NCBI GenBank assembly: GCA_965200875.1
Contig: OZ241456.1
Coordinates: 768,001-832,000, forward strand
DNA from: Bdellovibrionales bacterium
GTDB lineage: Bacteria; Bdellovibrionota; Bdellovibrionia; Bdellovibrionales; UBA1609
DNA: 64,000 bases
Direction of reading: 5' to 3'
Positions 1-64,000 of the stretch are shown here, in pieces. The number at the start of each line of letters is the position of its first letter. Position 1 is the stretch's first letter. A program made the position numbers and the translations under genes. Below the pieces are notes generated by a model. It was not told where the DNA came from. It was given only the letters and a program-made list of their open reading frames with translations, and made no database searches.

Positions 1-6
1 AATATT

Positions 7-1404
7 ATGGATGGATTACTGGACTATGATTTTTCTGGTTCGACAGTGGGTTTGAAACCTGCTTTGGCATTAGAGTGGAAATCTACATCAGACGGAAAAA
101 AATGGATCTTCACTCTTAGAAAAGGCGTGAAGTGGAGTGATGGAAAAGAGTTTAAAGCCGTTCATGTGCGCGATGGATGGGAGAGACTTTTAAACCCTAA
201 AACTGCGTCTGAATATGCTTATTTTTTGTACTCTATTAAAAACGCTAGGGCCTATAATGAAGGGAAAGTAAAAGATTTTTCTAAAGTAGGGGTGTTTGTC
301 AATGAGGAGGATCAACTAGTGGTGGAGTTGGAAGAGGGAAAAAGTTACTTCCCTTATTTTGTTTCTCACACCAGTTCCTATCCCATAAGAAAGGATATTA
401 TTGAAAAACACGGAGATCGTTGGACAGAACCAGAAAATATTGTGACCCTTGGAACTTACAGGCTGAAAAAATGGGAGCATGATAGAAAAATTATTTTGGA
501 GAAAAACAAGGACTACTATAATCAATCTGCTGAAATAAAAAATATTCTTATCTACATTATTCCTGAAAGCAGTACAGCTTTAAATTTGTTTGCAAAAGGC
601 CGGTTGGATGCCATTAGCGGTCTCCCTTCCAGAGAGTTGCCGGCTCTCAGGAAAAAGAAAGAATACCGCTCTCACCCTATGTTGGCCACTTATTATTATG
701 GTATTAATGTAAAACAAAAGCCTTTTGATGATGTAAGAGTAAGGAAAGCTTTTAGTATGGCTATTGACAGACGAAAAATCACGGATTTGCTGAAAGGGGA
801 TCATGTTCCTTTAAGAGGCTGGATTCCCGAAGGATTGCTGGGTTATGAAGATTCCATAGGCACTGGTTTTGATCCGGAAACAGCACGTTCTCTCATGGAC
901 AAAGCTGGGTATAAAGACCGATCCACTTTTCCCAGAGTGACTATTTCTTACAATACGCATGAAGATCATAAAAGAGTGGCGGAAAAAGTGCAGGCTCAGC
1001 TGAAAAAGCATTTAAATATTTCTGTGGAGCTAGCCAATGAGGAATGGAAAACTTATTTGCAAAGTTTAAAAACCGGGAAACAACAAATCTACAGAATGGG
1101 TTGGGTGGCAGACTACCCCGATCCAGATAATTTTATGACTCTGATGACTTCTTATTCAGAAAATAATCATACAGGTTGGGGGAATGCTCGTTATGATTCT
1201 TTGGTGGAGAAAGCAGGTGTATTATTGGATAAAGAAAAAAGGTTTCAGCTTTATAAGTCCGCACAAAAAATTCTTGTGGAAGAGGAGGTTGCTGTTATAC
1301 CTATTTACTCCTCTCAATCTCATTGGCTGATTTCAGATCGTGTAAAAAGATTCCCCTTAAACATAATGGGCAAGATTGCCTTTAAAGAAGTGAGGCTGAA
1401 GTAA
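7..1404 (+). CDS. oppA: Oligopeptide ABC transporter substrate-binding protein (5' end probably outside window)
   Basis: SBP family 5 motifs (PALA..W, FTLRKGVKWSDG, PFDDVRVRKAFSMAIDR, GWVADYPDP); no signal peptide within the window, so likely truncated by the edge. Confidence 0.92.
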   Translation: MDGLLDYDFSGSTVGLKPALALEWKSTSDGKKWIFTLRKGVKWSDGKEFKAVHVRDGWERLLNPKTASEYAYFLYSIKNARAYNEGKVKDFSKVGVFVNEEDQLVVELEEGKSYFPYFVSHTSSYPIRKDIIEKHGDRWTEPENIVTLGTYRLKKWEHDRKIILEKNKDYYNQSAEIKNILIYIIPESSTALNLFAKGRLDAISGLPSRELPALRKKKEYRSHPMLATYYYGINVKQKPFDDVRVRKAFSMAIDRRKITDLLKGDHVPLRGWIPEGLLGYEDSIGTGFDPETARSLMDKAGYKDRSTFPRVTISYNTHEDHKRVAEKVQAQLKKHLNISVELANEEWKTYLQSLKTGKQQIYRMGWVADYPDPDNFMTLMTSYSENNHTGWGNARYDSLVEKAGVLLDKEKRFQLYKSAQKILVEEEVAVIPIYSSQSHWLISDRVKRFPLNIMGKIAFKEVRLK

Positions 1405-1429
1405 GTTTGCTATCAGGATTGGTGTTGTT

Positions 1430-2530
1430 TTGAATATGTTATCGTTGTATAAGTTTTTTTCATTCAGAATATTAATGTTTTTCTGTGTTTTCCTAGCCTT
1501 GTTTTTGACTGTGGTTCTCAGTTTTTTAAATTATGAGATTCCTGCTTGGTTTTGGCTTTTAGATATCGGTGGTCTTTTTGTTATTTTTTCTTATTATACA
1601 GTAAAAAAAAGAATGCAGTTTTATGTTTTGAAAAGAATATCAGGTGCGTTGTTCACTTTGTTTATTATAGCTACTGTCACTTTTGTTTTATTAAGAACTC
1701 TTCCTGGTGGCCCTTTTGATCAGGAAAAGGCTTTACCACCTGAAATTAAAGCCAATATTGAAGCTAAGTATCATATAGATCTCCCCTTGATTTATCAGTA
1801 TGGTTATTATTTAAGTGGTTTGGCAAAAGGTGACTTTGGAGAATCCTATAAATATATTGGCAGAAATATTTCCACTATTATTGGGGAAACTTTACCGGTT
1901 TCCATTCAGCTGGGAATATATGCCTTGATTTTAGCTTATCTGATAGGTGTTCCTTTTGGTGTGTTGTCTGCTTCCCGCCAGAATACCATGACGGATCGAT
2001 TGTTAATGGTAGGTGCTGTCAGTGGAGTGTCTCTTCCTAGTTTTTTAGTGGCACCTTTGTTGATTTTGTTTTTTTGTTTTTATATGGATTGGTTTGAAAT
2101 CGCCTTGTGGGAAGGGCCTTCTTATTATGTTTTGCCAATTTTGGTTTTAGGTGTTCGGCCTGTCGCTTTTATTGCCCGGTTGACCCGTGCCAGTGTTTTG
2201 GAGGCGATTCAGTCTGATTATGTGAGAACTGCTAAAGCAAAGGGTTTGCGGAGCTGGAATATTCTGTATAAGCATGTGTTAAAAAATTCTTTTTTACCTG
2301 TATTGACTTTTTCCGGACCGCTTATAGCAGGTATTCTTACAGGCTCTTTTATTGTAGAGCATATTTTTGCCATTCCGGGAATGGCCAAGCATCTTGTAAA
2401 CAGTGTAACCAACAGGGATTACCCTTTGATTTTGGGAGTGACTTTAGTTTATTCCACTGTGCTGATTTTTTCCAATTTAGTGGTGGATCTGCTTTATAGT
2501 CACTTTGATCCCAGGATTCGACTGTCCTGA
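1430..2530 (+). CDS. oppB: Oligopeptide ABC transporter permease
   Basis: LPGGPF, GDFGESY, DYVRTAKAKGL (EAA loop), RDYPLILG, DPRIR; canonical OppB sequence starts at MQFYVLKR (~1613), start uncertain. Confidence 0.93.
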   Translation: MNMLSLYKFFSFRILMFFCVFLALFLTVVLSFLNYEIPAWFWLLDIGGLFVIFSYYTVKKRMQFYVLKRISGALFTLFIIATVTFVLLRTLPGGPFDQEKALPPEIKANIEAKYHIDLPLIYQYGYYLSGLAKGDFGESYKYIGRNISTIIGETLPVSIQLGIYALILAYLIGVPFGVLSASRQNTMTDRLLMVGAVSGVSLPSFLVAPLLILFFCFYMDWFEIALWEGPSYYVLPILVLGVRPVAFIARLTRASVLEAIQSDYVRTAKAKGLRSWNILYKHVLKNSFLPVLTFSGPLIAGILTGSFIVEHIFAIPGMAKHLVNSVTNRDYPLILGVTLVYSTVLIFSNLVVDLLYSHFDPRIRLS

Positions 2531-2605
2531 ATATTATAAGGTAGTTGAGTATGATAAAGTTGTTAAAGTTAGTTGATAAAGTTGTTAAAATAACAAGGTA
2601 TTGAT

Positions 2606-3508
2606 ATGCGGAAATATATTCCCACAAAAAAAACATCCAGCAGTCTTTGGCAGGAATCCTGGATCCGGTTTAAAAAAAATAGACTGGGAATGTTTTGTGC
2701 TATTTTTATTATATTTGTTTGTCTGGTGAGTTTGTTTCCTGAAACTCTTTCTCCGTACTCCTTTGAGGAACAATTTGAAGGAAAAGAGTTACTCCCTCCA
2801 GGAGGAGAGTATCTTTTGGGTACTGATAATATGGGACGAGATCTATTTTCTCGATTGATATATGGAGGGCGTGTGTCTATGGCTGTGGGTGTTTTAACGG
2901 CCTTTTTTTCGTTGATTTTAGGAGTATTATATGGAGCTGTTTCAGGATGGATAGGAGGAAAAACAGATGCTTTTATGATGAGGGGAATTGATGTTTTATA
3001 TTCCATTCCCTCTCTTGTATTGTTGATTTTGGTAAAAGTGATTTTTGATTCTTTGTCTTTAGTCACACATCCTGAATTAAAAGCCCTTTTGGGTATCCTA
3101 GTGGCTTTGAGCCTTGTGGGTTGGGTGACTTTGGCTCGTGTCGTAAGAGGACAAGTATTGCAGGAAAAAGAAAAACTTTATGTGGAATCCGCCCGGTCCC
3201 TTGGAGAAAGAGGCTGGAAGATTGTTTTTCGTCATGTCTTGCCCAATATTTTAGGGCCTGTTATTGTTTTACTGACTTTGCAAATCCCCTCTAATATTTT
3301 ATTTGAAAGTTTTTTAAGTTTTCTGGGGCTTGGGCTTCAGCCTCCTTATAGTTCCTGGGGTGTGTTGGCAGAGGAGGGATGGAAGTCTCTTCGCTCCTAT
3401 CCTCATCTGATGATTGCACCCGGTGTGGCTATTTTTCTGACTATGATGGCTTTTAATCTTATGGGAGATGGCTTGCGGGATGCTTTTGATCCACAAAGTT
3501 GTAGATAA
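2606..3508 (+). CDS. oppC: Oligopeptide ABC transporter permease
   Basis: LLGTDNMGRDLFSR, YVESARSLG, RHVLPN, GDGLRDAFDP. Confidence 0.93.
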   Translation: MRKYIPTKKTSSSLWQESWIRFKKNRLGMFCAIFIIFVCLVSLFPETLSPYSFEEQFEGKELLPPGGEYLLGTDNMGRDLFSRLIYGGRVSMAVGVLTAFFSLILGVLYGAVSGWIGGKTDAFMMRGIDVLYSIPSLVLLILVKVIFDSLSLVTHPELKALLGILVALSLVGWVTLARVVRGQVLQEKEKLYVESARSLGERGWKIVFRHVLPNILGPVIVLLTLQIPSNILFESFLSFLGLGLQPPYSSWGVLAEEGWKSLRSYPHLMIAPGVAIFLTMMAFNLMGDGLRDAFDPQSCR

Positions 3509-3547
3509 TGTTCCAATATTCTCATGTTGTGCAGAAGTCGGAAAAAC

Positions 3548-6346
3548 CTATTCTGATACCTTTTCCTGAAATAGTTGCACTACTTCTGTCTTTTCCAATT
3601 CCAAGGCCCACATCAAAGCTGTCTCTCCATGACGAGTTTGAACATTTGGATCTGCTCCTTTTTCCAGTAATAGACGTATCATTTTTATACCTTTGCGAAC
3701 TCGATAAGATAATAAGGCTTCCTGTAAAGCTGTAAATCCCTTCTTATTTTGGGCATTTGGATCTACTCCATTTTCCAATAATAACTGTACTACTTCTATA
3801 TTTCCAACTCGTATAGCCCATATCAAAGCTGTTTCTCCACGCCGAGTTTGAGCGTTCAGATCTGCTCCCTTTTTCAGCAACAACCGAACTATATCAGCAT
3901 ATCCAGCTTCTGAAGCCCACATCAAAGCTGTCTCCCCGTAATTATTACGGGCGTTCAGATCTGCTCCTTTTTCCAGCAACAACCGAACTATATCAGTATG
4001 TTCATGTCGTACAGCCTCCATCAAAGCTGTATGCCAAGTATTACTACGAACATTCAGATTCGCCCCTTTATTCAATAACAGCTGCACTACTTCTATATTT
4101 CCAGATTGTATAGCTCCTATCAAAGCTGTATTCCCGTATTCATCACGGGCGTTCGGATTTGCTCCTCTTTCCAAGAGCAACAACATTATGTCCCTGTATT
4201 TTTCTCTATTGAATTTATGTTGCTTTAAAGTTGTCTCAGCATACAATCTATTTTCTGGCTTATGGAGTGCTATTAAATCCTGAATAGCCCTTATGAGCAT
4301 ATAGCCCTTATCCAAAATCCTGCCCCAAAGAGAGTGATCCAAAATCTGAGAAAGTTCATAAGCACTGTCAACAAATTCAGAATCACTGAACTTTCTTATA
4401 AACTCTCTTCTGTAGTCTGTGGTGTTCTTCCAATTACTCATCTCTCCTAATAAAGCTTGCCTTTCGCTTTCTGAAAAAAATAAACCTTCCTCATTCGAAA
4501 TAACCCTTTTAAAAAAAGAAAAATCCCATCTTTTCAAAACAGTCTGACCCTTCTCCTCTGCTTGTAACCTCGGCTCTAGCTCTATCAAAGTGTAAAAAGC
4601 CCGCTTTCTCACTTGAAAAGAAAAGTGCTTACTCCTCATTACAAAATATAAATGTTCCCTGGAAAATGAAGTGGAAAAGCTAAACACTTCCCTTAAAATT
4701 AAAAAATTACTTAAAAACTCCAATTGCTCCATATCTTTTTCAGAGTCCTTAAAAGACAATATCCGCTGATATAAAGAACGAACATTTAAACCCGAACTGG
4801 CCTGCTTATGCGTGGGAACATCACCAGGTCTTATCTTCACTAATTCCAACCCTACCCCTTCAAACTCCAAAAGCTCCAAATTACTGTATGCTCTGGAATA
4901 CCTAACAGGGCCAAAAGACAAACCATGATCATGAGATTTAAAATCTGTAAGATTTCTTTGCAACTCAGGAAGAACACTCGATTCCACATAATTGTTTATC
5001 AAAAAATTATTGGACAAACCAGTGTCACCACCCAGTACCTTCGGCAGAGCCAACACATAACCTTGTTCCAACATACTTAATCGTATCCCCTCCAATAAAG
5101 CTTTAAGTTTCTGAGTATCCATATTCTGAATCTTATCCACAAAAGCTGTTTTGATTCTTTGACCTTCAGGGTTTAAAGCCTCCCCTAAGACCACAGTAAT
5201 ATGGCCTGAAGACCTATTTCGACTATCTGTCAAAGTAAAGTAAAGAAAATTAGGATCCAAAGCTCTTTCAAAATATGTATTAGTGGCACAGTCTCCTCCC
5301 ATACAGGACCTGAAAGGCGATTCCTGAAGAGAAAGCCTCCTAAGCCTTAAAACTTCTGTCCCCTCGATAGTATGATTATGAGTTTGAACATCCTCCGTGA
5401 TTTTCGATAACATTTCTGTATCATTTGGGATTTTGGCCTTTAAGCTTTCTACAAGCCCCGAAAAATGACCCATAAAACCCAGCTCAAAAGCAATATTGTC
5501 TCTTTCAATTAAAATATTTCGTAAAGCATTCAGGTTTTCTTGTGGATTGGCATCCTTAAGTGCTTCCATCCACGCTTTGTTGCCAAAACCAGATGTATAA
5601 ATTAAATCCACCATCGCTTGAGAAATTCTTTGTATGATTTTTTCATAAGACCCCTCTGGTGAAGTTTCATTGGCTTTTTGTTCTGCATTCAAAAAATCAG
5701 ACCGGACCTCCGCTAGAGCCTTGTACAAAGCAATAACTCGCTCTCTGTAAGGTTGTTGGGGGTTTTTTATAAAATCCCTCAGCTCTTTATTTAAGGATGT
5801 GGTATCGAGCCAAGCTATAAAATCTTGCCTTTCCTGCTTTCTTTTTTCCCTTAGAGCTTTCTTTTCCGCTTTATGGTTTTGCTCCTGCCCTCTAAACATT
5901 TTGATCCAAAAACCCAAGTTTGCCTCTATATGAAATAAATTGTTCTGTATCCGATTGCTTTTGCTCTTGAAAGATGTAATAAAATTTACAAGGCTTTGGG
6001 GTCTTTCTTTTCTTACTGTGGCAAACTCAAAAATATAGTCTCTTAAAGGAATTTTGGAAAGAGACGGATAGTGTTTCAAAACATCAAATACAGATTGCAA
6101 ATCTACATTTCTGCCATTTCCAGCATAAGGAGTCCAGTTTTTAAGATAAAACTTAAAGAGTTGATCCTGCCCTTCCTTGAGAACCAGCCCCCTAGTCATG
6201 GCCTCTGCAAAGGAGCTTGGATTGGAAAACATCTCTCCAGAATCAGAAAACGCCTCCTCACAAGACATTGCGTAAGACATTGATTGAAAAAAAGCTAGCA
6301 GAAAAACCAGTAGAAAATGATAACTTTCAAAATTTTTAAACCGCAT
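3548..6346 (-). CDS. Secreted protein with large unknown N-terminal region and about six C-terminal ankyrin repeats
   Basis: Signal peptide (…SMSYA|MSCEEAF); repeated G.TAL..A…G..E.V.LLL..GA..N 33-aa units at about 3560-4190. Confidence 0.88.
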   Translation of the reverse strand: MRFKNFESYHFLLVFLLAFFQSMSYAMSCEEAFSDSGEMFSNPSSFAEAMTRGLVLKEGQDQLFKFYLKNWTPYAGNGRNVDLQSVFDVLKHYPSLSKIPLRDYIFEFATVRKERPQSLVNFITSFKSKSNRIQNNLFHIEANLGFWIKMFRGQEQNHKAEKKALREKRKQERQDFIAWLDTTSLNKELRDFIKNPQQPYRERVIALYKALAEVRSDFLNAEQKANETSPEGSYEKIIQRISQAMVDLIYTSGFGNKAWMEALKDANPQENLNALRNILIERDNIAFELGFMGHFSGLVESLKAKIPNDTEMLSKITEDVQTHNHTIEGTEVLRLRRLSLQESPFRSCMGGDCATNTYFERALDPNFLYFTLTDSRNRSSGHITVVLGEALNPEGQRIKTAFVDKIQNMDTQKLKALLEGIRLSMLEQGYVLALPKVLGGDTGLSNNFLINNYVESSVLPELQRNLTDFKSHDHGLSFGPVRYSRAYSNLELLEFEGVGLELVKIRPGDVPTHKQASSGLNVRSLYQRILSFKDSEKDMEQLEFLSNFLILREVFSFSTSFSREHLYFVMRSKHFSFQVRKRAFYTLIELEPRLQAEEKGQTVLKRWDFSFFKRVISNEEGLFFSESERQALLGEMSNWKNTTDYRREFIRKFSDSEFVDSAYELSQILDHSLWGRILDKGYMLIRAIQDLIALHKPENRLYAETTLKQHKFNREKYRDIMLLLLERGANPNARDEYGNTALIGAIQSGNIEVVQLLLNKGANLNVRSNTWHTALMEAVRHEHTDIVRLLLEKGADLNARNNYGETALMWASEAGYADIVRLLLKKGADLNAQTRRGETALIWAIRVGNIEVVQLLLENGVDPNAQNKKGFTALQEALLSYRVRKGIKMIRLLLEKGADPNVQTRHGETALMWALELEKTEVVQLFQEKVSE

Positions 6347-6799
6347 AATGTATTATATATGTAGTTATGATTCCAAACAAACAGAGACCTTTAAAAACGA
6401 TATTTTCATTAAAAAACCAACCCTCTTAATGTAAAATTTACAGACATTGCTTGGAGATTTTAAAAGGAGACAGAAGAGTCTCACAGCTGGGAATATGTTT
6501 TTCATCGTGGAGATAAACGGGATTTTTCACGGGTCATCATGTAGTTTATTTAAATTTTCTCTTATTTTTTCCGAAAAGAAAAAAATAATGGATAAACTGG
6601 TTTTGAAAAATTGTATTTTCTGGCCTTTTTTCCGGGATTCCTGTTGATAGAAGACTTATATAGGAAGGTGAAAAACAGAGACCTTTCTGTTGCCCGGTGG
6701 GGATTCTCATTCAAGCGGGCATGCTGGGTACATGCTTTGCTTTTTCTTGGGAATAATCGGAACACTCAGTGTAAACCAGTTAAAGAAAGTTATGCTGTT

Positions 6800-7624
6800 A
6801 TGAAACATATTGTTCTTCTCATAGTTTTATTTTTATGTGTCGGCTGTGGATTGTCAAATTTTCATGGTGGCGGGCAAAACCGCTGTAATTTTCGTGTGGA
6901 TCGGGGTTTTATTGTAAGATGGGGAGAATTGCCTGTGCCTATTTATATCCATGAGACTGTGCCTACTGTTACCAGAAAAAATTTTACATACGCTGTGGAT
7001 ATGTGGAATGAATCATGGAATTACTATACCAGAAAAGGACATCTTTTTGAGTTAATTGGGGAAGTGTCGTTGGATTCTATCCCTGATAAAGATGATTCAG
7101 GAGATGGTATCAATATTGTATTTTTGGATAAAAAGCATAATATTTTACTGACTAAACAACAAGGAAGCACTCATATTCGCAATTATTTCGGCGGTTCTAT
7201 TATTGAAGGGGATATTATAGTGAATAATGTGGATTATGAATATTTTTATGAAGAGGAATCTTTTGATTACTCTGTTTATACGAAAGTTCCTAAGCTTTCC
7301 AGCAGTCGATCTTTGGCCAGCACCTCTCCACAATCGTTTTGGAAGCAGTTTTTATATGCCTTTCAGTCTTTCTTGGATTTTGTTTCCTTTTGGAAGAAGA
7401 AAAAAACGCGAGCACCTACAGCTGTTACCCCTAAAATTTCTAAAAGCCAAGTGGATTTTATTAGCCTTTCTTTGCATGAATTAGGCCATTTAGGGGCTTT
7501 GGTGCATATAGAAAATAAAGACGGTATTATGAACTCGGGGCTTCGAAAAGGACAAATTCGCAGAGATATTCGGGATATAGAGCTTGCCAGCTTGGCTTGT
7601 GGTTACGAAATTACAAAAAAGTAA
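6800..7624 (+). CDS. Matrixin-like zinc metalloprotease, probable lipoprotein
   Basis: HELGHLGALVH zinc motif followed by GIM (Met-turn); in-frame ATG at 6800 gives MKHIVLLIVLFLCVGC (lipobox-like). Confidence 0.75.
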   Translation: MKHIVLLIVLFLCVGCGLSNFHGGGQNRCNFRVDRGFIVRWGELPVPIYIHETVPTVTRKNFTYAVDMWNESWNYYTRKGHLFELIGEVSLDSIPDKDDSGDGINIVFLDKKHNILLTKQQGSTHIRNYFGGSIIEGDIIVNNVDYEYFYEEESFDYSVYTKVPKLSSSRSLASTSPQSFWKQFLYAFQSFLDFVSFWKKKKTRAPTAVTPKISKSQVDFISLSLHELGHLGALVHIENKDGIMNSGLRKGQIRRDIRDIELASLACGYEITKK

Positions 7625-7735
7625 ATGTAAGTATATTTAAGTTTTGCTGGACTAGTGTCGAATATTATTTTACAAAGTAAAATTCTGAAAAACCTGTTAT
7701 TCAAAAAGCATATAAAATAAAGGAATGAAATAATT

Positions 7736-7963
7736 ATGAATAAAAAACTTATTTTTTCTGTATCCACGGCTGAACAACAGGAAGATTTTTCTCACCATGA
7801 AGAAATATCAGAAAAAAAATTCCGTTCTGAAAAAGAAAGTTTACATGATTTTCTGAGCAGTATGTCTCAGCTTAAAAAAGAAGTGGAGCACTTAAGTTTT
7901 ATGATGTCTGAGATTCGTCAGGTATTGGAAACTTCCTCTTCTGTTAACCGCCAGCTGGCTTGA
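7736..7963 (+). CDS. Small hypothetical coiled-coil protein
   Basis: 75-aa ORF with upstream AAGGA; helical C-terminus. Confidence 0.55.
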   Translation: MNKKLIFSVSTAEQQEDFSHHEEISEKKFRSEKESLHDFLSSMSQLKKEVEHLSFMMSEIRQVLETSSSVNRQLA

Positions 7964-8215
7964 GTCGCGGTTTCTTCGTAAAACCCTTTGTTTTTTTGCA
8001 AAAAGTGTCTGTAAAAGAAGCTCTTTTAAAAATTTATCAACGCAGTCTTTGAAATTTATTTGGCCTTTTTTAAGACTGTGGGGACTGAGAGTAAATTGGT
8101 ATTTTGCATTCTCGTGTCTTTATTTGACATACGACTACTTCGTGAATTATCCTGATAATCCACGAAATAGAACAATATAGTTTACCTGATTGTAAGCAAT
8201 TCACGGACCACTATT

Positions 8216-8343
8216 TAGTAGCCCGTGAAAAAGTATGTTATTTTGACTGGATTCCCGTTTTCACGGGAATGACGTACTAAGGGGGAGCTTTCCGATAAGT
8301 AGGAAAGTAACTCACTTAAACAGAGCTTTTTCACGGACCACTA
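8216..8343. mobile_element. MITE-like element with terminal inverted repeats enclosing a palindromic repeat
   Basis: TAGTAGCCCGTGAAAAA … TTTTTCACGGACCACTA ends; internal CTGGATTCCCGTTTTCACGGGAATGAC (8247-8273); near-identical left part at 41228; extra right end at 8200-8213. Confidence 0.7.
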
Positions 8344-8398
8344 TTTAAATTTACATATTATTGTTTTCTTAAGAGAGTGTTAGGAAGATGAGGTTCTT

Positions 8399-9595
8399 AT
8401 GATTCACCGATTTTTAGATCCTGTGCAATTACTAAAAAAATCCTCTCATTTTCTTTTAGGTCCAAGGGCAGTGGGAAAAAGTACACTTATAAAAACATAT
8501 TTTCCAAGTGCAACAACAACAAAATACACAGATTCCGCAAAACAGCTGACTAAACTTCAGCATAAAGCTGATTATATAAATTTGTTGGATTCAAAAATTT
8601 ACCTTCGATTAAAACAAGACCCTTCTCTTCTTAGTGCCTTAACAAGCAAAAAATATATAATTATTGATGAAATACAAAGAATCCCCGAGTTGCTTAATGA
8701 AGTTCATCGTCTGATTGAAGACAGAAATCAGCATTTTTTGCTTACGGGCAGTAGTGCTCGAAAATTAAAAAGAGGCAAAGTAAATCTCTTGGCGGGTCGG
8801 GCTTTCAAGGCAGAAATGTTTCCATTAACTTGGTTTGAGCTTGAAAACGCTGGGAAATTCAACCTGAGTAGCTATCTTCGGTTTGGAGGTCTACCTTTGG
8901 CTACTTTGGGAAAACACAATGAAGAATATTTATATAACTATGTGGATACTTATTTAAAAGAAGAGATACAGGCAGAAGCTGTTGCTCGCAATTTGCCTAA
9001 CTACGCCCGCTTTTTACAAAGTGCCGCTTTCAATAATTCTCAGATAATTAATTATACAAAAGTGGCAAATGACGCACAACTATCCCCTAACACTGTAAAA
9101 GACTACTATCAAATTTTGGAAGACACTTTAATTGGTTTTTCTGTTCTCCCTTGGACGAGTTCAACAAAAAGAAAAGCCATTCAAACTGCAAAGTTTTATT
9201 TCTTTGATCCTGGTATTGTGCATACTTTGTGTGAAACTCAAAGTCTGGATATAAACAGTGACCTTTTTGGCCAGGCTTTTGAGCAGTTTATCGCCTGTGA
9301 ATTAAGAGCCTCTTTATCTTATAAAAATATCCGACAAACATTAAAATTTTGGCGATCCAAATCCCAATTTGAAGTAGACTTTATTATTGGAAATAAAACC
9401 GCCATAGAGGTAAAAGCTGGAAGAAAGATCAGTCGGCGGGACCACAAAGGGTTATTGGCTCTTGCTGAAGAACATAAATGGAAGAGCTTGATTATCGTCT
9501 CCCGTGATCCGGTAAAAGCACGATTTCCAAATGGCATTCAACATCTGCCTTGGAAAATTTTTTTAACAAAGTTATGGGCGGGTGATTTTTTTTAA
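8399..9595 (+). CDS. AAA_14 / DUF4143 ATP-binding protein
   Basis: GPRAVGKST Walker A, IIDEIQ, LTGSSARKL, KFYFFDPG, EVDF…AIEVK nuclease-like tail. Confidence 0.88.
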   Translation: MIHRFLDPVQLLKKSSHFLLGPRAVGKSTLIKTYFPSATTTKYTDSAKQLTKLQHKADYINLLDSKIYLRLKQDPSLLSALTSKKYIIIDEIQRIPELLNEVHRLIEDRNQHFLLTGSSARKLKRGKVNLLAGRAFKAEMFPLTWFELENAGKFNLSSYLRFGGLPLATLGKHNEEYLYNYVDTYLKEEIQAEAVARNLPNYARFLQSAAFNNSQIINYTKVANDAQLSPNTVKDYYQILEDTLIGFSVLPWTSSTKRKAIQTAKFYFFDPGIVHTLCETQSLDINSDLFGQAFEQFIACELRASLSYKNIRQTLKFWRSKSQFEVDFIIGNKTAIEVKAGRKISRRDHKGLLALAEEHKWKSLIIVSRDPVKARFPNGIQHLPWKIFLTKLWAGDFF

Positions 9596-9623
9596 TTTTC
9601 TTATTTTGTTTGTTTAGTGGATT

Positions 9624-11546
9624 TTATACTCTTCGGCCAAAATCTCTTTCCAAACGGGAAAGAGGATAATTCACAAACACTGGACGCCCATGTGGACAAA
9701 AACTGGAAAGAGGAAATTCATCCATTTGAATCAACAGTGCTTTCATTTCTTCTTTGCTTAAAGCCTGCCCGGCCCGAATGGCAGAGTGGCAAGCCATACT
9801 GGCACATAAGTCAGCAATTTTTTTCTCTATCGCGAAACTGCCCCCTAAAGATTTTATTTCGTCAGCCAGCTGAACCAAAGACTTTTGCAAAGCCACATCT
9901 TTTAAAATTGCTGGTGCAGAATGAATAACCAAACCCTCCGGCCCAGAACATTCCATTTCCAAACCCATTTTTAAAAGATCTTTCTGAACAGCCAATAAAG
10001 CTGACACCAACGATTCCTCTAAATCCAAAGCTAGAGGCACAAGACGGTTTTGCACCTCTCCTTTTCCTGTATTCCAAGATTGCATCAGTTTTTCATAGAG
10101 TGCTCTTTCATGGGCCGCGTGTTGATCAATAAAAATAATAGAGGAACGATTTTGAGCTAGAATATAAGTTAAATGAGCTTGAGATAAAATATGCAAAGAA
10201 GACCAGTAATTTTTCTTCTGATCTTCCCGCCTCTCTTGTGCTTCCACGGAAGAAACATCTGTAACAACCCCTTGATTCATATTCATACTTTTAATGCTTT
10301 GAATAGTGGACGACATATCTTTGGACTCAGTAGAAGGTTGAGAAAATAAATTTGTTGGCCTGTCAGATGGATTTTTGGAAGAAATAGGTCTGGAAAAATC
10401 AGATAATTTTTTTTCGAAATTTTCTTTCTCCTGAAAATCTGTTTCATAAGCTCCCGGTTGAGAATTAAAATGTTTTTGCTGAAGGCGGGTTTGCTTAAAC
10501 TCCATACCCGGAAAACTTATTTCCTGTTCGGTAGAAACAGTAGGTTTTTGATTTTCGCTGACAATCCAAGGTGCTTTTTCCAAAACCTTTCGCAGACTAT
10601 GATGAATTGTCCGAAATATTATTGATGAGTTTTTAAACCTTATTTTGGATTTTGCCGGATGCACATTTACATCTAAATCAGCTGGTGGACACGAAAGGTT
10701 TAGAACCACAATAGGATATTCTCCGTGCATCAGCAAACTTCGATAAGCAGACATTACAGCAGAATGAATGGTACTGTCTTCCACCCAGCGTTTTCCCACG
10801 AAAAACCACATTTGTCGGCGGGTGGCGACAGTTTCATTGGGAGCGCAAAACACAGCCTCTACATTTACACCTCCTGATGTTGTGTTGGTGTAAAAAGTAT
10901 TGTTTAAAGATAAAATTCTTTCTACCCGTTTTTGCAAATTTTCCACAATCGGCCAATAAAAAAGCAGTTTGTTTCCATGAAGAACCCGAAACTCAATTTG
11001 AGGGTGAACAAGAGCCATAGCCTTAACAGTGTTCTTGATTAAAGCCGTTTCAGAGGCTGGCGTTTTTAAAAATTTCAAGCGTGCAGGAGTCTGCTGAAAC
11101 AGCTCTTTAACAATGACAGTAGTGCCTTTTTCCGATCCTGTGTGTTCCACAGATGTTTTTTTTCCAAATGCACTTCTCAATCGGCCAGCTTGTTTTTGAT
11201 CCACCGGTTTTGACACCAAGGTGAGATCACTCACTTCAGCAATGCTGGCCAGAGCCTCCCCACGGAATCCATAACTATTGATAAGCCAAATATCCTTTAG
11301 AGTGGCAATTTTACTGGTGCTGTGAGGGGATAGAGCCAAATGCAATTCAGAATCTTTAATTCCACAGCCATTATCTTTAATCTGAACAAATCGACCTCCT
11401 TCCGAAAAATGAACCTCAATTTTATTTGCACCAGCATCTATACTATTTTCCAGTAATTCTTTTACCATATTGGCCGGTCGTTCAACCACTTCCCCGGCTG
11501 ATATTTGATTGATAACTTCGGTTGTCAGTGTTTGAATGTGATTCAT
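9624..11546 (-). CDS. mutL: DNA mismatch repair endonuclease MutL
   Basis: ISAGEVVERPA, GFRGEALASI, DVNVHPAK, DQHAAHER, ACHSAI, CPHGRP. Confidence 0.98.
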   Translation of the reverse strand: MNHIQTLTTEVINQISAGEVVERPANMVKELLENSIDAGANKIEVHFSEGGRFVQIKDNGCGIKDSELHLALSPHSTSKIATLKDIWLINSYGFRGEALASIAEVSDLTLVSKPVDQKQAGRLRSAFGKKTSVEHTGSEKGTTVIVKELFQQTPARLKFLKTPASETALIKNTVKAMALVHPQIEFRVLHGNKLLFYWPIVENLQKRVERILSLNNTFYTNTTSGGVNVEAVFCAPNETVATRRQMWFFVGKRWVEDSTIHSAVMSAYRSLLMHGEYPIVVLNLSCPPADLDVNVHPAKSKIRFKNSSIIFRTIHHSLRKVLEKAPWIVSENQKPTVSTEQEISFPGMEFKQTRLQQKHFNSQPGAYETDFQEKENFEKKLSDFSRPISSKNPSDRPTNLFSQPSTESKDMSSTIQSIKSMNMNQGVVTDVSSVEAQERREDQKKNYWSSLHILSQAHLTYILAQNRSSIIFIDQHAAHERALYEKLMQSWNTGKGEVQNRLVPLALDLEESLVSALLAVQKDLLKMGLEMECSGPEGLVIHSAPAILKDVALQKSLVQLADEIKSLGGSFAIEKKIADLCASMACHSAIRAGQALSKEEMKALLIQMDEFPLSSFCPHGRPVFVNYPLSRLERDFGRRV

Positions 11547-11561
11547 AGTGTTTTCTCCTAT

Positions 11562-12485
11562 TTAAAAAGCCACCATCAGCCCGCCCAATATAGACGGTAC
11601 AGGTTCGGTTTCCAGCATATCATAGTACACTTTTCCCTCCATTAAAAAAGACAGGCGATCATGAATTTTCAAAGTAAAAGAAGCAGAACTGATTACGCCT
11701 GCTCCCACTTGAAAATGAGATTTTTCCGGTGCTAAAGAACCATGTATCTTTACAAGTGCTCCTATTCCCAAATGAAACAAAAAGTAAGGTGCGTCAAGAA
11801 GAGGTAATTTAAATAAAAAATCCCCTAATAAAATATAGCCCTTCTTTAACTTTTTTTCAATAACTGGAGGAGAAAGAGAAAACATTAAACTGGTATCAGT
11901 GATTATACCAGTTATGGGCAGGCCCGCTCCACTGAGCTTTAAGCCAAAAAACCATGATTCTATTGATGTTTTTTCAGACTGATAAGCCATCCAAGCATAA
12001 GACACAGTTAACCCTATAAACTTTACTTTTGAAAGAGGTTTATCCCCTATTTCCATTAAATCTTCAGAATCTCTGTTAAGTTGAAAATCCTTAACATATT
12101 TCAATTTTTTTTTGACCTGCTTAAATTCAGGATTGAGTTTAAAATGTGAACCGGATTTAATATAGCGCGGAACCACATCTATTTCAGAAATATAGGCTCG
12201 TAATTTTTTGGGCTTGTTGATATAAATTCTGTAAAAAGTGCCAAATCGATGATTTGGGCGATGAATTTTTTTTGAAACAGTTATCCTTGTGCCGGCTGGT
12301 ATAGAGGTAATTTGAGTGGAATCGAAATCAGGACGTGCATAAACAATAGCATCCTTTTGAAGAACATAAGCTTTTTGTAGATAGTGAGGGAGAACTTTTC
12401 GCTTCCTGAAAGACTTTGTGCCTTCTTCTTTAGCAAAACCAGAAAGAGAAAACACTCCAAAAAAAAGAATAACAATAAGGTTCAT
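11562..12485 (-). CDS. Secreted hypothetical protein (SH3-like N-terminal segment, possible beta-barrel C-terminus)
   Basis: Signal peptide; AIVYARPDFDS SH3-like segment; ends in F. Confidence 0.6.
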   Translation of the reverse strand: MNLIVILFFGVFSLSGFAKEEGTKSFRKRKVLPHYLQKAYVLQKDAIVYARPDFDSTQITSIPAGTRITVSKKIHRPNHRFGTFYRIYINKPKKLRAYISEIDVVPRYIKSGSHFKLNPEFKQVKKKLKYVKDFQLNRDSEDLMEIGDKPLSKVKFIGLTVSYAWMAYQSEKTSIESWFFGLKLSGAGLPITGIITDTSLMFSLSPPVIEKKLKKGYILLGDFLFKLPLLDAPYFLFHLGIGALVKIHGSLAPEKSHFQVGAGVISSASFTLKIHDRLSFLMEGKVYYDMLETEPVPSILGGLMVAF

Positions 12486-12533
12486 TACACTTTAACTGTT
12501 ATCAAATACAGCTTGAAATGTCATTAACCAATT

Positions 12534-13001
12534 TTAAAAACCTGTTGAACCAAAACCTCCTATTCCTCTCTTGGTGTCACTGAGATTTTCTGCCCATTCT
12601 AGCTGTGCCTGAAATACCGGGCATAAAACCACCTGCGCTATTCTTTGCTGATCTTCAATAGTCACATTCTGCGGGGAAAGATTGACAACGATAACTTTTA
12701 CCTCTCCTCTATAATCAGCGTCAATAGTGCCAGGAGAGTTAGGTAGGGATAATCCCTTTTTCAAGCTCAAACCACTACGGGGCCTCACCTGAAGTTCAAA
12801 ACCAGCAGGAATTTCAAATATAAGGCCAGTAGGAATTAATACTCTCTCCAAAGATTTAACTGTAAGAGGGGACTTCAGTTGTGCCCGAATATCAAAACCA
12901 CTGGCTGAAGGACTTTGATAAGCAGGAAGTTCCCCTTTAAAATGAGGAAGCTTTTTTACTTTCAATGTAATTTTTTGAAGGGTCTGTTCCCTGTGTTGCA
13001 T
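12534..13001 (-). CDS. dut: dUTP diphosphatase
   Basis: SGFDI, RPRSGL, NSPGTIDADYRGE, RIAQ, RGIGGFGSTG. Confidence 0.97.
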   Translation of the reverse strand: MQHREQTLQKITLKVKKLPHFKGELPAYQSPSASGFDIRAQLKSPLTVKSLERVLIPTGLIFEIPAGFELQVRPRSGLSLKKGLSLPNSPGTIDADYRGEVKVIVVNLSPQNVTIEDQQRIAQVVLCPVFQAQLEWAENLSDTKRGIGGFGSTGF

Positions 13002-13013
13002 TTTTCCTCCTGA

Positions 13014-14792
13014 TTAAAAAGAACGAGCTAAATTTCTTATCTTTGTATTAGGATGTTCATAAAATTTCCTATCCACAATAACTCGTCGCAGAGCTTGAAG
13101 GGGAGGTTGCATATTATGCAAGGAGTGCAATCCTCTTTCAATAATGTCTTCATCTGAGCTGACTTTTATGAAATCCACAAGCCGTTGATTTACCTGTGGA
13201 TACTTCGATTGCAAAAGCCCCAAGGCTGAAATAGCCTGAAGCTGAATCCATTTGTCCGGGTAGTTAAAGCGATCGGCTATAGTTGAATGTACGGATTCCA
13301 CCTGCACCCCAGAGTAGGCCAAACCATAAATCGAATAATAAACCAACCCGGAATGAGAAAGTTTTACAAATTCCTCCAATTTATTAATAATGAGTTCGTC
13401 ACTAACCCTCAAATGTCCCAAGGTTTTAAAAACCTGATAACATATAACATGATCTTCTTTTACTTTAGCCAAACACATATTCATCAATTTGCGATGAATC
13501 CGATAATCCTGTATGTGAAAAGTCTCCATAACCAATGCACTCCATATATTTTTGTAGAATTCATCTGGAAAATCATCTACTGATAAATCTAATTGTTGAA
13601 CAGGAACTTTTTCATCATATATGAGAGCCAGAGCAAAATCATAAGCCTCTGAAGTAGAATGACGAATAATCCTGAGAGTGTTGTCTCTTAATTCTTTTTG
13701 ATAAAAATCAGAGGATACCCACCCAAAAAAATTTAAAAAATTTAAAAATTGAATTTTGACATAAGGAAGACGAGAGCTTATTTGATCATACAAAATATAA
13801 AACTCAGTCCTAAAATCCTGATTATTTTTTATTTCCTTAAAAATTTCCAGACTTGGCCCTTTAAACGGCCGATTTTCAGACACAAAGTTTTTAATAGACA
13901 AATACGCCTTGGGGCCAGCCCCGGACTCCATAAGTTCTCTCACTACCTGCATACTCTCAACAGGGTTCACATTGTCATTATATAGTTGGCACATTTTTTG
14001 CAAATGAGGGGGTTGGTGACCATAAGGGCCTATCCCTTTCACTTCAGAAACGGCTCCTCCAATGGAAGGGTAAATAAGGGAGTTATTTGTTTGTGGCCTT
14101 CTTTGATCCAAGTAATACTTATAATTGCCATAGTGCTTGTTGATCTGTTGAAAATAATGGTCAAGGGGCTGACGAAGATATTTTCCCAATGGGCTTAATT
14201 CAGTAAATCCATAAATACTGCTTTGGAAGGGGAAAATCCATTGCATTCTCTCCTGAAAAGAAAGTCCAAAAGGAAGATAAATAGCCGCCACCATGATTTC
14301 CGCCACATCACGGGCATAATGATGTTCCAAAAGAACCTGCAAGTGCTGTTCTGGTGTTCTCTGACGACTCTGTTTATTTGACAAAGTGTAACAGCCGAAT
14401 AAAAATACTTCTTTTACATGGGATAACACGCCTGAACAGGAATCAGAGCAGGCCTGTTTTTCCATAATATCCACCGGGAGAATATAATTATTTTTTTCAC
14501 CAAAAAACAACCCACCAAAGTGTCCTGAAACAACTAAAATATCACATTGGTATCCTTGTTGACAGGCATTTTTGAACCAATGAATATTGTTGGGTCGTGA
14601 CTGTACAGACAAAGGCACCAGCTCCACAAACTCAAAGTGTTCAGAGGACAGATTTTTTTTAAACATTTCTATTTCATCGGAAGAATTTATAGTAATGGAA
14701 CACACCTGATATTTGGTCAGAGCAAAACATGACCAAAAAGAACAGAGCAAAAATAAAACACTTCGAAGAAAAAAGCACTTAGCAAAACGCAT
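13014..14792 (-). CDS. Secreted hypothetical protein with C-terminal HEAT-like repeats
   Basis: ATG at 14792 (MRFAKCFF) gives a signal peptide; helical repeats such as IQLQAISALGLL. Confidence 0.65.
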   Translation of the reverse strand: MRFAKCFFLRSVLFLLCSFWSCFALTKYQVCSITINSSDEIEMFKKNLSSEHFEFVELVPLSVQSRPNNIHWFKNACQQGYQCDILVVSGHFGGLFFGEKNNYILPVDIMEKQACSDSCSGVLSHVKEVFLFGCYTLSNKQSRQRTPEQHLQVLLEHHYARDVAEIMVAAIYLPFGLSFQERMQWIFPFQSSIYGFTELSPLGKYLRQPLDHYFQQINKHYGNYKYYLDQRRPQTNNSLIYPSIGGAVSEVKGIGPYGHQPPHLQKMCQLYNDNVNPVESMQVVRELMESGAGPKAYLSIKNFVSENRPFKGPSLEIFKEIKNNQDFRTEFYILYDQISSRLPYVKIQFLNFLNFFGWVSSDFYQKELRDNTLRIIRHSTSEAYDFALALIYDEKVPVQQLDLSVDDFPDEFYKNIWSALVMETFHIQDYRIHRKLMNMCLAKVKEDHVICYQVFKTLGHLRVSDELIINKLEEFVKLSHSGLVYYSIYGLAYSGVQVESVHSTIADRFNYPDKWIQLQAISALGLLQSKYPQVNQRLVDFIKVSSDEDIIERGLHSLHNMQPPLQALRRVIVDRKFYEHPNTKIRNLARSF

Positions 14793-14858
14793 GTTTTCCC
14801 CTAGTAGTGAGGTATGAACAAGTAAGCAGGTTACATATAAAGACTGTTTCACGGAAAA

Positions 14859-15548
14859 TTAAATATTGTTAAAAGGCGGTTCTTTCAAAAGCATAAGTAA
14901 AAAACCCCTAGCCGTGCTGAACAGATAAAGTTTCTCGTCTTCTATGTTTTCTTCAGCACAAAGTTCATGAGTAGGATTATTGTTGCAAGTTTCCTCCATT
15001 GTTATAATGAGCTTCATGTGCTCAAGAAAACGTAATGTAGCTGATGTGCCCCCTCCCTCTTGCTGATGCTTTAACTCCATAGTGCTAATGGCAGACGAAA
15101 GATAATCATTAAAACCGGTTTCCTTATAGAAATCCAAATAATAAAGAACCAGCATCCATCGGCCTAAATAATGTTTTTCAGCCGAAGCCTGATAAGTTTT
15201 TGTAATTTTTTGTTTGGAAAATTCTTTCAAGTAAATCAGGCTGAGAGCACTAGCGGCTATACTTTTTGTTTTTTCCTCTTTTGATTCTTTAAAAGACCTC
15301 TTTAACCATGTTTCGGCTAAACTATAATTTCCCAGCTGATAATTAAGACAACCCACAACTGTTATAGTGGATGTACTGGGTTGCTCTGTTGCTGAAATTG
15401 TTTGATTCATTTCCTCCAATGCGTTCCCCAACTCAGAGGGATTTTTGTAACTCATAAAACACGCGTCAAAATCAATAGAAGACAAGCTGGTTTGCGTGCT
15501 ACAAGCTGTGAAAATGAACAAAAAAAACAAGAAAAAAATATTTTTCAA
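14859..15548 (-). CDS. Hypothetical lipoprotein with TPR-like segment
   Basis: FIFTAC lipobox; VGCLNYQLGNYSLAETWLKRS. Confidence 0.65.
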   Translation of the reverse strand: MKNIFFLFFLFIFTACSTQTSLSSIDFDACFMSYKNPSELGNALEEMNQTISATEQPSTSTITVVGCLNYQLGNYSLAETWLKRSFKESKEEKTKSIAASALSLIYLKEFSKQKITKTYQASAEKHYLGRWMLVLYYLDFYKETGFNDYLSSAISTMELKHQQEGGGTSATLRFLEHMKLIITMEETCNNNPTHELCAEENIEDEKLYLFSTARGFLLMLLKEPPFNNI

Positions 15549-15564
15549 AGATGAAAAGCCCCCG

Positions 15565-15594
15565 TTGACAAAACTTCAAATTTGCTTATATATT
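15565..15594 (+). promoter_or_regulatory. Candidate sigma70 promoter
   Basis: TTGACA, 18 nt, TATATT upstream of the aldo/keto reductase gene. Confidence 0.4.
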
Positions 15595-15885
15595 AGGAAA
15601 CTTTATAAAATGAGTAAATATTTTATTTGCTTTATTTAATTTTTCATTACAGTTTATTGTTAGTCGCTTGGAAAAAGTATATTTGCCCGGTGCACAACTG
15701 GAGGGCCTTTAAGGGCTTTTAGTTCCTTAAAAACCTGTTCCTGAGCCAGAAGAGACGGGAATTTGTGGGTTTTTCACCGGCAGGGTGACAAATTCGGGAA
15801 ATGTATCAGGTATTTTTCCTAAGTTATACAGTGCTTTCACGAACAAATTTTATTTTTAGCGCGCAATACCAAAGGATAGGAAAAT

Positions 15886-16707
15886 ATGTTATACTGGACT
15901 GCAAAAAACCGGACTAAAGTGCCAAAATTAGGTTTTGGTACTTGGCTTATAAAAGGAACTCAGTGCGTAAAGGCCGTACGCATGGCCTTGGATATTGGTT
16001 ATCGCCATATTGATACAGCTCAAATTTACGGAAACGAAGGGGAAGTGGGGTCAGCTATAGCCAAATCTGGCGTAGGTAGAGAAGACATATTTTTAGTAAC
16101 CAAAGTCTGGCGGGATTCTTTAAGTGCCAAGGAAGTGGTACATAGTACAGAAGAAAGTCTAAAAAAATTAAAAACGGATTATGTGGATCTTTTACTCATT
16201 CATTGGCCAAATATCAGGGTACCGGTGGAAGAAACTTTATCTGCCCTACAACAGATGATTGCACAACAAAAGACAAAACATATAGGAGTGAGCAATTTTC
16301 CTGTGGAACTTTTGGAAATATCAAAAAAAACCTCGCCAGAGTTAATTTGCAACCAAGTTGAATATCATCCTTTTTTGGATCAAAGGCCACTTTTAAAAGC
16401 TATGGGAAAGCATAATATGTTTTTAACTGCCTATTCCCCTTTAGCTAGAAACAAAGTATTTAAAAATAAAACGCTCCAAGAAATAGGTGAAAAATACTCC
16501 AAGACAGCAGGACAAATTGTCCTGCGTTGGCTGATAGAGCAAAAAAATATTGTGGCCATTCCAAAAGCTGCTAGGAAAAAACATGCAGAATCCAACTTTG
16601 ATATATTTGATTTTCAGCTCAATGAACCAGATCGTCTGATTTTAGGGAGTATGCACTCACAAAATCAACGGCTGGTAAATCCTGAATGGGCACCAGATTG
16701 GGATTAA
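15886..16707 (+). CDS. Aldo/keto reductase
   Basis: LGFGTW, GYRHIDTAQIYGNE, LVTKVW, DLLLIHWP, IGVSNF, AIPKA. Confidence 0.95.
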   Translation: MLYWTAKNRTKVPKLGFGTWLIKGTQCVKAVRMALDIGYRHIDTAQIYGNEGEVGSAIAKSGVGREDIFLVTKVWRDSLSAKEVVHSTEESLKKLKTDYVDLLLIHWPNIRVPVEETLSALQQMIAQQKTKHIGVSNFPVELLEISKKTSPELICNQVEYHPFLDQRPLLKAMGKHNMFLTAYSPLARNKVFKNKTLQEIGEKYSKTAGQIVLRWLIEQKNIVAIPKAARKKHAESNFDIFDFQLNEPDRLILGSMHSQNQRLVNPEWAPDWD

Positions 16708-16755
16708 GTTGCATGGTTTTTGTGCCTTCACGGGGTTTCACAGGTCCTGATGTTT

Positions 16756-17595
16756 TTAATGTTGTATCAAAAAATGGGCAATTTGTGATAAAATCAACCC
16801 TAAAGTCATACCAATAAAAAACCACTTTTTTATTTTAAATTTTATTATCATGGGAATAAAATGTACAATGCACACATACAAAAAAAGCCCGGAAGCAAAG
16901 GGTAAGATGAAATTCTGTAAAGTGTTCACATAAGACACCAAAAAAGACATATAGTATCCGCCCAAAAAAGCCAAACAAAAAAAGGTAATGATGCCAAAAA
17001 GAAAACGGCGGGAAAAACCAGACGATAATCCAATTCCCAAAACAGCCACACTTTCAGGCAGGAGGTGAAATAGCAAGCCTATGCTCATCATAATAGCCGT
17101 TTCCATGTTAATCAGTAGAGAAGAGGCCAGTCGAATACCATCAAAAAAAGCGCATAATATAAAACAACCTACGGCTGAACAGCCTACAGAAACAGGAAGT
17201 AAATGATAATGAGTGTGTTCAGAGTCATGTTGATGACAATCATGTTTTTTCAAGGGCAACAGCCGATTTAAAAATTTTGTATAAGGTAAAAGTCCAATTT
17301 CCGCAAAAGCATTGACTAAAAAACCACATAATACAAATATTATATTCTTATAGATGTTTTTTTCCGCACTAAAGGAATGAGGGAGAAATTCAAATAATAC
17401 CATGACACACAAAACACCAGCACCGAATGTAGCAACAGACTGTATCTGAATTTTTATTTTTTTATAAATAAAAAAATAAGTGAGGCACAAAATGGCAACA
17501 CAGTACAAAAGAGAGAGCAGAAAAAAAACAATAAAATTGTCAGACACACAAAAACCTTTATGGGCGAATTTATGGATGAAATATAAAATATACAT
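16756..17595 (-). CDS. ZIP-family metal transporter
   Basis: Multi-pass membrane protein, His-rich loop HDCHQHDSEHTHYH, LLFHLLPES, FASGLFLYV; start uncertain. Confidence 0.8.
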   Translation of the reverse strand: MYILYFIHKFAHKGFCVSDNFIVFFLLSLLYCVAILCLTYFFIYKKIKIQIQSVATFGAGVLCVMVLFEFLPHSFSAEKNIYKNIIFVLCGFLVNAFAEIGLLPYTKFLNRLLPLKKHDCHQHDSEHTHYHLLPVSVGCSAVGCFILCAFFDGIRLASSLLINMETAIMMSIGLLFHLLPESVAVLGIGLSSGFSRRFLFGIITFFCLAFLGGYYMSFLVSYVNTLQNFILPFASGLFLYVCIVHFIPMIIKFKIKKWFFIGMTLGLILSQIAHFLIQH

Positions 17596-18592
17596 TCTGA
17601 TATTCAGAAAAAAATGTCAATTTTTTTCATACTATACCGGGTTGAAGTTTATAGTGTGTGTCTTTTCCTCTGCAAAGATCAATGGATTGAGTCTTCAACC
17701 AACTCTCAACTTGTGGAAACAAACAGTCTGTGGGTTTAGTTTCATTTTTCTTCAATTCTGGTGCGTATCTCTGAATGCCACTTTCCTAGAAAATAGGAAA
17801 GACTTTATTTGTGGTTATAAACCTGTTATTGAATATCTAAACAGCCTTATTTCTTTGGAATACTCCGAAGTTATGACATATATGGAAAATATTCAAAATA
17901 ATATCCCAGTCGAATATGAAGATAAAATATCTCTGATATCCACTTTAATGAGATATCGTCTATTGCCGATCAACCCGGAAAACAAACAATCCTGCCGGTT
18001 TTTTCATTATTTATGTCTTCCAAACAGCCAGCCAGATGCAATTTACAACTTATCTGTCAATTATCTGCAAGAACATCGTAAAGGACCAGAGTTTTGTCAT
18101 ATACATTATCATGGCGAAGAAACACGTTTTCCTCTTCTCAGTGAAGAGTGCCTGATGGCTATTGCAAAACGAATCCAGGCAATTCCTGTGCCCCTAGCGG
18201 TCACTCAAGGGGGTGTGGAATCTGCATGGGGAACTTCTCGTTTTTCAACGGCAGGAAACAATTTTTATGGTATTCAAACCACTTTTTCTTCAGCTACAAA
18301 AGCTCAAAATAATCCAAGATGTATCCCAGCCAAAAGAAATCCCAGAAGATGTATCTATAAGTTTAATACCATTGAAATGAATTACTTTATTTATGCTCAA
18401 ACATTAAACTCGTCCAGAGCTTACATTGCTTTAAGGAACTATAGGCACCAGTCCTTATTAAATGAAGATACACCTTGTGAAACGGCTTTAAAAATGTCTG
18501 AAGGGTTGTCTAATTATGCTGAAGATCCGAACTACTTGCCAAAAGTGCAATCCACAATAAAAAAAGTTTGCCAAATTATTGATAATTGTTAA
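17480..18592 (+). CDS. Glucosaminidase-domain (GH73/Bax-like) protein
   Basis: IPVPLAVTQGGVESAWGTSRF…GNNFYG, LSNYAE..NY; true start probably downstream of 17480. Confidence 0.8.
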   Translation: MRHKMATQYKRESRKKTIKLSDTQKPLWANLWMKYKIYILIFRKKCQFFSYYTGLKFIVCVFSSAKINGLSLQPTLNLWKQTVCGFSFIFLQFWCVSLNATFLENRKDFICGYKPVIEYLNSLISLEYSEVMTYMENIQNNIPVEYEDKISLISTLMRYRLLPINPENKQSCRFFHYLCLPNSQPDAIYNLSVNYLQEHRKGPEFCHIHYHGEETRFPLLSEECLMAIAKRIQAIPVPLAVTQGGVESAWGTSRFSTAGNNFYGIQTTFSSATKAQNNPRCIPAKRNPRRCIYKFNTIEMNYFIYAQTLNSSRAYIALRNYRHQSLLNEDTPCETALKMSEGLSNYAEDPNYLPKVQSTIKKVCQIIDNC

Positions 18593-19869
18593 TAATTGGA
18601 AATGTGAAATATCTGTTTTATTTCCTTTCTTTTTTTATTAATACTAAAGTTAGCTTGAGAGTCAATACAGGCAAACGACACAGAATTTATGTCGTGAAAT
18701 TGCTTTTATCTCTCTGTTTTTTTAATTCCTGCCAAAGTGCCAACCATACAAATGAAGTTGCTTTAAATGAACTGCCTTCCAATTTTAAAAGAGCATTAAG
18801 TAGCAGTCATTCCTCCTCGCCCTCTTCCTCTTTGAGGCAACCTGTCTGCAACTTACACACAGGGTCTGCGATCGTGCTTATGTACCACAAATTTGATGAA
18901 CCTTATAAAAGCACCAGTGTTACTATTGAACAATTTATGCAACATCTGGAGTTTTTCAAAAATAATGACTATACAGTGGTTCCATTGAGTAAGGTGATAT
19001 CTGCGGTTAAAGGTCAAGTCCCTTTTGGGAACAAATGGGTGGCTATTACTATTGACGACGCTTATAAATCATTTTTAAAAGCCAAACCTATTCTGGAAAC
19101 TTATCAGTATCCTTACACTGTTTTTGTGAATACAGAACCCGTGGATAAAAACTACACAAGTTCCATGACTTGGGACGATTTAAAAACAATAGTGCAGTCT
19201 GGGTTGGGAGAGCTGGCGGCACATTCTCACACGCATGGTCATTTAGTGCAGGATATGAATACGGAACAAAGACAAAAGGATATTTTATTTTCCGTAGAGC
19301 GAATTTATGAGAGCACCTCGATAATGCCACGTTTTTTCTCTTATCCTTTTGGCGAAGTGAGCAATAAGCTTATCACGGAAATACAAAACATGAATCAGGT
19401 TTCCGGTCGTGCTTTTCATTTTTCTGCTGCGTTTTCCACTCAGTCAGGACCGATTGGTTGTTCTTCAAATTTATTTGCTCTCCCTCGTTTTGCCATCAAT
19501 GAAAAATATGCTGTGATAGACAATTTATTTAAAATTAAACTAACCAGCCGTCATTTACCAATTTACGATTACCATCCAAAAAACAAATCAGTATGTATAG
19601 AAGAACAAATCCGCAAAATTTATTTTTCCACTGATCCAAATATAGATTTAAGTAGTATCCGTTGTTATGCCAGTAGGGGGAACACAGCCGAAGTGGATGT
19701 TTCAAATGGCCTTGTTACTGTCTCACTAGCCAAACCTTTGGGATTTGGTCTGAGCAATCCCAATGACATTAGAGAAAGACTTAATTGCACAGCCCACTAC
19801 AAAGGGCGGTATTTTTGGTATGGTAGAGAATTTACTATTCTGAAAAACTCCTCGGATTGCACTGAATAG
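18586..19869 (+). CDS. Polysaccharide deacetylase (CE4)
   Basis: LMYHKF, ITIDDAY, HSHTH, FSYPFGE, LPRF. Confidence 0.9.
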   Translation: MLIIGNVKYLFYFLSFFINTKVSLRVNTGKRHRIYVVKLLLSLCFFNSCQSANHTNEVALNELPSNFKRALSSSHSSSPSSSLRQPVCNLHTGSAIVLMYHKFDEPYKSTSVTIEQFMQHLEFFKNNDYTVVPLSKVISAVKGQVPFGNKWVAITIDDAYKSFLKAKPILETYQYPYTVFVNTEPVDKNYTSSMTWDDLKTIVQSGLGELAAHSHTHGHLVQDMNTEQRQKDILFSVERIYESTSIMPRFFSYPFGEVSNKLITEIQNMNQVSGRAFHFSAAFSTQSGPIGCSSNLFALPRFAINEKYAVIDNLFKIKLTSRHLPIYDYHPKNKSVCIEEQIRKIYFSTDPNIDLSSIRCYASRGNTAEVDVSNGLVTVSLAKPLGFGLSNPNDIRERLNCTAHYKGRYFWYGREFTILKNSSDCTE

Positions 19870-19901
19870 TACTCCGTGAAAAGTAGATGTTTCTCATTCT
19901 T

Positions 19902-21350
19902 TTAATTCAGAAACACTCTTCCACATTTGTTTGGCATATATAAGTTTTCAAAATCGGTGCTGGCCAAAAAACGTGCTTCTTGCAGTTTTTCATTATTTTG
20001 TAGTTGTTTCTCTAAAGTGGAAATATGATTTTTTATTATATGTAATTGTTTTTCTGTTAATAAATCGTTATTTTCGAAATTTATAAGTTCAAATACTAAA
20101 TTTGGTTGTGTTGGCAAAGTGTGGTATTTGGTCAGTGAAAATTGTGTGTTATTTTCTGTTATATTGTTGGAAAAGTTGACCACTCGCCAGCCGGGTTTGA
20201 TCCAGACTTGATACCTTCCTGTGTTTGGATCTACTACTTTAAACAGCGGAGATTGTTGTTGGGATAGAAGGTAAATTTCTTTAGCTCTATTGGCATAGAT
20301 ATAGGACTGCATCAAGTTTTTTGCAATTCCTAGCCCTTCTTTTAACATATAACTTAGCAGAAGAGAAGCTTTAATAGAGGCTACATCTTTATATTTCCCC
20401 CACTTTGTGGATATTTCCTTCAGTAATTCAGATGACTCTGTGTAATTGCCTTCAGATATATATATTTTTATTAAAAACACTCTTGATTCGTCGTTTCCTT
20501 TTTTGATAGCTTTGATAAAATTTTTTTTAGCCAGACTGGTTCTGTTATTTCTTTGATGTATTATTCCCCTGTAAGTCATAGAAGCGGCAATAGCAAATTT
20601 CTGTTTGTGTATTGAATCATCAAAAAATTTTAAGGCATTGCTATACTGTTTTTTTAAAAATAATACAGTACCCATTAGAAAATTAAAGGGTGGTAGGGCA
20701 TTATTTATACCTTTTTTCTGTATTTCCTGTAAGCTTTGATAGATTATCTCCATGTTTTGTTTTTTTGTATCGGGTGATAAAGACTCTGTTTTTATTGTGA
20801 GGGCAGGTATAACCAGATAAGCCAAAGCATATCCTGTATCTTTTGCCTTATGTAAATAATGAAGACCTTTTTCTTTGTCATTGGTTTTTATATAGGAAAA
20901 ACCAAGTGAAAAATACGCAGGTGGGGTTTTGGTTTTTTGTATCAGGTTTTCTATTCTTGTGATTTGAGCGGGACTTAACTGTAATACAGTTTTATCAGTT
21001 AATTGGATTATATTTGTAAGTGTACTGTTAACGATGTAGTATATATAAAATAATATCCTTTGTGCGCTCTGATTATGGTGTTCCGCTGAAAACAATAATT
21101 CCTCAAGAGATTTGTATTCCATGTAGTTCTGAAGGGCTGTAAAATTTTTCTTTTCGTATTCCACATGTAAAATATCAGACACAACTGCCATGAAAACTGT
21201 TTCCAAGTCCAGTGCTCTGGCTATGGGAAGACTTACAATGTTTATGGTAGTGACAGTAATGACGGTGATGATTAACCTGAGAACTGCATGTCTTAAAAAT
21301 TTTGTTGGAATAGAAACTTTATTATTTGTCTCAACAGGTTCATAGTTCAT
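19902..21350 (-). CDS. TPR/SEL1-like repeat protein
   Basis: Helical repeats (AYFSLGFSY…KGLHYLHKA; LSYMLKEGLGIAKN). Confidence 0.65.
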   Translation of the reverse strand: MNYEPVETNNKVSIPTKFLRHAVLRLIITVITVTTINIVSLPIARALDLETVFMAVVSDILHVEYEKKNFTALQNYMEYKSLEELLFSAEHHNQSAQRILFYIYYIVNSTLTNIIQLTDKTVLQLSPAQITRIENLIQKTKTPPAYFSLGFSYIKTNDKEKGLHYLHKAKDTGYALAYLVIPALTIKTESLSPDTKKQNMEIIYQSLQEIQKKGINNALPPFNFLMGTVLFLKKQYSNALKFFDDSIHKQKFAIAASMTYRGIIHQRNNRTSLAKKNFIKAIKKGNDESRVFLIKIYISEGNYTESSELLKEISTKWGKYKDVASIKASLLLSYMLKEGLGIAKNLMQSYIYANRAKEIYLLSQQQSPLFKVVDPNTGRYQVWIKPGWRVVNFSNNITENNTQFSLTKYHTLPTQPNLVFELINFENNDLLTEKQLHIIKNHISTLEKQLQNNEKLQEARFLASTDFENLYMPNKCGRVFLN

Positions 21351-21451
21351 ATTTTTATTTCTCCTTTTGACTTGAGCTTCATATTGTTCCTGATTTCAAT
21401 TAAGTGTTGGATATGAAAAATTTTCACACTTGAACAGAAATCCCGTTGAGG

Positions 21452-21528
<77 letters not shown>

Positions 21529-21724
21529 TTAAAAATTTGGAAAAACATCAGGTTGGCAATGGAATATTTATATGTTCATGGGGAATTAGGTAGTTATTTC
21601 TGATGATTTTCAGGAACAAAATACACAAGTTTTTTCGTTCCATCATTGAATTTAAACTCACACTTCTTTAAAAGCAAACAAAAAATTGTTTCTTTGCTTT
21701 TTAGGGTCAATTCATCTATGGTGA

Positions 21725-22180
21725 TCAAATTTTCTCTGTACTATCTAAAATCAGATTTGCCAGCTCATCTGCTTTTTTATTCTGTTCCCGACGCACATGC
21801 TGAAACTGTACCTTTTGAATCCTGCTTGCCCATTTTTTACATTCTTGGTAAAGATTTTTAATATTAGGAGATTTTACTTTATAAAGACCAGAGAGTTGTT
21901 TTACCAGAAGCTCACTGTCAGTTTTTAAAAGCAAATTGCTGATTTTATTTTCTGCACTTAACTGTAAGGCTCTTAATACTGCTGAATACTCTGCGAAATT
22001 ACTGGTCTTTATACCCAGTAAGAAAGCCTCTTCATAAATACATTCTTTGTTTCTGTTATAAACCGCAAGTCCAGCGGATGCGACTCCCGGATTGCCTCGA
22101 GAAGCACCATCAGTATGGATTAAAACCTCATTTGGCCAGTCGGCAATTTTTCCTTTATGGATTTTTTGATAAATGTCCAT
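21725..22180 (-). CDS. rnhA: Ribonuclease HI family protein
   Basis: TDGASRGNPG, NFAEY, TDSELLVKQ, HVRREQNKKADELAN. Confidence 0.92.
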   Translation of the reverse strand: MDIYQKIHKGKIADWPNEVLIHTDGASRGNPGVASAGLAVYNRNKECIYEEAFLLGIKTSNFAEYSAVLRALQLSAENKISNLLLKTDSELLVKQLSGLYKVKSPNIKNLYQECKKWASRIQKVQFQHVRREQNKKADELANLILDSTEKI

Positions 22181-23073
22181 TATTCTGACTTTAGCCCTGA
22201 AGGGGAATCATCGGTTTTTTCTGGTTTTTCCGTTTCACTGGATTTGTCGATTTTTCCCGATTTTTCCGTTTCATCAGATTTGCCACTGTGTTGATCCGTT
22301 TTTATTTCTTTATTCTTCTTTTTTTCGTCTGATTGTTCCAATTCACTTTGTTCTTTATCTTTGAGTTGATTTATTTTTTCCTGCAACCTGATTTCATCTT
22401 TTTCTGGTTCACCTTGTGCAGGATGCTCTTTAGTTTTTTCTAGTTTGAGCTTATCTTGTGCTGAAGAATCATTAAATATCTTTTCTTCTTGAATGTCCTG
22501 TTCTTTTTTCTCCAGCTCTTTTTCGTTCAAATCTTCTCCCAGTGTTTCCTGAGTGCTGGTGTCCTCATTTTGGTTCCCCTCTTCCAGCTTCATACTGTCT
22601 TCTGTACTTTCCTCTGTATCTTCTTCAAATTTTTCGGAAACGGAAAAAAGCGTGACAGGTTCCTGGAATTTCAATTTAGTATTGTTGATTTCAATATTGT
22701 CCACACTCCATAGATCATATTTATCATCAGCTCCCACCTCTTTTCTGTTCATTAGGGCCTTGCCTTCCACAGAAAGATTTAATTGGTCATTATCATCAAA
22801 AGAATATTTGAAATGCGCGCTGATTTGACCTCTTTTATAAGTGGATTGTGTCCATATTGTCTTGAAACGGAAATTTCGCACAAGGGGTTTTTGCTCTAAA
22901 AGTTTTTCCTGTATAATGGCTTTTAGTTGCTCCTGGAGACTTATATGAAGTTCTTCAGGGTATTCAGGTTTTTGATAAAACATAAGCCAAGTGCTAGTCA
23001 AAAAAAAGAGAAAAAGCACACCGGATAAAATTCGAAAACGATAAGCTTTGAGTTTTGATATCTTTTTTTGCAT
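22180..23073 (-). CDS. Membrane-anchored hypothetical protein with charged low-complexity tail
   Basis: N-terminal TM helix; GGAGGAG RBS; E/K/D-rich C-terminus. Confidence 0.65.
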   Translation of the reverse strand: MQKKISKLKAYRFRILSGVLFLFFLTSTWLMFYQKPEYPEELHISLQEQLKAIIQEKLLEQKPLVRNFRFKTIWTQSTYKRGQISAHFKYSFDDNDQLNLSVEGKALMNRKEVGADDKYDLWSVDNIEINNTKLKFQEPVTLFSVSEKFEEDTEESTEDSMKLEEGNQNEDTSTQETLGEDLNEKELEKKEQDIQEEKIFNDSSAQDKLKLEKTKEHPAQGEPEKDEIRLQEKINQLKDKEQSELEQSDEKKKNKEIKTDQHSGKSDETEKSGKIDKSSETEKPEKTDDSPSGLKSE

Positions 23074-23449
23074 ATATAACTCCTCCAGCTCTTATTTTCA
23101 GCCTTTCAAAACAGGACAAATTCACTCAACAAAACCAGTTCAGAAAGAACCACATCTGACTAAAAGCTTTCACCCCTTTAAAACCCCGGTACCGGAAACT
23201 CAAAATTGGATGAACATCAAATGAGTATGGCTTGTTTTAAAATCCAAAGCAAGCGGTTTTTATATACGGATCAGGAGATTTTTATATACAAATAAGGGTA
23301 AAGATTATTATTCAAAGTTTTGCCGGTTTTTTAAAGAAAATAGCCTGATATACTCTTGTCATATTTTTTATTTCATGTTTTATTATCTGTAGTTTTCAAA
23401 TGGCGGTCTGTGGGCTTAATTTAAGTTTCCCAACTTAAAAGGAAAATCT

Positions 23450-25054
23450 TTGATCTTAAAAACAAAAATAAATACTTTGTCAGAAGATTATCAACATAAT
23501 TTCCAGTTCATGAAAAAAAAAGTGGAAAGATTAAAGCTGGCTATAGAATTGGCAAAAACCAGTGGCGGGCAAAGCCAAAAGCCTCAAAAGCACAGAAATA
23601 AATATCTGGTAAGAGAAAGAATTGAAAAGCTTAAAGACCCAGAGTCCTGCTTTTTGGAGTTCTCCATACTGGCCGGTAGAGGGCTTTATAAGGAGAATCT
23701 TCCTTCTTCAGGTATTGTCACTGGTATAGCTATTGTGCATGGCAGACCTTGCGTGATTGTAGCCAACGATTATACTGTGAAAGGTGGTGCTTATTTTCCC
23801 ATCACTATTAAAAAACATCTTCGTGCTCAGGAAATAGCTTTGGAAAATCATCTTCCTTGTATTTATTTGGTGGATAGCGGAGGAGCTTATTTACATTACC
23901 AGGATCAGGTTTTTCCTGATCGGGATCATTTTGGTCGAATTTTTTACAATCAGGCTCGTATGTCCAGTTTGGGGATTCCGCAGATTTCTGTAGTGTCAGG
24001 TTATTGCACAGCGGGAGGAGCTTATGTTCCAGCAATGTCTGATGAAAATATTATGGTTAAAGGAAGTGGAACTATTTTTCTGGGAGGCCCCCCTTTAGTA
24101 GAGGCCGCTACGGGGGAAAAAGTAAGCGCGGAGGAGTTAGGTGGAGCAATATTACACAGTGCACAATCTGGAGTAAGTGACCATATTGTGGAAACCGAAG
24201 ATCAGGCTTTGGAAAAAGCGCGGGACATTATTTTTCATTTAGGTTTTGCTCAAAAACAAAAACTACTTCGCCGGACAAATAAAGATCCTCTTTATCCGGC
24301 AGAGGAAATATACGGTGTAGTGCCATCGGACTTAAAAAAAGTTTTTGACATGAGAGAAATTATAGCTCGCCTTGTGGATGGTTCTGAATTTCACGAATTT
24401 AAAAAAAATTATGGCTCCACTTTGGTGACAGGTTGGGCGCATTTATGCGGTTTTCCGGTGGGAATATTGGCAAATAATGGTGTGTTGTTCAGTGAGTCTG
24501 CTTTAAAGTCTGCGCATTTTATTGATTTATGTGACCAAAGAGGTATTCCACTTATCTTTTTACAAAATATTGTGGGTTTTATGGTTGGAAAACAATATGA
24601 AAGCACTGGGATTACGAAGCATGGGGCGAAAATGGTGACTGCGGTTAGTTTGGCGCGTGTGCCTAAGTTCACAGTTATCGTGGGTTCATCTTATGGAGCT
24701 GGTAATTATGGAATGTGTGGACGAGCTTATCAGCCCCGTCAACTTTGGATGTGGCCATCAGCCCGCATTGCTGTGATGGGAGGTCCACAAGCGGAAAAAG
24801 TCTTGCAATCCATTAAAACTTTGAACGCAACAGGCAAGAATACAGCGAATAATGTTAATAGTCCGCCGGTAGCCACTATTGTCTCTTTGGAAAAACAGTA
24901 TGAAAGGCAAAGCTCAGCTGAATACTCAACCAACCGCTTGTGGGATGATGGTATTATTGATCCTTTGGACACCAGAAAAGTTTTGGCATTGGGGTTGGAT
25001 GCGTCTCTCTATTCTCCATTGAAGGAAAAGTCCAAAGGTATTTATCGAATGTAG
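23450..25054 (+). CDS. liuB: Methylcrotonyl-CoA carboxylase beta (carboxyltransferase) subunit
   Basis: KKHLRAQEIA, VFPDRDHFGRIFYNQA, GAGNYGMCGRAY, WDDGIIDP. Confidence 0.92.
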   Translation: MILKTKINTLSEDYQHNFQFMKKKVERLKLAIELAKTSGGQSQKPQKHRNKYLVRERIEKLKDPESCFLEFSILAGRGLYKENLPSSGIVTGIAIVHGRPCVIVANDYTVKGGAYFPITIKKHLRAQEIALENHLPCIYLVDSGGAYLHYQDQVFPDRDHFGRIFYNQARMSSLGIPQISVVSGYCTAGGAYVPAMSDENIMVKGSGTIFLGGPPLVEAATGEKVSAEELGGAILHSAQSGVSDHIVETEDQALEKARDIIFHLGFAQKQKLLRRTNKDPLYPAEEIYGVVPSDLKKVFDMREIIARLVDGSEFHEFKKNYGSTLVTGWAHLCGFPVGILANNGVLFSESALKSAHFIDLCDQRGIPLIFLQNIVGFMVGKQYESTGITKHGAKMVTAVSLARVPKFTVIVGSSYGAGNYGMCGRAYQPRQLWMWPSARIAVMGGPQAEKVLQSIKTLNATGKNTANNVNSPPVATIVSLEKQYERQSSAEYSTNRLWDDGIIDPLDTRKVLALGLDASLYSPLKEKSKGIYRM

Positions 25055-25221
25055 TTCCGCTGGAAAAAATTGAAAATTATAAAATTAAACAAATAGCTTT
25101 ATTTGGAGATTATCCTGTTTTTGCCTTTCAGGAAAGAAAAGAGGAAGTGAAAAAAACACAAAACCACAAAACCACATAAAAATATTGATTTTTTTAAAAA
25201 ACCTGATATAAATAAAGTATT

Positions 25222-25725
25222 ATGGCTACTCCTCTCGTAAAACAAGCTCAATATTTAAAAGAAAGTGGTTTCACTGAACAGCAGGCCAACGCACTTATTT
25301 ACTTTCAAAAGGACAATATTGAAAGCGTAATGGCCACTAAAAAAGACATAGCTGATGTGAGACAAGAGATCGCAGAAGTCAAAAAAGAGATCGCAGAAGT
25401 CAAAAAAGAGATCGCAGAAGTCAAAAAAGAGATCGCAGAAGTCAAAAAAGACATAGTTGGTATGAAAAAAGAGATCGCGGATGTGAGAAAAGATATTGAG
25501 CAGTTGCGTGCCGACACCAAAAAAGAGATCGCGGATGTGAGAAAAGATATTGAGCAGTTGCGTGCCGACACTAAAAAAGACATAGCAGATGTGAGAAAAG
25601 ATATTGAGCAGTTGCGTGCCGACACCAAAAAAGACCTTATTCTTCTAAAAAAAGATCTGACACTGAAGCTGGGGAGTATAATGGTGTTTGGTGTCACTAT
25701 TTTGGGATTTTTAATCAAACTTTAA
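25222..25725 (+). CDS. DUF1640/CCDC90-like coiled-coil protein with C-terminal membrane anchor
   Basis: LKESGFTEQQA…ATKKD N-terminus, heptad repeats, LTLKLGSIMV hydrophobic tail. Confidence 0.8.
   Translation: MATPLVKQAQYLKESGFTEQQANALIYFQKDNIESVMATKKDIADVRQEIAEVKKEIAEVKKEIAEVKKEIAEVKKDIVGMKKEIADVRKDIEQLRADTKKEIADVRKDIEQLRADTKKDIADVRKDIEQLRADTKKDLILLKKDLTLKLGSIMVFGVTILGFLIKL
25364..25626 (+). repeat. Coding tandem repeats: 21-bp units (about 4) then 54-bp units (3)
   Basis: AAAAAAGAGATCGCAGAAGTC repeated; 54-bp units start at 25465, 25519 and 25573. Confidence 0.9.
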
Positions 25726-25801
25726 ATTTGTGCTGATTTAGTATTTCCTGAAATGGAAAATAAAAATATTAATATAAAGTCATCAAAAAAAGTTCTCGCC
25801 T

Positions 25802-26653
25802 ATGGAGACAAAAACCTCTTCTCTGAAAATTAAAACAAAAGAAGGTATCCAGTGTATCATACTTAACCGCCCTGAAAAGCGAAACGCGCTCAATCCAAAA
25901 ATGATTGGTGAGCTTTTGTCTTTTTTTAAAAAACAACAATGGTCCTCTTCCACAAGGGTGATTATGTTGTCAGGGGAGGGAAAAGCTTTTTGTAGTGGAG
26001 CGGATTTAAAGTGGATGGCAGATGAATCTCTTTTCACCAGTGAAGAACTGGAAAACCTGTTTTCTTTGTTTGAAGCTATAACACTTTGTCCTTTGCCAGT
26101 AGTCACTTTGGTGCAGGGTTTTGCCGTGGGAGGAGGACTGGGTCTGTTATCTGTTTCGGATGTGGTTATTGCTGAGGAAAATACTCAATTTCTTTTTAGT
26201 GAAACCAAATTAGGTCTTGTTCCTTCTATAATCAGCCCTTTTGTCTTAAAGAAAATTGGTTTATCTCAAGCAAAATTTTTAATGTTGAGTGCTTTACCTT
26301 TTTCTGCTCGACAGGCAAAGGAAATTGGTCTTATTCACTTTACCGGTTCTCAGGAAAAATGTGATGATTTTTCGGAAAAATTATTGAAACACTTTAAAGA
26401 GTTGGATGGTCCGGCTGTTTCCAAAACAAAAAAATGGCTTAATTTCCTTGGTTCTCTGCCTTTCTCCCGTGTAAATTATGCCAGATGGGAAAGTGCAGAA
26501 CTTTCAGACAATCGGCTTTCGGATGAAGATTATAAATCACTAAAGTTTTCAAAAAAGAGAAGTTTAAAAACAGAAAGTGTTCGTATTATCAGCTCAGCTC
26601 GAAAAAGCGAATCTGCACAACAAAGAATCAAAAAACTTATTAATGGCCATTAA
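25802..26653 (+). CDS. liuC: Enoyl-CoA hydratase family, probable methylglutaconyl-CoA hydratase
   Basis: LNRPEKRNAL, FCSGADLKWM, GGGLGL, SETKLGLVPSIISPFV; lies between the carboxylase subunits. Confidence 0.82.
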   Translation: METKTSSLKIKTKEGIQCIILNRPEKRNALNPKMIGELLSFFKKQQWSSSTRVIMLSGEGKAFCSGADLKWMADESLFTSEELENLFSLFEAITLCPLPVVTLVQGFAVGGGLGLLSVSDVVIAEENTQFLFSETKLGLVPSIISPFVLKKIGLSQAKFLMLSALPFSARQAKEIGLIHFTGSQEKCDDFSEKLLKHFKELDGPAVSKTKKWLNFLGSLPFSRVNYARWESAELSDNRLSDEDYKSLKFSKKRSLKTESVRIISSARKSESAQQRIKKLINGH

Positions 26654-26688
26654 AGAATATACGGGAGCTAAACCAAGGGTAGTATAAT

Positions 26689-28212
26689 ATGTACAAAACA
26701 ATAAAAAAAATAGCTATTCCCAACAGAGGGGAGATAGCAGTCAGGTTGATTGCCACCTGTCGGGAGATGGGTATCGAACCAATACTGCTCTATTCTTCTG
26801 TAGATCAAAATAGTTTAGCTTATCGGCTAAGTTCCAAGAAAATCTGCATTGGTCCGGCAGAATCCCGGCAAAGTTATTTGAATATCCGTGCTGTAATAGA
26901 AGGTGCTCTGAGTACCGGTGCGGACGCTATTCATCCGGGTTATGGTTTTTTATCTGAAAAAGTGGAATTAGCCAAAGCCTGCCGTGAAAACAATATTATT
27001 TTTATTGGACCTCCTGAAAATTGCTTGGAAATTTTTGGAGATAAAGTGCGTGCGCGTAAACAAGCTATAAAACTCGGTCTTCCCGTGCTTCCTGCCTGTA
27101 CCGTTTCCGTTACAGAAAAACCGCGAGCTTCTGCTGACCACTCTTCTACAGACAAAATGTTATTGCAATCAGCTCATAAAATAGGTTTTCCCGTGATGAT
27201 TAAAGCCGTGGGAGGAGGAGGAGGAAGAGGGCTTAGAGTTGTTCATTCTGAAGAGGAGTGGGAAGAGGCTTTTTCCTCCGCTCAAAGAGAAGCAGGTTCC
27301 TCTTTTGGTTTATCAGAAGTTTTTATTGAAAAATATCTTCCTTTTGCTCGCCATATAGAAGTACAGGTTTTCGGAGATATATTGGGAAGGGTGTTTCATT
27401 TGTTTGAAAGAGATTGTTCTCTTCAAAGGAAGCATCAAAAAGTGATAGAGGAAGCACCAGCTTTACTGCCTGATTCCATTAAACAGGAAATGAGTTTAGC
27501 GGCCGTGGAGCTTTTGCAATCAGTGGGTTATGTGCAAGCTGGCACAGTGGAGTTTTTGTATCACGAAGAAAAATTTTATTTCATGGAAGTGAACCCCCGT
27601 ATTCAGGTGGAATGCCCTGTGACGGAAATGATACTGGGAATAGATCTTATAAAGGCGCAAATTTTAACAGCTCAGGGTCAAGCACCTTTTATACAGAAGG
27701 AGCTTAAGCCCCGTGGACATAGCATCCAGTGTCGCTTGTATGCGGAGGATATGCAAAAACAAATACCAGTGTTTGGTTCTTTGGCGGGCTGTCATTTTCC
27801 ACAAGGGGTAAACCGACGCTTTGATATGGGTTATGAATCAGGAGATATTGTTCCTGGGTTTTACGATGCTATGTTGGGGAAGCTGATTGTATGGGAAGAA
27901 AACCGCGCACGGGGGATAGAAAAAATGAAACAAGCCCTTGGTGAGACGATTATTTTTGGTTTAAAAACCAATCTTTCTTTTTTACAGGATATTCTTTTTC
28001 ACGAAAAGTTTGTCACGGGAAACACTCACACACGATTTTTAGAGGAGGAGTTTTTAAAATTATGGAAGGAAGAAGAAGTGGAATCCGTGAATCCAGAAAT
28101 TCTTTCTCATATTCGCCGTGTTATTTCCAATCGTAAAAGCTTGGACAATTTAGAGGAAAACCAATGGGAATCTGCAAACATTTTTAATCCTTGGACTCAT
28201 TTCAAAAAATAA
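26689..28212 (+). CDS. Biotin carboxylase subunit (MCC alpha-like, no biotinyl domain)
   Basis: NRGEIA, HPGYGFLSE, GGGGRG, ERDCSLQRKHQK, EVNPRIQVE; no AMKM motif. Confidence 0.9.
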   Translation: MYKTIKKIAIPNRGEIAVRLIATCREMGIEPILLYSSVDQNSLAYRLSSKKICIGPAESRQSYLNIRAVIEGALSTGADAIHPGYGFLSEKVELAKACRENNIIFIGPPENCLEIFGDKVRARKQAIKLGLPVLPACTVSVTEKPRASADHSSTDKMLLQSAHKIGFPVMIKAVGGGGGRGLRVVHSEEEWEEAFSSAQREAGSSFGLSEVFIEKYLPFARHIEVQVFGDILGRVFHLFERDCSLQRKHQKVIEEAPALLPDSIKQEMSLAAVELLQSVGYVQAGTVEFLYHEEKFYFMEVNPRIQVECPVTEMILGIDLIKAQILTAQGQAPFIQKELKPRGHSIQCRLYAEDMQKQIPVFGSLAGCHFPQGVNRRFDMGYESGDIVPGFYDAMLGKLIVWEENRARGIEKMKQALGETIIFGLKTNLSFLQDILFHEKFVTGNTHTRFLEEEFLKLWKEEEVESVNPEILSHIRRVISNRKSLDNLEENQWESANIFNPWTHFKK

Positions 28213-28253
28213 ATAGTCGCCCGTGAAAACGGGAATCTTGTTGGTGGAGGAGG

Positions 28254-30776
28254 TTATGGGCTGTTGTCATGCAGATGGATCTGCTTGAGTAATTTCCTGA
28301 TATTGCTGTTTTTTTTGGAGTTTGGTAATTCACTATTGTTTTTTGAACTGTGTGTTTCTTGGTTTTTGAAATGAGTCCTAGCATAATTGCCAGATTGATT
28401 TTTGTGAATATACTGGCTGAGTTGTCTGTTGAGTTTTTGCAGACTGACGATTTGTTGTTGTTGTTGTTCCATTTTTGGTCCTTGGTTTTCCCAAAGGACT
28501 TTCAGTTTGTTATTATGTTGTCTGAGAGTTTTATTGTCCTCTCTGAGTTTTTGAAGCTCTTCTGTGTTAGTTGTGGATTCCAATTGCATATTAATAATTT
28601 TGAGATTTTTCAGTTCTCTTTCAGACTGAAGTTCCAAGAGCACTTTTTGTAGACTTTGAATTTCATTATTATTTTTCTTATTTTCTGCAATAGATTTTCT
28701 TTTTTCAGCCAATAGCTCATTTTCCATTTCCACACGCAGATGGTGTATCTGATTATCATGTTCTTCCTTCAGCTCCATAATTCGCTCATCCAGCTGAGAG
28801 GATTTTTCATAAAATTCATCATCTTGTTTTTCTTTCAGTGCTTTTAACTCCTGTTCCTGTTTTTCTTTAATACTGGAAGTAAGATTTTTATAATATTGCT
28901 CCATTTTGGCAAGAGTTGATTCTTTTTCGTTTATTAGACTTAATTTTTCTTTTTCAAAAATTTGATTGAGTTTCTTTTGAGTGTCTTGCTCATAATCCGC
29001 ATAATTTTGACTCCAATTTTCCACTTCATTTTTCAGTTCGAAAATCACTTTTTCTTTTTCCATAATGAGTTTTTCATCTTTTGCTTTATCCTCTTTTGAT
29101 TTCTGTTCCTGTTCTCTTTGTATTTGTTCGATTCTTTGATTTTGTTCGTGTATCAGCTTTTGAGTATTCAACGCGTGTATACGACACTGTTCCTCTTTTT
29201 CCTGTTTTAATTTTTCTACAATCTGTTTTTTTTCTTCTTTATGATTATTAGTGCTTTTTTCAAAATCTTTTGTGATTTTTTGGATTTCTTCTTCATACTC
29301 TCTTTTTGCGCTCAGTTCTTTGTTTTTAAAAATCTGGGCAAGATGATTTTTTTGCTCTTCATACTGGTCCGTCAATTTTTTTATTATCTGGTTTTTTTTT
29401 CTGATAACCTTAGTGATTCTGTTGTGCCATTTTTCCTTTAATCTTTTGTACTTGCAGGATATTGTGTCAGCTTGGTTGGTAATTTGTTTTTGTTTTTCTT
29501 CATGTTCTTTTAATTCTTTCAGATGTTGTTTCTTTATTTTTCTTATATCCTGCTCCTGATTTTCTTTTAGTGTTTGTTCAGATTTTTCATATTTATCAGT
29601 GAGTTTTTGGATTTGTTTTGTATATTCTTTCTTTAAATCTTCTTTTTCTTTTGCGATATTGGTTATGTCGTGTTCATGCTTTTGTTTCACTTGTGATTCA
29701 GTTTTTTTGTTTTCAATACAGAGCTGATGAATTTTATTGAGATATTTTTGTGTCTCGGCTACATGGTTTTTTTGTAGTTCTTGTAGAGATTTTTTGTGTT
29801 TATCAGTGAGTTGTTGAGTTTCTTCTTGGTGTTTTTTTTCCATACTTTTGTGATTTTTTATCATCTGTAATTCTATTTTTTCATGCTTGGCTGTCATCTG
29901 TTGATTTTGTTTTTTTAAATGTTTTATCTGAGATAAATATTTTTTCTCATTAAAGTTCAGGGATTCTTTCAAATTTTGGATATCATCTTTATAATATTCG
30001 CTGAGGGATTTTTTAAAAGTTTCCAGTTCTGTTTTATGATATTTGTTTTGTTTTTTGTTTAATTGATTTAACTTGTTGATTTCCAGAGAGTATTTCTGAC
30101 TTGTGGAATGAAATCGGATATGCTTCTCTTTTATCTGGCTGTTTTCTTTTAAAAGGGCTGTTAGTTTTCCCACTATATGACGATTCAAACCAAGTAAATG
30201 TTTTCTTTCTGTTTCCGAGATTTTTAGATTGTTTTTTATAGAGTCAAAAGTTTGTTTTAGTGCTGTTAACTCTTGTGAATTATGTTGCAGGGTTTGAATA
30301 AAACGGGAGTTATTTTGCAATATACTTTCATGTTTTTCTTTTAGAATCAGAAATTGATCCTGTAGAAAAATATTTTTATCCGAAAGTTGTTGGTTTAAAG
30401 TTGACATAGCGCGCGATTTTGACTCTATAAAAGAGTTTTTTCTTAATGTTGCGGAAAGATAACTCATCAGATCTTCATTTTCTTCTAAGTCTGTGCTTGA
30501 TTTTTCCGTGGATTCTCGAATGGACTGGAATGATGAAATTTCTTTTGGTGATGTGTTTGGCGGTTTGGTTTTTAGAGTAGTTTCTACCCTAGAAACAGAT
30601 GTTTTTTGGTTTTTTGTGGAAGGTACAGGAATTTTTTCCACTTCCTCCCAGTTTGTGTCATCCTCAGACGGATGTCTTGGGTAATAAGAGTCCATTCTTT
30701 GCCCCTTTAGGTGTTTATCGTCTATGATTATGAAAATCTTTTCAGTGCTGTAAATATTTGTCAAAACAAAAGACAT
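28254..30776 (-). CDS. Long coiled-coil hypothetical protein
   Basis: 840-aa K/E/Q-rich ORF; start uncertain. Confidence 0.7.
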   Translation of the reverse strand: MSFVLTNIYSTEKIFIIIDDKHLKGQRMDSYYPRHPSEDDTNWEEVEKIPVPSTKNQKTSVSRVETTLKTKPPNTSPKEISSFQSIRESTEKSSTDLEENEDLMSYLSATLRKNSFIESKSRAMSTLNQQLSDKNIFLQDQFLILKEKHESILQNNSRFIQTLQHNSQELTALKQTFDSIKNNLKISETERKHLLGLNRHIVGKLTALLKENSQIKEKHIRFHSTSQKYSLEINKLNQLNKKQNKYHKTELETFKKSLSEYYKDDIQNLKESLNFNEKKYLSQIKHLKKQNQQMTAKHEKIELQMIKNHKSMEKKHQEETQQLTDKHKKSLQELQKNHVAETQKYLNKIHQLCIENKKTESQVKQKHEHDITNIAKEKEDLKKEYTKQIQKLTDKYEKSEQTLKENQEQDIRKIKKQHLKELKEHEEKQKQITNQADTISCKYKRLKEKWHNRITKVIRKKNQIIKKLTDQYEEQKNHLAQIFKNKELSAKREYEEEIQKITKDFEKSTNNHKEEKKQIVEKLKQEKEEQCRIHALNTQKLIHEQNQRIEQIQREQEQKSKEDKAKDEKLIMEKEKVIFELKNEVENWSQNYADYEQDTQKKLNQIFEKEKLSLINEKESTLAKMEQYYKNLTSSIKEKQEQELKALKEKQDDEFYEKSSQLDERIMELKEEHDNQIHHLRVEMENELLAEKRKSIAENKKNNNEIQSLQKVLLELQSERELKNLKIINMQLESTTNTEELQKLREDNKTLRQHNNKLKVLWENQGPKMEQQQQQIVSLQKLNRQLSQYIHKNQSGNYARTHFKNQETHSSKNNSELPNSKKNSNIRKLLKQIHLHDNSP

Positions 30777-30942
30777 ATTTTTTATACTGTGCGTAATAAC
30801 CTCTTCAGAGAAAAATATATAAAAATCAAGTTATTTCAATGCTTTAGAATTTATTTCGGATTGACGGTGAAATGTCAAAAATCTTTTTGAGCCAGAGAAT
30901 TATTTGGCCCGGAAAGATTTTATATTTTTCTTATTTTTAAGC

Positions 30943-31044
30943 TTGCTTTTTAGTCTTATAGTTGTTTATCATTGTTTCCCCTGTATAGTAAAACTTTACA
31001 GGATCGCCCTTTATTATTGTTCAAAAGGGCAAGTTCTTTGACAA
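30943..31044 (+). promoter_or_regulatory. Candidate rRNA promoter and boxA-like antiterminator
   Basis: TTGCTT-18-TATCAT (30943-30972), two short hairpins, then GTTCTTTGACAA (boxA-like, about 31033). Confidence 0.5.
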
Positions 31045-31228
31045 CTGAATATTATTAGAGTGCTTGTGTTGTCTGTTTCGCTGGGGCGAAATAGGCGTAT
31101 TTGCTTTTTTTTAGCAGATGAAATACAAGCATAAAGTAACTCACATTTTTATAAATTTGTTCTTAAATTTTTAGAGCAAAAAAGAGTCTGAACTGAAATC
31201 ATTCTTAGCAATTTCAGTCAGTTTTATT

Positions 31229-34219
<2,991 letters not shown>

Positions 34220-34429
34220 AACATTTTTCTGACTGAACGCTGTCATTCCCACGAAAGCATTGTTTCCGTGAAAGCGGGGGCAGAGCGAGCGGGAATCCAG
34301 TAGTTTTAACGGAGAGATCATTTAGGTTTCTCCGGTCTTTGTTACACAAGGATTTTTTAGCTAAGAATGTTTTGAGTTACAGATAAAATCATCATTCCCG
34401 CTTTGAGCGGGAACTTGTAAAAAGGAGAT

Positions 34430-34545
34430 GCTGGTGTCAATAGCGACGGGGCCACACCTGTTCCCATCCCGAACACAGAAGTTAAGCCCGTCAGCGGCGA
34501 TGGTACTTGAGGGTTGACCCTCTGGGAGAGTAGCACGATACCAGC
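34430..34545 (+). rRNA. rrf: 5S rRNA
   Basis: CACCTGTTCCCATCCCGAACACAGAAGTTAAG, GATGGTAC, GGGAGAGTAG; terminal GCTGGT/ACCAGC stem. Confidence 0.97.
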
Positions 34546-34757
34546 TTTTTTTATTGATACTTTAGAATTTTAAAATAATCTAATTAACGGCCCATGAAAA
34601 ACTCTGATTTTAAGTATTCTGCATGCAAAATTTTAAGGCTTGTCCAAGACTTCCATGCGCTTTGCCTCTCTCCACTGTGGTTTTGTTCATTCCACAAGTA
34701 ACGGGGTTTTTTACGAGCAACTGTAACAGAATAAATCATTGACTTATAAAAATATAT

Positions 34758-36002
34758 GTGGACATCATAAAAAATACCATGTTTACAATAGATCTTACTT
34801 CTAAAACTTACTTTCCAAAATCCAAAAACAACCACCCGGATCAATTAAGTTTTTGTGGTTCAGATTTTTCGCCGGTTATTGTAACAGAAGGCATCAAATA
34901 CAGTGGATCGAAGCTAAAGCTTTTACCTCACATTCTTTCTTTAATTAAAAGCTTGCCCGTGAAACAGGTGTTTGACGGGTTTGCAGGAACAACAAGAGTA
35001 AGTCAAGCTTTAGCAAAAAGTGGGTATCAGGTTATATCAAACGATATGGCTATTTGGTCAAAAGTTTTTGCAGAATGTTACTTAAAAGGAAGTGTTACAG
35101 ATGAATTGCAGGAAAAAATAAACTATCTGAACAGTTTAAAAGGCCGTGAGGGCTGGTTTACAAAACACTATGGTGGGGAGGTTCAAGGTGGTTTAGCTGT
35201 GCAGTCTGATGGAAAGAAAAGGGTCTGGCAAATTCATAATACAAAAAAATTGGATAACATCCGTCCAGCGATAGACAAAATCGCAGAAAATCAAATTGAA
35301 AAATCCATTTTGCTCACAAGTCTTATTTTGGCTTTGGATAAGGTGGATAACACTTTGGGGCACTATGTTTCTTATTTAAGAAAGTGGTCGCCCCGTTCTT
35401 TTAATAAAATTCAACTTAAAATGCCTTTGATAGAAAAGAGCAAAGGCCCTCATCGGGTTATGAATGAGGATGTTTTTAAAGCACAGGCTAAAGTTAAACC
35501 AGATCTTTCTTATTTTGATCCCCCTTATGGTTCTAATAACGAAAAGATGCCTCCTTCCCGTGTTCGCTATGCTGGTTATTATCATATTTGGAAAACAGTG
35601 ATTTTAAATGATGCTCCAGATCTTTCAGGCAAAACAAATCGCAGGACAGATTGCAAAGACCTTACAACCAGTTCTTTATTTGAGGAATTTCGTAAAGATA
35701 AGGAAGGCCGGTTTATAGCTCTTAAAGCTATTGAGAAGTTGATTAAAGAATGTCCGTCTCATTATATTTTGCTTTCTTACAGTAATGGGGGTCGAGCTAC
35801 AAAAGAAGGTATCTTTGAAGTGATTCAGAATTACTGCTCTAAAGTGCAGATGTTTTCCATTGATTACAAGAGAAATGTTATGTCCAATATGCGTTGGACA
35901 AATAATTGGATCAAAGAAAAAGAGGGGCAACATACAGAGTTTTTATTTTTAATGAAAAAAAAGGCAGAACATAGAAATGAAAAATCAGAAACATTATATT
36001 GA
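34758..36002 (+). CDS. DNA adenine methyltransferase (D12 class), apparently orphan
   Basis: KYSGSK, FDGFAGT, YFDPPY, LLSYS. Confidence 0.9.
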   Translation: MDIIKNTMFTIDLTSKTYFPKSKNNHPDQLSFCGSDFSPVIVTEGIKYSGSKLKLLPHILSLIKSLPVKQVFDGFAGTTRVSQALAKSGYQVISNDMAIWSKVFAECYLKGSVTDELQEKINYLNSLKGREGWFTKHYGGEVQGGLAVQSDGKKRVWQIHNTKKLDNIRPAIDKIAENQIEKSILLTSLILALDKVDNTLGHYVSYLRKWSPRSFNKIQLKMPLIEKSKGPHRVMNEDVFKAQAKVKPDLSYFDPPYGSNNEKMPPSRVRYAGYYHIWKTVILNDAPDLSGKTNRRTDCKDLTTSSLFEEFRKDKEGRFIALKAIEKLIKECPSHYILLSYSNGGRATKEGIFEVIQNYCSKVQMFSIDYKRNVMSNMRWTNNWIKEKEGQHTEFLFLMKKKAEHRNEKSETLY

Positions 36003-36007
36003 TTTTT

Positions 36008-36544
36008 TTACTGGCTATTGTTGTCCTCACAGTTAAATTTCTCTTCCCATTTCATTCTTAAAAATTCCGTGGGGAGAAGACGAAAAAGTTTACTTGCCTC
36101 GGAGTGGTTGTTCACAAAATATTGATTCTCTCCGATTTGCACCATAATATTTTGTATCGTTTTATTTTCAGTTTTTGTTTTTAAGATGTTTTTCTGTATC
36201 ATTTCTTGAATCTGAGTCTCTGTTTCTTCATTAAATCTATCTATTATATGAGCATTACATGGTTCTCTTTTCAAACTTAAATCTAGCTTGTATCCTTTAA
36301 TGGCTATCCCTTGGTTACTGTAGGTGACAGTAAAGGATTTTAAGGGTGTGTTCACTGTAAAAATTTGACTGTTTGACGCAGGTAATGTGTTTTCTGTATT
36401 TTCTCTTTCTGCGTAATCCGCGACTTTTCGTTTTATATGTCGAAATTTTTGATCAGGTGATTTTTTAGTAGTTTTTTTGGAAACAGCTGGAACTCCTGCT
36501 CCCATAAGCACTACAAGCACAAACACATAAACACATAGTTTCAT
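36008..36544 (-). CDS. Secreted hypothetical protein
   Basis: AAGGAGG RBS; signal peptide. Confidence 0.65.
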   Translation of the reverse strand: MKLCVYVFVLVVLMGAGVPAVSKKTTKKSPDQKFRHIKRKVADYAERENTENTLPASNSQIFTVNTPLKSFTVTYSNQGIAIKGYKLDLSLKREPCNAHIIDRFNEETETQIQEMIQKNILKTKTENKTIQNIMVQIGENQYFVNNHSEASKLFRLLPTEFLRMKWEEKFNCEDNNSQ

Positions 36545-36720
36545 AATATCCTCCTTAGTTTAGACAGCTGGAACTCCTGCTTCCACAAGCACATAGTTTC
36601 ATAATATCCGCCTTATTTAGCTATATTACACTCTTTAGCTTTTTTTAACAAATATATTTCTCTGAAAAAAGCTATCTGATCACTTTTTTCTCCTACAAGG
36701 TGAGTGGTTTATCCATTAAA

Positions 36721-38290
36721 CTACTGAACACTGGGCATTGGAGTATTAAGGTCATTTTTTATTGCACCACCATATCCACTCGCACCACCATCGGATCTAT
36801 TCGTATTGTTTTTTTTGATTTCCACGCAAGGCTCAAAATTAATCTTGTCTTTGTTCATTTCAATCACCTGTTTACAGGCAGGAGAGAGCTTTTTCCCTTT
36901 ATGGATAGCCTCCATTAAGACCCTCAGAAAGGTAGGTGGATGTTTTTTTGAGTTATCAAAAACAGTTAGATCTTTATATTGTATTGGTTCATTATTACGA
37001 ACCCTTTTAGTTTCTAACAATGCACAATATGTTATATTTCCCGGTGAAGTGAAATAGGAAATTAAATCAGCCATTCCCTCTTCTGTTTGTCGTTTATCAC
37101 CTGGATACCTACTTGATGTTGTCTCATCATCTGTATAACGATTTTGAACACATCGTCTTAACTCTATATCATATTTCATCTGACTTTCCCCACTCAGTCT
37201 AAAAGATGCCATCAGAAAACTAAGAACATGTGCTAATTCATGTGAAAAAATACTTTCTCCATACTCCTCATGAAACTGACAGCTGAAAAAAGATATGCTC
37301 ACCGTTGGCTGTTGTTTGTTCTCCGATGTAAAGTATGATACTTTATCAGATATTTGAAACATACGAAAAAAATGGCAGACATTAATAAAAGGTAGCTCGT
37401 AACTTTCGACAACCTCCTTCCCTTCCAATTTTTTTTGGATGAATGTTTTAGGCTCTTCAGGAAAATCAAATTCTATTTGCTCTACATAGTCATTGAATCG
37501 AGATCTGGATAGTTGGCTGTATTCCGAAAAAACATTGTTCATAAATTGCTCTATGTATTGATTTTTGTTTTCTTTAAAATCCTTTACTTTATCATAAAGT
37601 AAACTATCCGTAACAAACTGAGCTTTACACCTGTTTAAGCTTCGGCGTATCTGCATGGTGGAATTATTTAAAGCGTTTTCCCATTTATCCTTAATAGAGT
37701 TTAGGTCATCTAGTGTTTGTGGATCCGGGGGGGGGGGGGGGACCGTTTTGCTCCAAATTATTCAATCGAGCGATTTTCTGCTTAGTGTTTTCAAGCAATA
37801 ACTCTCCATTTTTCTTGCGCTCTTCCATAGTTTTTACAATAGAAGGCTGGATGTCAGTTTGAAACTCCTCATACAGTGTATTCAATTTCTGTTCATCCAC
37901 ATTATCAAAATCAATATTAGTAATAGACGACTTTCTTCTTGAAATATGATCTTCAGGAAGGCCACACAGATCAATAGCGCATTGTTCAAGTGTACCTTCC
38001 ATATCTTCCATACCTTCTGTGCACTTGGCTTGGCATATTTCTTCAGTAGGACTATAGTTTGGGAATGAAGGATCATTTGCCTGTTCCACAGCTCGAACAA
38101 TGCCAAGAATATCATTCTCTGATAAAGTTACAGGCACTCCGGAAACTTCAGGTGCTATGTATAAAGAGATTGTCCATAAAATCACGCTGATTAAACAAAA
38201 TCTTTTGTTCATACAGATGAAAATCCAAGTTGTTAGCTGTTTAGTCCTGCAAAAGCAGGGGTCTTGCTGGGTTTTAGGGAAATGTATCAT
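36721..38290 (-). pseudogene. Secreted zinc metallopeptidase-like gene frameshifted at a C15 tract (phase-variable or homopolymer error)
   Basis: The 5' ORF has a signal peptide and runs into C15 (37727-37741); the 3' ORF frame is open back to the tract and contains HELAH and a downstream E..AD. Confidence 0.72.
37727..37741. repeat. Poly-G15 (C15 on the coding strand)
   Basis: Direct count. Confidence 0.95.
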
Positions 38291-38591
38291 CCTTTTTCCT
38301 TAAGCAAACATACTTTATCACTTTGCACTATGGCTTGTGCAAAAGTTCTGGTAAACAGGTTACTTGCCTGTTAAGGAGAAAGGTCTCCCTTGGAAACTAA
38401 AGGGTCAAGTTACCTACTTTTCAGTTCCGTACAGGCGAGAATCTAGTCAACATAACATATTTTTCATAAGAGGGTAACCAGACTCATGAAAGGTTAGTCA
38501 TCCATATTTTCTATTATCAAAAAAACATCCTAGCCAAAATTATTGAAATCCAGGATCAAAAAATAACTTTTTAGATCATTTTAACTGGTTG

Positions 38592-38699
38592 ATAGTCGGG
38601 GGCTTTAAAAGTTTTTTATCTCAATAATAGAATAAAAGCTGGTTTATTTTCATTTTTAAATAAACTTCTTATTTTTTTCAGAAAAATCATTTATATTAT
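38592..38699 (+). repeat. About 108-bp dispersed intergenic repeat, copy 1
   Basis: Aligns by eye with 63759-63866. Confidence 0.8.
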
Positions 38700-38888
38700 T
38701 TTTAATAAAGAAAATACGGTCAGCATGTATGTTTTATAGAGTATTCCCTGTTTTTAAGAAATTTTTAAAAAATTAATTACACACACACAATAACAATAAG
38801 TTAAAATGCAGAGCAGAAAGGTAAATGGTGATATGTTTCAAAATGTTTTTTTTAAAAATAGTTTTTCAAAGAACAATAAATTTGTTTA

Positions 38889-38904
38889 CCCCCCCCCCCC
38901 CCCC
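38889..38904 (+). repeat. Poly-C16 tract
   Basis: Direct count. Confidence 0.95.
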
Positions 38905-39806
38905 TTCTTTGGTCTTATCAGAGTTTAATTTTTATCTTTAACACTTTCTTTCTCAAATTCCACTTCAGCTTTTTTTGCTTTGTTTTTAGTATTGTTAGTT
39001 TAATCTTTTTCCAAAAATCTTATGCCAATCCTGTTTCTGGTTTAGCCACGCCGGCTATTGATAAAAGCACAGAAGAACAACAAGAAAAAACTGCTAAGGG
39101 CTTGATAATTGCTTTTAAGGTGTGGCCTTTGAGTGAGACAGATAAAAGTGCACTTTTAAAGAAAACCAAAGCTCTGGGTCTTGAAGAAAAATTTTTCTAC
39201 TCACGATTTAAAACTTATGTATTTGAGTGGGAGGGGTGGCGTGAAAAAAAACAAGCTTTAAGAGCCTGCGAAACTTTTTTGAATTTTCCAGGGCTGGATT
39301 ACTGCGAACCAAATTTTTTACAAAAGCCTCCTAATAAAAATGATTTTTTGACAGATACAACAGAACCTAAGTCAGATATAAAGCTTAATCCTCAGGAGAC
39401 TTTTTCTGATACAGAGTCAGGAAATATTCGCTCCTGTAAAATTATTTCATCTGAATTAAATTTGATTAAAGGTAGATTATCAGATTATTGGGCACAGGAA
39501 ATGATTGGCTCTGATTTAATGAGAGAGAAACTTAAACTTTTGCCCCCTGTAAAAAAACACCTTGTTGCGGTATTTGATACCCCTACCTCAAAACGACATG
39601 ATATAGGTTCTACAAATATTATTTCACATGAGGGAAAACAGGCCGTCTTGCCCCCCATAGGTAACAGTATTACCAATTTTGATGTAACTCTCTCAGAGCA
39701 CAGCTTAGGGCATAGTGACTATCTGTTGGAAACCGCTGAAAACAGATGTAAACACCTAAAGTCCAAAAAACCGGCAAGCCCTCCTAGTCAAAGAGCAGTA
39801 AGATGA
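38904..39806 (+). CDS. Subtilase (S8) N-terminal half: signal peptide, prodomain-like region, candidate Asp and His; 5' end out of frame at C16
   Basis: Frame open from the tract through hydrophobic …SLIFFQKSYA|NP into the 39102 ORF; YCEPN, WAQEMIG, VAVFD, RHDIG. Confidence 0.65.
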   Translation, partial: LLWSYQSLIFIFNTFFLKFHFSFFCFVFSIVSLIFFQKSYANPVSGLATPAIDKSTEEQQEKTAKGLIIAFKVWPLSETDKSALLKKTKALGLEEKFFYSRFKTYVFEWEGWREKKQALRACETFLNFPGLDYCEPNFLQKPPNKNDFLTDTTEPKSDIKLNPQETFSDTESGNIRSCKIISSELNLIKGRLSDYWAQEMIGSDLMREKLKLLPPVKKHLVAVFDTPTSKRHDIGSTNIISHEGKQAVLPPIGNSITNFDVTLSEHSLGHSDYLLETAENRCKHLKSKKPASPPSQRAVR

Positions 39807-41230
39807 TTAAAGCTTTAAAGTTAAATTTACGAGTTTTATTAATAATGTTATTTATGGTGGCAAGCACTTTACCAGAAAGAGCTGAATCAGGATTTCTTTT
39901 CAAACGGAAGAAACGCCCACCAAGAGTTAACACAAAACCAATTAAAAGAGTTAATACAAAAAATCCCCCTATGAAATCACCTCCCATAAAAACCCCCTCT
40001 AAGTCATCTATAGTGGCTGACTCAAGTCCTTATAAGCAGTGCCGGGCTACTGTTCTACCCTCCTTTATTAATCATTCTCAGTATACAAATAAGACCAGAA
40101 ATCGTTCTTTAAAAGCACTTTCACCGCCTTCCATTGTTGTTAGTTCTGCCGGAAATTTTGCCCCTAAACCTATCTCTGATACAGCTATAGAAATTAGTAA
40201 GGATGTTAACGCAATTTTAGTAGGTTCTTTGTCCACAGGAGGGACACCAAGTTCATTTTCCCAGAAGGGAGAAGAGGTGCATATTATGGCCCCTTCTGGT
40301 CACTTTCTCACTTCAGCCACTAGCACAGGTCATTATCGAAAATATGGTGGTACTAGTGGAGCTGCGCCTTTGGTAACAGGAAGTTTGGCTGGATTTGAGT
40401 GGATAGCAGGTTATCACCCCACAGCGGCGGAGGCTAAAATTTTATTGTTAAAAACAGCTATTCACATGAAGGGTATTACAAAAGGACATGGTGTTGGTAT
40501 GGTCAATGCCTATAAATTAGCTATGGTGGCAGAAAAATTAAAAAAAGCTTGTGGAAAAAATATATCCTGTTTTAAAGATAAAATAAAACAAGACGATACT
40601 TATAGGTTTCCAGAAGACGAAGCTGTGAGTGAAGCCTTGGATAAAGCTTTTCCTTCTTGTTCTTCCACCTGCACAGAAGAGGATTTAAAATCTACTCCTT
40701 CCTGTGCGGAAAAAGCTAATGCCCTTAAGGAATTTAGAAAACAAGTTTTTTTAAACCCTCAGAATAAAAACCTTTGGAAAAAACTAGCCTGTGTTTATGC
40801 CGAAGGGGGTTTTGAAGAAAATAGTCGATTTTCACAGAGTGTCTATACAGATACAGTAGATCGTGGTAGTGATGGTAAAGATTGCAAGAAAGATGCAGAC
40901 TGTTTTTTAGTACCAGCTTGTTTTGGAAATGCTAATGGTTTAATTGCTAAGCCACGCTCTTTTAAGGATAGTCATTATATTCTCTGTATGGAACTGAACG
41001 GCAAAATACCTCTTTGTAATGGCAAATGTCGATGTGATTCCAAAGAAAAAGTATCATCTTCTTCTGCCGAAGCTGGACATGTCGCCACTGCGTCTTGTGT
41101 AGATTCTAGGTGTATTATAACGAAAGAGTATGGTCCCCCTCCTCCTTTACCACCAGGAAGTGGTGAAATACCCCCCCCAGAAAGTGGTGGTCTTCCCGGT
41201 AGTAGTGAAAAATCTGGTGCTGTTAAATAG
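39803..41230 (+). CDS. Subtilase (S8) C-terminal half with own signal peptide and Cys-rich tail
   Basis: FINHS, VVSSAGN, SSFSQ.G..V.IMAP, GGTSGAAPLVTG. Confidence 0.85.
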   Translation: MIKALKLNLRVLLIMLFMVASTLPERAESGFLFKRKKRPPRVNTKPIKRVNTKNPPMKSPPIKTPSKSSIVADSSPYKQCRATVLPSFINHSQYTNKTRNRSLKALSPPSIVVSSAGNFAPKPISDTAIEISKDVNAILVGSLSTGGTPSSFSQKGEEVHIMAPSGHFLTSATSTGHYRKYGGTSGAAPLVTGSLAGFEWIAGYHPTAAEAKILLLKTAIHMKGITKGHGVGMVNAYKLAMVAEKLKKACGKNISCFKDKIKQDDTYRFPEDEAVSEALDKAFPSCSSTCTEEDLKSTPSCAEKANALKEFRKQVFLNPQNKNLWKKLACVYAEGGFEENSRFSQSVYTDTVDRGSDGKDCKKDADCFLVPACFGNANGLIAKPRSFKDSHYILCMELNGKIPLCNGKCRCDSKEKVSSSSAEAGHVATASCVDSRCIITKEYGPPPPLPPGSGEIPPPESGGLPGSSEKSGAVK

Positions 41231-41317
41231 TGGCCCGTGAAAAAGTATGTTATTTTCTTGGATTCCCGTTTTCACGGGAATGACATTTGTATAAAAAGGT
41301 TTTTTCACGGGGTGTTA
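41228..41317. mobile_element. MITE-like element, same family as 8216-8343
   Basis: TAGTGGCCCGTGAAAAAGTATGTTATTTT…GGATTCCCGTTTTCACGGGAATGAC…TTTTTCACGG. Confidence 0.7.
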
Positions 41318-41491
41318 TAATAATCAGGTGTGAAACAGTCCGCTCAGTGAAGTAAATCACTTGGCACATCTCTTTAAAAGTTCAGAGATTCCAGCTCATC
41401 AAGGGACTGAAAATTCTTAGAGAGCTTTCAGTTTTAAGAAAAAGCATTTATTCAGGAAAAACTATCATTAAGACACATAAGTTATTCAGGA

Positions 41492-41779
41492 TTACTTTTC
41501 TTTGGCATTCTTGGTTTTTGAAGTTTTTCCATTTTTATTTGTTTTAACCTTGAGTGTTGGCATGTGATGAGGTTTGAGAAGTGGAAGAACCACTGGGGAT
41601 AAACGCATTCGTTGGCTCATGTTGGTAATAAATTCTCTTAAATAAGGGTATATATTAAAATAAGCATTTTCAGTTCCAAAATACTTAACAGCTTTTTTAT
41701 TTAACTTTATATCATTAACCTCGGTGTTTTGAGTTGTTTTGATGAAAAACACTGTCGGAAACTTTATTTCTGCTTCCAA
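41492..41779 (-). pseudogene. SecB-like chaperone, N-terminally truncated
   Basis: NAYFNIYPYLREFITNMSQRMRLSPVVLP resembles the SecB C-terminal signature. Confidence 0.6.
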
Positions 41780-42071
41780 TTATGCGGGTGTGGAAGTCTA
41801 CTTCCATATTCAAGTGAAAGCAAACGCGTGCAAAAGTTCTTAAAGTCAGATTGTGACCATCTGACAGCAATTCTGTTACATGAGCTTTTGACTGGTTTAA
41901 AGATCTGGCCAGATTTGTTCTGGTGGTGTTGCTGTTCTGCATGAGTTCAGCAATTTTTTCCTGGGCTTTCAGTATAGCCAGCTCTTCATAGAAAACAGGG
42001 CTGTTTCTAAATGTTTCAGTGCTTTTAGGATAGGATGATTGTTTATTTTTGGTATTTTGATTTTTTTTCAT
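41715..42071 (-). CDS. XRE-family HTH protein (HigA-like antitoxin)
   Basis: TRTNLARSLNQSKAHVTELLSDGHNLTLRTFARV; AAGGAG RBS. Confidence 0.75.
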   Translation of the reverse strand: MKKNQNTKNKQSSYPKSTETFRNSPVFYEELAILKAQEKIAELMQNSNTTRTNLARSLNQSKAHVTELLSDGHNLTLRTFARVCFHLNMEVDFHTRIIGSRNKVSDSVFHQNNSKHRG

Positions 42072-42223
42072 TTTATTCTCCTTCGGTTACTTTTGTATTT
42101 TTTATATATATTTAAATAGCTTGTAAAAAACCTGCGACTTGTTGTCAGTCCTTGTCGGCAGGAATCCTCTATGAAAAAAGTCATTAAGAGCTTTCATTTT
42201 TTTGAAATCAGGAAGTAACAATA

Positions 42224-42364
42224 TTACTTCAATATATTATCACTCTCATATTCTCTCACGGTTTTGCAAAGTTTCGTTGTTTTTTCAATTTCGTTTTTAG
42301 GCCATTTATTTTGTTTCTTCTTGAATCCATCCAATAAGCAGATACATTCTTTACTCAGAAGTAA
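42224..42364 (-). pseudogene. C-terminal remnant of a RelE/HigB-like toxin
   Basis: Hand translation LLLSKECICLLDGFKKKQNKWPKNEIEKTTK…; preceded by an in-frame TGA and no start codon. Confidence 0.6.
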
Positions 42365-42498
42365 TCAAGGTAAAAAACATCAAGTGTCAAGTGTTTACTT
42401 GCTAAAAAAAATATCTAATTTGTTATATTTATAGCGTTTTATATAGAAAAAACTTGACTTTTAAGCGATTATTGGATTTTATAGCCCGTGGAGGATGA

Positions 42499-44343
42499 GT
42501 GTCTGACAAATTATCATACAAATTATTGAAGATACGGCAAAATTTATCACTTTCTCAGGAGGAACTGGCAGAAGAGTTGGGCGTTTCTTTTGCTACAGTA
42601 AATCGGTGGGAAAACGGTCATTCCACTCCAAGAAGGGTTATAATGGAGACTATCCATAATCTATATAAAAGAGCACAGGAGGTGGAAACACAGATGCTTG
42701 AATCTGAAGATCAAAAACCAAAAAAAGATGTTGTGCGGAGAAAAAGCCGAGGAGGTGGCCCGGGAACAGGTATTCTGGATAGTAGTTCTATGGAACAAAT
42801 GCTTTGGAAAGTTGCCTGCGGAATTAGGGGTGAAAAAGACGCTCCAAAGTTTAAAAATTATCTTCTTCCCCTGTTATTTATCAAGCGACTTTCTGATGTA
42901 TTTGATGACGAGATTAATCGGCTTACGCAAAAGTTTGGCAGTCGCGAAAAAGCTTTAAAAATGCTGGAGCTGGATCCTTCTCTGGTTCGTTTTTACCTTT
43001 CGCCGGAGGCCAGATGGTCTGTTGTCAGTGGGCAGACTGACTTTAAATGGCCAAGAGAAAATAAACCTCGTTCTTTGGGAGAGCAATTAACTTTAACTAT
43101 GAGGGTTATTGTGAAAGACAACCCGGAGTTAAGGGGTGTTATTGATACTGAAGATTATAACGAAAGCAGAGGAGGGGAGCGGGAGATAAGTGATTCTGCT
43201 TTAAGGAAAGTTATTGAAATTTTCTCCAATCCTAAATATCGTTTAGGGCTTAACGATGTGGAGCCTGATTTTTTAGGTCGAGCCTACGAGTATCTTTTAA
43301 GGAAGTTTGCTGAAGGGCAGGGGCAAAGCTCAGGAGAGTTTTTTACTCCGCGTGAAGTGGGCTTTATTATGGCTAAAATTATGCAACCCTTTGGAGGGGA
43401 AACTGCGTATGACTGCGCCTGCGGTTCTTTTGGCCTGTTGATAAAGCTTCAGCTTGTGTTAAGACAAACCAACCCTTTAAATAAAATCCCTTTGCATTTG
43501 AGTGGTCAGGAGCTTAACGGCTCCAGTTTTGCCATTGCCTGTATGAACAGAATTATCCACGATATAGAAGGAAAAGTGAAGAGAGGCGACTCCATGCAAA
43601 ACCCTAAGTTCAAAGACTCTACTGGCAGATTAAAAAAGTTCGATATTATTGTGGCCAATCCCATGTGGAATCAGCCCTTCAACAATTCTGTTTATGAAAA
43701 CGATCCTTTTAATCGCTTTGAGTCCCAAGGTGGCATTACTTCTGGCAAAGCAGACTGGGCATGGCTTCAACACATACTGGCTTGTCTTAAAGAAAAAACA
43801 GGACGGGCAGGGGTGGTGCTGGATACTGGAGCAGTTACTCGAGGGAGTGGAAGTCAACACGAAGACAAGGAGAAAAAAATCAGAAAATGGTTTGTGGATA
43901 ATGACTTTATTGAAGGTGTGATACTTTTACCAGAAAATCTTTTTTACAATACCTCTTCAGCCGGCATTATTGTTTTTCTGAACAAAAACAAACTGGAAGA
44001 AAGAAAAAATAAAATTATTTTATTAAATGCCAGTCAGGAATTTTACAAAGGAAAACCCAAGAATCATATTTCAGAGGAAGGGATTAAAAAAATAGCCACC
44101 GCCTTTATTAAAGGTGAAGAGGTGGATCGTTTTGTGAAGGTTATCACAAAAGAGTCCGTAAAGAAGAATGATTACAACCTCTCTCCTTCCCGATATATCA
44201 GTCTTTCGGAGGAAGCAGTGTATCGCCCCATCCCTCAAATTTTATCTGACTTAAACATGATCCAAAAATCAGCGGATAAAGTGGATCGGGATTTAGCTAT
44301 GATTTTCCAAAAATTAAAGCCTAAACTTAAGGTGCAAAATTAG
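42499..44343 (+). CDS. hsdM: Type I R-M methyltransferase with N-terminal XRE HTH
   Basis: LSQEELAEELGVSFATVNRWENG; LGRAYEYLLRKFA, GEFFTP, DCACGS, ANPMW, LPENLFYNT, NLSPSRY. Confidence 0.92.
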   Translation: MSDKLSYKLLKIRQNLSLSQEELAEELGVSFATVNRWENGHSTPRRVIMETIHNLYKRAQEVETQMLESEDQKPKKDVVRRKSRGGGPGTGILDSSSMEQMLWKVACGIRGEKDAPKFKNYLLPLLFIKRLSDVFDDEINRLTQKFGSREKALKMLELDPSLVRFYLSPEARWSVVSGQTDFKWPRENKPRSLGEQLTLTMRVIVKDNPELRGVIDTEDYNESRGGEREISDSALRKVIEIFSNPKYRLGLNDVEPDFLGRAYEYLLRKFAEGQGQSSGEFFTPREVGFIMAKIMQPFGGETAYDCACGSFGLLIKLQLVLRQTNPLNKIPLHLSGQELNGSSFAIACMNRIIHDIEGKVKRGDSMQNPKFKDSTGRLKKFDIIVANPMWNQPFNNSVYENDPFNRFESQGGITSGKADWAWLQHILACLKEKTGRAGVVLDTGAVTRGSGSQHEDKEKKIRKWFVDNDFIEGVILLPENLFYNTSSAGIIVFLNKNKLEERKNKIILLNASQEFYKGKPKNHISEEGIKKIATAFIKGEEVDRFVKVITKESVKKNDYNLSPSRYISLSEEAVYRPIPQILSDLNMIQKSADKVDRDLAMIFQKLKPKLKVQN

Positions 44344-44431
44344 ATGTTTGAAAAAAATTTTGCTATATTCAGTCCAAAACATAAACCAGCGCGAAAAAAA
44401 ATCAAACCAAGGAGAAGAATGAAAAAAGGAG

Positions 44432-46087
44432 GTGAAAGTGGGCACACCACAGTCACAAAGAAAGCAAAAGCGTTTTCGCATAACTGATAAAAAAATCAAT
44501 AACCTGCTATTAATGGGGGAAGGGTATCGCATAGAGTTTAAACAATCTCTTGATAAGTCTCTTCTTGAAGAGGTTTGTGCTTTTGCCAATTCATCAGGTG
44601 GTTATATTTTAATAGGAGTGGCAGATGATAAAACCATTAAAGGAGTGAACATAAGCCATCGGCAACTTTCTCAAATCCAGGATATGTTGATCCGTTTACA
44701 ACCTAAGTTGGATATCATTGTTACAGCCAAGAAAAACCTTATTGTTATTTGTGTTCCTGAAGGTTCTGAAAAACCTTATAGTTCTCCAAGGGGATTTTTT
44801 ATGAGAGTGGGGGCAAATTCTCAAAAAATGACTAGGGATGAAATTATTGGTTTTTTTAAAAAAGAGGGTCGGATCCATTTTGAAGAGTTAATCAATGAAA
44901 AAGCAACCTTTGAAAAGGATTTTGATCCACAGGCTTTTAAAAAATTTTTAAAACTATCAGGGATCAACCCAACAATTAAACAGGAAACTCTTTTACAAAA
45001 TCTTGATTGTTTGACACCAGATAACAATCTTACAAACTTAGGGGTTTTGTTTTTTGCCAAGGACCTAGATTTCATTATGAATCATGCTCTTGTGGATTGT
45101 ATTTTGTTTCGAGGTGTAAATAAAGTAAAGATTTTAGATAGAAAGCAATACAAAGGAAATATTATTGAAAATATTGAAAGTGCTTTGGCTTTTGTGCAAA
45201 GACATACAAATACAGAGTATGTGATTACAGGTAAACCCCAAAGGGAGGAAATTGCTGATTACCCTGAAACTGCTTTAAGGGAAGCTATTGTCAATGCTGT
45301 TTGCCATAGAGATTATTTTGAAAAACGTTGCCATGTAGTTGTGGAAGTATTTTCTAACAGAGTGAAAATTGACAATCCGGGTGGTTTGCCAAGTGGGCTT
45401 AATCCAAAACAATTTGGAACAAAAAGTGTGCCACGAAATCTTTTTATTGCCTCAATGCTTCATAGAGCAAATTACATAGAACAAGCCGGAACAGGAATAA
45501 ACCGCATAAAAGAAGCACTTGCTAATCATAAAAAGAAAGTGATTCTTGATATTCAATATAGTAAAGCCAGTACTTTTTACACTGTTGTTTTTAGAAAGAA
45601 AGCACTTACCAGCACTACCCAGAAACCGGCATTAGGCACTACCCAGAAAAGGTTATCCGGCACTACCCAGAAACCGGCATTAGGCACTACCCAGAAAAGG
45701 TTATCCGGCACTACCCAGAAACCGGCATTAGGCACTACCCAGAAAAGGTTATCCGGCACTACCCAGAAACCGATATCAGGCACTACCCAGAAAAGGTTAT
45801 CCGGTACTACCCAGAAAAGGTTATCCGGCACTACCCAGAAACCGGCATTAGGCACTACCCAGAAAAGGTTATCCGGTACTACCCAGAAACCGATATCAGG
45901 CACTACCCAGAAAATTTTGAATTTAATAAATAAAAACCCTGTTATCACTAGGCAAGAACTGGCGGAACAAATCGGCAACATTAGTGTAGATGGTATTAAG
46001 TACCATTTGGAACAGCTAAAAAAGAAAGGTTTTTTGAAAAGAATTGGTCCTGCTAAAGGTGGTCATTGGAAGGTTCTTAAAAAATGA
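44432..46087 (+). CDS. AlbA_2 (Schlafen-like) + HATPase_c_4 + winged-helix protein
   Basis: GEGYRIEFK…CAFANSSGG, YPETALREAIVNAVCHRDY, PRN, GTG, RIGPAKGGHW. Confidence 0.88.
   Translation: MKVGTPQSQRKQKRFRITDKKINNLLLMGEGYRIEFKQSLDKSLLEEVCAFANSSGGYILIGVADDKTIKGVNISHRQLSQIQDMLIRLQPKLDIIVTAKKNLIVICVPEGSEKPYSSPRGFFMRVGANSQKMTRDEIIGFFKKEGRIHFEELINEKATFEKDFDPQAFKKFLKLSGINPTIKQETLLQNLDCLTPDNNLTNLGVLFFAKDLDFIMNHALVDCILFRGVNKVKILDRKQYKGNIIENIESALAFVQRHTNTEYVITGKPQREEIADYPETALREAIVNAVCHRDYFEKRCHVVVEVFSNRVKIDNPGGLPSGLNPKQFGTKSVPRNLFIASMLHRANYIEQAGTGINRIKEALANHKKKVILDIQYSKASTFYTVVFRKKALTSTTQKPALGTTQKRLSGTTQKPALGTTQKRLSGTTQKPALGTTQKRLSGTTQKPISGTTQKRLSGTTQKRLSGTTQKPALGTTQKRLSGTTQKPISGTTQKILNLINKNPVITRQELAEQIGNISVDGIKYHLEQLKKKGFLKRIGPAKGGHWKVLKK
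45614..45913 (+). repeat. Coding 24-bp tandem repeat, 12 full units plus a half (TTQK-PALG/RLSG/PISG)
   Basis: ACTACCCAGAAA recurs every 24 nt from 45614 to 45902. Confidence 0.95.
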
Positions 46088-46103
46088 AACGAGCAGTTAG
46101 ACA

Positions 46104-46292
46104 CGATGTCATTCCCGCCTTGAGCGGGAATCCCGCACTTAAACGGGAAGCCAAATCGTTGTCTTCCTGTCCCTTGCGATCGAGAATCCAGCAACAGTTT
46201 TCATTTTGTTACGATGTCATTCCCGCCTTGAGCGGGAATCCCGCACTTAAACAGGAAGATAAATTGTTATCTTCCTGTCCCTTGCGGTCGAG
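46104..46292 (+). repeat. Two composite palindromic repeats, 108-bp period
   Basis: GTCATTCCCGCCTTGAGCGGGAATCCC at 46108 and 46216 with shared downstream flank. Confidence 0.9.
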
Positions 46293-46474
46293 AAGACAAT
46301 CATCTAAAAATAGAAAGGAGATGTTAAAATGAGTGTAAACAAATGTGTTATATGGGGTACTTTACTAAAAACAGAACTGAAAAATTAAAAACTATCAAAG
46401 TATTATCTATTGATAAAAAGGATCAAGGAAATAACTTGTATAAAAATTCAAACAAATAAATAAAGGAGGCAAAC

Positions 46475-46918
46475 ATGAGTGAGCAAAATAAAAAAGAAAG
46501 TGAAATCAATACGGATTTCTTAGATCGCTGTATTCGAGCTTTGGAAATTTCATACAATAAACTGCAAAAACTGTCCCCGGAAAATATTGAATATGACATT
46601 TATCGCTCTGCTTGTGTTAAAGAGTTTGAAATTATTTTGGAGCAATGCGGGAAGTTGTTAAAAAAACGCCTGAGAGATTTTTTTCATTCCAATAAAGCTG
46701 TTGATGATTTGGTATTTAAGGATCTTTTTCGTTACTCAGCAAAACATGGTTTGATGGATATTAAGAGCAGTGAACGCTGGTGTAAATATAGAGATAACAG
46801 AAATAACACAGCTCATGATTATGGAGTGGGTTTTGCCGAAGAAACTTTAAAAGCTCTATCCCCATTTATAACTGACGCGAAAGCCATTGTTGATATTTTG
46901 AAAAAGAAAGAGACATAA
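46475..46918 (+). CDS. HEPN-type nucleotidyltransferase substrate-binding protein (HI0074-like toxin)
   Basis: RSACVKEFEIILE, RNNTAHDY (Rx4H); AAGGAGG RBS. Confidence 0.88.
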   Translation: MSEQNKKESEINTDFLDRCIRALEISYNKLQKLSPENIEYDIYRSACVKEFEIILEQCGKLLKKRLRDFFHSNKAVDDLVFKDLFRYSAKHGLMDIKSSERWCKYRDNRNNTAHDYGVGFAEETLKALSPFITDAKAIVDILKKKET

Positions 46919-47012
46919 ATATAGGGTCGTGAAAAACTTGGTTAAACATTGTTTATTTTTCTAAAAAATAAACCGCTTTAATAAGTAAACATAAAAAATC
47001 AGTTTTGCTGAT

Positions 47013-48893
47013 ATGATAAAAAATAAGACTAAAAAAGCAGGAGAAAGTTCAGTGTCTGAAAAAAAACTTCATTTGCCTGTTAAATATAGAAAACAAATAA
47101 AGACTCTGTTTCGAAAGCATTTACCTGATGTGGATGTATGGGTTTACGGAAGTCGGGTTAACGGACAAAGCCACCCAGCTAGTGACTTAGATCTAGTGTT
47201 GCGTGCGCCGGGGTTAAAAAAGATTAATTCATTAAAACTATATGACTTAAAGGAAGCTTTAACAGAGTCCAATATTCCTTTTTTAGTGGAGGCAAGGGAT
47301 TGGGCTTTACTTCCAAAAAGCTTTCATCAGGAAATTAAGCGTAGTTATATTATTTTAATTAAAGGCGAAAAAAAATATTACACTGATGAGGTAAAAACAA
47401 AAAAAATATTGAGTAAAAAACCTTCTGTCAATTCCTCTGGGTCTGTAAATTTCTCTGAGTTTGTCACCACTTCCTCTGAGCCTATTACTCCATCCGTGGG
47501 CAGGACTCCAAAACTTAAACAGGAAGCCAAATCATTGTCTTCCCGCTCCACCTCTTCAGGCGTTCCCGCCAAGCACGATGTTCATCCCCCTAGGCACGAT
47601 GTCATTCCCGCGCAAGCGGGAATCCAGAAAAAGCTTTCATCTGAAAAAAAATGGAGGCTTTGTTCTATAAGAGAGGAGTATTCATCGACACAACAAGTAG
47701 ATAAATCATTGTCTTCCCGCTCCACCTCTTCAGGCGTTCCCGCCAAGCACGATGTTCATCCCCCTAGGCACGATGTCATTCCCGCGCAAGCGGGAATCCA
47801 GAAAAAGCTTTCATTTGAAAATGAGCAGAAGCTTGGTTCTGCACAATCTGAGTATACAGGAAACACAAAACAAACAGAGATCGGAGAAATACCAGAAGAA
47901 TGGGATATTACTTCTATTAAAGAAGCTTATTTTTTTTCTAAAAAACCAAAAGAATTAAACTTAAAAAGCTTTTCACATATATCTTTTGTTCCCATGCAAT
48001 TAATCCCGGATAATCAGCTATTTTTAAGTAATTATATAGAAAAGAAATGGAAACTACTGTCAAGTGGTGTATATTTTGAGGAAGGAGATTTATTGTTATC
48101 AAAAATTACCCCTTCATTTGAAAATGGAAAACAATGTATTATCAGAAATATAAAAAATGGATTTGGAATTGCAACAACAGAGGTAATTCCTATTAAAAGT
48201 AAAAAAGGGGTAAGTGATATAAGGTTTCTTTTTTATTATTTATTATTAAATAATATTCGCTCTACAATAGCAGGAAAAATGGAAGGAACAACAGGAAAAA
48301 AACGAATACCTGTATATGTTATTAAAAACTTCAAAATCCCTCTTCCACCACTTGAGGAGCAAAAAAAGATTGTGGAGATTTTGTCTAAAATTCAAAAAGC
48401 GGTTGAGATACAAAATAAAATTATTAAAGTCACAAAAGAATTAAAACAAACAACTATGAAGTATCTTTTTACATATGGAACAAGAGGAAGTAAAAGCACT
48501 TTGGAGATACCAGAGTATGCTGACCCTTCCTGTCCCACCTCTTCAATCGTTTCATCTAAGCACGATGTTTATTCTTCTGAACTTGTCACTCCTTCTGAGC
48601 CTGTCAATTCCTCTGAGTCTGTCATTCCCGCCGTGAGCATGACTCTAAAACTTAAGCATGAAGACAAATCGTTGTCTTCCCGTCCCTTGCAGTCGGGAAT
48701 CAAGAAAAAACCTTCATCTGAAAGTGAGAAGGCATTTGGTTCTGCACAAGCGGATATATTGCAAAAGATAGATGATAAAATATCAGTACATGAAAAGAAA
48801 AAGTCAACACTTGAAGAATTACTTAAAACCATGTTAAACCAGCTAATGACCGGAAAAATCCGTACTCATAGTGTGGATATACTGGAAAAATAA
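47013..48893 (+). CDS. hsdS: Minimal nucleotidyltransferase fused to a single-TRD type I specificity subunit, with repeat-derived inserts
   Basis: VWVYGSRVNG…SDLDL (MNT); KQTEIGEIPEEW, GDLLLSKITP, IPLPPLEEQKKI, LMTGKIR (HsdS). Confidence 0.85.
   Translation: MIKNKTKKAGESSVSEKKLHLPVKYRKQIKTLFRKHLPDVDVWVYGSRVNGQSHPASDLDLVLRAPGLKKINSLKLYDLKEALTESNIPFLVEARDWALLPKSFHQEIKRSYIILIKGEKKYYTDEVKTKKILSKKPSVNSSGSVNFSEFVTTSSEPITPSVGRTPKLKQEAKSLSSRSTSSGVPAKHDVHPPRHDVIPAQAGIQKKLSSEKKWRLCSIREEYSSTQQVDKSLSSRSTSSGVPAKHDVHPPRHDVIPAQAGIQKKLSFENEQKLGSAQSEYTGNTKQTEIGEIPEEWDITSIKEAYFFSKKPKELNLKSFSHISFVPMQLIPDNQLFLSNYIEKKWKLLSSGVYFEEGDLLLSKITPSFENGKQCIIRNIKNGFGIATTEVIPIKSKKGVSDIRFLFYYLLLNNIRSTIAGKMEGTTGKKRIPVYVIKNFKIPLPPLEEQKKIVEILSKIQKAVEIQNKIIKVTKELKQTTMKYLFTYGTRGSKSTLEIPEYADPSCPTSSIVSSKHDVYSSELVTPSEPVNSSESVIPAVSMTLKLKHEDKSLSSRPLQSGIKKKPSSESEKAFGSAQADILQKIDDKISVHEKKKSTLEELLKTMLNQLMTGKIRTHSVDILEK
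47529..47814 (+). repeat. Two 112-bp direct repeats (174-bp period) containing the palindrome, inside the hsdS ORF
   Basis: GTCATTCCCGCGCAAGCGGGAATCCAG at 47601 and 47775. Confidence 0.92.
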
Positions 48894-48914
48894 ATAAAGA
48901 ATAAAAAGGACACT

Positions 48915-49979
48915 ATGTTTAATATCGATCAGCAAATCTCATTAAGAACGGAATTAACTCCTCGTATATTGCCGAGAACCCAATATTTGGGAAGCAAACA
49001 GAAATTGGTAAAATGGATATACCAATGCTCTCCTAAAAATATAAAAACAGTTTTTGACGCATTTAGTGGCACATCTGCTGTAGGATATCATTTTAAAACC
49101 CAAGGAAAAAAAGTTATAGCCAATGATTTTCTAAAGTTTAATTACCATATTGGAAAAGCCCTTATTGAAAATAAAAATATCATCTTGACGAATAAAGATA
49201 TTAAGTTGTTGTTGCAAAATAATAAAACCTCTGACTTCTTTATTGAAGAAAACTTTACTGGAGTATTTTTTGAAAAAGAACAGGCTCAATTTTTAGATAA
49301 TTTTAGAGCCAATATTGATCTCTTAAATAATCAATATAAAAAATCTTTGGCTTTTACAATTATTAATAGAGCTTTAACAAAGAAGGTTTTGTTGGGCCAT
49401 TTTGCACATTTAAAAGCTCTGGACTACAGCAAAAATCTTAAGCGTATTAAAAGAAACCCGGCTATTACTCGACCCATAAAAGATCTATTTCTGGATCTGG
49501 TAAATGATTATAATCATGCGGTGTTTGATAATAAGCAACAAAACAAAATGTACTGTCAGGATATAATTGGTTTTATCAGGAATATAAAAGGTGTGGACTT
49601 GGTATATTTTGATCCTCCTTATTATGGCTGTCATCCAGATTATCAGGCTTTTTATCATTTCCTAGAAACTTATGTTGAGTACTGGAAAGAAAAACAATTT
49701 ATTAATAAAACGAAACAATATTTCCCTAAGAAGAAAAGTGGCTTTACACAAAAAAATGAAATAGTGGAGTCATTTAAAAAACTATTTGAGAACAGTCAGG
49801 ATATTCCATATTGGCTGATTTCTTACAATAGTAATAGCTACCCTGATAAAGAGACTATGACGAATATAATACAGCAATATAGAAAAACTAAAGTTTTTGA
49901 AAATGAATATCAAAATCATTACGGAGGCAAAGGCTCTCGCAAAGGTACACGAGAATATTTGTTTTTATGTTATGAGTAA
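48915..49979 (+). CDS. DNA adenine methyltransferase (D12 class)
   Basis: QYLGSK, FDAFSGT, YFDPPY, LISYN, EYLF. Confidence 0.9.
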   Translation: MFNIDQQISLRTELTPRILPRTQYLGSKQKLVKWIYQCSPKNIKTVFDAFSGTSAVGYHFKTQGKKVIANDFLKFNYHIGKALIENKNIILTNKDIKLLLQNNKTSDFFIEENFTGVFFEKEQAQFLDNFRANIDLLNNQYKKSLAFTIINRALTKKVLLGHFAHLKALDYSKNLKRIKRNPAITRPIKDLFLDLVNDYNHAVFDNKQQNKMYCQDIIGFIRNIKGVDLVYFDPPYYGCHPDYQAFYHFLETYVEYWKEKQFINKTKQYFPKKKSGFTQKNEIVESFKKLFENSQDIPYWLISYNSNSYPDKETMTNIIQQYRKTKVFENEYQNHYGGKGSRKGTREYLFLCYE

Positions 49980-50041
49980 AAATAAAGAGCAAGAACATTT
50001 GGATATACTTGTGAAATAAAAATATAAAACAAAAGGAGAGT

Positions 50042-52033
50042 ATGATGAAAATTAAAAAATTAGAGATTGAAAATTTTAAAGCTATAAAGCATCTGAAGTT
50101 GGATATTTTAAGTGACACTGTTTTAATTGCTGGCCCAAATGGCTGTGGCAAATCATGTATCTTTCATGCAATTAGATTATTAAAATCTGTTATAGGTGGA
50201 TATCAGGATAATGAGTGGCATTTGTGGTTTAATGAATTTCAAATAAGTCCACAAAACCTTGGTCAGGATATTATTAAGTTATTTCAAACAGATGACAGAA
50301 AATTACAAATTAAAGCCGATTTTGAATTAAGTGAAGAAGAAAAAACATTTTTAAAAAATGAAGGTAAAGATATGCTTGAATACCAGCTATGGAAAAGAGC
50401 ATTACCTAATATTTTCAATACTCTAGATCAACAATACTATAAAGCTCGACCGTTAGGTGCACAATATGGTGATATAGCTAAAAAAATAACCGAATCATCT
50501 AAGCAATTATTTGAAAATTTGAATAAAGAATTGTCTCAACCAAAAATTAATGTTTGTTTTGAAGCTGATGTAAACGGTGTTCTTACAATATCTCCTACAA
50601 AATCATTACAGCTTGCATTTAGTTTTTTTGAAAAAGACTTAGGTATTATTGATTATCATGGCCCTGATAGGAATTACCATAAAGAAACATTAAATAATAT
50701 TAATTTAAATATTAAGACAAGTCACCAATCTATAAAGCAACACTCTTTATACAATTATACAAATAAGTATTCCAATGTGAAACAGGAAATGGTTGGAAGT
50801 TATATTAGGAGTTTGCTGACAAAAGAGGCTGGAGGAGTAGTGAACAGTTCAGATTCCAATTTAATTGATACCTTAAAAGAGTTGTTTAATGAGTTTTTTC
50901 CTGGAAAAGAGTTTTTAGATCCACAACCAAGTAAAACTGGTGGAATTGATTTTCCTGTAAAACTAAAAAATGGCACAACTCATGATATCAATGATCTTAG
51001 TTCAGGTGAAAAAGAGGTGCTTTATGGTTATTTGAGATTAAGAAGTTCTACACCAAAAAATTCTATCATTATGATTGATGAACCAGAGCTTCATTTGAAT
51101 CCAAAATTAATTTCTGGCCTACCACATTTTTACAAAAAACATTTAAGTGAAAAAATGGGTAATCAAATTTTACTAATAACTCATTCTGATGCTTTTCTTC
51201 GTGAAGCTATGAGAGAAAAGGATTATCAAGTTTATCATATAAAACCACCTTTTAGTATTTCATCTTATAAAGATAATCAAATTAAAGTAGTCAATGTAAA
51301 TAATGATTTGGAAGAAGCTATTATTGATTTAGTTGGTGATTTAGCCACTTATTCACCAGATAAAAAAAATGTGTTGTTGGAAGGAGAAAACTCAGAGTTT
51401 GATTCAAAAATGATTACAAAGTTATTTCCTGAATTTTCAGAAAAAGTAAACTTATTATCTGCTGGCTCAAAGCATAAAGTAATCAGACTACATGAATTAT
51501 TGGAAAAAGCAAATCAAGAAGGGCAACTACATACAAAATTTTTTTCAATTATAGATAAGGATCTACATGATGATAACACTATAAGATCAATAAAGGCATT
51601 TCAGTGGGATGTTTATCATATAGAAAATTATTTATTAAATGAAGACTACTTACTAAAATCTGTAAATGGATTGCTATTGCAAAAACAATGGAGTATTGAA
51701 GAAATAAACGATTTATTATTAAAATGTGCAAAAGAATCTATAGGTGTCCTTATTAAAGATATTCTAACTAATGAGGTATATAAAAAAACTCCTAATCTTA
51801 AAAAAATAGGATGTGATCCAGAAAATTTAAATATCTCTATAGAGATTTATAACTCTCTTCAAAGAAAAATAGACAATCTTTCTAAAATTCCAACAAAGGA
51901 TTATTTGCAAAAATTACAAGATATTGAAAAGCAAAAACGAAAAGAATTTAATCAGGCTTTTTGCAATTACACATGGAAGGAAAAAGTGAAAGGGAGAGAT
52001 GTATTAAAAAGATTAGTGGCAACAATTAATTAG
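50042..52033 (+). CDS. ABC-type ATPase fused to a TOPRIM-like domain (OLD/PARIS-like defence nuclease)
   Basis: GPNGCGKS, LSSGE, IDEPELHL, THS; EG…D, IDKD, IENYL. Confidence 0.8.
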   Translation: MMKIKKLEIENFKAIKHLKLDILSDTVLIAGPNGCGKSCIFHAIRLLKSVIGGYQDNEWHLWFNEFQISPQNLGQDIIKLFQTDDRKLQIKADFELSEEEKTFLKNEGKDMLEYQLWKRALPNIFNTLDQQYYKARPLGAQYGDIAKKITESSKQLFENLNKELSQPKINVCFEADVNGVLTISPTKSLQLAFSFFEKDLGIIDYHGPDRNYHKETLNNINLNIKTSHQSIKQHSLYNYTNKYSNVKQEMVGSYIRSLLTKEAGGVVNSSDSNLIDTLKELFNEFFPGKEFLDPQPSKTGGIDFPVKLKNGTTHDINDLSSGEKEVLYGYLRLRSSTPKNSIIMIDEPELHLNPKLISGLPHFYKKHLSEKMGNQILLITHSDAFLREAMREKDYQVYHIKPPFSISSYKDNQIKVVNVNNDLEEAIIDLVGDLATYSPDKKNVLLEGENSEFDSKMITKLFPEFSEKVNLLSAGSKHKVIRLHELLEKANQEGQLHTKFFSIIDKDLHDDNTIRSIKAFQWDVYHIENYLLNEDYLLKSVNGLLLQKQWSIEEINDLLLKCAKESIGVLIKDILTNEVYKKTPNLKKIGCDPENLNISIEIYNSLQRKIDNLSKIPTKDYLQKLQDIEKQKRKEFNQAFCNYTWKEKVKGRDVLKRLVATIN

Positions 52034-52211
52034 GAAATTTCAACTGAAAATTTTTCATATATGACTTTAAGAAATCAGATTATTGCCACAATGGCTATAG
52101 ACAGTTACAAGCCTGAAGGGATGAAAAAGATTATTCAACAAATAAAAAATGCTTAATGTTGAGGGTTTTTGTATTAAAATTTTATCAGGATATGTGCGGG
52201 CTTATGAGTGG

Positions 52212-52277
52212 TTGAAAGCCTTTTTTGCTTTCTGTTTAGGTGCTGGATTCCCGCCTGCGCTGGAATGACGTGTATGG
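52212..52277 (-). repeat. Composite palindromic repeat left of the GIY-YIG gene
   Basis: TTGAAAGCC…CTGGATTCCCGCCTGCGCTGGAATGAC (core 52243-52269). Confidence 0.9.
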
Positions 52278-52446
52278 AGCGAGCATAGGTGCAAGTTGTA
52301 AGGTGATGATAGGATATACATAGGCTTGTGAATGGCTGAAAGCCCTTTGGGCTTTCAGTTTTGGGAACATACATGAAAAAAAGTGTGATAATTGAAACAC
52401 TGGGGGTTTTTCACGGATCATTACAGTAGACTATAAGAGGGTTATA

Positions 52447-52743
52447 GTGAAGAAAGAGAAACAAGCATTTGTTTATATAATGGCAAATAAAAGAAATGGA
52501 ACAATTTATACAGGAGTGACAAATGATTTATCAAATCGTGTGTGGCAACATAAACAGAATGTAATAGAAGGTTTTACAAAAAAGTACGGTGTTCATCATT
52601 TGGTTTATTTTGAACAACATGGAAGTATGTACTCAGCTATTGAACGAGAGAAACAAATAAAAAAATGGTGCAGGCAATGGAAATTAAAACTCATAGAAAA
52701 AGAAAATCCAAGTTGGAGTGACTTATATGATTCTATCATTTAA
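52447..52743 (+). CDS. Small GIY-YIG nuclease family protein
   Basis: FVYIMANKRNGTIYTGVT, RVWQH, GFTKKY, AIEREKQIKKW, NPSWSDL. Confidence 0.93.
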   Translation: MKKEKQAFVYIMANKRNGTIYTGVTNDLSNRVWQHKQNVIEGFTKKYGVHHLVYFEQHGSMYSAIEREKQIKKWCRQWKLKLIEKENPSWSDLYDSII

Positions 52744-52760
52744 TGTTTATATGTATCGTA

Positions 52761-52826
52761 TTGAAAGCCTTTTTGGCTTTTAGTTTAGATACTGGATTCC
52801 CGCCTGCGCGGGAATGACGTATATGA
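52761..52826 (-). repeat. Composite palindromic repeat right of the GIY-YIG gene
   Basis: Direct repeat of 52212-52277; core 52792-52818. Confidence 0.9.
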
Positions 52827-52860
52827 AATAATGATAACTTAAAAAAACAGGAGGAGTAAA

Positions 52861-54048
52861 ATGCAGATAACGCAGATAAAGTTAAAAAATTTTCGGGCTT
52901 TTCAAAATGTGGAGATGCGGGATATTCCGCACTTCGTGGTTCTTGTTGGTGCTAATGGCACAGGCAAATCCACTTTGTTTTCCGTTTTTGGTTTTCTTCG
53001 TGACGCAATGACCTCTAATGTGACCACCGCTCTTTCAAAATTGGGAGGAAGTCGGGGTTTTAAAGAGGTGGTCAGCAGAAACTCAACAGGTCCTATTGAG
53101 ATTGAAATCAAGTTTCGGGAAAAACCCAAAAGTCAGTTGGTTACTTATGCCTTGTGTATTGCTGAAAAAAATGGTCGCGCGATAGTGGAACGGGAGATCT
53201 TAAAATATCGCCGAGGTACCAGGGGAGCACCTTGGAAGTTTTTAGATTTTTCATGCGGGAAAGGCCAAGCTGTTACCAATGAGATGGATGATGTAAAAGA
53301 TGAAAAAGACCTTCAGAGAGAAGAACAAAACCTTAAATCTCCTGATTTGCTGGCCATAAAGGGACTAGCCCAGTTTGAGCGATTTCCTGCTGTAGTGGCT
53401 CTTGGCAATTTGATTGAGCGTTGGCATATCTCTGACTTCCATATCAGCAAAGCGCGCCCGGAACAAGAATCGGGGTATGCGGAACACTTGTCACGCTCAG
53501 GAGAAAACTTGTCCTTGGTGGTGGAATATCTTTATCAAAATCATAGAAATGTTTTTGACACTATTATCAAACAATTGAGTAAAAGAGTGCCTGGCATTAC
53601 CAAAGTTGATTCCAAACAAACAGAAGAAGGACGTATTTTATTGAAATTTCAGGATGGGGATTTTGAAGATCCGTTTCTAGCTCGTTATGTTTCTGACGGT
53701 ACAATTAAAATGCTGGCCTATCTGATTTTACTTTATGACCCTGCTCCTCATCCTCTGCTGTGCGTGGAAGAACCGGAAAATCAACTTTATCACAGTTTGC
53801 TGGAAGAATTAGCAGAGGAATTTCGCTCTTATGCCAACAAAGGCGGGCAGGTATTTGTCTCCACTCACTCCCCGGATTTTTTAAATTCTGTCAAACTGGA
53901 AGAAGTATTTTGGCTGGAAAAGCAATCCGGCTATACAGTTGTCAAACGAGCTATGGCTAATGAGCAAGTTTCCGCTTATATGAAACAAGGGGATAAAATG
54001 GGAAATCTTTGGACACAGGGTTTTTTTACAGGAGCAGATCCTAAATGA
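52861..54048 (+). CDS. AAA_21-type ATPase
   Basis: GANGTGKS, SDGT, CVEEPEN, STHSP; GGAGGAG RBS. Confidence 0.88.
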   Translation: MQITQIKLKNFRAFQNVEMRDIPHFVVLVGANGTGKSTLFSVFGFLRDAMTSNVTTALSKLGGSRGFKEVVSRNSTGPIEIEIKFREKPKSQLVTYALCIAEKNGRAIVEREILKYRRGTRGAPWKFLDFSCGKGQAVTNEMDDVKDEKDLQREEQNLKSPDLLAIKGLAQFERFPAVVALGNLIERWHISDFHISKARPEQESGYAEHLSRSGENLSLVVEYLYQNHRNVFDTIIKQLSKRVPGITKVDSKQTEEGRILLKFQDGDFEDPFLARYVSDGTIKMLAYLILLYDPAPHPLLCVEEPENQLYHSLLEELAEEFRSYANKGGQVFVSTHSPDFLNSVKLEEVFWLEKQSGYTVVKRAMANEQVSAYMKQGDKMGNLWTQGFFTGADPK

Positions 54049-54614
54049 AAAATCTTGTTTTCTTTCTGGAAGGATATTCTGAAAAAGTAATGCTGGAAGG
54101 TCTGTTATCGCGTTTGTTGCCTGAAAATGTTTCTCCTGTTTATTGTGTGTTTAAAGGGAAAAAAGACTTGGAAAAGAATCTTTTTAAAAAAATACAGGGA
54201 TGGCAAAAACCTGAAAGTGCTTTCATAGTTTTGCTCGACCAAGATCAGGAAAACTGTAAATCTCTTAAGAAAAGAATACTTGAAATATGCAAACAGTGTG
54301 AAAATTCAGTAACCCCTTTAAAGTATATTATTCGCGTAGCTTGCCGTGAACTGGAAAGCTGGTATTTTGGTGATTTAGAAGCTGTTGGAAAAGCATTTAA
54401 TAAGCCAAAATTGCCAGATCGATATAAGAATAAAAAACAATATAAAAATCCAGACAAAATTCAAAATCCTGCGAAAGAACTTGAGAAGATTACCAATAAA
54501 GAATATCAAAAAATTTCTGGTTCTAGAGCTATTGGTTCTTTACTTTCCTGGGAAAATAATAAATCACGTAGCTTTAAAGTGTTTATCGAAGGTATCAAGG
54601 ATCTGGTTCAATGA
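54045..54614 (+). CDS. DUF4276-like (TOPRIM-related) protein coupled to the ATPase
   Basis: FFLEG.SE, LDQD, ELESWYFGD, NKSRSF; ATGA overlap with the ATPase gene. Confidence 0.8.
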   Translation: MKNLVFFLEGYSEKVMLEGLLSRLLPENVSPVYCVFKGKKDLEKNLFKKIQGWQKPESAFIVLLDQDQENCKSLKKRILEICKQCENSVTPLKYIIRVACRELESWYFGDLEAVGKAFNKPKLPDRYKNKKQYKNPDKIQNPAKELEKITNKEYQKISGSRAIGSLLSWENNKSRSFKVFIEGIKDLVQ

Positions 54615-54629
54615 AAAATGATTCTCATT

Positions 54630-54693
54630 TTTCAGTTTAGGTGCTGGATTCCCGCCTGTGCGGGAATGACTTGTATGGAGGGAGAGCGAGCAT
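54630..54693 (-). repeat. Composite palindromic repeat
   Basis: GTTTAGGTGCTGGATTCCCGCCTGTGCGGGAATGAC…TATGGAG…GCGAGCAT, matching 52230-52287. Confidence 0.9.
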
Positions 54694-54702
54694 GGATGTG
54701 AG

Positions 54703-54804
54703 CTTTTTCAGGCTTTAATGAGTATTTATGTGCCAAATTGGAAGGTACTGGATAAAGAGCTTAACTTTATGCAAAAAGAGCAACAACAAGCAGAGCTTTG
54801 TTAA
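54703..54804 (+). pseudogene. C-terminal remnant of a YgjP/M48-like metallopeptidase
   Basis: Hand translation LFQALMSIYVPNWKVLDKELNF… resembles the F..L…Y.P.W……L tail of this family. Confidence 0.45.
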
Positions 54805-55191
54805 TGTATTGACCTGCTCTCAGTGTTGTTCTTTCCCACAAAAGATGTTTGTTGTTCTTTTCACTAAAATTTTAGTTCAGATATTTTTTAATCCATGAGA
54901 GAGTAGGGATTTATATCCTGCTTGATAATTTTTTAGGAATTTTATCTTCAAAACTACATGAAAATAGCTTGGTAGTGCAGAAAAAACATTAAAATATTTT
55001 TTAACTCACTGTGTTGTGTCAAAGTTGGGAAAATCCAAAATGTAGTATATCCTTTATTTATATTACTACCTTTATTTATATTACTAAGTGTCAATATTGA
55101 CGCGTTGTCTGATTGATCCTTTGGAAAAAAGAATCTAAGATTAGGTAAATTTTTAATGGTTTAAGTTATGAAGAAACTAATGGTGTAAATT

Positions 55192-55410
55192 ATGAAAAAG
55201 CTAACAAATCAAGATTTTTACAGTGGGCAGGTAAATGCTAATTTAGAGCTTAGATTGATAAATCACTTAAGGGCAAAGCATAATATGCGTCCCTTATCAA
55301 AGCTCCCAGTTGCTGAACAACCGCAACCCAGGTGGCAACCTGGAAAAAGATACACACTGCTTGAACAAATAAAGCGACACAAGCAAAAAAGTATTTTAGG
55401 AAGAATGTAA
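55192..55410 (+). CDS. Small hypothetical protein
   Basis: Isolated 72-aa ORF in an AT-rich gap. Confidence 0.4.
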   Translation: MKKLTNQDFYSGQVNANLELRLINHLRAKHNMRPLSKLPVAEQPQPRWQPGKRYTLLEQIKRHKQKSILGRM

Positions 55411-55576
55411 TAATAAAAATTTAAGACATTCTCTTGTGCAGGGGGATGTCCAAATATTCGTTAGGGTTATAGAAGATATTTTATGGCCTTTTACCTTTTT
55501 CTCTGAAAGATATTACAGAGTATTCTCATTTTTTAGTCCTTGACTATACTCCCAATATATCCGATAAATTAGGAAT

Positions 55577-56749
55577 ATGATACATAGAATACAACAACTC
55601 AAAACCCGGCAAAGCTTATTTCTGTTCGGAGCCAGAGGAACAGGAAAATCCACTTTATTACAAATGACTTTTCCTTTGAAAGGCACTTTGTGGATAGATC
55701 TCTTGGATTATAAACAGGAAAATTCTTTATCCAAAAATCCTGATAGGCTTTCTTTTTTAATTGCTGGAGGGCAGTTTAAAAGGGTAATCATTGACGAAGT
55801 TCAAAAAATTCCTAAATTATTGGATATTGTTCATAAGGAGATGGAGGCCAATAAAGCCATCCAATTTATTATGACTGGTTCCAGCGCGCGAAAGTTAAAA
55901 AGAGGGCAAGCGAATTTATTAGCTGGCAGAGCGGTTGCTTATTATTTGTATCCGCTTTCTTGTTTTGAAACTGGTTCTGCACAGCTGAAACTCAAAACAT
56001 ATATGCATTGGGGTGGGCTTCCAAGGCTATGGAATCTTAATTCAAAATCGGAAAAAAAACTTTTCCTAGAAAGTTATGCTCATAATTATCTTAAAGAGGA
56101 AGTTCTTCAGGAGCAGGTTATAAGAAACATACAGCCGTTTAAAAGATTTTTGGAAGTTTCAGCTCAGATGAACGGACAGATTATAAATTATTCCAAGTGT
56201 GCGCGAGAAATTGGAGTAGATCACAAAACAATTCAAAATTATTTTTCTGTTTTAGAGGACACTTTGCTTGGTTTCTTTTTACCGGCTTACCATCGTTCTG
56301 TTAGAAAACAGCAAAGCAAAGCCCCTAAGTTTTTCCTTTTTGATTTAGGAGTGAAAAAAGCTCTTGAGGAAACTTTGGATATTCCTTTGCGACAAGGAAC
56401 TTATGGTTTTGGTCAGGCTTTTGAGCATTTTATTTTATCGGAATGTTGCAAGCTCAATCACTATTTCAGAAAATCTTATAAGTTTTCTTATCTCAAAACA
56501 AAAGATGGATTGGAGGTGGATTTGGTGATCCAAAGACCTAGAAAAAAAGACATTCTTGTAGAGATTAAATCAACACAGGAAATTAAAGCAGAAGACACAA
56601 AAACTATCAGTAAAATCGCAAAGGATTGGAAAACTCCTTGCTCAGCTGAAGTATGGTCTTTAGATCAGGAAGAACAGAAAATCAAAAAGGTTAAATGTCT
56701 TCCTTGGGACAAAGCTCTAAAAACTTATTTTCCAATCCGCAAGCCATAG
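55577..56749 (+). CDS. AAA_14 / DUF4143 ATP-binding protein (paralog of 8399-9595)
   Basis: GARGTGKST, IIDEVQ, TGSSARKL, KFFLFDLG, EVDL…VEIKS. Confidence 0.88.
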   Translation: MIHRIQQLKTRQSLFLFGARGTGKSTLLQMTFPLKGTLWIDLLDYKQENSLSKNPDRLSFLIAGGQFKRVIIDEVQKIPKLLDIVHKEMEANKAIQFIMTGSSARKLKRGQANLLAGRAVAYYLYPLSCFETGSAQLKLKTYMHWGGLPRLWNLNSKSEKKLFLESYAHNYLKEEVLQEQVIRNIQPFKRFLEVSAQMNGQIINYSKCAREIGVDHKTIQNYFSVLEDTLLGFFLPAYHRSVRKQQSKAPKFFLFDLGVKKALEETLDIPLRQGTYGFGQAFEHFILSECCKLNHYFRKSYKFSYLKTKDGLEVDLVIQRPRKKDILVEIKSTQEIKAEDTKTISKIAKDWKTPCSAEVWSLDQEEQKIKKVKCLPWDKALKTYFPIRKP

Positions 56750-56910
56750 GAATTGTCTGGGTGAAAAATTATGCTTGGATTTTGATATTCAGTGCAGTTC
56801 TTATTCCCTGAACAAGAACAAGCAAGTTTCCCTCTTAAAATTATTAATTGTGTAAATTTTTCACTGTTTATTGATCCGTAAAAAAGGTTGTTATTTTTGG
56901 AGTGTTTGCT

Positions 56911-57185
56911 TAGTCAATCCTGAATAAGTCTGTTTAGTGAGAGTATGCTCTTACCAATACTTCACCGCTCGGTCTCAAACATGCGTTTTGCCACACACGC
57001 GTCTTTTTAGCCACGGTGTGCTCAAAGCCGAACTCGCCTCGCGGTGAGTATCGGTAAGATCTTTTTCACTGATACTTTTTGCAAGAAAACAAAGGTTGTA
57101 TTGTAAAACCTTGCAATTTTTCCCGAACCTTTTATAAAAAAAATCAAGTGATAACAACGCTTTATTATTTATTCAGAACCGACTA
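56911..57185. mobile_element. 275-bp MITE-like element with internal long hairpin
   Basis: Imperfect inverted ends TAGTCAATCCTGAATAA / TTATTCAGAACCGACTA; internal TCTTACCAATACTTCACCGC … GCGGTGAGTATCGGTAAGA. Confidence 0.55.
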
Positions 57186-57298
57186 CTTAAAAAAAAATAT
57201 TTTTTATTAGATATTTCTCATAAAATATTTTACTATCGAGCAATCAATAACTTTCTATCAATCAATCAACAATTCAATAACAACGAAAGGTGGATTTT

Positions 57299-57874
57299 AT
57301 GAAAACGACACTTATTTTATTACTTTTAAGCTTAGGTGCTTCTAGTTATGGTCAAGAAGAAACTGTTGAAAATCAATGTAATATTAATAATTATGCAGAC
57401 TATATAAATAAACTAGGAATTCATAATTGCAAGTTGATCTTTGCGAAATTTGACAATGTGGATTTGAGTGGTGCAAATTTTTCTAGGGCAAATTTATACC
57501 GGGCGAGTTTTGATAATGTGAATTTGACCGATGCGAATTTGATTGAGGCATATTTGCAAGGAGTGATTTTTACTGATGCAAATTTAACTGGAGCAAATTT
57601 TCACCGAGCGAATTTGCGCCAAGCGGATATACGTGGTGCAGTTTTATATGGTGCAAATTTTTCTAGGGCTGATATGCGCGATATGGTTTTGAACTTGGTG
57701 AATTTTGCAGGAGTAAATTTAACCGAAGCGAATTTTGCTAGGGTGAATTTAACCGATGTGAATTTAACCGGAGCACTTTTGTATAAGGCGAATTTAACCG
57801 AGGCGCAAGTCACCAGAGAACAGGCAGAGTATTTGGAATCACAAGGCTTAAGTGGTTTTATTGTGGTAGACTAA
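57299..57874 (+). CDS. Secreted pentapeptide-repeat protein
   Basis: Signal peptide MKTTLILLLLSLGASSYG; A(N/D)L/F pentapeptide repeats. Confidence 0.92.
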   Translation: MKTTLILLLLSLGASSYGQEETVENQCNINNYADYINKLGIHNCKLIFAKFDNVDLSGANFSRANLYRASFDNVNLTDANLIEAYLQGVIFTDANLTGANFHRANLRQADIRGAVLYGANFSRADMRDMVLNLVNFAGVNLTEANFARVNLTDVNLTGALLYKANLTEAQVTREQAEYLESQGLSGFIVVD

Positions 57875-58002
57875 GCCAGTCGGTCTTGAATAAACGATAA
57901 AGCATTATAATCACTCGATTTTTTTTATCGTTGCGTTGCATAGTGACTATTCTGGTGCTTTTTGGGAGAATAAAAAGAGTTTTCCCAAAAGGAAGGAATT
58001 TT

Positions 58003-58887
58003 ATGCAATTCGGAGGTCATCAGAGCTTTCATTTGAGAGATCAGTGGCTTTATAAAGGTACTTATTGGACAAACAAGTCTCCTCAGATACTTTTGAATAC
58101 GAATAATTATAAAATCGCAGAAAAAGCTATACAGAAGCTGGGTGTTGGTAAAAACATGGTGGATTCCATACGATACTGGCTTAAAGCAACAAAATTGATA
58201 GTCATTAACAAAAATGGCATCGAGCTTACGGGTACAGCAAAAACTATCTTGGCAAAAGATCCTTATTTTGAACAAGATGGTACACTTTTTTTAATTCATT
58301 ATCTGCTGGTCACAAATAAAGAGTTTGCAACAACATGGTACTGGTTTTTTAATCATTTTTCTGCTAGGGAATTTGACAAAGAAGCACTTAAGAATGCTTT
58401 TGCTGCTTATATTTCCATTAAAACAAATAAAAAAATTAAGTCTGCCACTTTAGAGAAGGACTTGAATTGCTTATTAAGAATGTATCAGGTTGTGGAATAC
58501 ACAGGAAGAAAAACCCCTGAAACAGAAACCCCTTCACCTTTTGCTAAGTATGGATGGATTAAAAAAAGGGGAGAAAGTTTTATACGAAATAAGTTAAATG
58601 TGAGTGACTTTAATATAAATGTGTTTGCTTATATGTTTTATGTGTTTTGGAAAAATGACTTAAGCCAGCCTGAAGCTGTAAAACTGGAAGATATAACATT
58701 TAAAGAAAACTCCCCAGGTCGTATCTTTCTTTTTTCAGAGGAAGAAATGAATGAGCTTGTGGAAAACTGCTCTAAAAAAACAAAATATCTCAACTATTCA
58801 CGAACGGGTGGATACCTTATTTTGCGACCTGATAAAGAACAGCTGAAAAAAGCTTTAACTAATTATTACAGAGATATGAGTCTTTGA
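58003..58887 (+). CDS. DUF4007 protein (SspB-like)
   Basis: FGGHQSFHLRDQWLYKG, LGVGKNMVDSIRYWL, DPYFE, WYWFFN; ATG at 58003 has an RBS. Confidence 0.85.
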   Translation: MQFGGHQSFHLRDQWLYKGTYWTNKSPQILLNTNNYKIAEKAIQKLGVGKNMVDSIRYWLKATKLIVINKNGIELTGTAKTILAKDPYFEQDGTLFLIHYLLVTNKEFATTWYWFFNHFSAREFDKEALKNAFAAYISIKTNKKIKSATLEKDLNCLLRMYQVVEYTGRKTPETETPSPFAKYGWIKKRGESFIRNKLNVSDFNINVFAYMFYVFWKNDLSQPEAVKLEDITFKENSPGRIFLFSEEEMNELVENCSKKTKYLNYSRTGGYLILRPDKEQLKKALTNYYRDMSL

Positions 58888-59143
58888 TATATTTGTCAAT
58901 ATGGGTTATAGTTCAGTGTCCATTACCCACTGCCCCTTACTACAATCCTAATGTGACAATTTGAATTGACTTTCATACATATTACGATTTGGTCATTGAC
59001 TAGGCTTATTAAGTTTTCTCGCTACTGTGGTGATGACTCGGAGTAAAATCGTATAAAGATTTCACCAGTTACTTTTTACACTTGTTTTTTTTTATCTTAT
59101 TTGTGAGTATTATCAATCATTAACAGTAAATAAGGAGTAAATC

Positions 59144-59785
59144 ATGAAAATTATAATTGTTTTACTATTTTTAAGCATTGGTTTTTTGAGTTATGGAAAA
59201 GACACACATCTTTGTCATATTCATAATTATCAAAATTATATAAAAAAGCCTGGAAATCATAAGTGCGATTTGCGTCAAGCTGATTTGTCTGGGACGAATT
59301 TTCAGGGTGCGAATTTGGAAGGAGCATATTTTTACAAGGCGAATTTGAGTGGAGCAGATTTGACGAATGCGAATTTATACCGAGCGGATTTGATATTGGC
59401 TAATTTGAGTGGTGCGAATTTGACTGAGGCGGATTTGTATGTAGCAAATTTGACCGATGCGAATTTACAAGCTGTGAATTTGACCGATGCGAATTTGTTT
59501 CATGTGATTTTTCAAGGTGCGAATTTGACTGAGGCGAATTTGTACCGAGCGAGTTTGCGCGATGCGAATTTGTACGGGACGAATTTTCAAGGTGCGAATT
59601 TGGCGAATGCGGATTTAAGCCGTGCAGATTTGCAAGGTGCGAATTTGACTGATGCGAATTTGTACCGAGCGAGTTTGCGCGATGCGGATTTGTACGGGAC
59701 GAATTTTACCAATACGAAAGTTGATTCGGCCTTGGCGACTTATTTAACTTCACAAGGTATAAGTGGTTTTGTTGTTATAGAATAA
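59144..59785 (+). CDS. Secreted pentapeptide-repeat protein
   Basis: AAGGAG RBS, signal peptide, ANL/ADL repeats; C-terminus similar to the 57299 gene. Confidence 0.93.
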   Translation: MKIIIVLLFLSIGFLSYGKDTHLCHIHNYQNYIKKPGNHKCDLRQADLSGTNFQGANLEGAYFYKANLSGADLTNANLYRADLILANLSGANLTEADLYVANLTDANLQAVNLTDANLFHVIFQGANLTEANLYRASLRDANLYGTNFQGANLANADLSRADLQGANLTDANLYRASLRDADLYGTNFTNTKVDSALATYLTSQGISGFVVIE

Positions 59786-60042
59786 GTTATGATTATTAGT
59801 CCAAGAAAGCCAAACCACTACTCTGAATTTTATGCAAATCAACCCACGCCGGATTAAAGCCTAGGGAGAGGCTTTAAAACAGGAGTTTAAACGACTTTTT
59901 ATTTTGAAAATGAAGCACCGGGACTTGAATAAAAATAATATTTGTAAAACAATAATTCCAGAAAGTTTTTTTTATTCTTCAATTCGGTGTTAGTGTGTGT
60001 AGCCAGAGCCAATGCGTATGAATAAAAAAGATATGGAGTTTT

Positions 60043-63000
60043 ATGAAAAAACATACAGAGAAATGGATCCAATTATCTGAAAGTTACAATCGATCAACAA
60101 ATTTGGAGTTGGATTTTAAGGATGTCAGTCGGCTAAAGGATATTTATCTGTCTTCCAAGTTTCAAGAAGGATTGAAAGAGGTTTTTACCTCTATCTTGGA
60201 AACAAACTCAAAACACCGGGTGAGAGTATTAAGTGGTTCTCCAGGACTTGGAAAATCCACCTTTGCTTTACTAATTGCGCAAATACTTTCCAAAAAACAC
60301 CCGAAGTTTATTGGCCATTTAATGAACCAAGCCAATAAAAAATTGCAAATTGATTTTAATCAATTTCAAAAATCAAGAAAGACAAAATTGTTACCGGTTT
60401 TTATTAATGGATATGAAGGAGAAATTGAAGAAGTATTTAAACATAATTTAAAAAAAGCATTATCAGAAAATAGCCTGTCTCTTAAAGGGGTTTTCAAAGA
60501 CACTTTGAAATTTTACAAAGCCAGTTTAAACACTTTAAAAACAAAGGGTTATAGTGGCATATTTGTTATTTATGATGAGTTTGGGAAATATCTGGAAAAA
60601 GCTTTGCACAGTCCTACAGATTTAAACATTCAGTTTTTGCAAAACTTTGCGGAATTTTGCGATCGCTCAGGAGAAACACAATGTCACCTGATGCTTATTA
60701 CTCACCTGTCTGTTTCTCAATATGCTAGTCAGCTTCCTATTAATGTTCAGCAGGAATGGGCGAAAGTTGAAGGCCGATTTCAGGAATCTGCTTTTTACGA
60801 TAAAAGCGCGGATTATTACAAAATGATTTCTGCTGTTTTTGAAAAAAATATTTCAGAAACTCATCCTTCTATAGCTGAAAAATATAAAACTTACATTAAT
60901 AAATATCTGGTAAATTTTTCCAAAGACGCATTGGAAGGTTTTATAGATTTAAAGAACATAAAATCCATTATTCTTAATTGTTTCCCTTTGCATCCAAGTG
61001 TTCTGGCTCTTTTGCCTCATCTCTCCAAAAAAGTGGCTCAAAATGAAAGAACCCTTTACACTTTTTTAACTCGCGATGAAGATAACTCTCTTAAAAGGTT
61101 TTTACAGGAAAAAACACAAATCACACTTCTTATGCCATATCATTTGTATAAGTATTTTCAACCCCTTATCGGAAAAGATATTGGTATAGGAGGTACTTAT
61201 AAAATTCAACTTATGGTGGAAGAAGCTTTTAAATATGTTAGTAAAACTGATGAAGTTTCAAAACAAATTATCAGTCTTATGGCTCTTTGCTCTGTTATTA
61301 AAGACACTCACTTTGCACCTTTGACAGAAGCCTTTATTATATCTTGTTTCAACCAAGATTATTCAAGAACAAATATTAAAAAATCCTTAACTTATCTGAG
61401 AAAGAAAAAAGTAATTTTCTATAACAAAAACACAAAACAATATCTTTTACAGGAAGGTTCTCCTGTTGATATTGACGAGGAAATAGCCAAACTGAAAAAT
61501 ATCACTCTTACCGGGAAAAGTCTTGTGCAGGTTTTAAAAAGATATTTTAAAACAGACTTTATTACTCCTAAAAAATATAATTTTGAAAACGCCATAACTC
61601 GATTTTATAGAACAGAAATTATTTCTGTTGAAGAGTTAAAAAATTTAAGCAAAAAAAACAACATTGATTTTTACAGAGAAGATGGCAGATTATTTTATGT
61701 AATCCCCTTTAGTCATGATGAACTAGTTTACGCAAGAAGGGAAATTCAGAAAATTTCATCTCCATTAACTGTTTTTTTACTACCAAAACAATTTATAGAA
61801 TGCAGAAAAGATATTGAAGAGTTAAACGCTGTTGATTGTCTATATAACAATAAGGAGATTTTATCAGCCAGCTCGTTGGTAAAAAAAGAACTGGATCGTC
61901 ATAAAGAAATATTACTTTCTTCTATAGATTCGCTTTTAAAGCCACTTATTGGTTATATGGGTCTTTCAGCAGATGTTATATATCCGACTGAGCTTTCAGA
62001 GCAAAAGGAAATAACTCACTTTAAAGATCTGGAAAGGTTTTTGGGTACGTTTTTTACAAAAGAGTACAATAAATATGTGAGTTTTAACCTAGAATACATG
62101 AATCGTCACAGTGTTTCAGGAAGCATCACTTTGGGTCGAAAGAAATTTTTGGACACTTTAAGATTTTATAAAGAAAAACCGAAGGGGGATATAACTTGCT
62201 TGATTAAAGGCCACGGGCCAGATTATGTGATTTTAGATACCATGTTAAGACTTTCCAGTTTTAAATACCATTCTGTGAAAAATATTTATGAAGTTTCTTC
62301 AAAGTCAGAGTATTATAAATTTTTTAAGGAGTATAAAAAAATCCTCTCCCAACACCCTCAAGGCATTAGTGCCAGTATGTTGTTGGATATACTGGTATCT
62401 CCTCCGTATGGTTTGCGCTTAGGTGTGATTCCGGTATTTATTTCCTTGGCAGACTTATGTTTTAAACAACCCGTAAGCCATTATTTTGATTCCGCTTATG
62501 TTAAAGATCTGGATGGAGATCATTATGATCTTTTAATGAAGTATCCAAAAAAAACTACTATTCACTACACTCCGATAGATAATAAAAAACAAAAATTTTT
62601 GGATGGACTGGGAAAAATATTTAAAGCTGATGGTGTGTCTGTGCGATCTGTTATTTCTGCTTTAGTAAAATGGAGAAGAGGTATCCCTGAGTCCACAAAA
62701 TTTTCTTCCGGTTTGTCTCAAGAGGGGAGAAAATTGCTTATTCAGATTGACTCTTCTAAACAGCCGGATCATCTGCTTTTTACCGGGATTCCTTATTGTT
62801 TTGAAAAAACAAATGTTGGTAGAGTAAACCTTCAAGGTACAAAAGATATTTTATTAAAGTTGAAAATAACAAAAAAAGAAATTGACGCAATTTATAGAAA
62901 TTTGCTGTTGAAGATGGAAAAAGAGCTTTCTAGTTTTATCTCGTTTATAAATGAGCAATGTTTAAACCATTCCGCAAGTAAAACCTTGCAGAATAAAAGA

Positions 63001-63705
63001 AAGAATGTAACTTTAGAGGCTGTTTCTTCCGTAGGTAAAGATCGGCAGAATAAAAGCCTGAATCAAATCAGTATAATTAAAAATTTTCAGAATATTCTTT
63101 CACAGGTAAAGAATTATCCCTTTAGCTCCAATACCAATCGATTTGTTGGAAGAGCACTAAACTTTCCTTCTTTCGGGCATAAACAATATTTTTTGGAAAC
63201 CATTGCTGATGTGTTGACTGGTTCTTCCCCTCGTTATTGGAATGGACAGGGTTATTCCATGTTTGAGTTTGCCTTAAAACGAGTTAAAACAGAAATAGAA
63301 TTAGGCGCGGAAATAGCTAACCCTCAGTTTAAGGGGAAATCTGTGTTAGCTTTTATTGATAAGGGGCAAAATAAAAAAACAATCATAAAACTAGGTGCTC
63401 AATTTGAGTTGGAAAAACGACTTGGCCTCGCTCTGGAACAAATAAACAAAACATTGGATTCTTTGGATGAGATAGATAAAAGAAAAGTTGTTTTAGCCTT
63501 GTTGGAGAATATTGACAAAAAAACTGCTACAGACAAAACTCTTAATTTTAATAGTGTCCAGTCTTCCAATAATGTTCAGCAGAAATACGGCTCTCAGCAT
63601 ACCTCTGTTTCGCGCTCTACTCCAAAGACATATCCTGCTACTACACAGCGTTCCCTTAATACGGGTCATTCCCTCACAAGCGGGAATCCTATATGGAAAA
63701 AGTAA
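60043..63705 (+). CDS. Large P-loop ATPase (SspC/BrxC-like)
   Basis: RSTNLELD, GSPGLGKS, IYDEFGKYLE, EWAKVEGRF, FPLHP, QNERTLYTFL, PPYGLRLG. Confidence 0.8.
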   Translation: MKKHTEKWIQLSESYNRSTNLELDFKDVSRLKDIYLSSKFQEGLKEVFTSILETNSKHRVRVLSGSPGLGKSTFALLIAQILSKKHPKFIGHLMNQANKKLQIDFNQFQKSRKTKLLPVFINGYEGEIEEVFKHNLKKALSENSLSLKGVFKDTLKFYKASLNTLKTKGYSGIFVIYDEFGKYLEKALHSPTDLNIQFLQNFAEFCDRSGETQCHLMLITHLSVSQYASQLPINVQQEWAKVEGRFQESAFYDKSADYYKMISAVFEKNISETHPSIAEKYKTYINKYLVNFSKDALEGFIDLKNIKSIILNCFPLHPSVLALLPHLSKKVAQNERTLYTFLTRDEDNSLKRFLQEKTQITLLMPYHLYKYFQPLIGKDIGIGGTYKIQLMVEEAFKYVSKTDEVSKQIISLMALCSVIKDTHFAPLTEAFIISCFNQDYSRTNIKKSLTYLRKKKVIFYNKNTKQYLLQEGSPVDIDEEIAKLKNITLTGKSLVQVLKRYFKTDFITPKKYNFENAITRFYRTEIISVEELKNLSKKNNIDFYREDGRLFYVIPFSHDELVYARREIQKISSPLTVFLLPKQFIECRKDIEELNAVDCLYNNKEILSASSLVKKELDRHKEILLSSIDSLLKPLIGYMGLSADVIYPTELSEQKEITHFKDLERFLGTFFTKEYNKYVSFNLEYMNRHSVSGSITLGRKKFLDTLRFYKEKPKGDITCLIKGHGPDYVILDTMLRLSSFKYHSVKNIYEVSSKSEYYKFFKEYKKILSQHPQGISASMLLDILVSPPYGLRLGVIPVFISLADLCFKQPVSHYFDSAYVKDLDGDHYDLLMKYPKKTTIHYTPIDNKKQKFLDGLGKIFKADGVSVRSVISALVKWRRGIPESTKFSSGLSQEGRKLLIQIDSSKQPDHLLFTGIPYCFEKTNVGRVNLQGTKDILLKLKITKKEIDAIYRNLLLKMEKELSSFISFINEQCLNHSASKTLQNKRKNVTLEAVSSVGKDRQNKSLNQISIIKNFQNILSQVKNYPFSSNTNRFVGRALNFPSFGHKQYFLETIADVLTGSSPRYWNGQGYSMFEFALKRVKTEIELGAEIANPQFKGKSVLAFIDKGQNKKTIIKLGAQFELEKRLGLALEQINKTLDSLDEIDKRKVVLALLENIDKKTATDKTLNFNSVQSSNNVQQKYGSQHTSVSRSTPKTYPATTQRSLNTGHSLTSGNPIWKK
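63665..63689 (+). repeat. Palindromic repeat copy inside the 3' end of the ATPase ORF
   Basis: GTCATTCCCTCACAAGCGGGAATCC. Confidence 0.85.
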
Positions 63706-63758
63706 TGTCAAGGATATACCTATTTGTTTTTTCTGATATTTATGACTTTCGTTAGTCA

Positions 63759-63866
63759 ATAGTCGAGGTTTTAGAAGTTTTTTATCTCAACAATAGGATA
63801 AAAGCGGGTTTATTTTCATCTTTCAAATAAATCTCTTATTTTTCCAGAAAAAATCATTTACATTAT
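63759..63866 (+). repeat. About 108-bp dispersed intergenic repeat, copy 2
   Basis: Aligns by eye with 38592-38699. Confidence 0.8.
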
Positions 63867-64000
63867 AATAAGGACTTAGAGAAAGAGAAAAAGAAAAGAC
63901 ATGATATTGTAAGTAGATTGGAAGGTATAGAAGATACTTATGAAGAGATAGAAGAGGCTAGACTATATGGCACAGAAGCAGATAATTGTGATAATTGTTG

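Follow-up and report, generated by a model that had tools for sequence, protein, structure and literature searches.

Hairpin repeats and an Ssn-family GIY-YIG nuclease gene in a variable type I restriction locus of a Bdellovibrionales bacterium

The DNA analyzed here, referred to as the window, is a 64,000-nucleotide stretch of a Bdellovibrionales genome. It includes a type I restriction-modification core in which hsdM and hsdS are present and variable genes lie between the core genes. The features relevant to this report are given below with their window coordinates and strands.

8223-8336 (-): MITE-like element, 114-bp core with inverted CCGTGAAAAA ends; SRM hairpin at 8247-8274 and a 6-bp flanking duplication
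34242-34420 (+): two decayed hairpin copies in the 23S-5S rRNA spacer
41235-41310 (-): shorter copy of the MITE-like element, carrying the 41260 hairpin
42499-44343 (+): type I methyltransferase HTH-HsdM, which anchors the locus on its left
44432-46087 (+): AlbA_2/RecG-C cargo gene, missing from the corresponding place in the relative G009
46108-46241 (+): two N9 hairpin copies after the AlbA_2 gene, a 108-bp tandem duplication
46330-46385 (+): cargo gene reduced to a 5′ stub (complete in G009, 360 aa)
46475-46918 (+): HEPN-like nucleotidyltransferase substrate-binding protein
47013-48893 (+): MNT-HsdS fusion containing a single recognition domain and, in frame, three copies of the repeat
47600-47801 (+): 174-bp tandem duplication with two SRM copies, both in frame within the linker between MNT and HsdS, shortly ahead of the recognition domain
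48621-48700 (+): degenerate copy, in frame in HsdS at the site of the missing second recognition domain
48915-49979 (+): D12-class adenine methyltransferase, cargo
50042-52033 (+): AriAB (PARIS-like) ATPase-TOPRIM fusion (PADLOC AriAB 4.8e-174, profile 1-653 of 694)
52243-52270 (-): NTS/SRM hairpin upstream of ssn (SRM match; NTS with one mismatch, in the stem)
After the 52243 hairpin, up to ~52425: part of the genome's MITE-like repeat, as judged from the MITE copies
52447-52743 (+): ssn, 98-aa single-domain GIY-YIG nuclease of the Ssn/SsnA family (PF01541, 7e-16)
52792-52819 (-): perfect NTS hairpin downstream of ssn (no NTS mismatches, 8-bp stem, usual right-end orientation)
52861-54614 (+): HEC-01 candidate defence pair (ABC ATPase, 52861-54048; DUF4276/TOPRIM-like, 54045-54614; PADLOC HEC-01 models 2.6e-200 and 3.6e-69)
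54644-54671 (-): SRM hairpin after HEC-01; left edge of the hsdR deletion ~30 bp away
54701-54764 (+): 3′ remnant of a small gene, located after hsdR in relatives (83% to G009, 80% to G010)
63665-63689 (+): hairpin copy within the 3′ end of sspC

As a type I restriction cluster whose cargo can be swapped, the locus belongs to a known kind of hot spot. Both hsdR and one recognition domain of HsdS are gone from it, in each case next to a hairpin. Variable gene cassettes embedded in type I loci have been described before, and the cargo does turn over among the relatives. No hsdR was found within the 64-kb window; a complete type I system, with hsdR and a two-domain HsdS, is not present here but is found in G008, G009, G010, and G014. 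The AriAB frame carries a premature stop codon ~40 codons ahead of its natural end, and the assay given for HEC-01 in its source paper showed no protection.

Based on its sequence, we assign the 98-aa GIY-YIG gene to the Ssn nuclease family. Its product contains PF01541 and no additional domain, and aligns without gaps to a 94-aa protein of N. gonorrhoeae at 53 of 93 positions (57%; E 9e-29 over 95%). This comparison protein, which is unannotated and ringed by 16 hairpins, was taken as the SsnA orthologue. The match lies well inside the homology threshold for Ssn (E < 1e-10 over >75% of the length), with an identity just below the stricter bar of 60%. Residues Y10, Y21, and E68 are in register with the catalytic Y6, Y17, and E64 of Ssn and are invariant in all 83 aligned sequences. 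No Ssn model in NCBIfam matched the product above cut-off. Both flanks of the gene (52243 and 52792) fit the published SRM pattern, with one and zero NTS mismatches respectively, and the two hairpins are direct (-,-). The genome's other GIY-YIG genes (590-aa and 250-aa frames) have no adjacent hairpins.

The first-pass annotation proposed that this small protein nicks the hairpins, likened their core to dRS3 of Neisseria, and drew an analogy to RAYT genes and their REPs. These proposals are right, the first for the subfamily, and they are already in print: Chenal et al. 2025 (PMC11893778) describe the nuclease-hairpin pairing, the cutting, and the RAYT analogy. In their experiments, SsnA bound the hairpin only when the DNA was single-stranded, and the cut fell a few bases to its 5′ side.

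The repeat core, GTCATTCCC-N8-GGGAATCC, matches the window nine times with up to three mismatches, compared to 0.10 matches expected from shuffled sequence. Exact N8 copies are located at 8249(-), 41260(-), 47601(+), 47775(+), 52794(-), 54646(-), and 63665(+); the 52245(-) copy has one mismatch, and a match at 30510 with three mismatches had been overlooked previously. The repeats carry the features of CGTC-1 REPs and dRS3, namely a (C/T)GTC tag, an 8-bp stem starting with AT, a 4-5 nt loop, a CCA-like tail, and many dispersed copies. All positions that had been assigned to the motif carry it at least in part, but the spacer at 46108 and 46216 is N9 rather than N8, and three copies are incomplete: 48621 retains the left arm alone, 34242 has an insert between its arms, and 34392 is without the G tag and the tail. 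A reading of the repeat as a structured RNA family was rejected, Rfam matches in the window being rRNA and tRNA only.

The minus-strand copies at 52243, 52792, and 54644 are indeed direct repeats (58/65, 50/55, and 42/48 bases in common) that enclose first the GIY-YIG gene and then the ATPase-DUF4276 pair. The accompanying view that defence genes form cassettes bounded by the repeat does not hold for the left half of the locus. There, the 47601, 47775, and 48621 copies are in frame inside one ORF (47013-48893), and the pairs 46108/46216 (108 bp apart) and 47601/47775 (174 bp apart) are local tandem duplications.

The hairpins are dispersed throughout the genome, with 32 strict copies and 63 at relaxed stringency, of which one is apparently due to chance (leaving about 62). 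The focal 8.8 kb, with seven copies, is the densest stretch in the genome, and other dense stretches hold five to six, one of them around comEC. Copies also adjoin rpsK/rpoA, two Mur ligase genes, cmk/rpsA, lysS, and guaA. In G010, 8 of the 16 strict copies are intragenic, and five of these eight lie in housekeeping-type genes (priA, hflX, purL, nuoG, and a Na/Ca exchanger gene). A separate route of spread is suggested by the MITE-like element, the ends of which lie near 34 of the 63 copies. Flanking duplications of 6-7 bp occur in 7 of 13 complete elements. The MITE tail is nearly private to the source genome (34 copies compared to one in 14 relatives), and MITE ends are missing from the focal plus-strand and in-gene hairpin copies. 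No transposase was found between exact inverted ends up to 3 kb apart; two short IS200-like (Y1_Tnp) transposase fragments lie elsewhere in the genome, one adjoining a MITE-like element.

Within the genus, ssn is intact in 2 of 15 genomes, and stubs of it occur in G009 and G011. Both intact genes reside inside type I loci, and these loci belong to two different families. The prediction that repeat abundance tracks the gene is borne out only loosely: the highest count in the genus (188) is that of the one relative with an intact ssn, but nine relatives without an intact gene hold 13-77 copies each. Both intact-ssn loci are dense in repeats (6 versus 0.21 and 29 versus 1.5 expected from the genome average), and ssn-free restriction loci are enriched as well (12 versus 3.8 expected).

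Beyond the genus, the published SRM pattern matched within 500 bp of only 14 of 69 homologue loci, likely because many loci carry other hairpin types, and a looser hairpin rule with distal controls was then used. By this rule, a hairpin lies within 250 bp in 61 of 68 homologous loci compared to 11 of 102 control pairs. Hairpins are present on both sides in 42 loci, facing inward in 31 of them. The expected association of this GIY-YIG subfamily with a flanking palindrome is thus seen across genomes, in agreement with the pairing already described (PMC11893778). An hsd-like neighbour was seen in 1 of 160 distant ssn loci, a count made on fetched flanks that are short for many of the 80 loci from metagenomes. 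PADLOC matches were obtained for 11 of 137 neighbours of distant ssn genes. A metagenome scan for closer ssn relatives with DNA context yielded none above 66%; relatives at 79-82% identity exist as proteins only.

We consider it reasonably probable (about 0.65) that the Ssn gene and its NTS/SRM hairpins reside in a variable type I locus where the hairpins build up as selfish DNA and seed occasional imprecise deletions and duplications rather than bounding working cassettes. A hairpin-ssn-hairpin unit would have entered the locus in the ancestor of G000 and G009, with the usual inward-facing left hairpin lost later. Ssn may cut beside hairpins in transiently single-stranded DNA, such as at replication forks or in incoming DNA, and host repair of these cuts could copy hairpins locally and leave one-ended deletions. 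Direct repeats of 50-65 bp would also permit occasional duplication or loss driven by the host. Copies might persist in defence genes and HsdS linkers because dispensable genes and flexible linkers tolerate hairpins. The exchange of cargo itself would use the conserved hsd flanks, in the manner of restriction loci that have no repeats, and about half of the genome's dispersed copies would have spread inside the separate MITE-like element.

The pattern of losses is consistent with this selfish-element reading. Between-species losses are imprecise or one-ended, as judged from relatives that are only 69-78% identical. They leave 5′ stubs of the 360-aa gene here, of ssn in G009, and of a second ssn in G011, and the hsdR deletion has a repeat at one side only. 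As regards excision in the population, contigs from two runs of one sample, which drop rare variants and weigh neither for nor against this reading, include a 7.6-kb contig that covers 49394-56949 with no differences. Contig joints at hairpins have a short side of only 20-30 bases and depths up to a thousandfold higher there, and therefore likely represent repeats of other organisms.

Several observations count against the selfish-element reading. One is the repeat density of both intact-ssn loci, and also of the ssn-free loci. In addition, defence-type genes flank repeats in 26 of 98 cases compared to 12 of 110 control gaps (p=0.004, about twofold). Of 23 specificity-subunit ORFs, 10 contain a hairpin copy in frame; these copies use three frames and both orientations, and the rate is far above that for other genes. 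In G011, one and the same downstream gene start is found behind a hairpin at two places that differ in upstream context, and two hsdS alleles share a 97% identical 1-kb block with hairpin arrays between them. Finally, the 5′ end of the HEC-01 ATPase gene is duplicated behind a hairpin variant in G009.

One alternative is that these patterns reflect shuffling in the absence of an integrase, wherein Ssn cuts beside hairpins and the recombinogenic ends so created exchange defence cargo as well as recognition domains of HsdS. We regard this as unlikely, even though both intact ssn genes lie amid dense repeats and the G011 context changes come right after a hairpin. Similarly, several breakpoints abut a hairpin. 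Homology with G009 resumes at 52820, directly after the 52792 hairpin, which would be within ~4 bases of the cut position inferred from the oligonucleotides of PMC11893778. However, breakpoints at repeats are partly trivial because insertion of a repeat alone interrupts an alignment. In five orthologous hsdS genes, a hairpin lies just ahead of the recognition domain and domains swap position between genomes, but the shared domains start 25-145 bases beyond the hairpin, at the conserved hsdS boxes, and their 73-75% identity does not make them younger than core genes. Rejoining of DNA is not known for GIY-YIG nucleases, which hydrolyse it. The genome does encode comEC and two dprA genes, but the losses are imprecise, and only 6 of 99 junctions carry a repeat in the 16 ssn-free loci although their cargo varies. 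Moreover, SsnA lowered integration of repeat-bearing DNA in vivo in N. meningitidis (PMC11893778), and conserved hsdS boxes already account for domain movement (PMC3077401).

A related proposal is that the genus has recruited the Ssn-hairpin pair as an integrase-free diversifier of type I systems. Hairpins before HsdS domains and between cargo genes would be cut in incoming single-stranded DNA, steering crossovers that swap, duplicate, or drop specificity domains and cassettes. We find this rather improbable. Also improbable in our view is a domesticated single-strand restriction gate, in which Ssn cuts incoming DNA at hairpins, so that the flanked defence genes are replaced or lost through transformation more slowly. 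Such a gate would match the in vivo effect in N. meningitidis (PMC11893778), the presence of comEC and dprA, the intact ssn frame with all its catalytic residues, and the roughly twofold excess of repeats beside defence-type genes. However, the scatter of intact and stub ssn genes across the genus suggests acquisition followed by decay, the flanked locus shows decay of its own (hsdR missing, HsdS halved, a premature stop in AriAB), and competence is putative, the comEC match being a short frame amid five repeat copies. Least probable is that hairpins spread only with a transposase-driven MITE and horizontally moved restriction loci, with ssn uninvolved, since this accords with the MITE-associated copies and their flanking duplications, the transposase fragments, and the nine hairpin-bearing relatives without an intact gene, but not with the near absence of the MITE tail from hairpin-rich relatives, the focal copies that have no MITE ends, the lack of a transposase between exact ends up to 3 kb apart, or the crowding of hairpins around ssn in the two genomes with an intact gene.

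Overall, we see here a selfish nuclease-hairpin element of a known kind, situated in a hot spot that tolerates it. If Ssn cuts do steer the exchange of domains or cassettes, they would constitute a new recombinase-free route to a change in restriction specificity, and would answer the question raised in 2007 as to what drives gene exchange at dRS3 arrays (PMC1797815). At present, the locus supplies one more Ssn/SRM pair, which is a candidate source of a new specificity in tools that act on single-strand DNA. The genus comparison also adds to what is described for Ssn outside Neisseria, in that hairpins concentrate beside ssn and hsdS linkers repeatedly gain in-frame copies.

An integron-like cassette array has a site at nearly every gene junction, in one orientation, and a linked site-specific recombinase, and a REP-RAYT system comprises an HUH tyrosine transposase flanked by its own REPs. 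In contrast, repeats occur here at 3 of 8 focal junctions, in both orientations and with three copies intragenic, and at 12 of 117 junctions across 18 restriction loci. No site-specific recombinase was found among 15 ORFs scanned from 39.8 to 58.9 kb. Unlike in REP-RAYT systems, the flanked gene is of the GIY-YIG type, and the only Y1_Tnp sequences are the two fragments elsewhere in the genome. The integron-like array envisaged in the first-pass annotation is thus not supported, given cargo turnover mostly without junction repeats, imprecise losses, and the lowered integration caused by SsnA (PMC11893778).

The pneumococcal tvr locus (PMC6265443), as described, likewise shuffles hsdS parts at direct repeats, through circles, but needs its own recombinase, whereas no recombinase family was matched by any of the 15 genes scanned across the focal locus. 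In the account of HsdS domain movement (PMC3077401), recognition domains relocate and two can become one, as here, but by means of the conserved hsdS boxes. Payne et al. (10.1101/2024.01.29.577857) report variable candidate defence cassettes, including HEC-01 and also PARIS, nested in a multi-gene type I RM locus; their description centers on no repeat-based mechanism, and the focal locus differs in having lost hsdR.

Neisserial dRS3/NIME arrays and minimal mobile elements (PMC1797815, PMC3898611) share with this locus the placement of repeat arrays beside variable genes, and the G011 arrays resemble NIME arrays. Exchange, insertion, and deletion of array-flanked genes have been proposed there, and exchange at dRS3 arrays via a specific enzyme was suggested in 2007 (PMC1797815). 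For minimal mobile elements, whole-gene cassettes are exchanged between conserved flanks by homologous recombination. In Neisseria the genes concerned encode surface proteins, with a phage integrase as the proposed enzyme, whereas here they are defence genes beside a nuclease gene. The CGTC-1 REPs of Di Nocera et al. 2013 (PMC3733652), which include dRS3 and Rickettsia RPE-6, have the same tag, 8-bp stem, 4-5 nt loop, and short CCA-like tail. Their intragenic copies also add residues, which that paper argues are neutral in flexible linkers; a dedicated enzyme does not figure in its account, and a concentration in hsdS linkers is not among its main points.

The closest relative is Ssn itself (SsnA, cd10448; PMC11893778), an element that Chenal et al. 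liken, in its NTS-ssnA-NTS form, to IS200/IS605 and REP systems. The single GIY-YIG domain, the catalytic residues, the perfect NTS directly downstream, and the genome-dispersed repeats are all alike. The present example differs in its host group, which is new, in its direct flanking hairpins compared to the inward pair of most homologues, in its residence in a type I restriction locus, and in its many intragenic copies, compared to the 2% given for N. meningitidis.

The small GIY-YIG protein encoded in the window belongs to the Ssn family of single-domain nucleases, which was defined together with its NTS/SRM hairpin repeat in PMC11893778, where the hairpin is described as containing dRS3. 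The features discussed here are as follows (plain coordinates refer to the window, and L-numbers to loci of the source and compared genomes).

52447-52743: ssn, lone GIY-YIG domain ORF
8223-8336 and 41235-41310: MITE-like element with CCGTGAAAAA inverted ends, carrying the hairpin; about 30 more genome-wide
57931-58887: sspB, Ssp phosphorothioation system
60043-63705: sspC, Ssp phosphorothioation system
L090:8560-20000 and L091:1-6159: type I locus of the same-genus relative G011, with three hsdS-like genes and about 29 hairpins in NIME-like arrays

An ungapped alignment of the ssn product with a 94-aa N. gonorrhoeae protein, unannotated and ringed by 16 hairpins, has 53 of 93 residues identical. 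Residues Y10, Y21, and E68 of the ssn product occupy the catalytic register of Y6, Y17, and E64 of SsnA, which were mutated by Chenal et al. (PMC11893778). According to that report, SsnA cuts only single-stranded DNA, a few bases 5′ of the hairpin, and integration of NTS-bearing DNA is lowered in vivo. The NTS at 52792 is a perfect match. Among the best 80 of 247 confirmed ssn homologue loci, 68 have sufficient flank, and a hairpin is located within 250 bp of the gene in 61 of these compared to 11 of 102 control segments. Hairpins are present on both sides at 42 of the 68 loci (inward-facing in 31) but in only 1 of 102 controls. Because the focal ssn gene is flanked by a direct pair, the usual left hairpin has likely been lost. 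Given the published hairpin cutting and the homologue flanking reproduced here, the central guess of the first-pass annotation, that a GIY-YIG nuclease is paired with the hairpins it cuts, is right but already published, as is its analogy to REP/RAYT systems, since the Ssn authors draw the same IS200/REP comparison (PMC11893778). A search for later literature on Ssn found none beyond that paper. Distant ssn genes seldom reside in defence loci: 11 of 137 neighbours match PADLOC, some probably spuriously, and 1 of 160 distant loci matches an hsd query.

With up to three mismatches allowed, the hairpin motif has nine matches in the window versus 0.10 expected. It is present at every position first proposed, although several entries need correction: the spacer is 9 bases in the copies at 46108 and 46216, a single arm is left at 48621, and the copies at 34242 and 34392 are decayed and lie within the 23S-5S spacer. 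The three minus-strand copies are indeed direct repeats (58/65, 50/55, and 42/48 bases in common) around the GIY-YIG gene and the ATPase-DUF4276 pair. The 1.87-Mb source genome carries 32 copies under strict calling and 63 under relaxed calling, one of which was judged to be a chance match and excluded from later counts (62). Its densest hairpin stretch, with 7 copies, is the 8.8-kb repeat-bearing part of the focal type I restriction locus; repeats also adjoin rpsK/rpoA, two Mur ligase genes, cmk/rpsA, lysS, guaA, and purA. A different dispersed repeat, at about 56890-57190, has many copies in this genome and in the relatives G003 and G009.

MITE-like element ends lie near 34 of the 63 relaxed copies. 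These elements mostly span 97-134 bp between inverted ends, and 7 of 13 complete ones have TA-bounded flanking duplications of 6-7 bp. Their tail is nearly private to the source genome (34 occurrences versus 1 across 14 relatives), and a search between exact inverted ends within 3 kb of each other found no matching transposase. On contig C1 of this genome, the GTCA-bearing strand is the leading-strand sequence (lagging-strand template) in just 18 of 62 relaxed copies, which are not independent, and in 6 of 31 MITE copies. This bias could reflect selection against self-cutting at forks, or mere gene orientation; between co-directional genes, 25 of 35 copies are on the template strand. Separately, the only comEC match is a 313-aa frame amid five hairpin copies, downstream of a radA-like gene (C1:1093197-1096127, L168). 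Competence in this host may be broken or modulated.

The first-pass annotation also viewed the defence genes as an integron-like array of repeat-bounded cassettes mobilised by the nuclease, and this view fares poorly. We counted junctions in 18 type I loci of eight repeat-bearing genomes, hand-picked among Methylase_S matches exclusive of fused type IIG-like genes, weak matches, and the repeat-free genome G012. A hairpin (≤3 mismatches) is present at 12 of 117 gene junctions: 3 of 8 in the focal locus, 3 of 10 in G011, and 6 of 99 in the remaining 16 loci. The supposed borders at 47601, 47775, and 48621 bound nothing, as all are in frame within the MNT-HsdS ORF, and where genes have been lost, in the source genome, G009, and G011, stubs remain instead of clean sites. 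On the other side, homology with G009 begins again at 52820, about 4 bases away from the cut site inferred from the oligonucleotides of PMC11893778, although a repeat edge would end the alignment there in any case. GIY-YIG proteins are cutting enzymes with no known joining chemistry, which makes Ssn a poor substitute for an integrase, and the lone in vivo result, less integration, likewise argues against such a role.

The focal locus carries HsdM, an AlbA_2 gene, a HEPN-like gene, MNT-HsdS, a D12 methylase, AriAB, ssn, and HEC-01, and the same locus with other cargo is present in G008, G009, G010, and G014. Embedding of variable cassettes in type I loci is known from 10.1101/2024.01.29.577857, the source paper for HEC-01, in whose assay this pair gave no protection. 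The locus is decaying. Its hsdR gene has been deleted: on the left the deletion begins about 30 bp from the hairpin at 54644, and on the right it ends within the following gene, at a point free of repeats. Only one recognition domain remains in HsdS, and the second is absent beside a degenerate copy; AriAB has a stop about 40 codons early; and a 360-aa cargo gene is reduced to a 5′ stub. The one-domain HsdS (47013-48893) and HsdM, without HsdR, may constitute a methylase for a symmetric site, an idea for which half-subunit work reportedly provides the basis. The AlbA_2 gene contains tandem 8-codon units (GTTQK-containing) before its winged helix (45600-45910), and G005 has a similar tract.

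Both intact ssn genes of the genus reside in type I loci, which belong to different families (their HsdM proteins are 30% alike). These two loci hold 6 and 29 strict copies versus 0.21 and 1.5 expected, and the other 16, from related and thus not independent genomes, hold 12 versus 3.8 expected. By our own sorting of Pfam matches, 26 of 98 repeat-adjacent genes are defence-type compared to 12 of 110 controls (p=0.004), where 30 of the 40 stretches supplying control genes had been picked for carrying a repeat. With the focal locus removed, the count is 19 of 91 (p=0.08, or p=0.03 after moving one misassigned control). All five real in-gene copies of the source genome are in defence-type genes (three hsdS genes, one KAP NTPase, and the end of sspC). 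Against the cassette view, 8 of 16 strict copies in G010 are in genes, with priA, hflX, purL, nuoG, a Na/Ca exchanger, an unknown gene, hsdS, and hsdR as hosts. In-gene copies have been described for CGTC repeats (PMC3733652).

An in-frame hairpin is present in 10 of 23 specificity-subunit ORFs, in three frames and both orientations, which indicates several independent insertions. Among five hsdS orthologues, recognition domains change position, and the common blocks begin 25-145 bases beyond the hairpin with 73-75% identity, like core genes. These swaps are accounted for by ordinary HsdS domain movement (PMC3077401). In the G008 hsdS (L094:150-2354), the linkers before both recognition domains have grown by many 18-bp units (VIPASA-like) from the hairpin left arm. 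G009 carries a second copy of the 5′ end of its HEC-01 ATPase gene behind a hairpin variant. A search of open-access titles and abstract openings found, among the papers listed, no report of SRM copies concentrated in hsdS.

Strict copies occur in 10 of 14 same-genus genomes, which are 83-95% complete, and four have none. Copy number follows the gene only loosely: G011, the sole relative with an intact ssn, has the most (188), but eight genomes carry 13-77 copies with no ssn found. G009 has a 20-codon ssn stub and 46 copies, and one of 26 more distant relatives has two copies plus half an ssn gene. The G011 locus contains a second ssn as a 5′ stub, a Fic-HsdR fusion with four in-gene hairpins, hsdS variants set apart by hairpin arrays, and one gene start that appears twice behind a hairpin in differing contexts. 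In G010, a 90-aa gene without a Pfam family lies at three dispersed sites (L132, L133, and L134), preceded by a hairpin and followed by a pilin-like gene; in L133 it lies between two direct hairpins.

The pattern across relatives fits gain and then decay of a selfish unit, with repeats left behind. Most likely, a hairpin-ssn-hairpin unit entered a locus that is tolerant and traded horizontally. Where single-stranded DNA is cut beside a hairpin, host repair would copy hairpins nearby and produce one-ended deletions, short direct repeats would permit occasional duplication, and copies would be retained in dispensable genes and HsdS linkers. Cargo would be exchanged through the conserved hsd flanks, as in the model for minimal mobile elements (PMC3898611). 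Exchange at dRS3-type arrays is not a new idea, having been proposed as early as 2007 (PMC1797815), and the arrays of G011 are themselves NIME-like.
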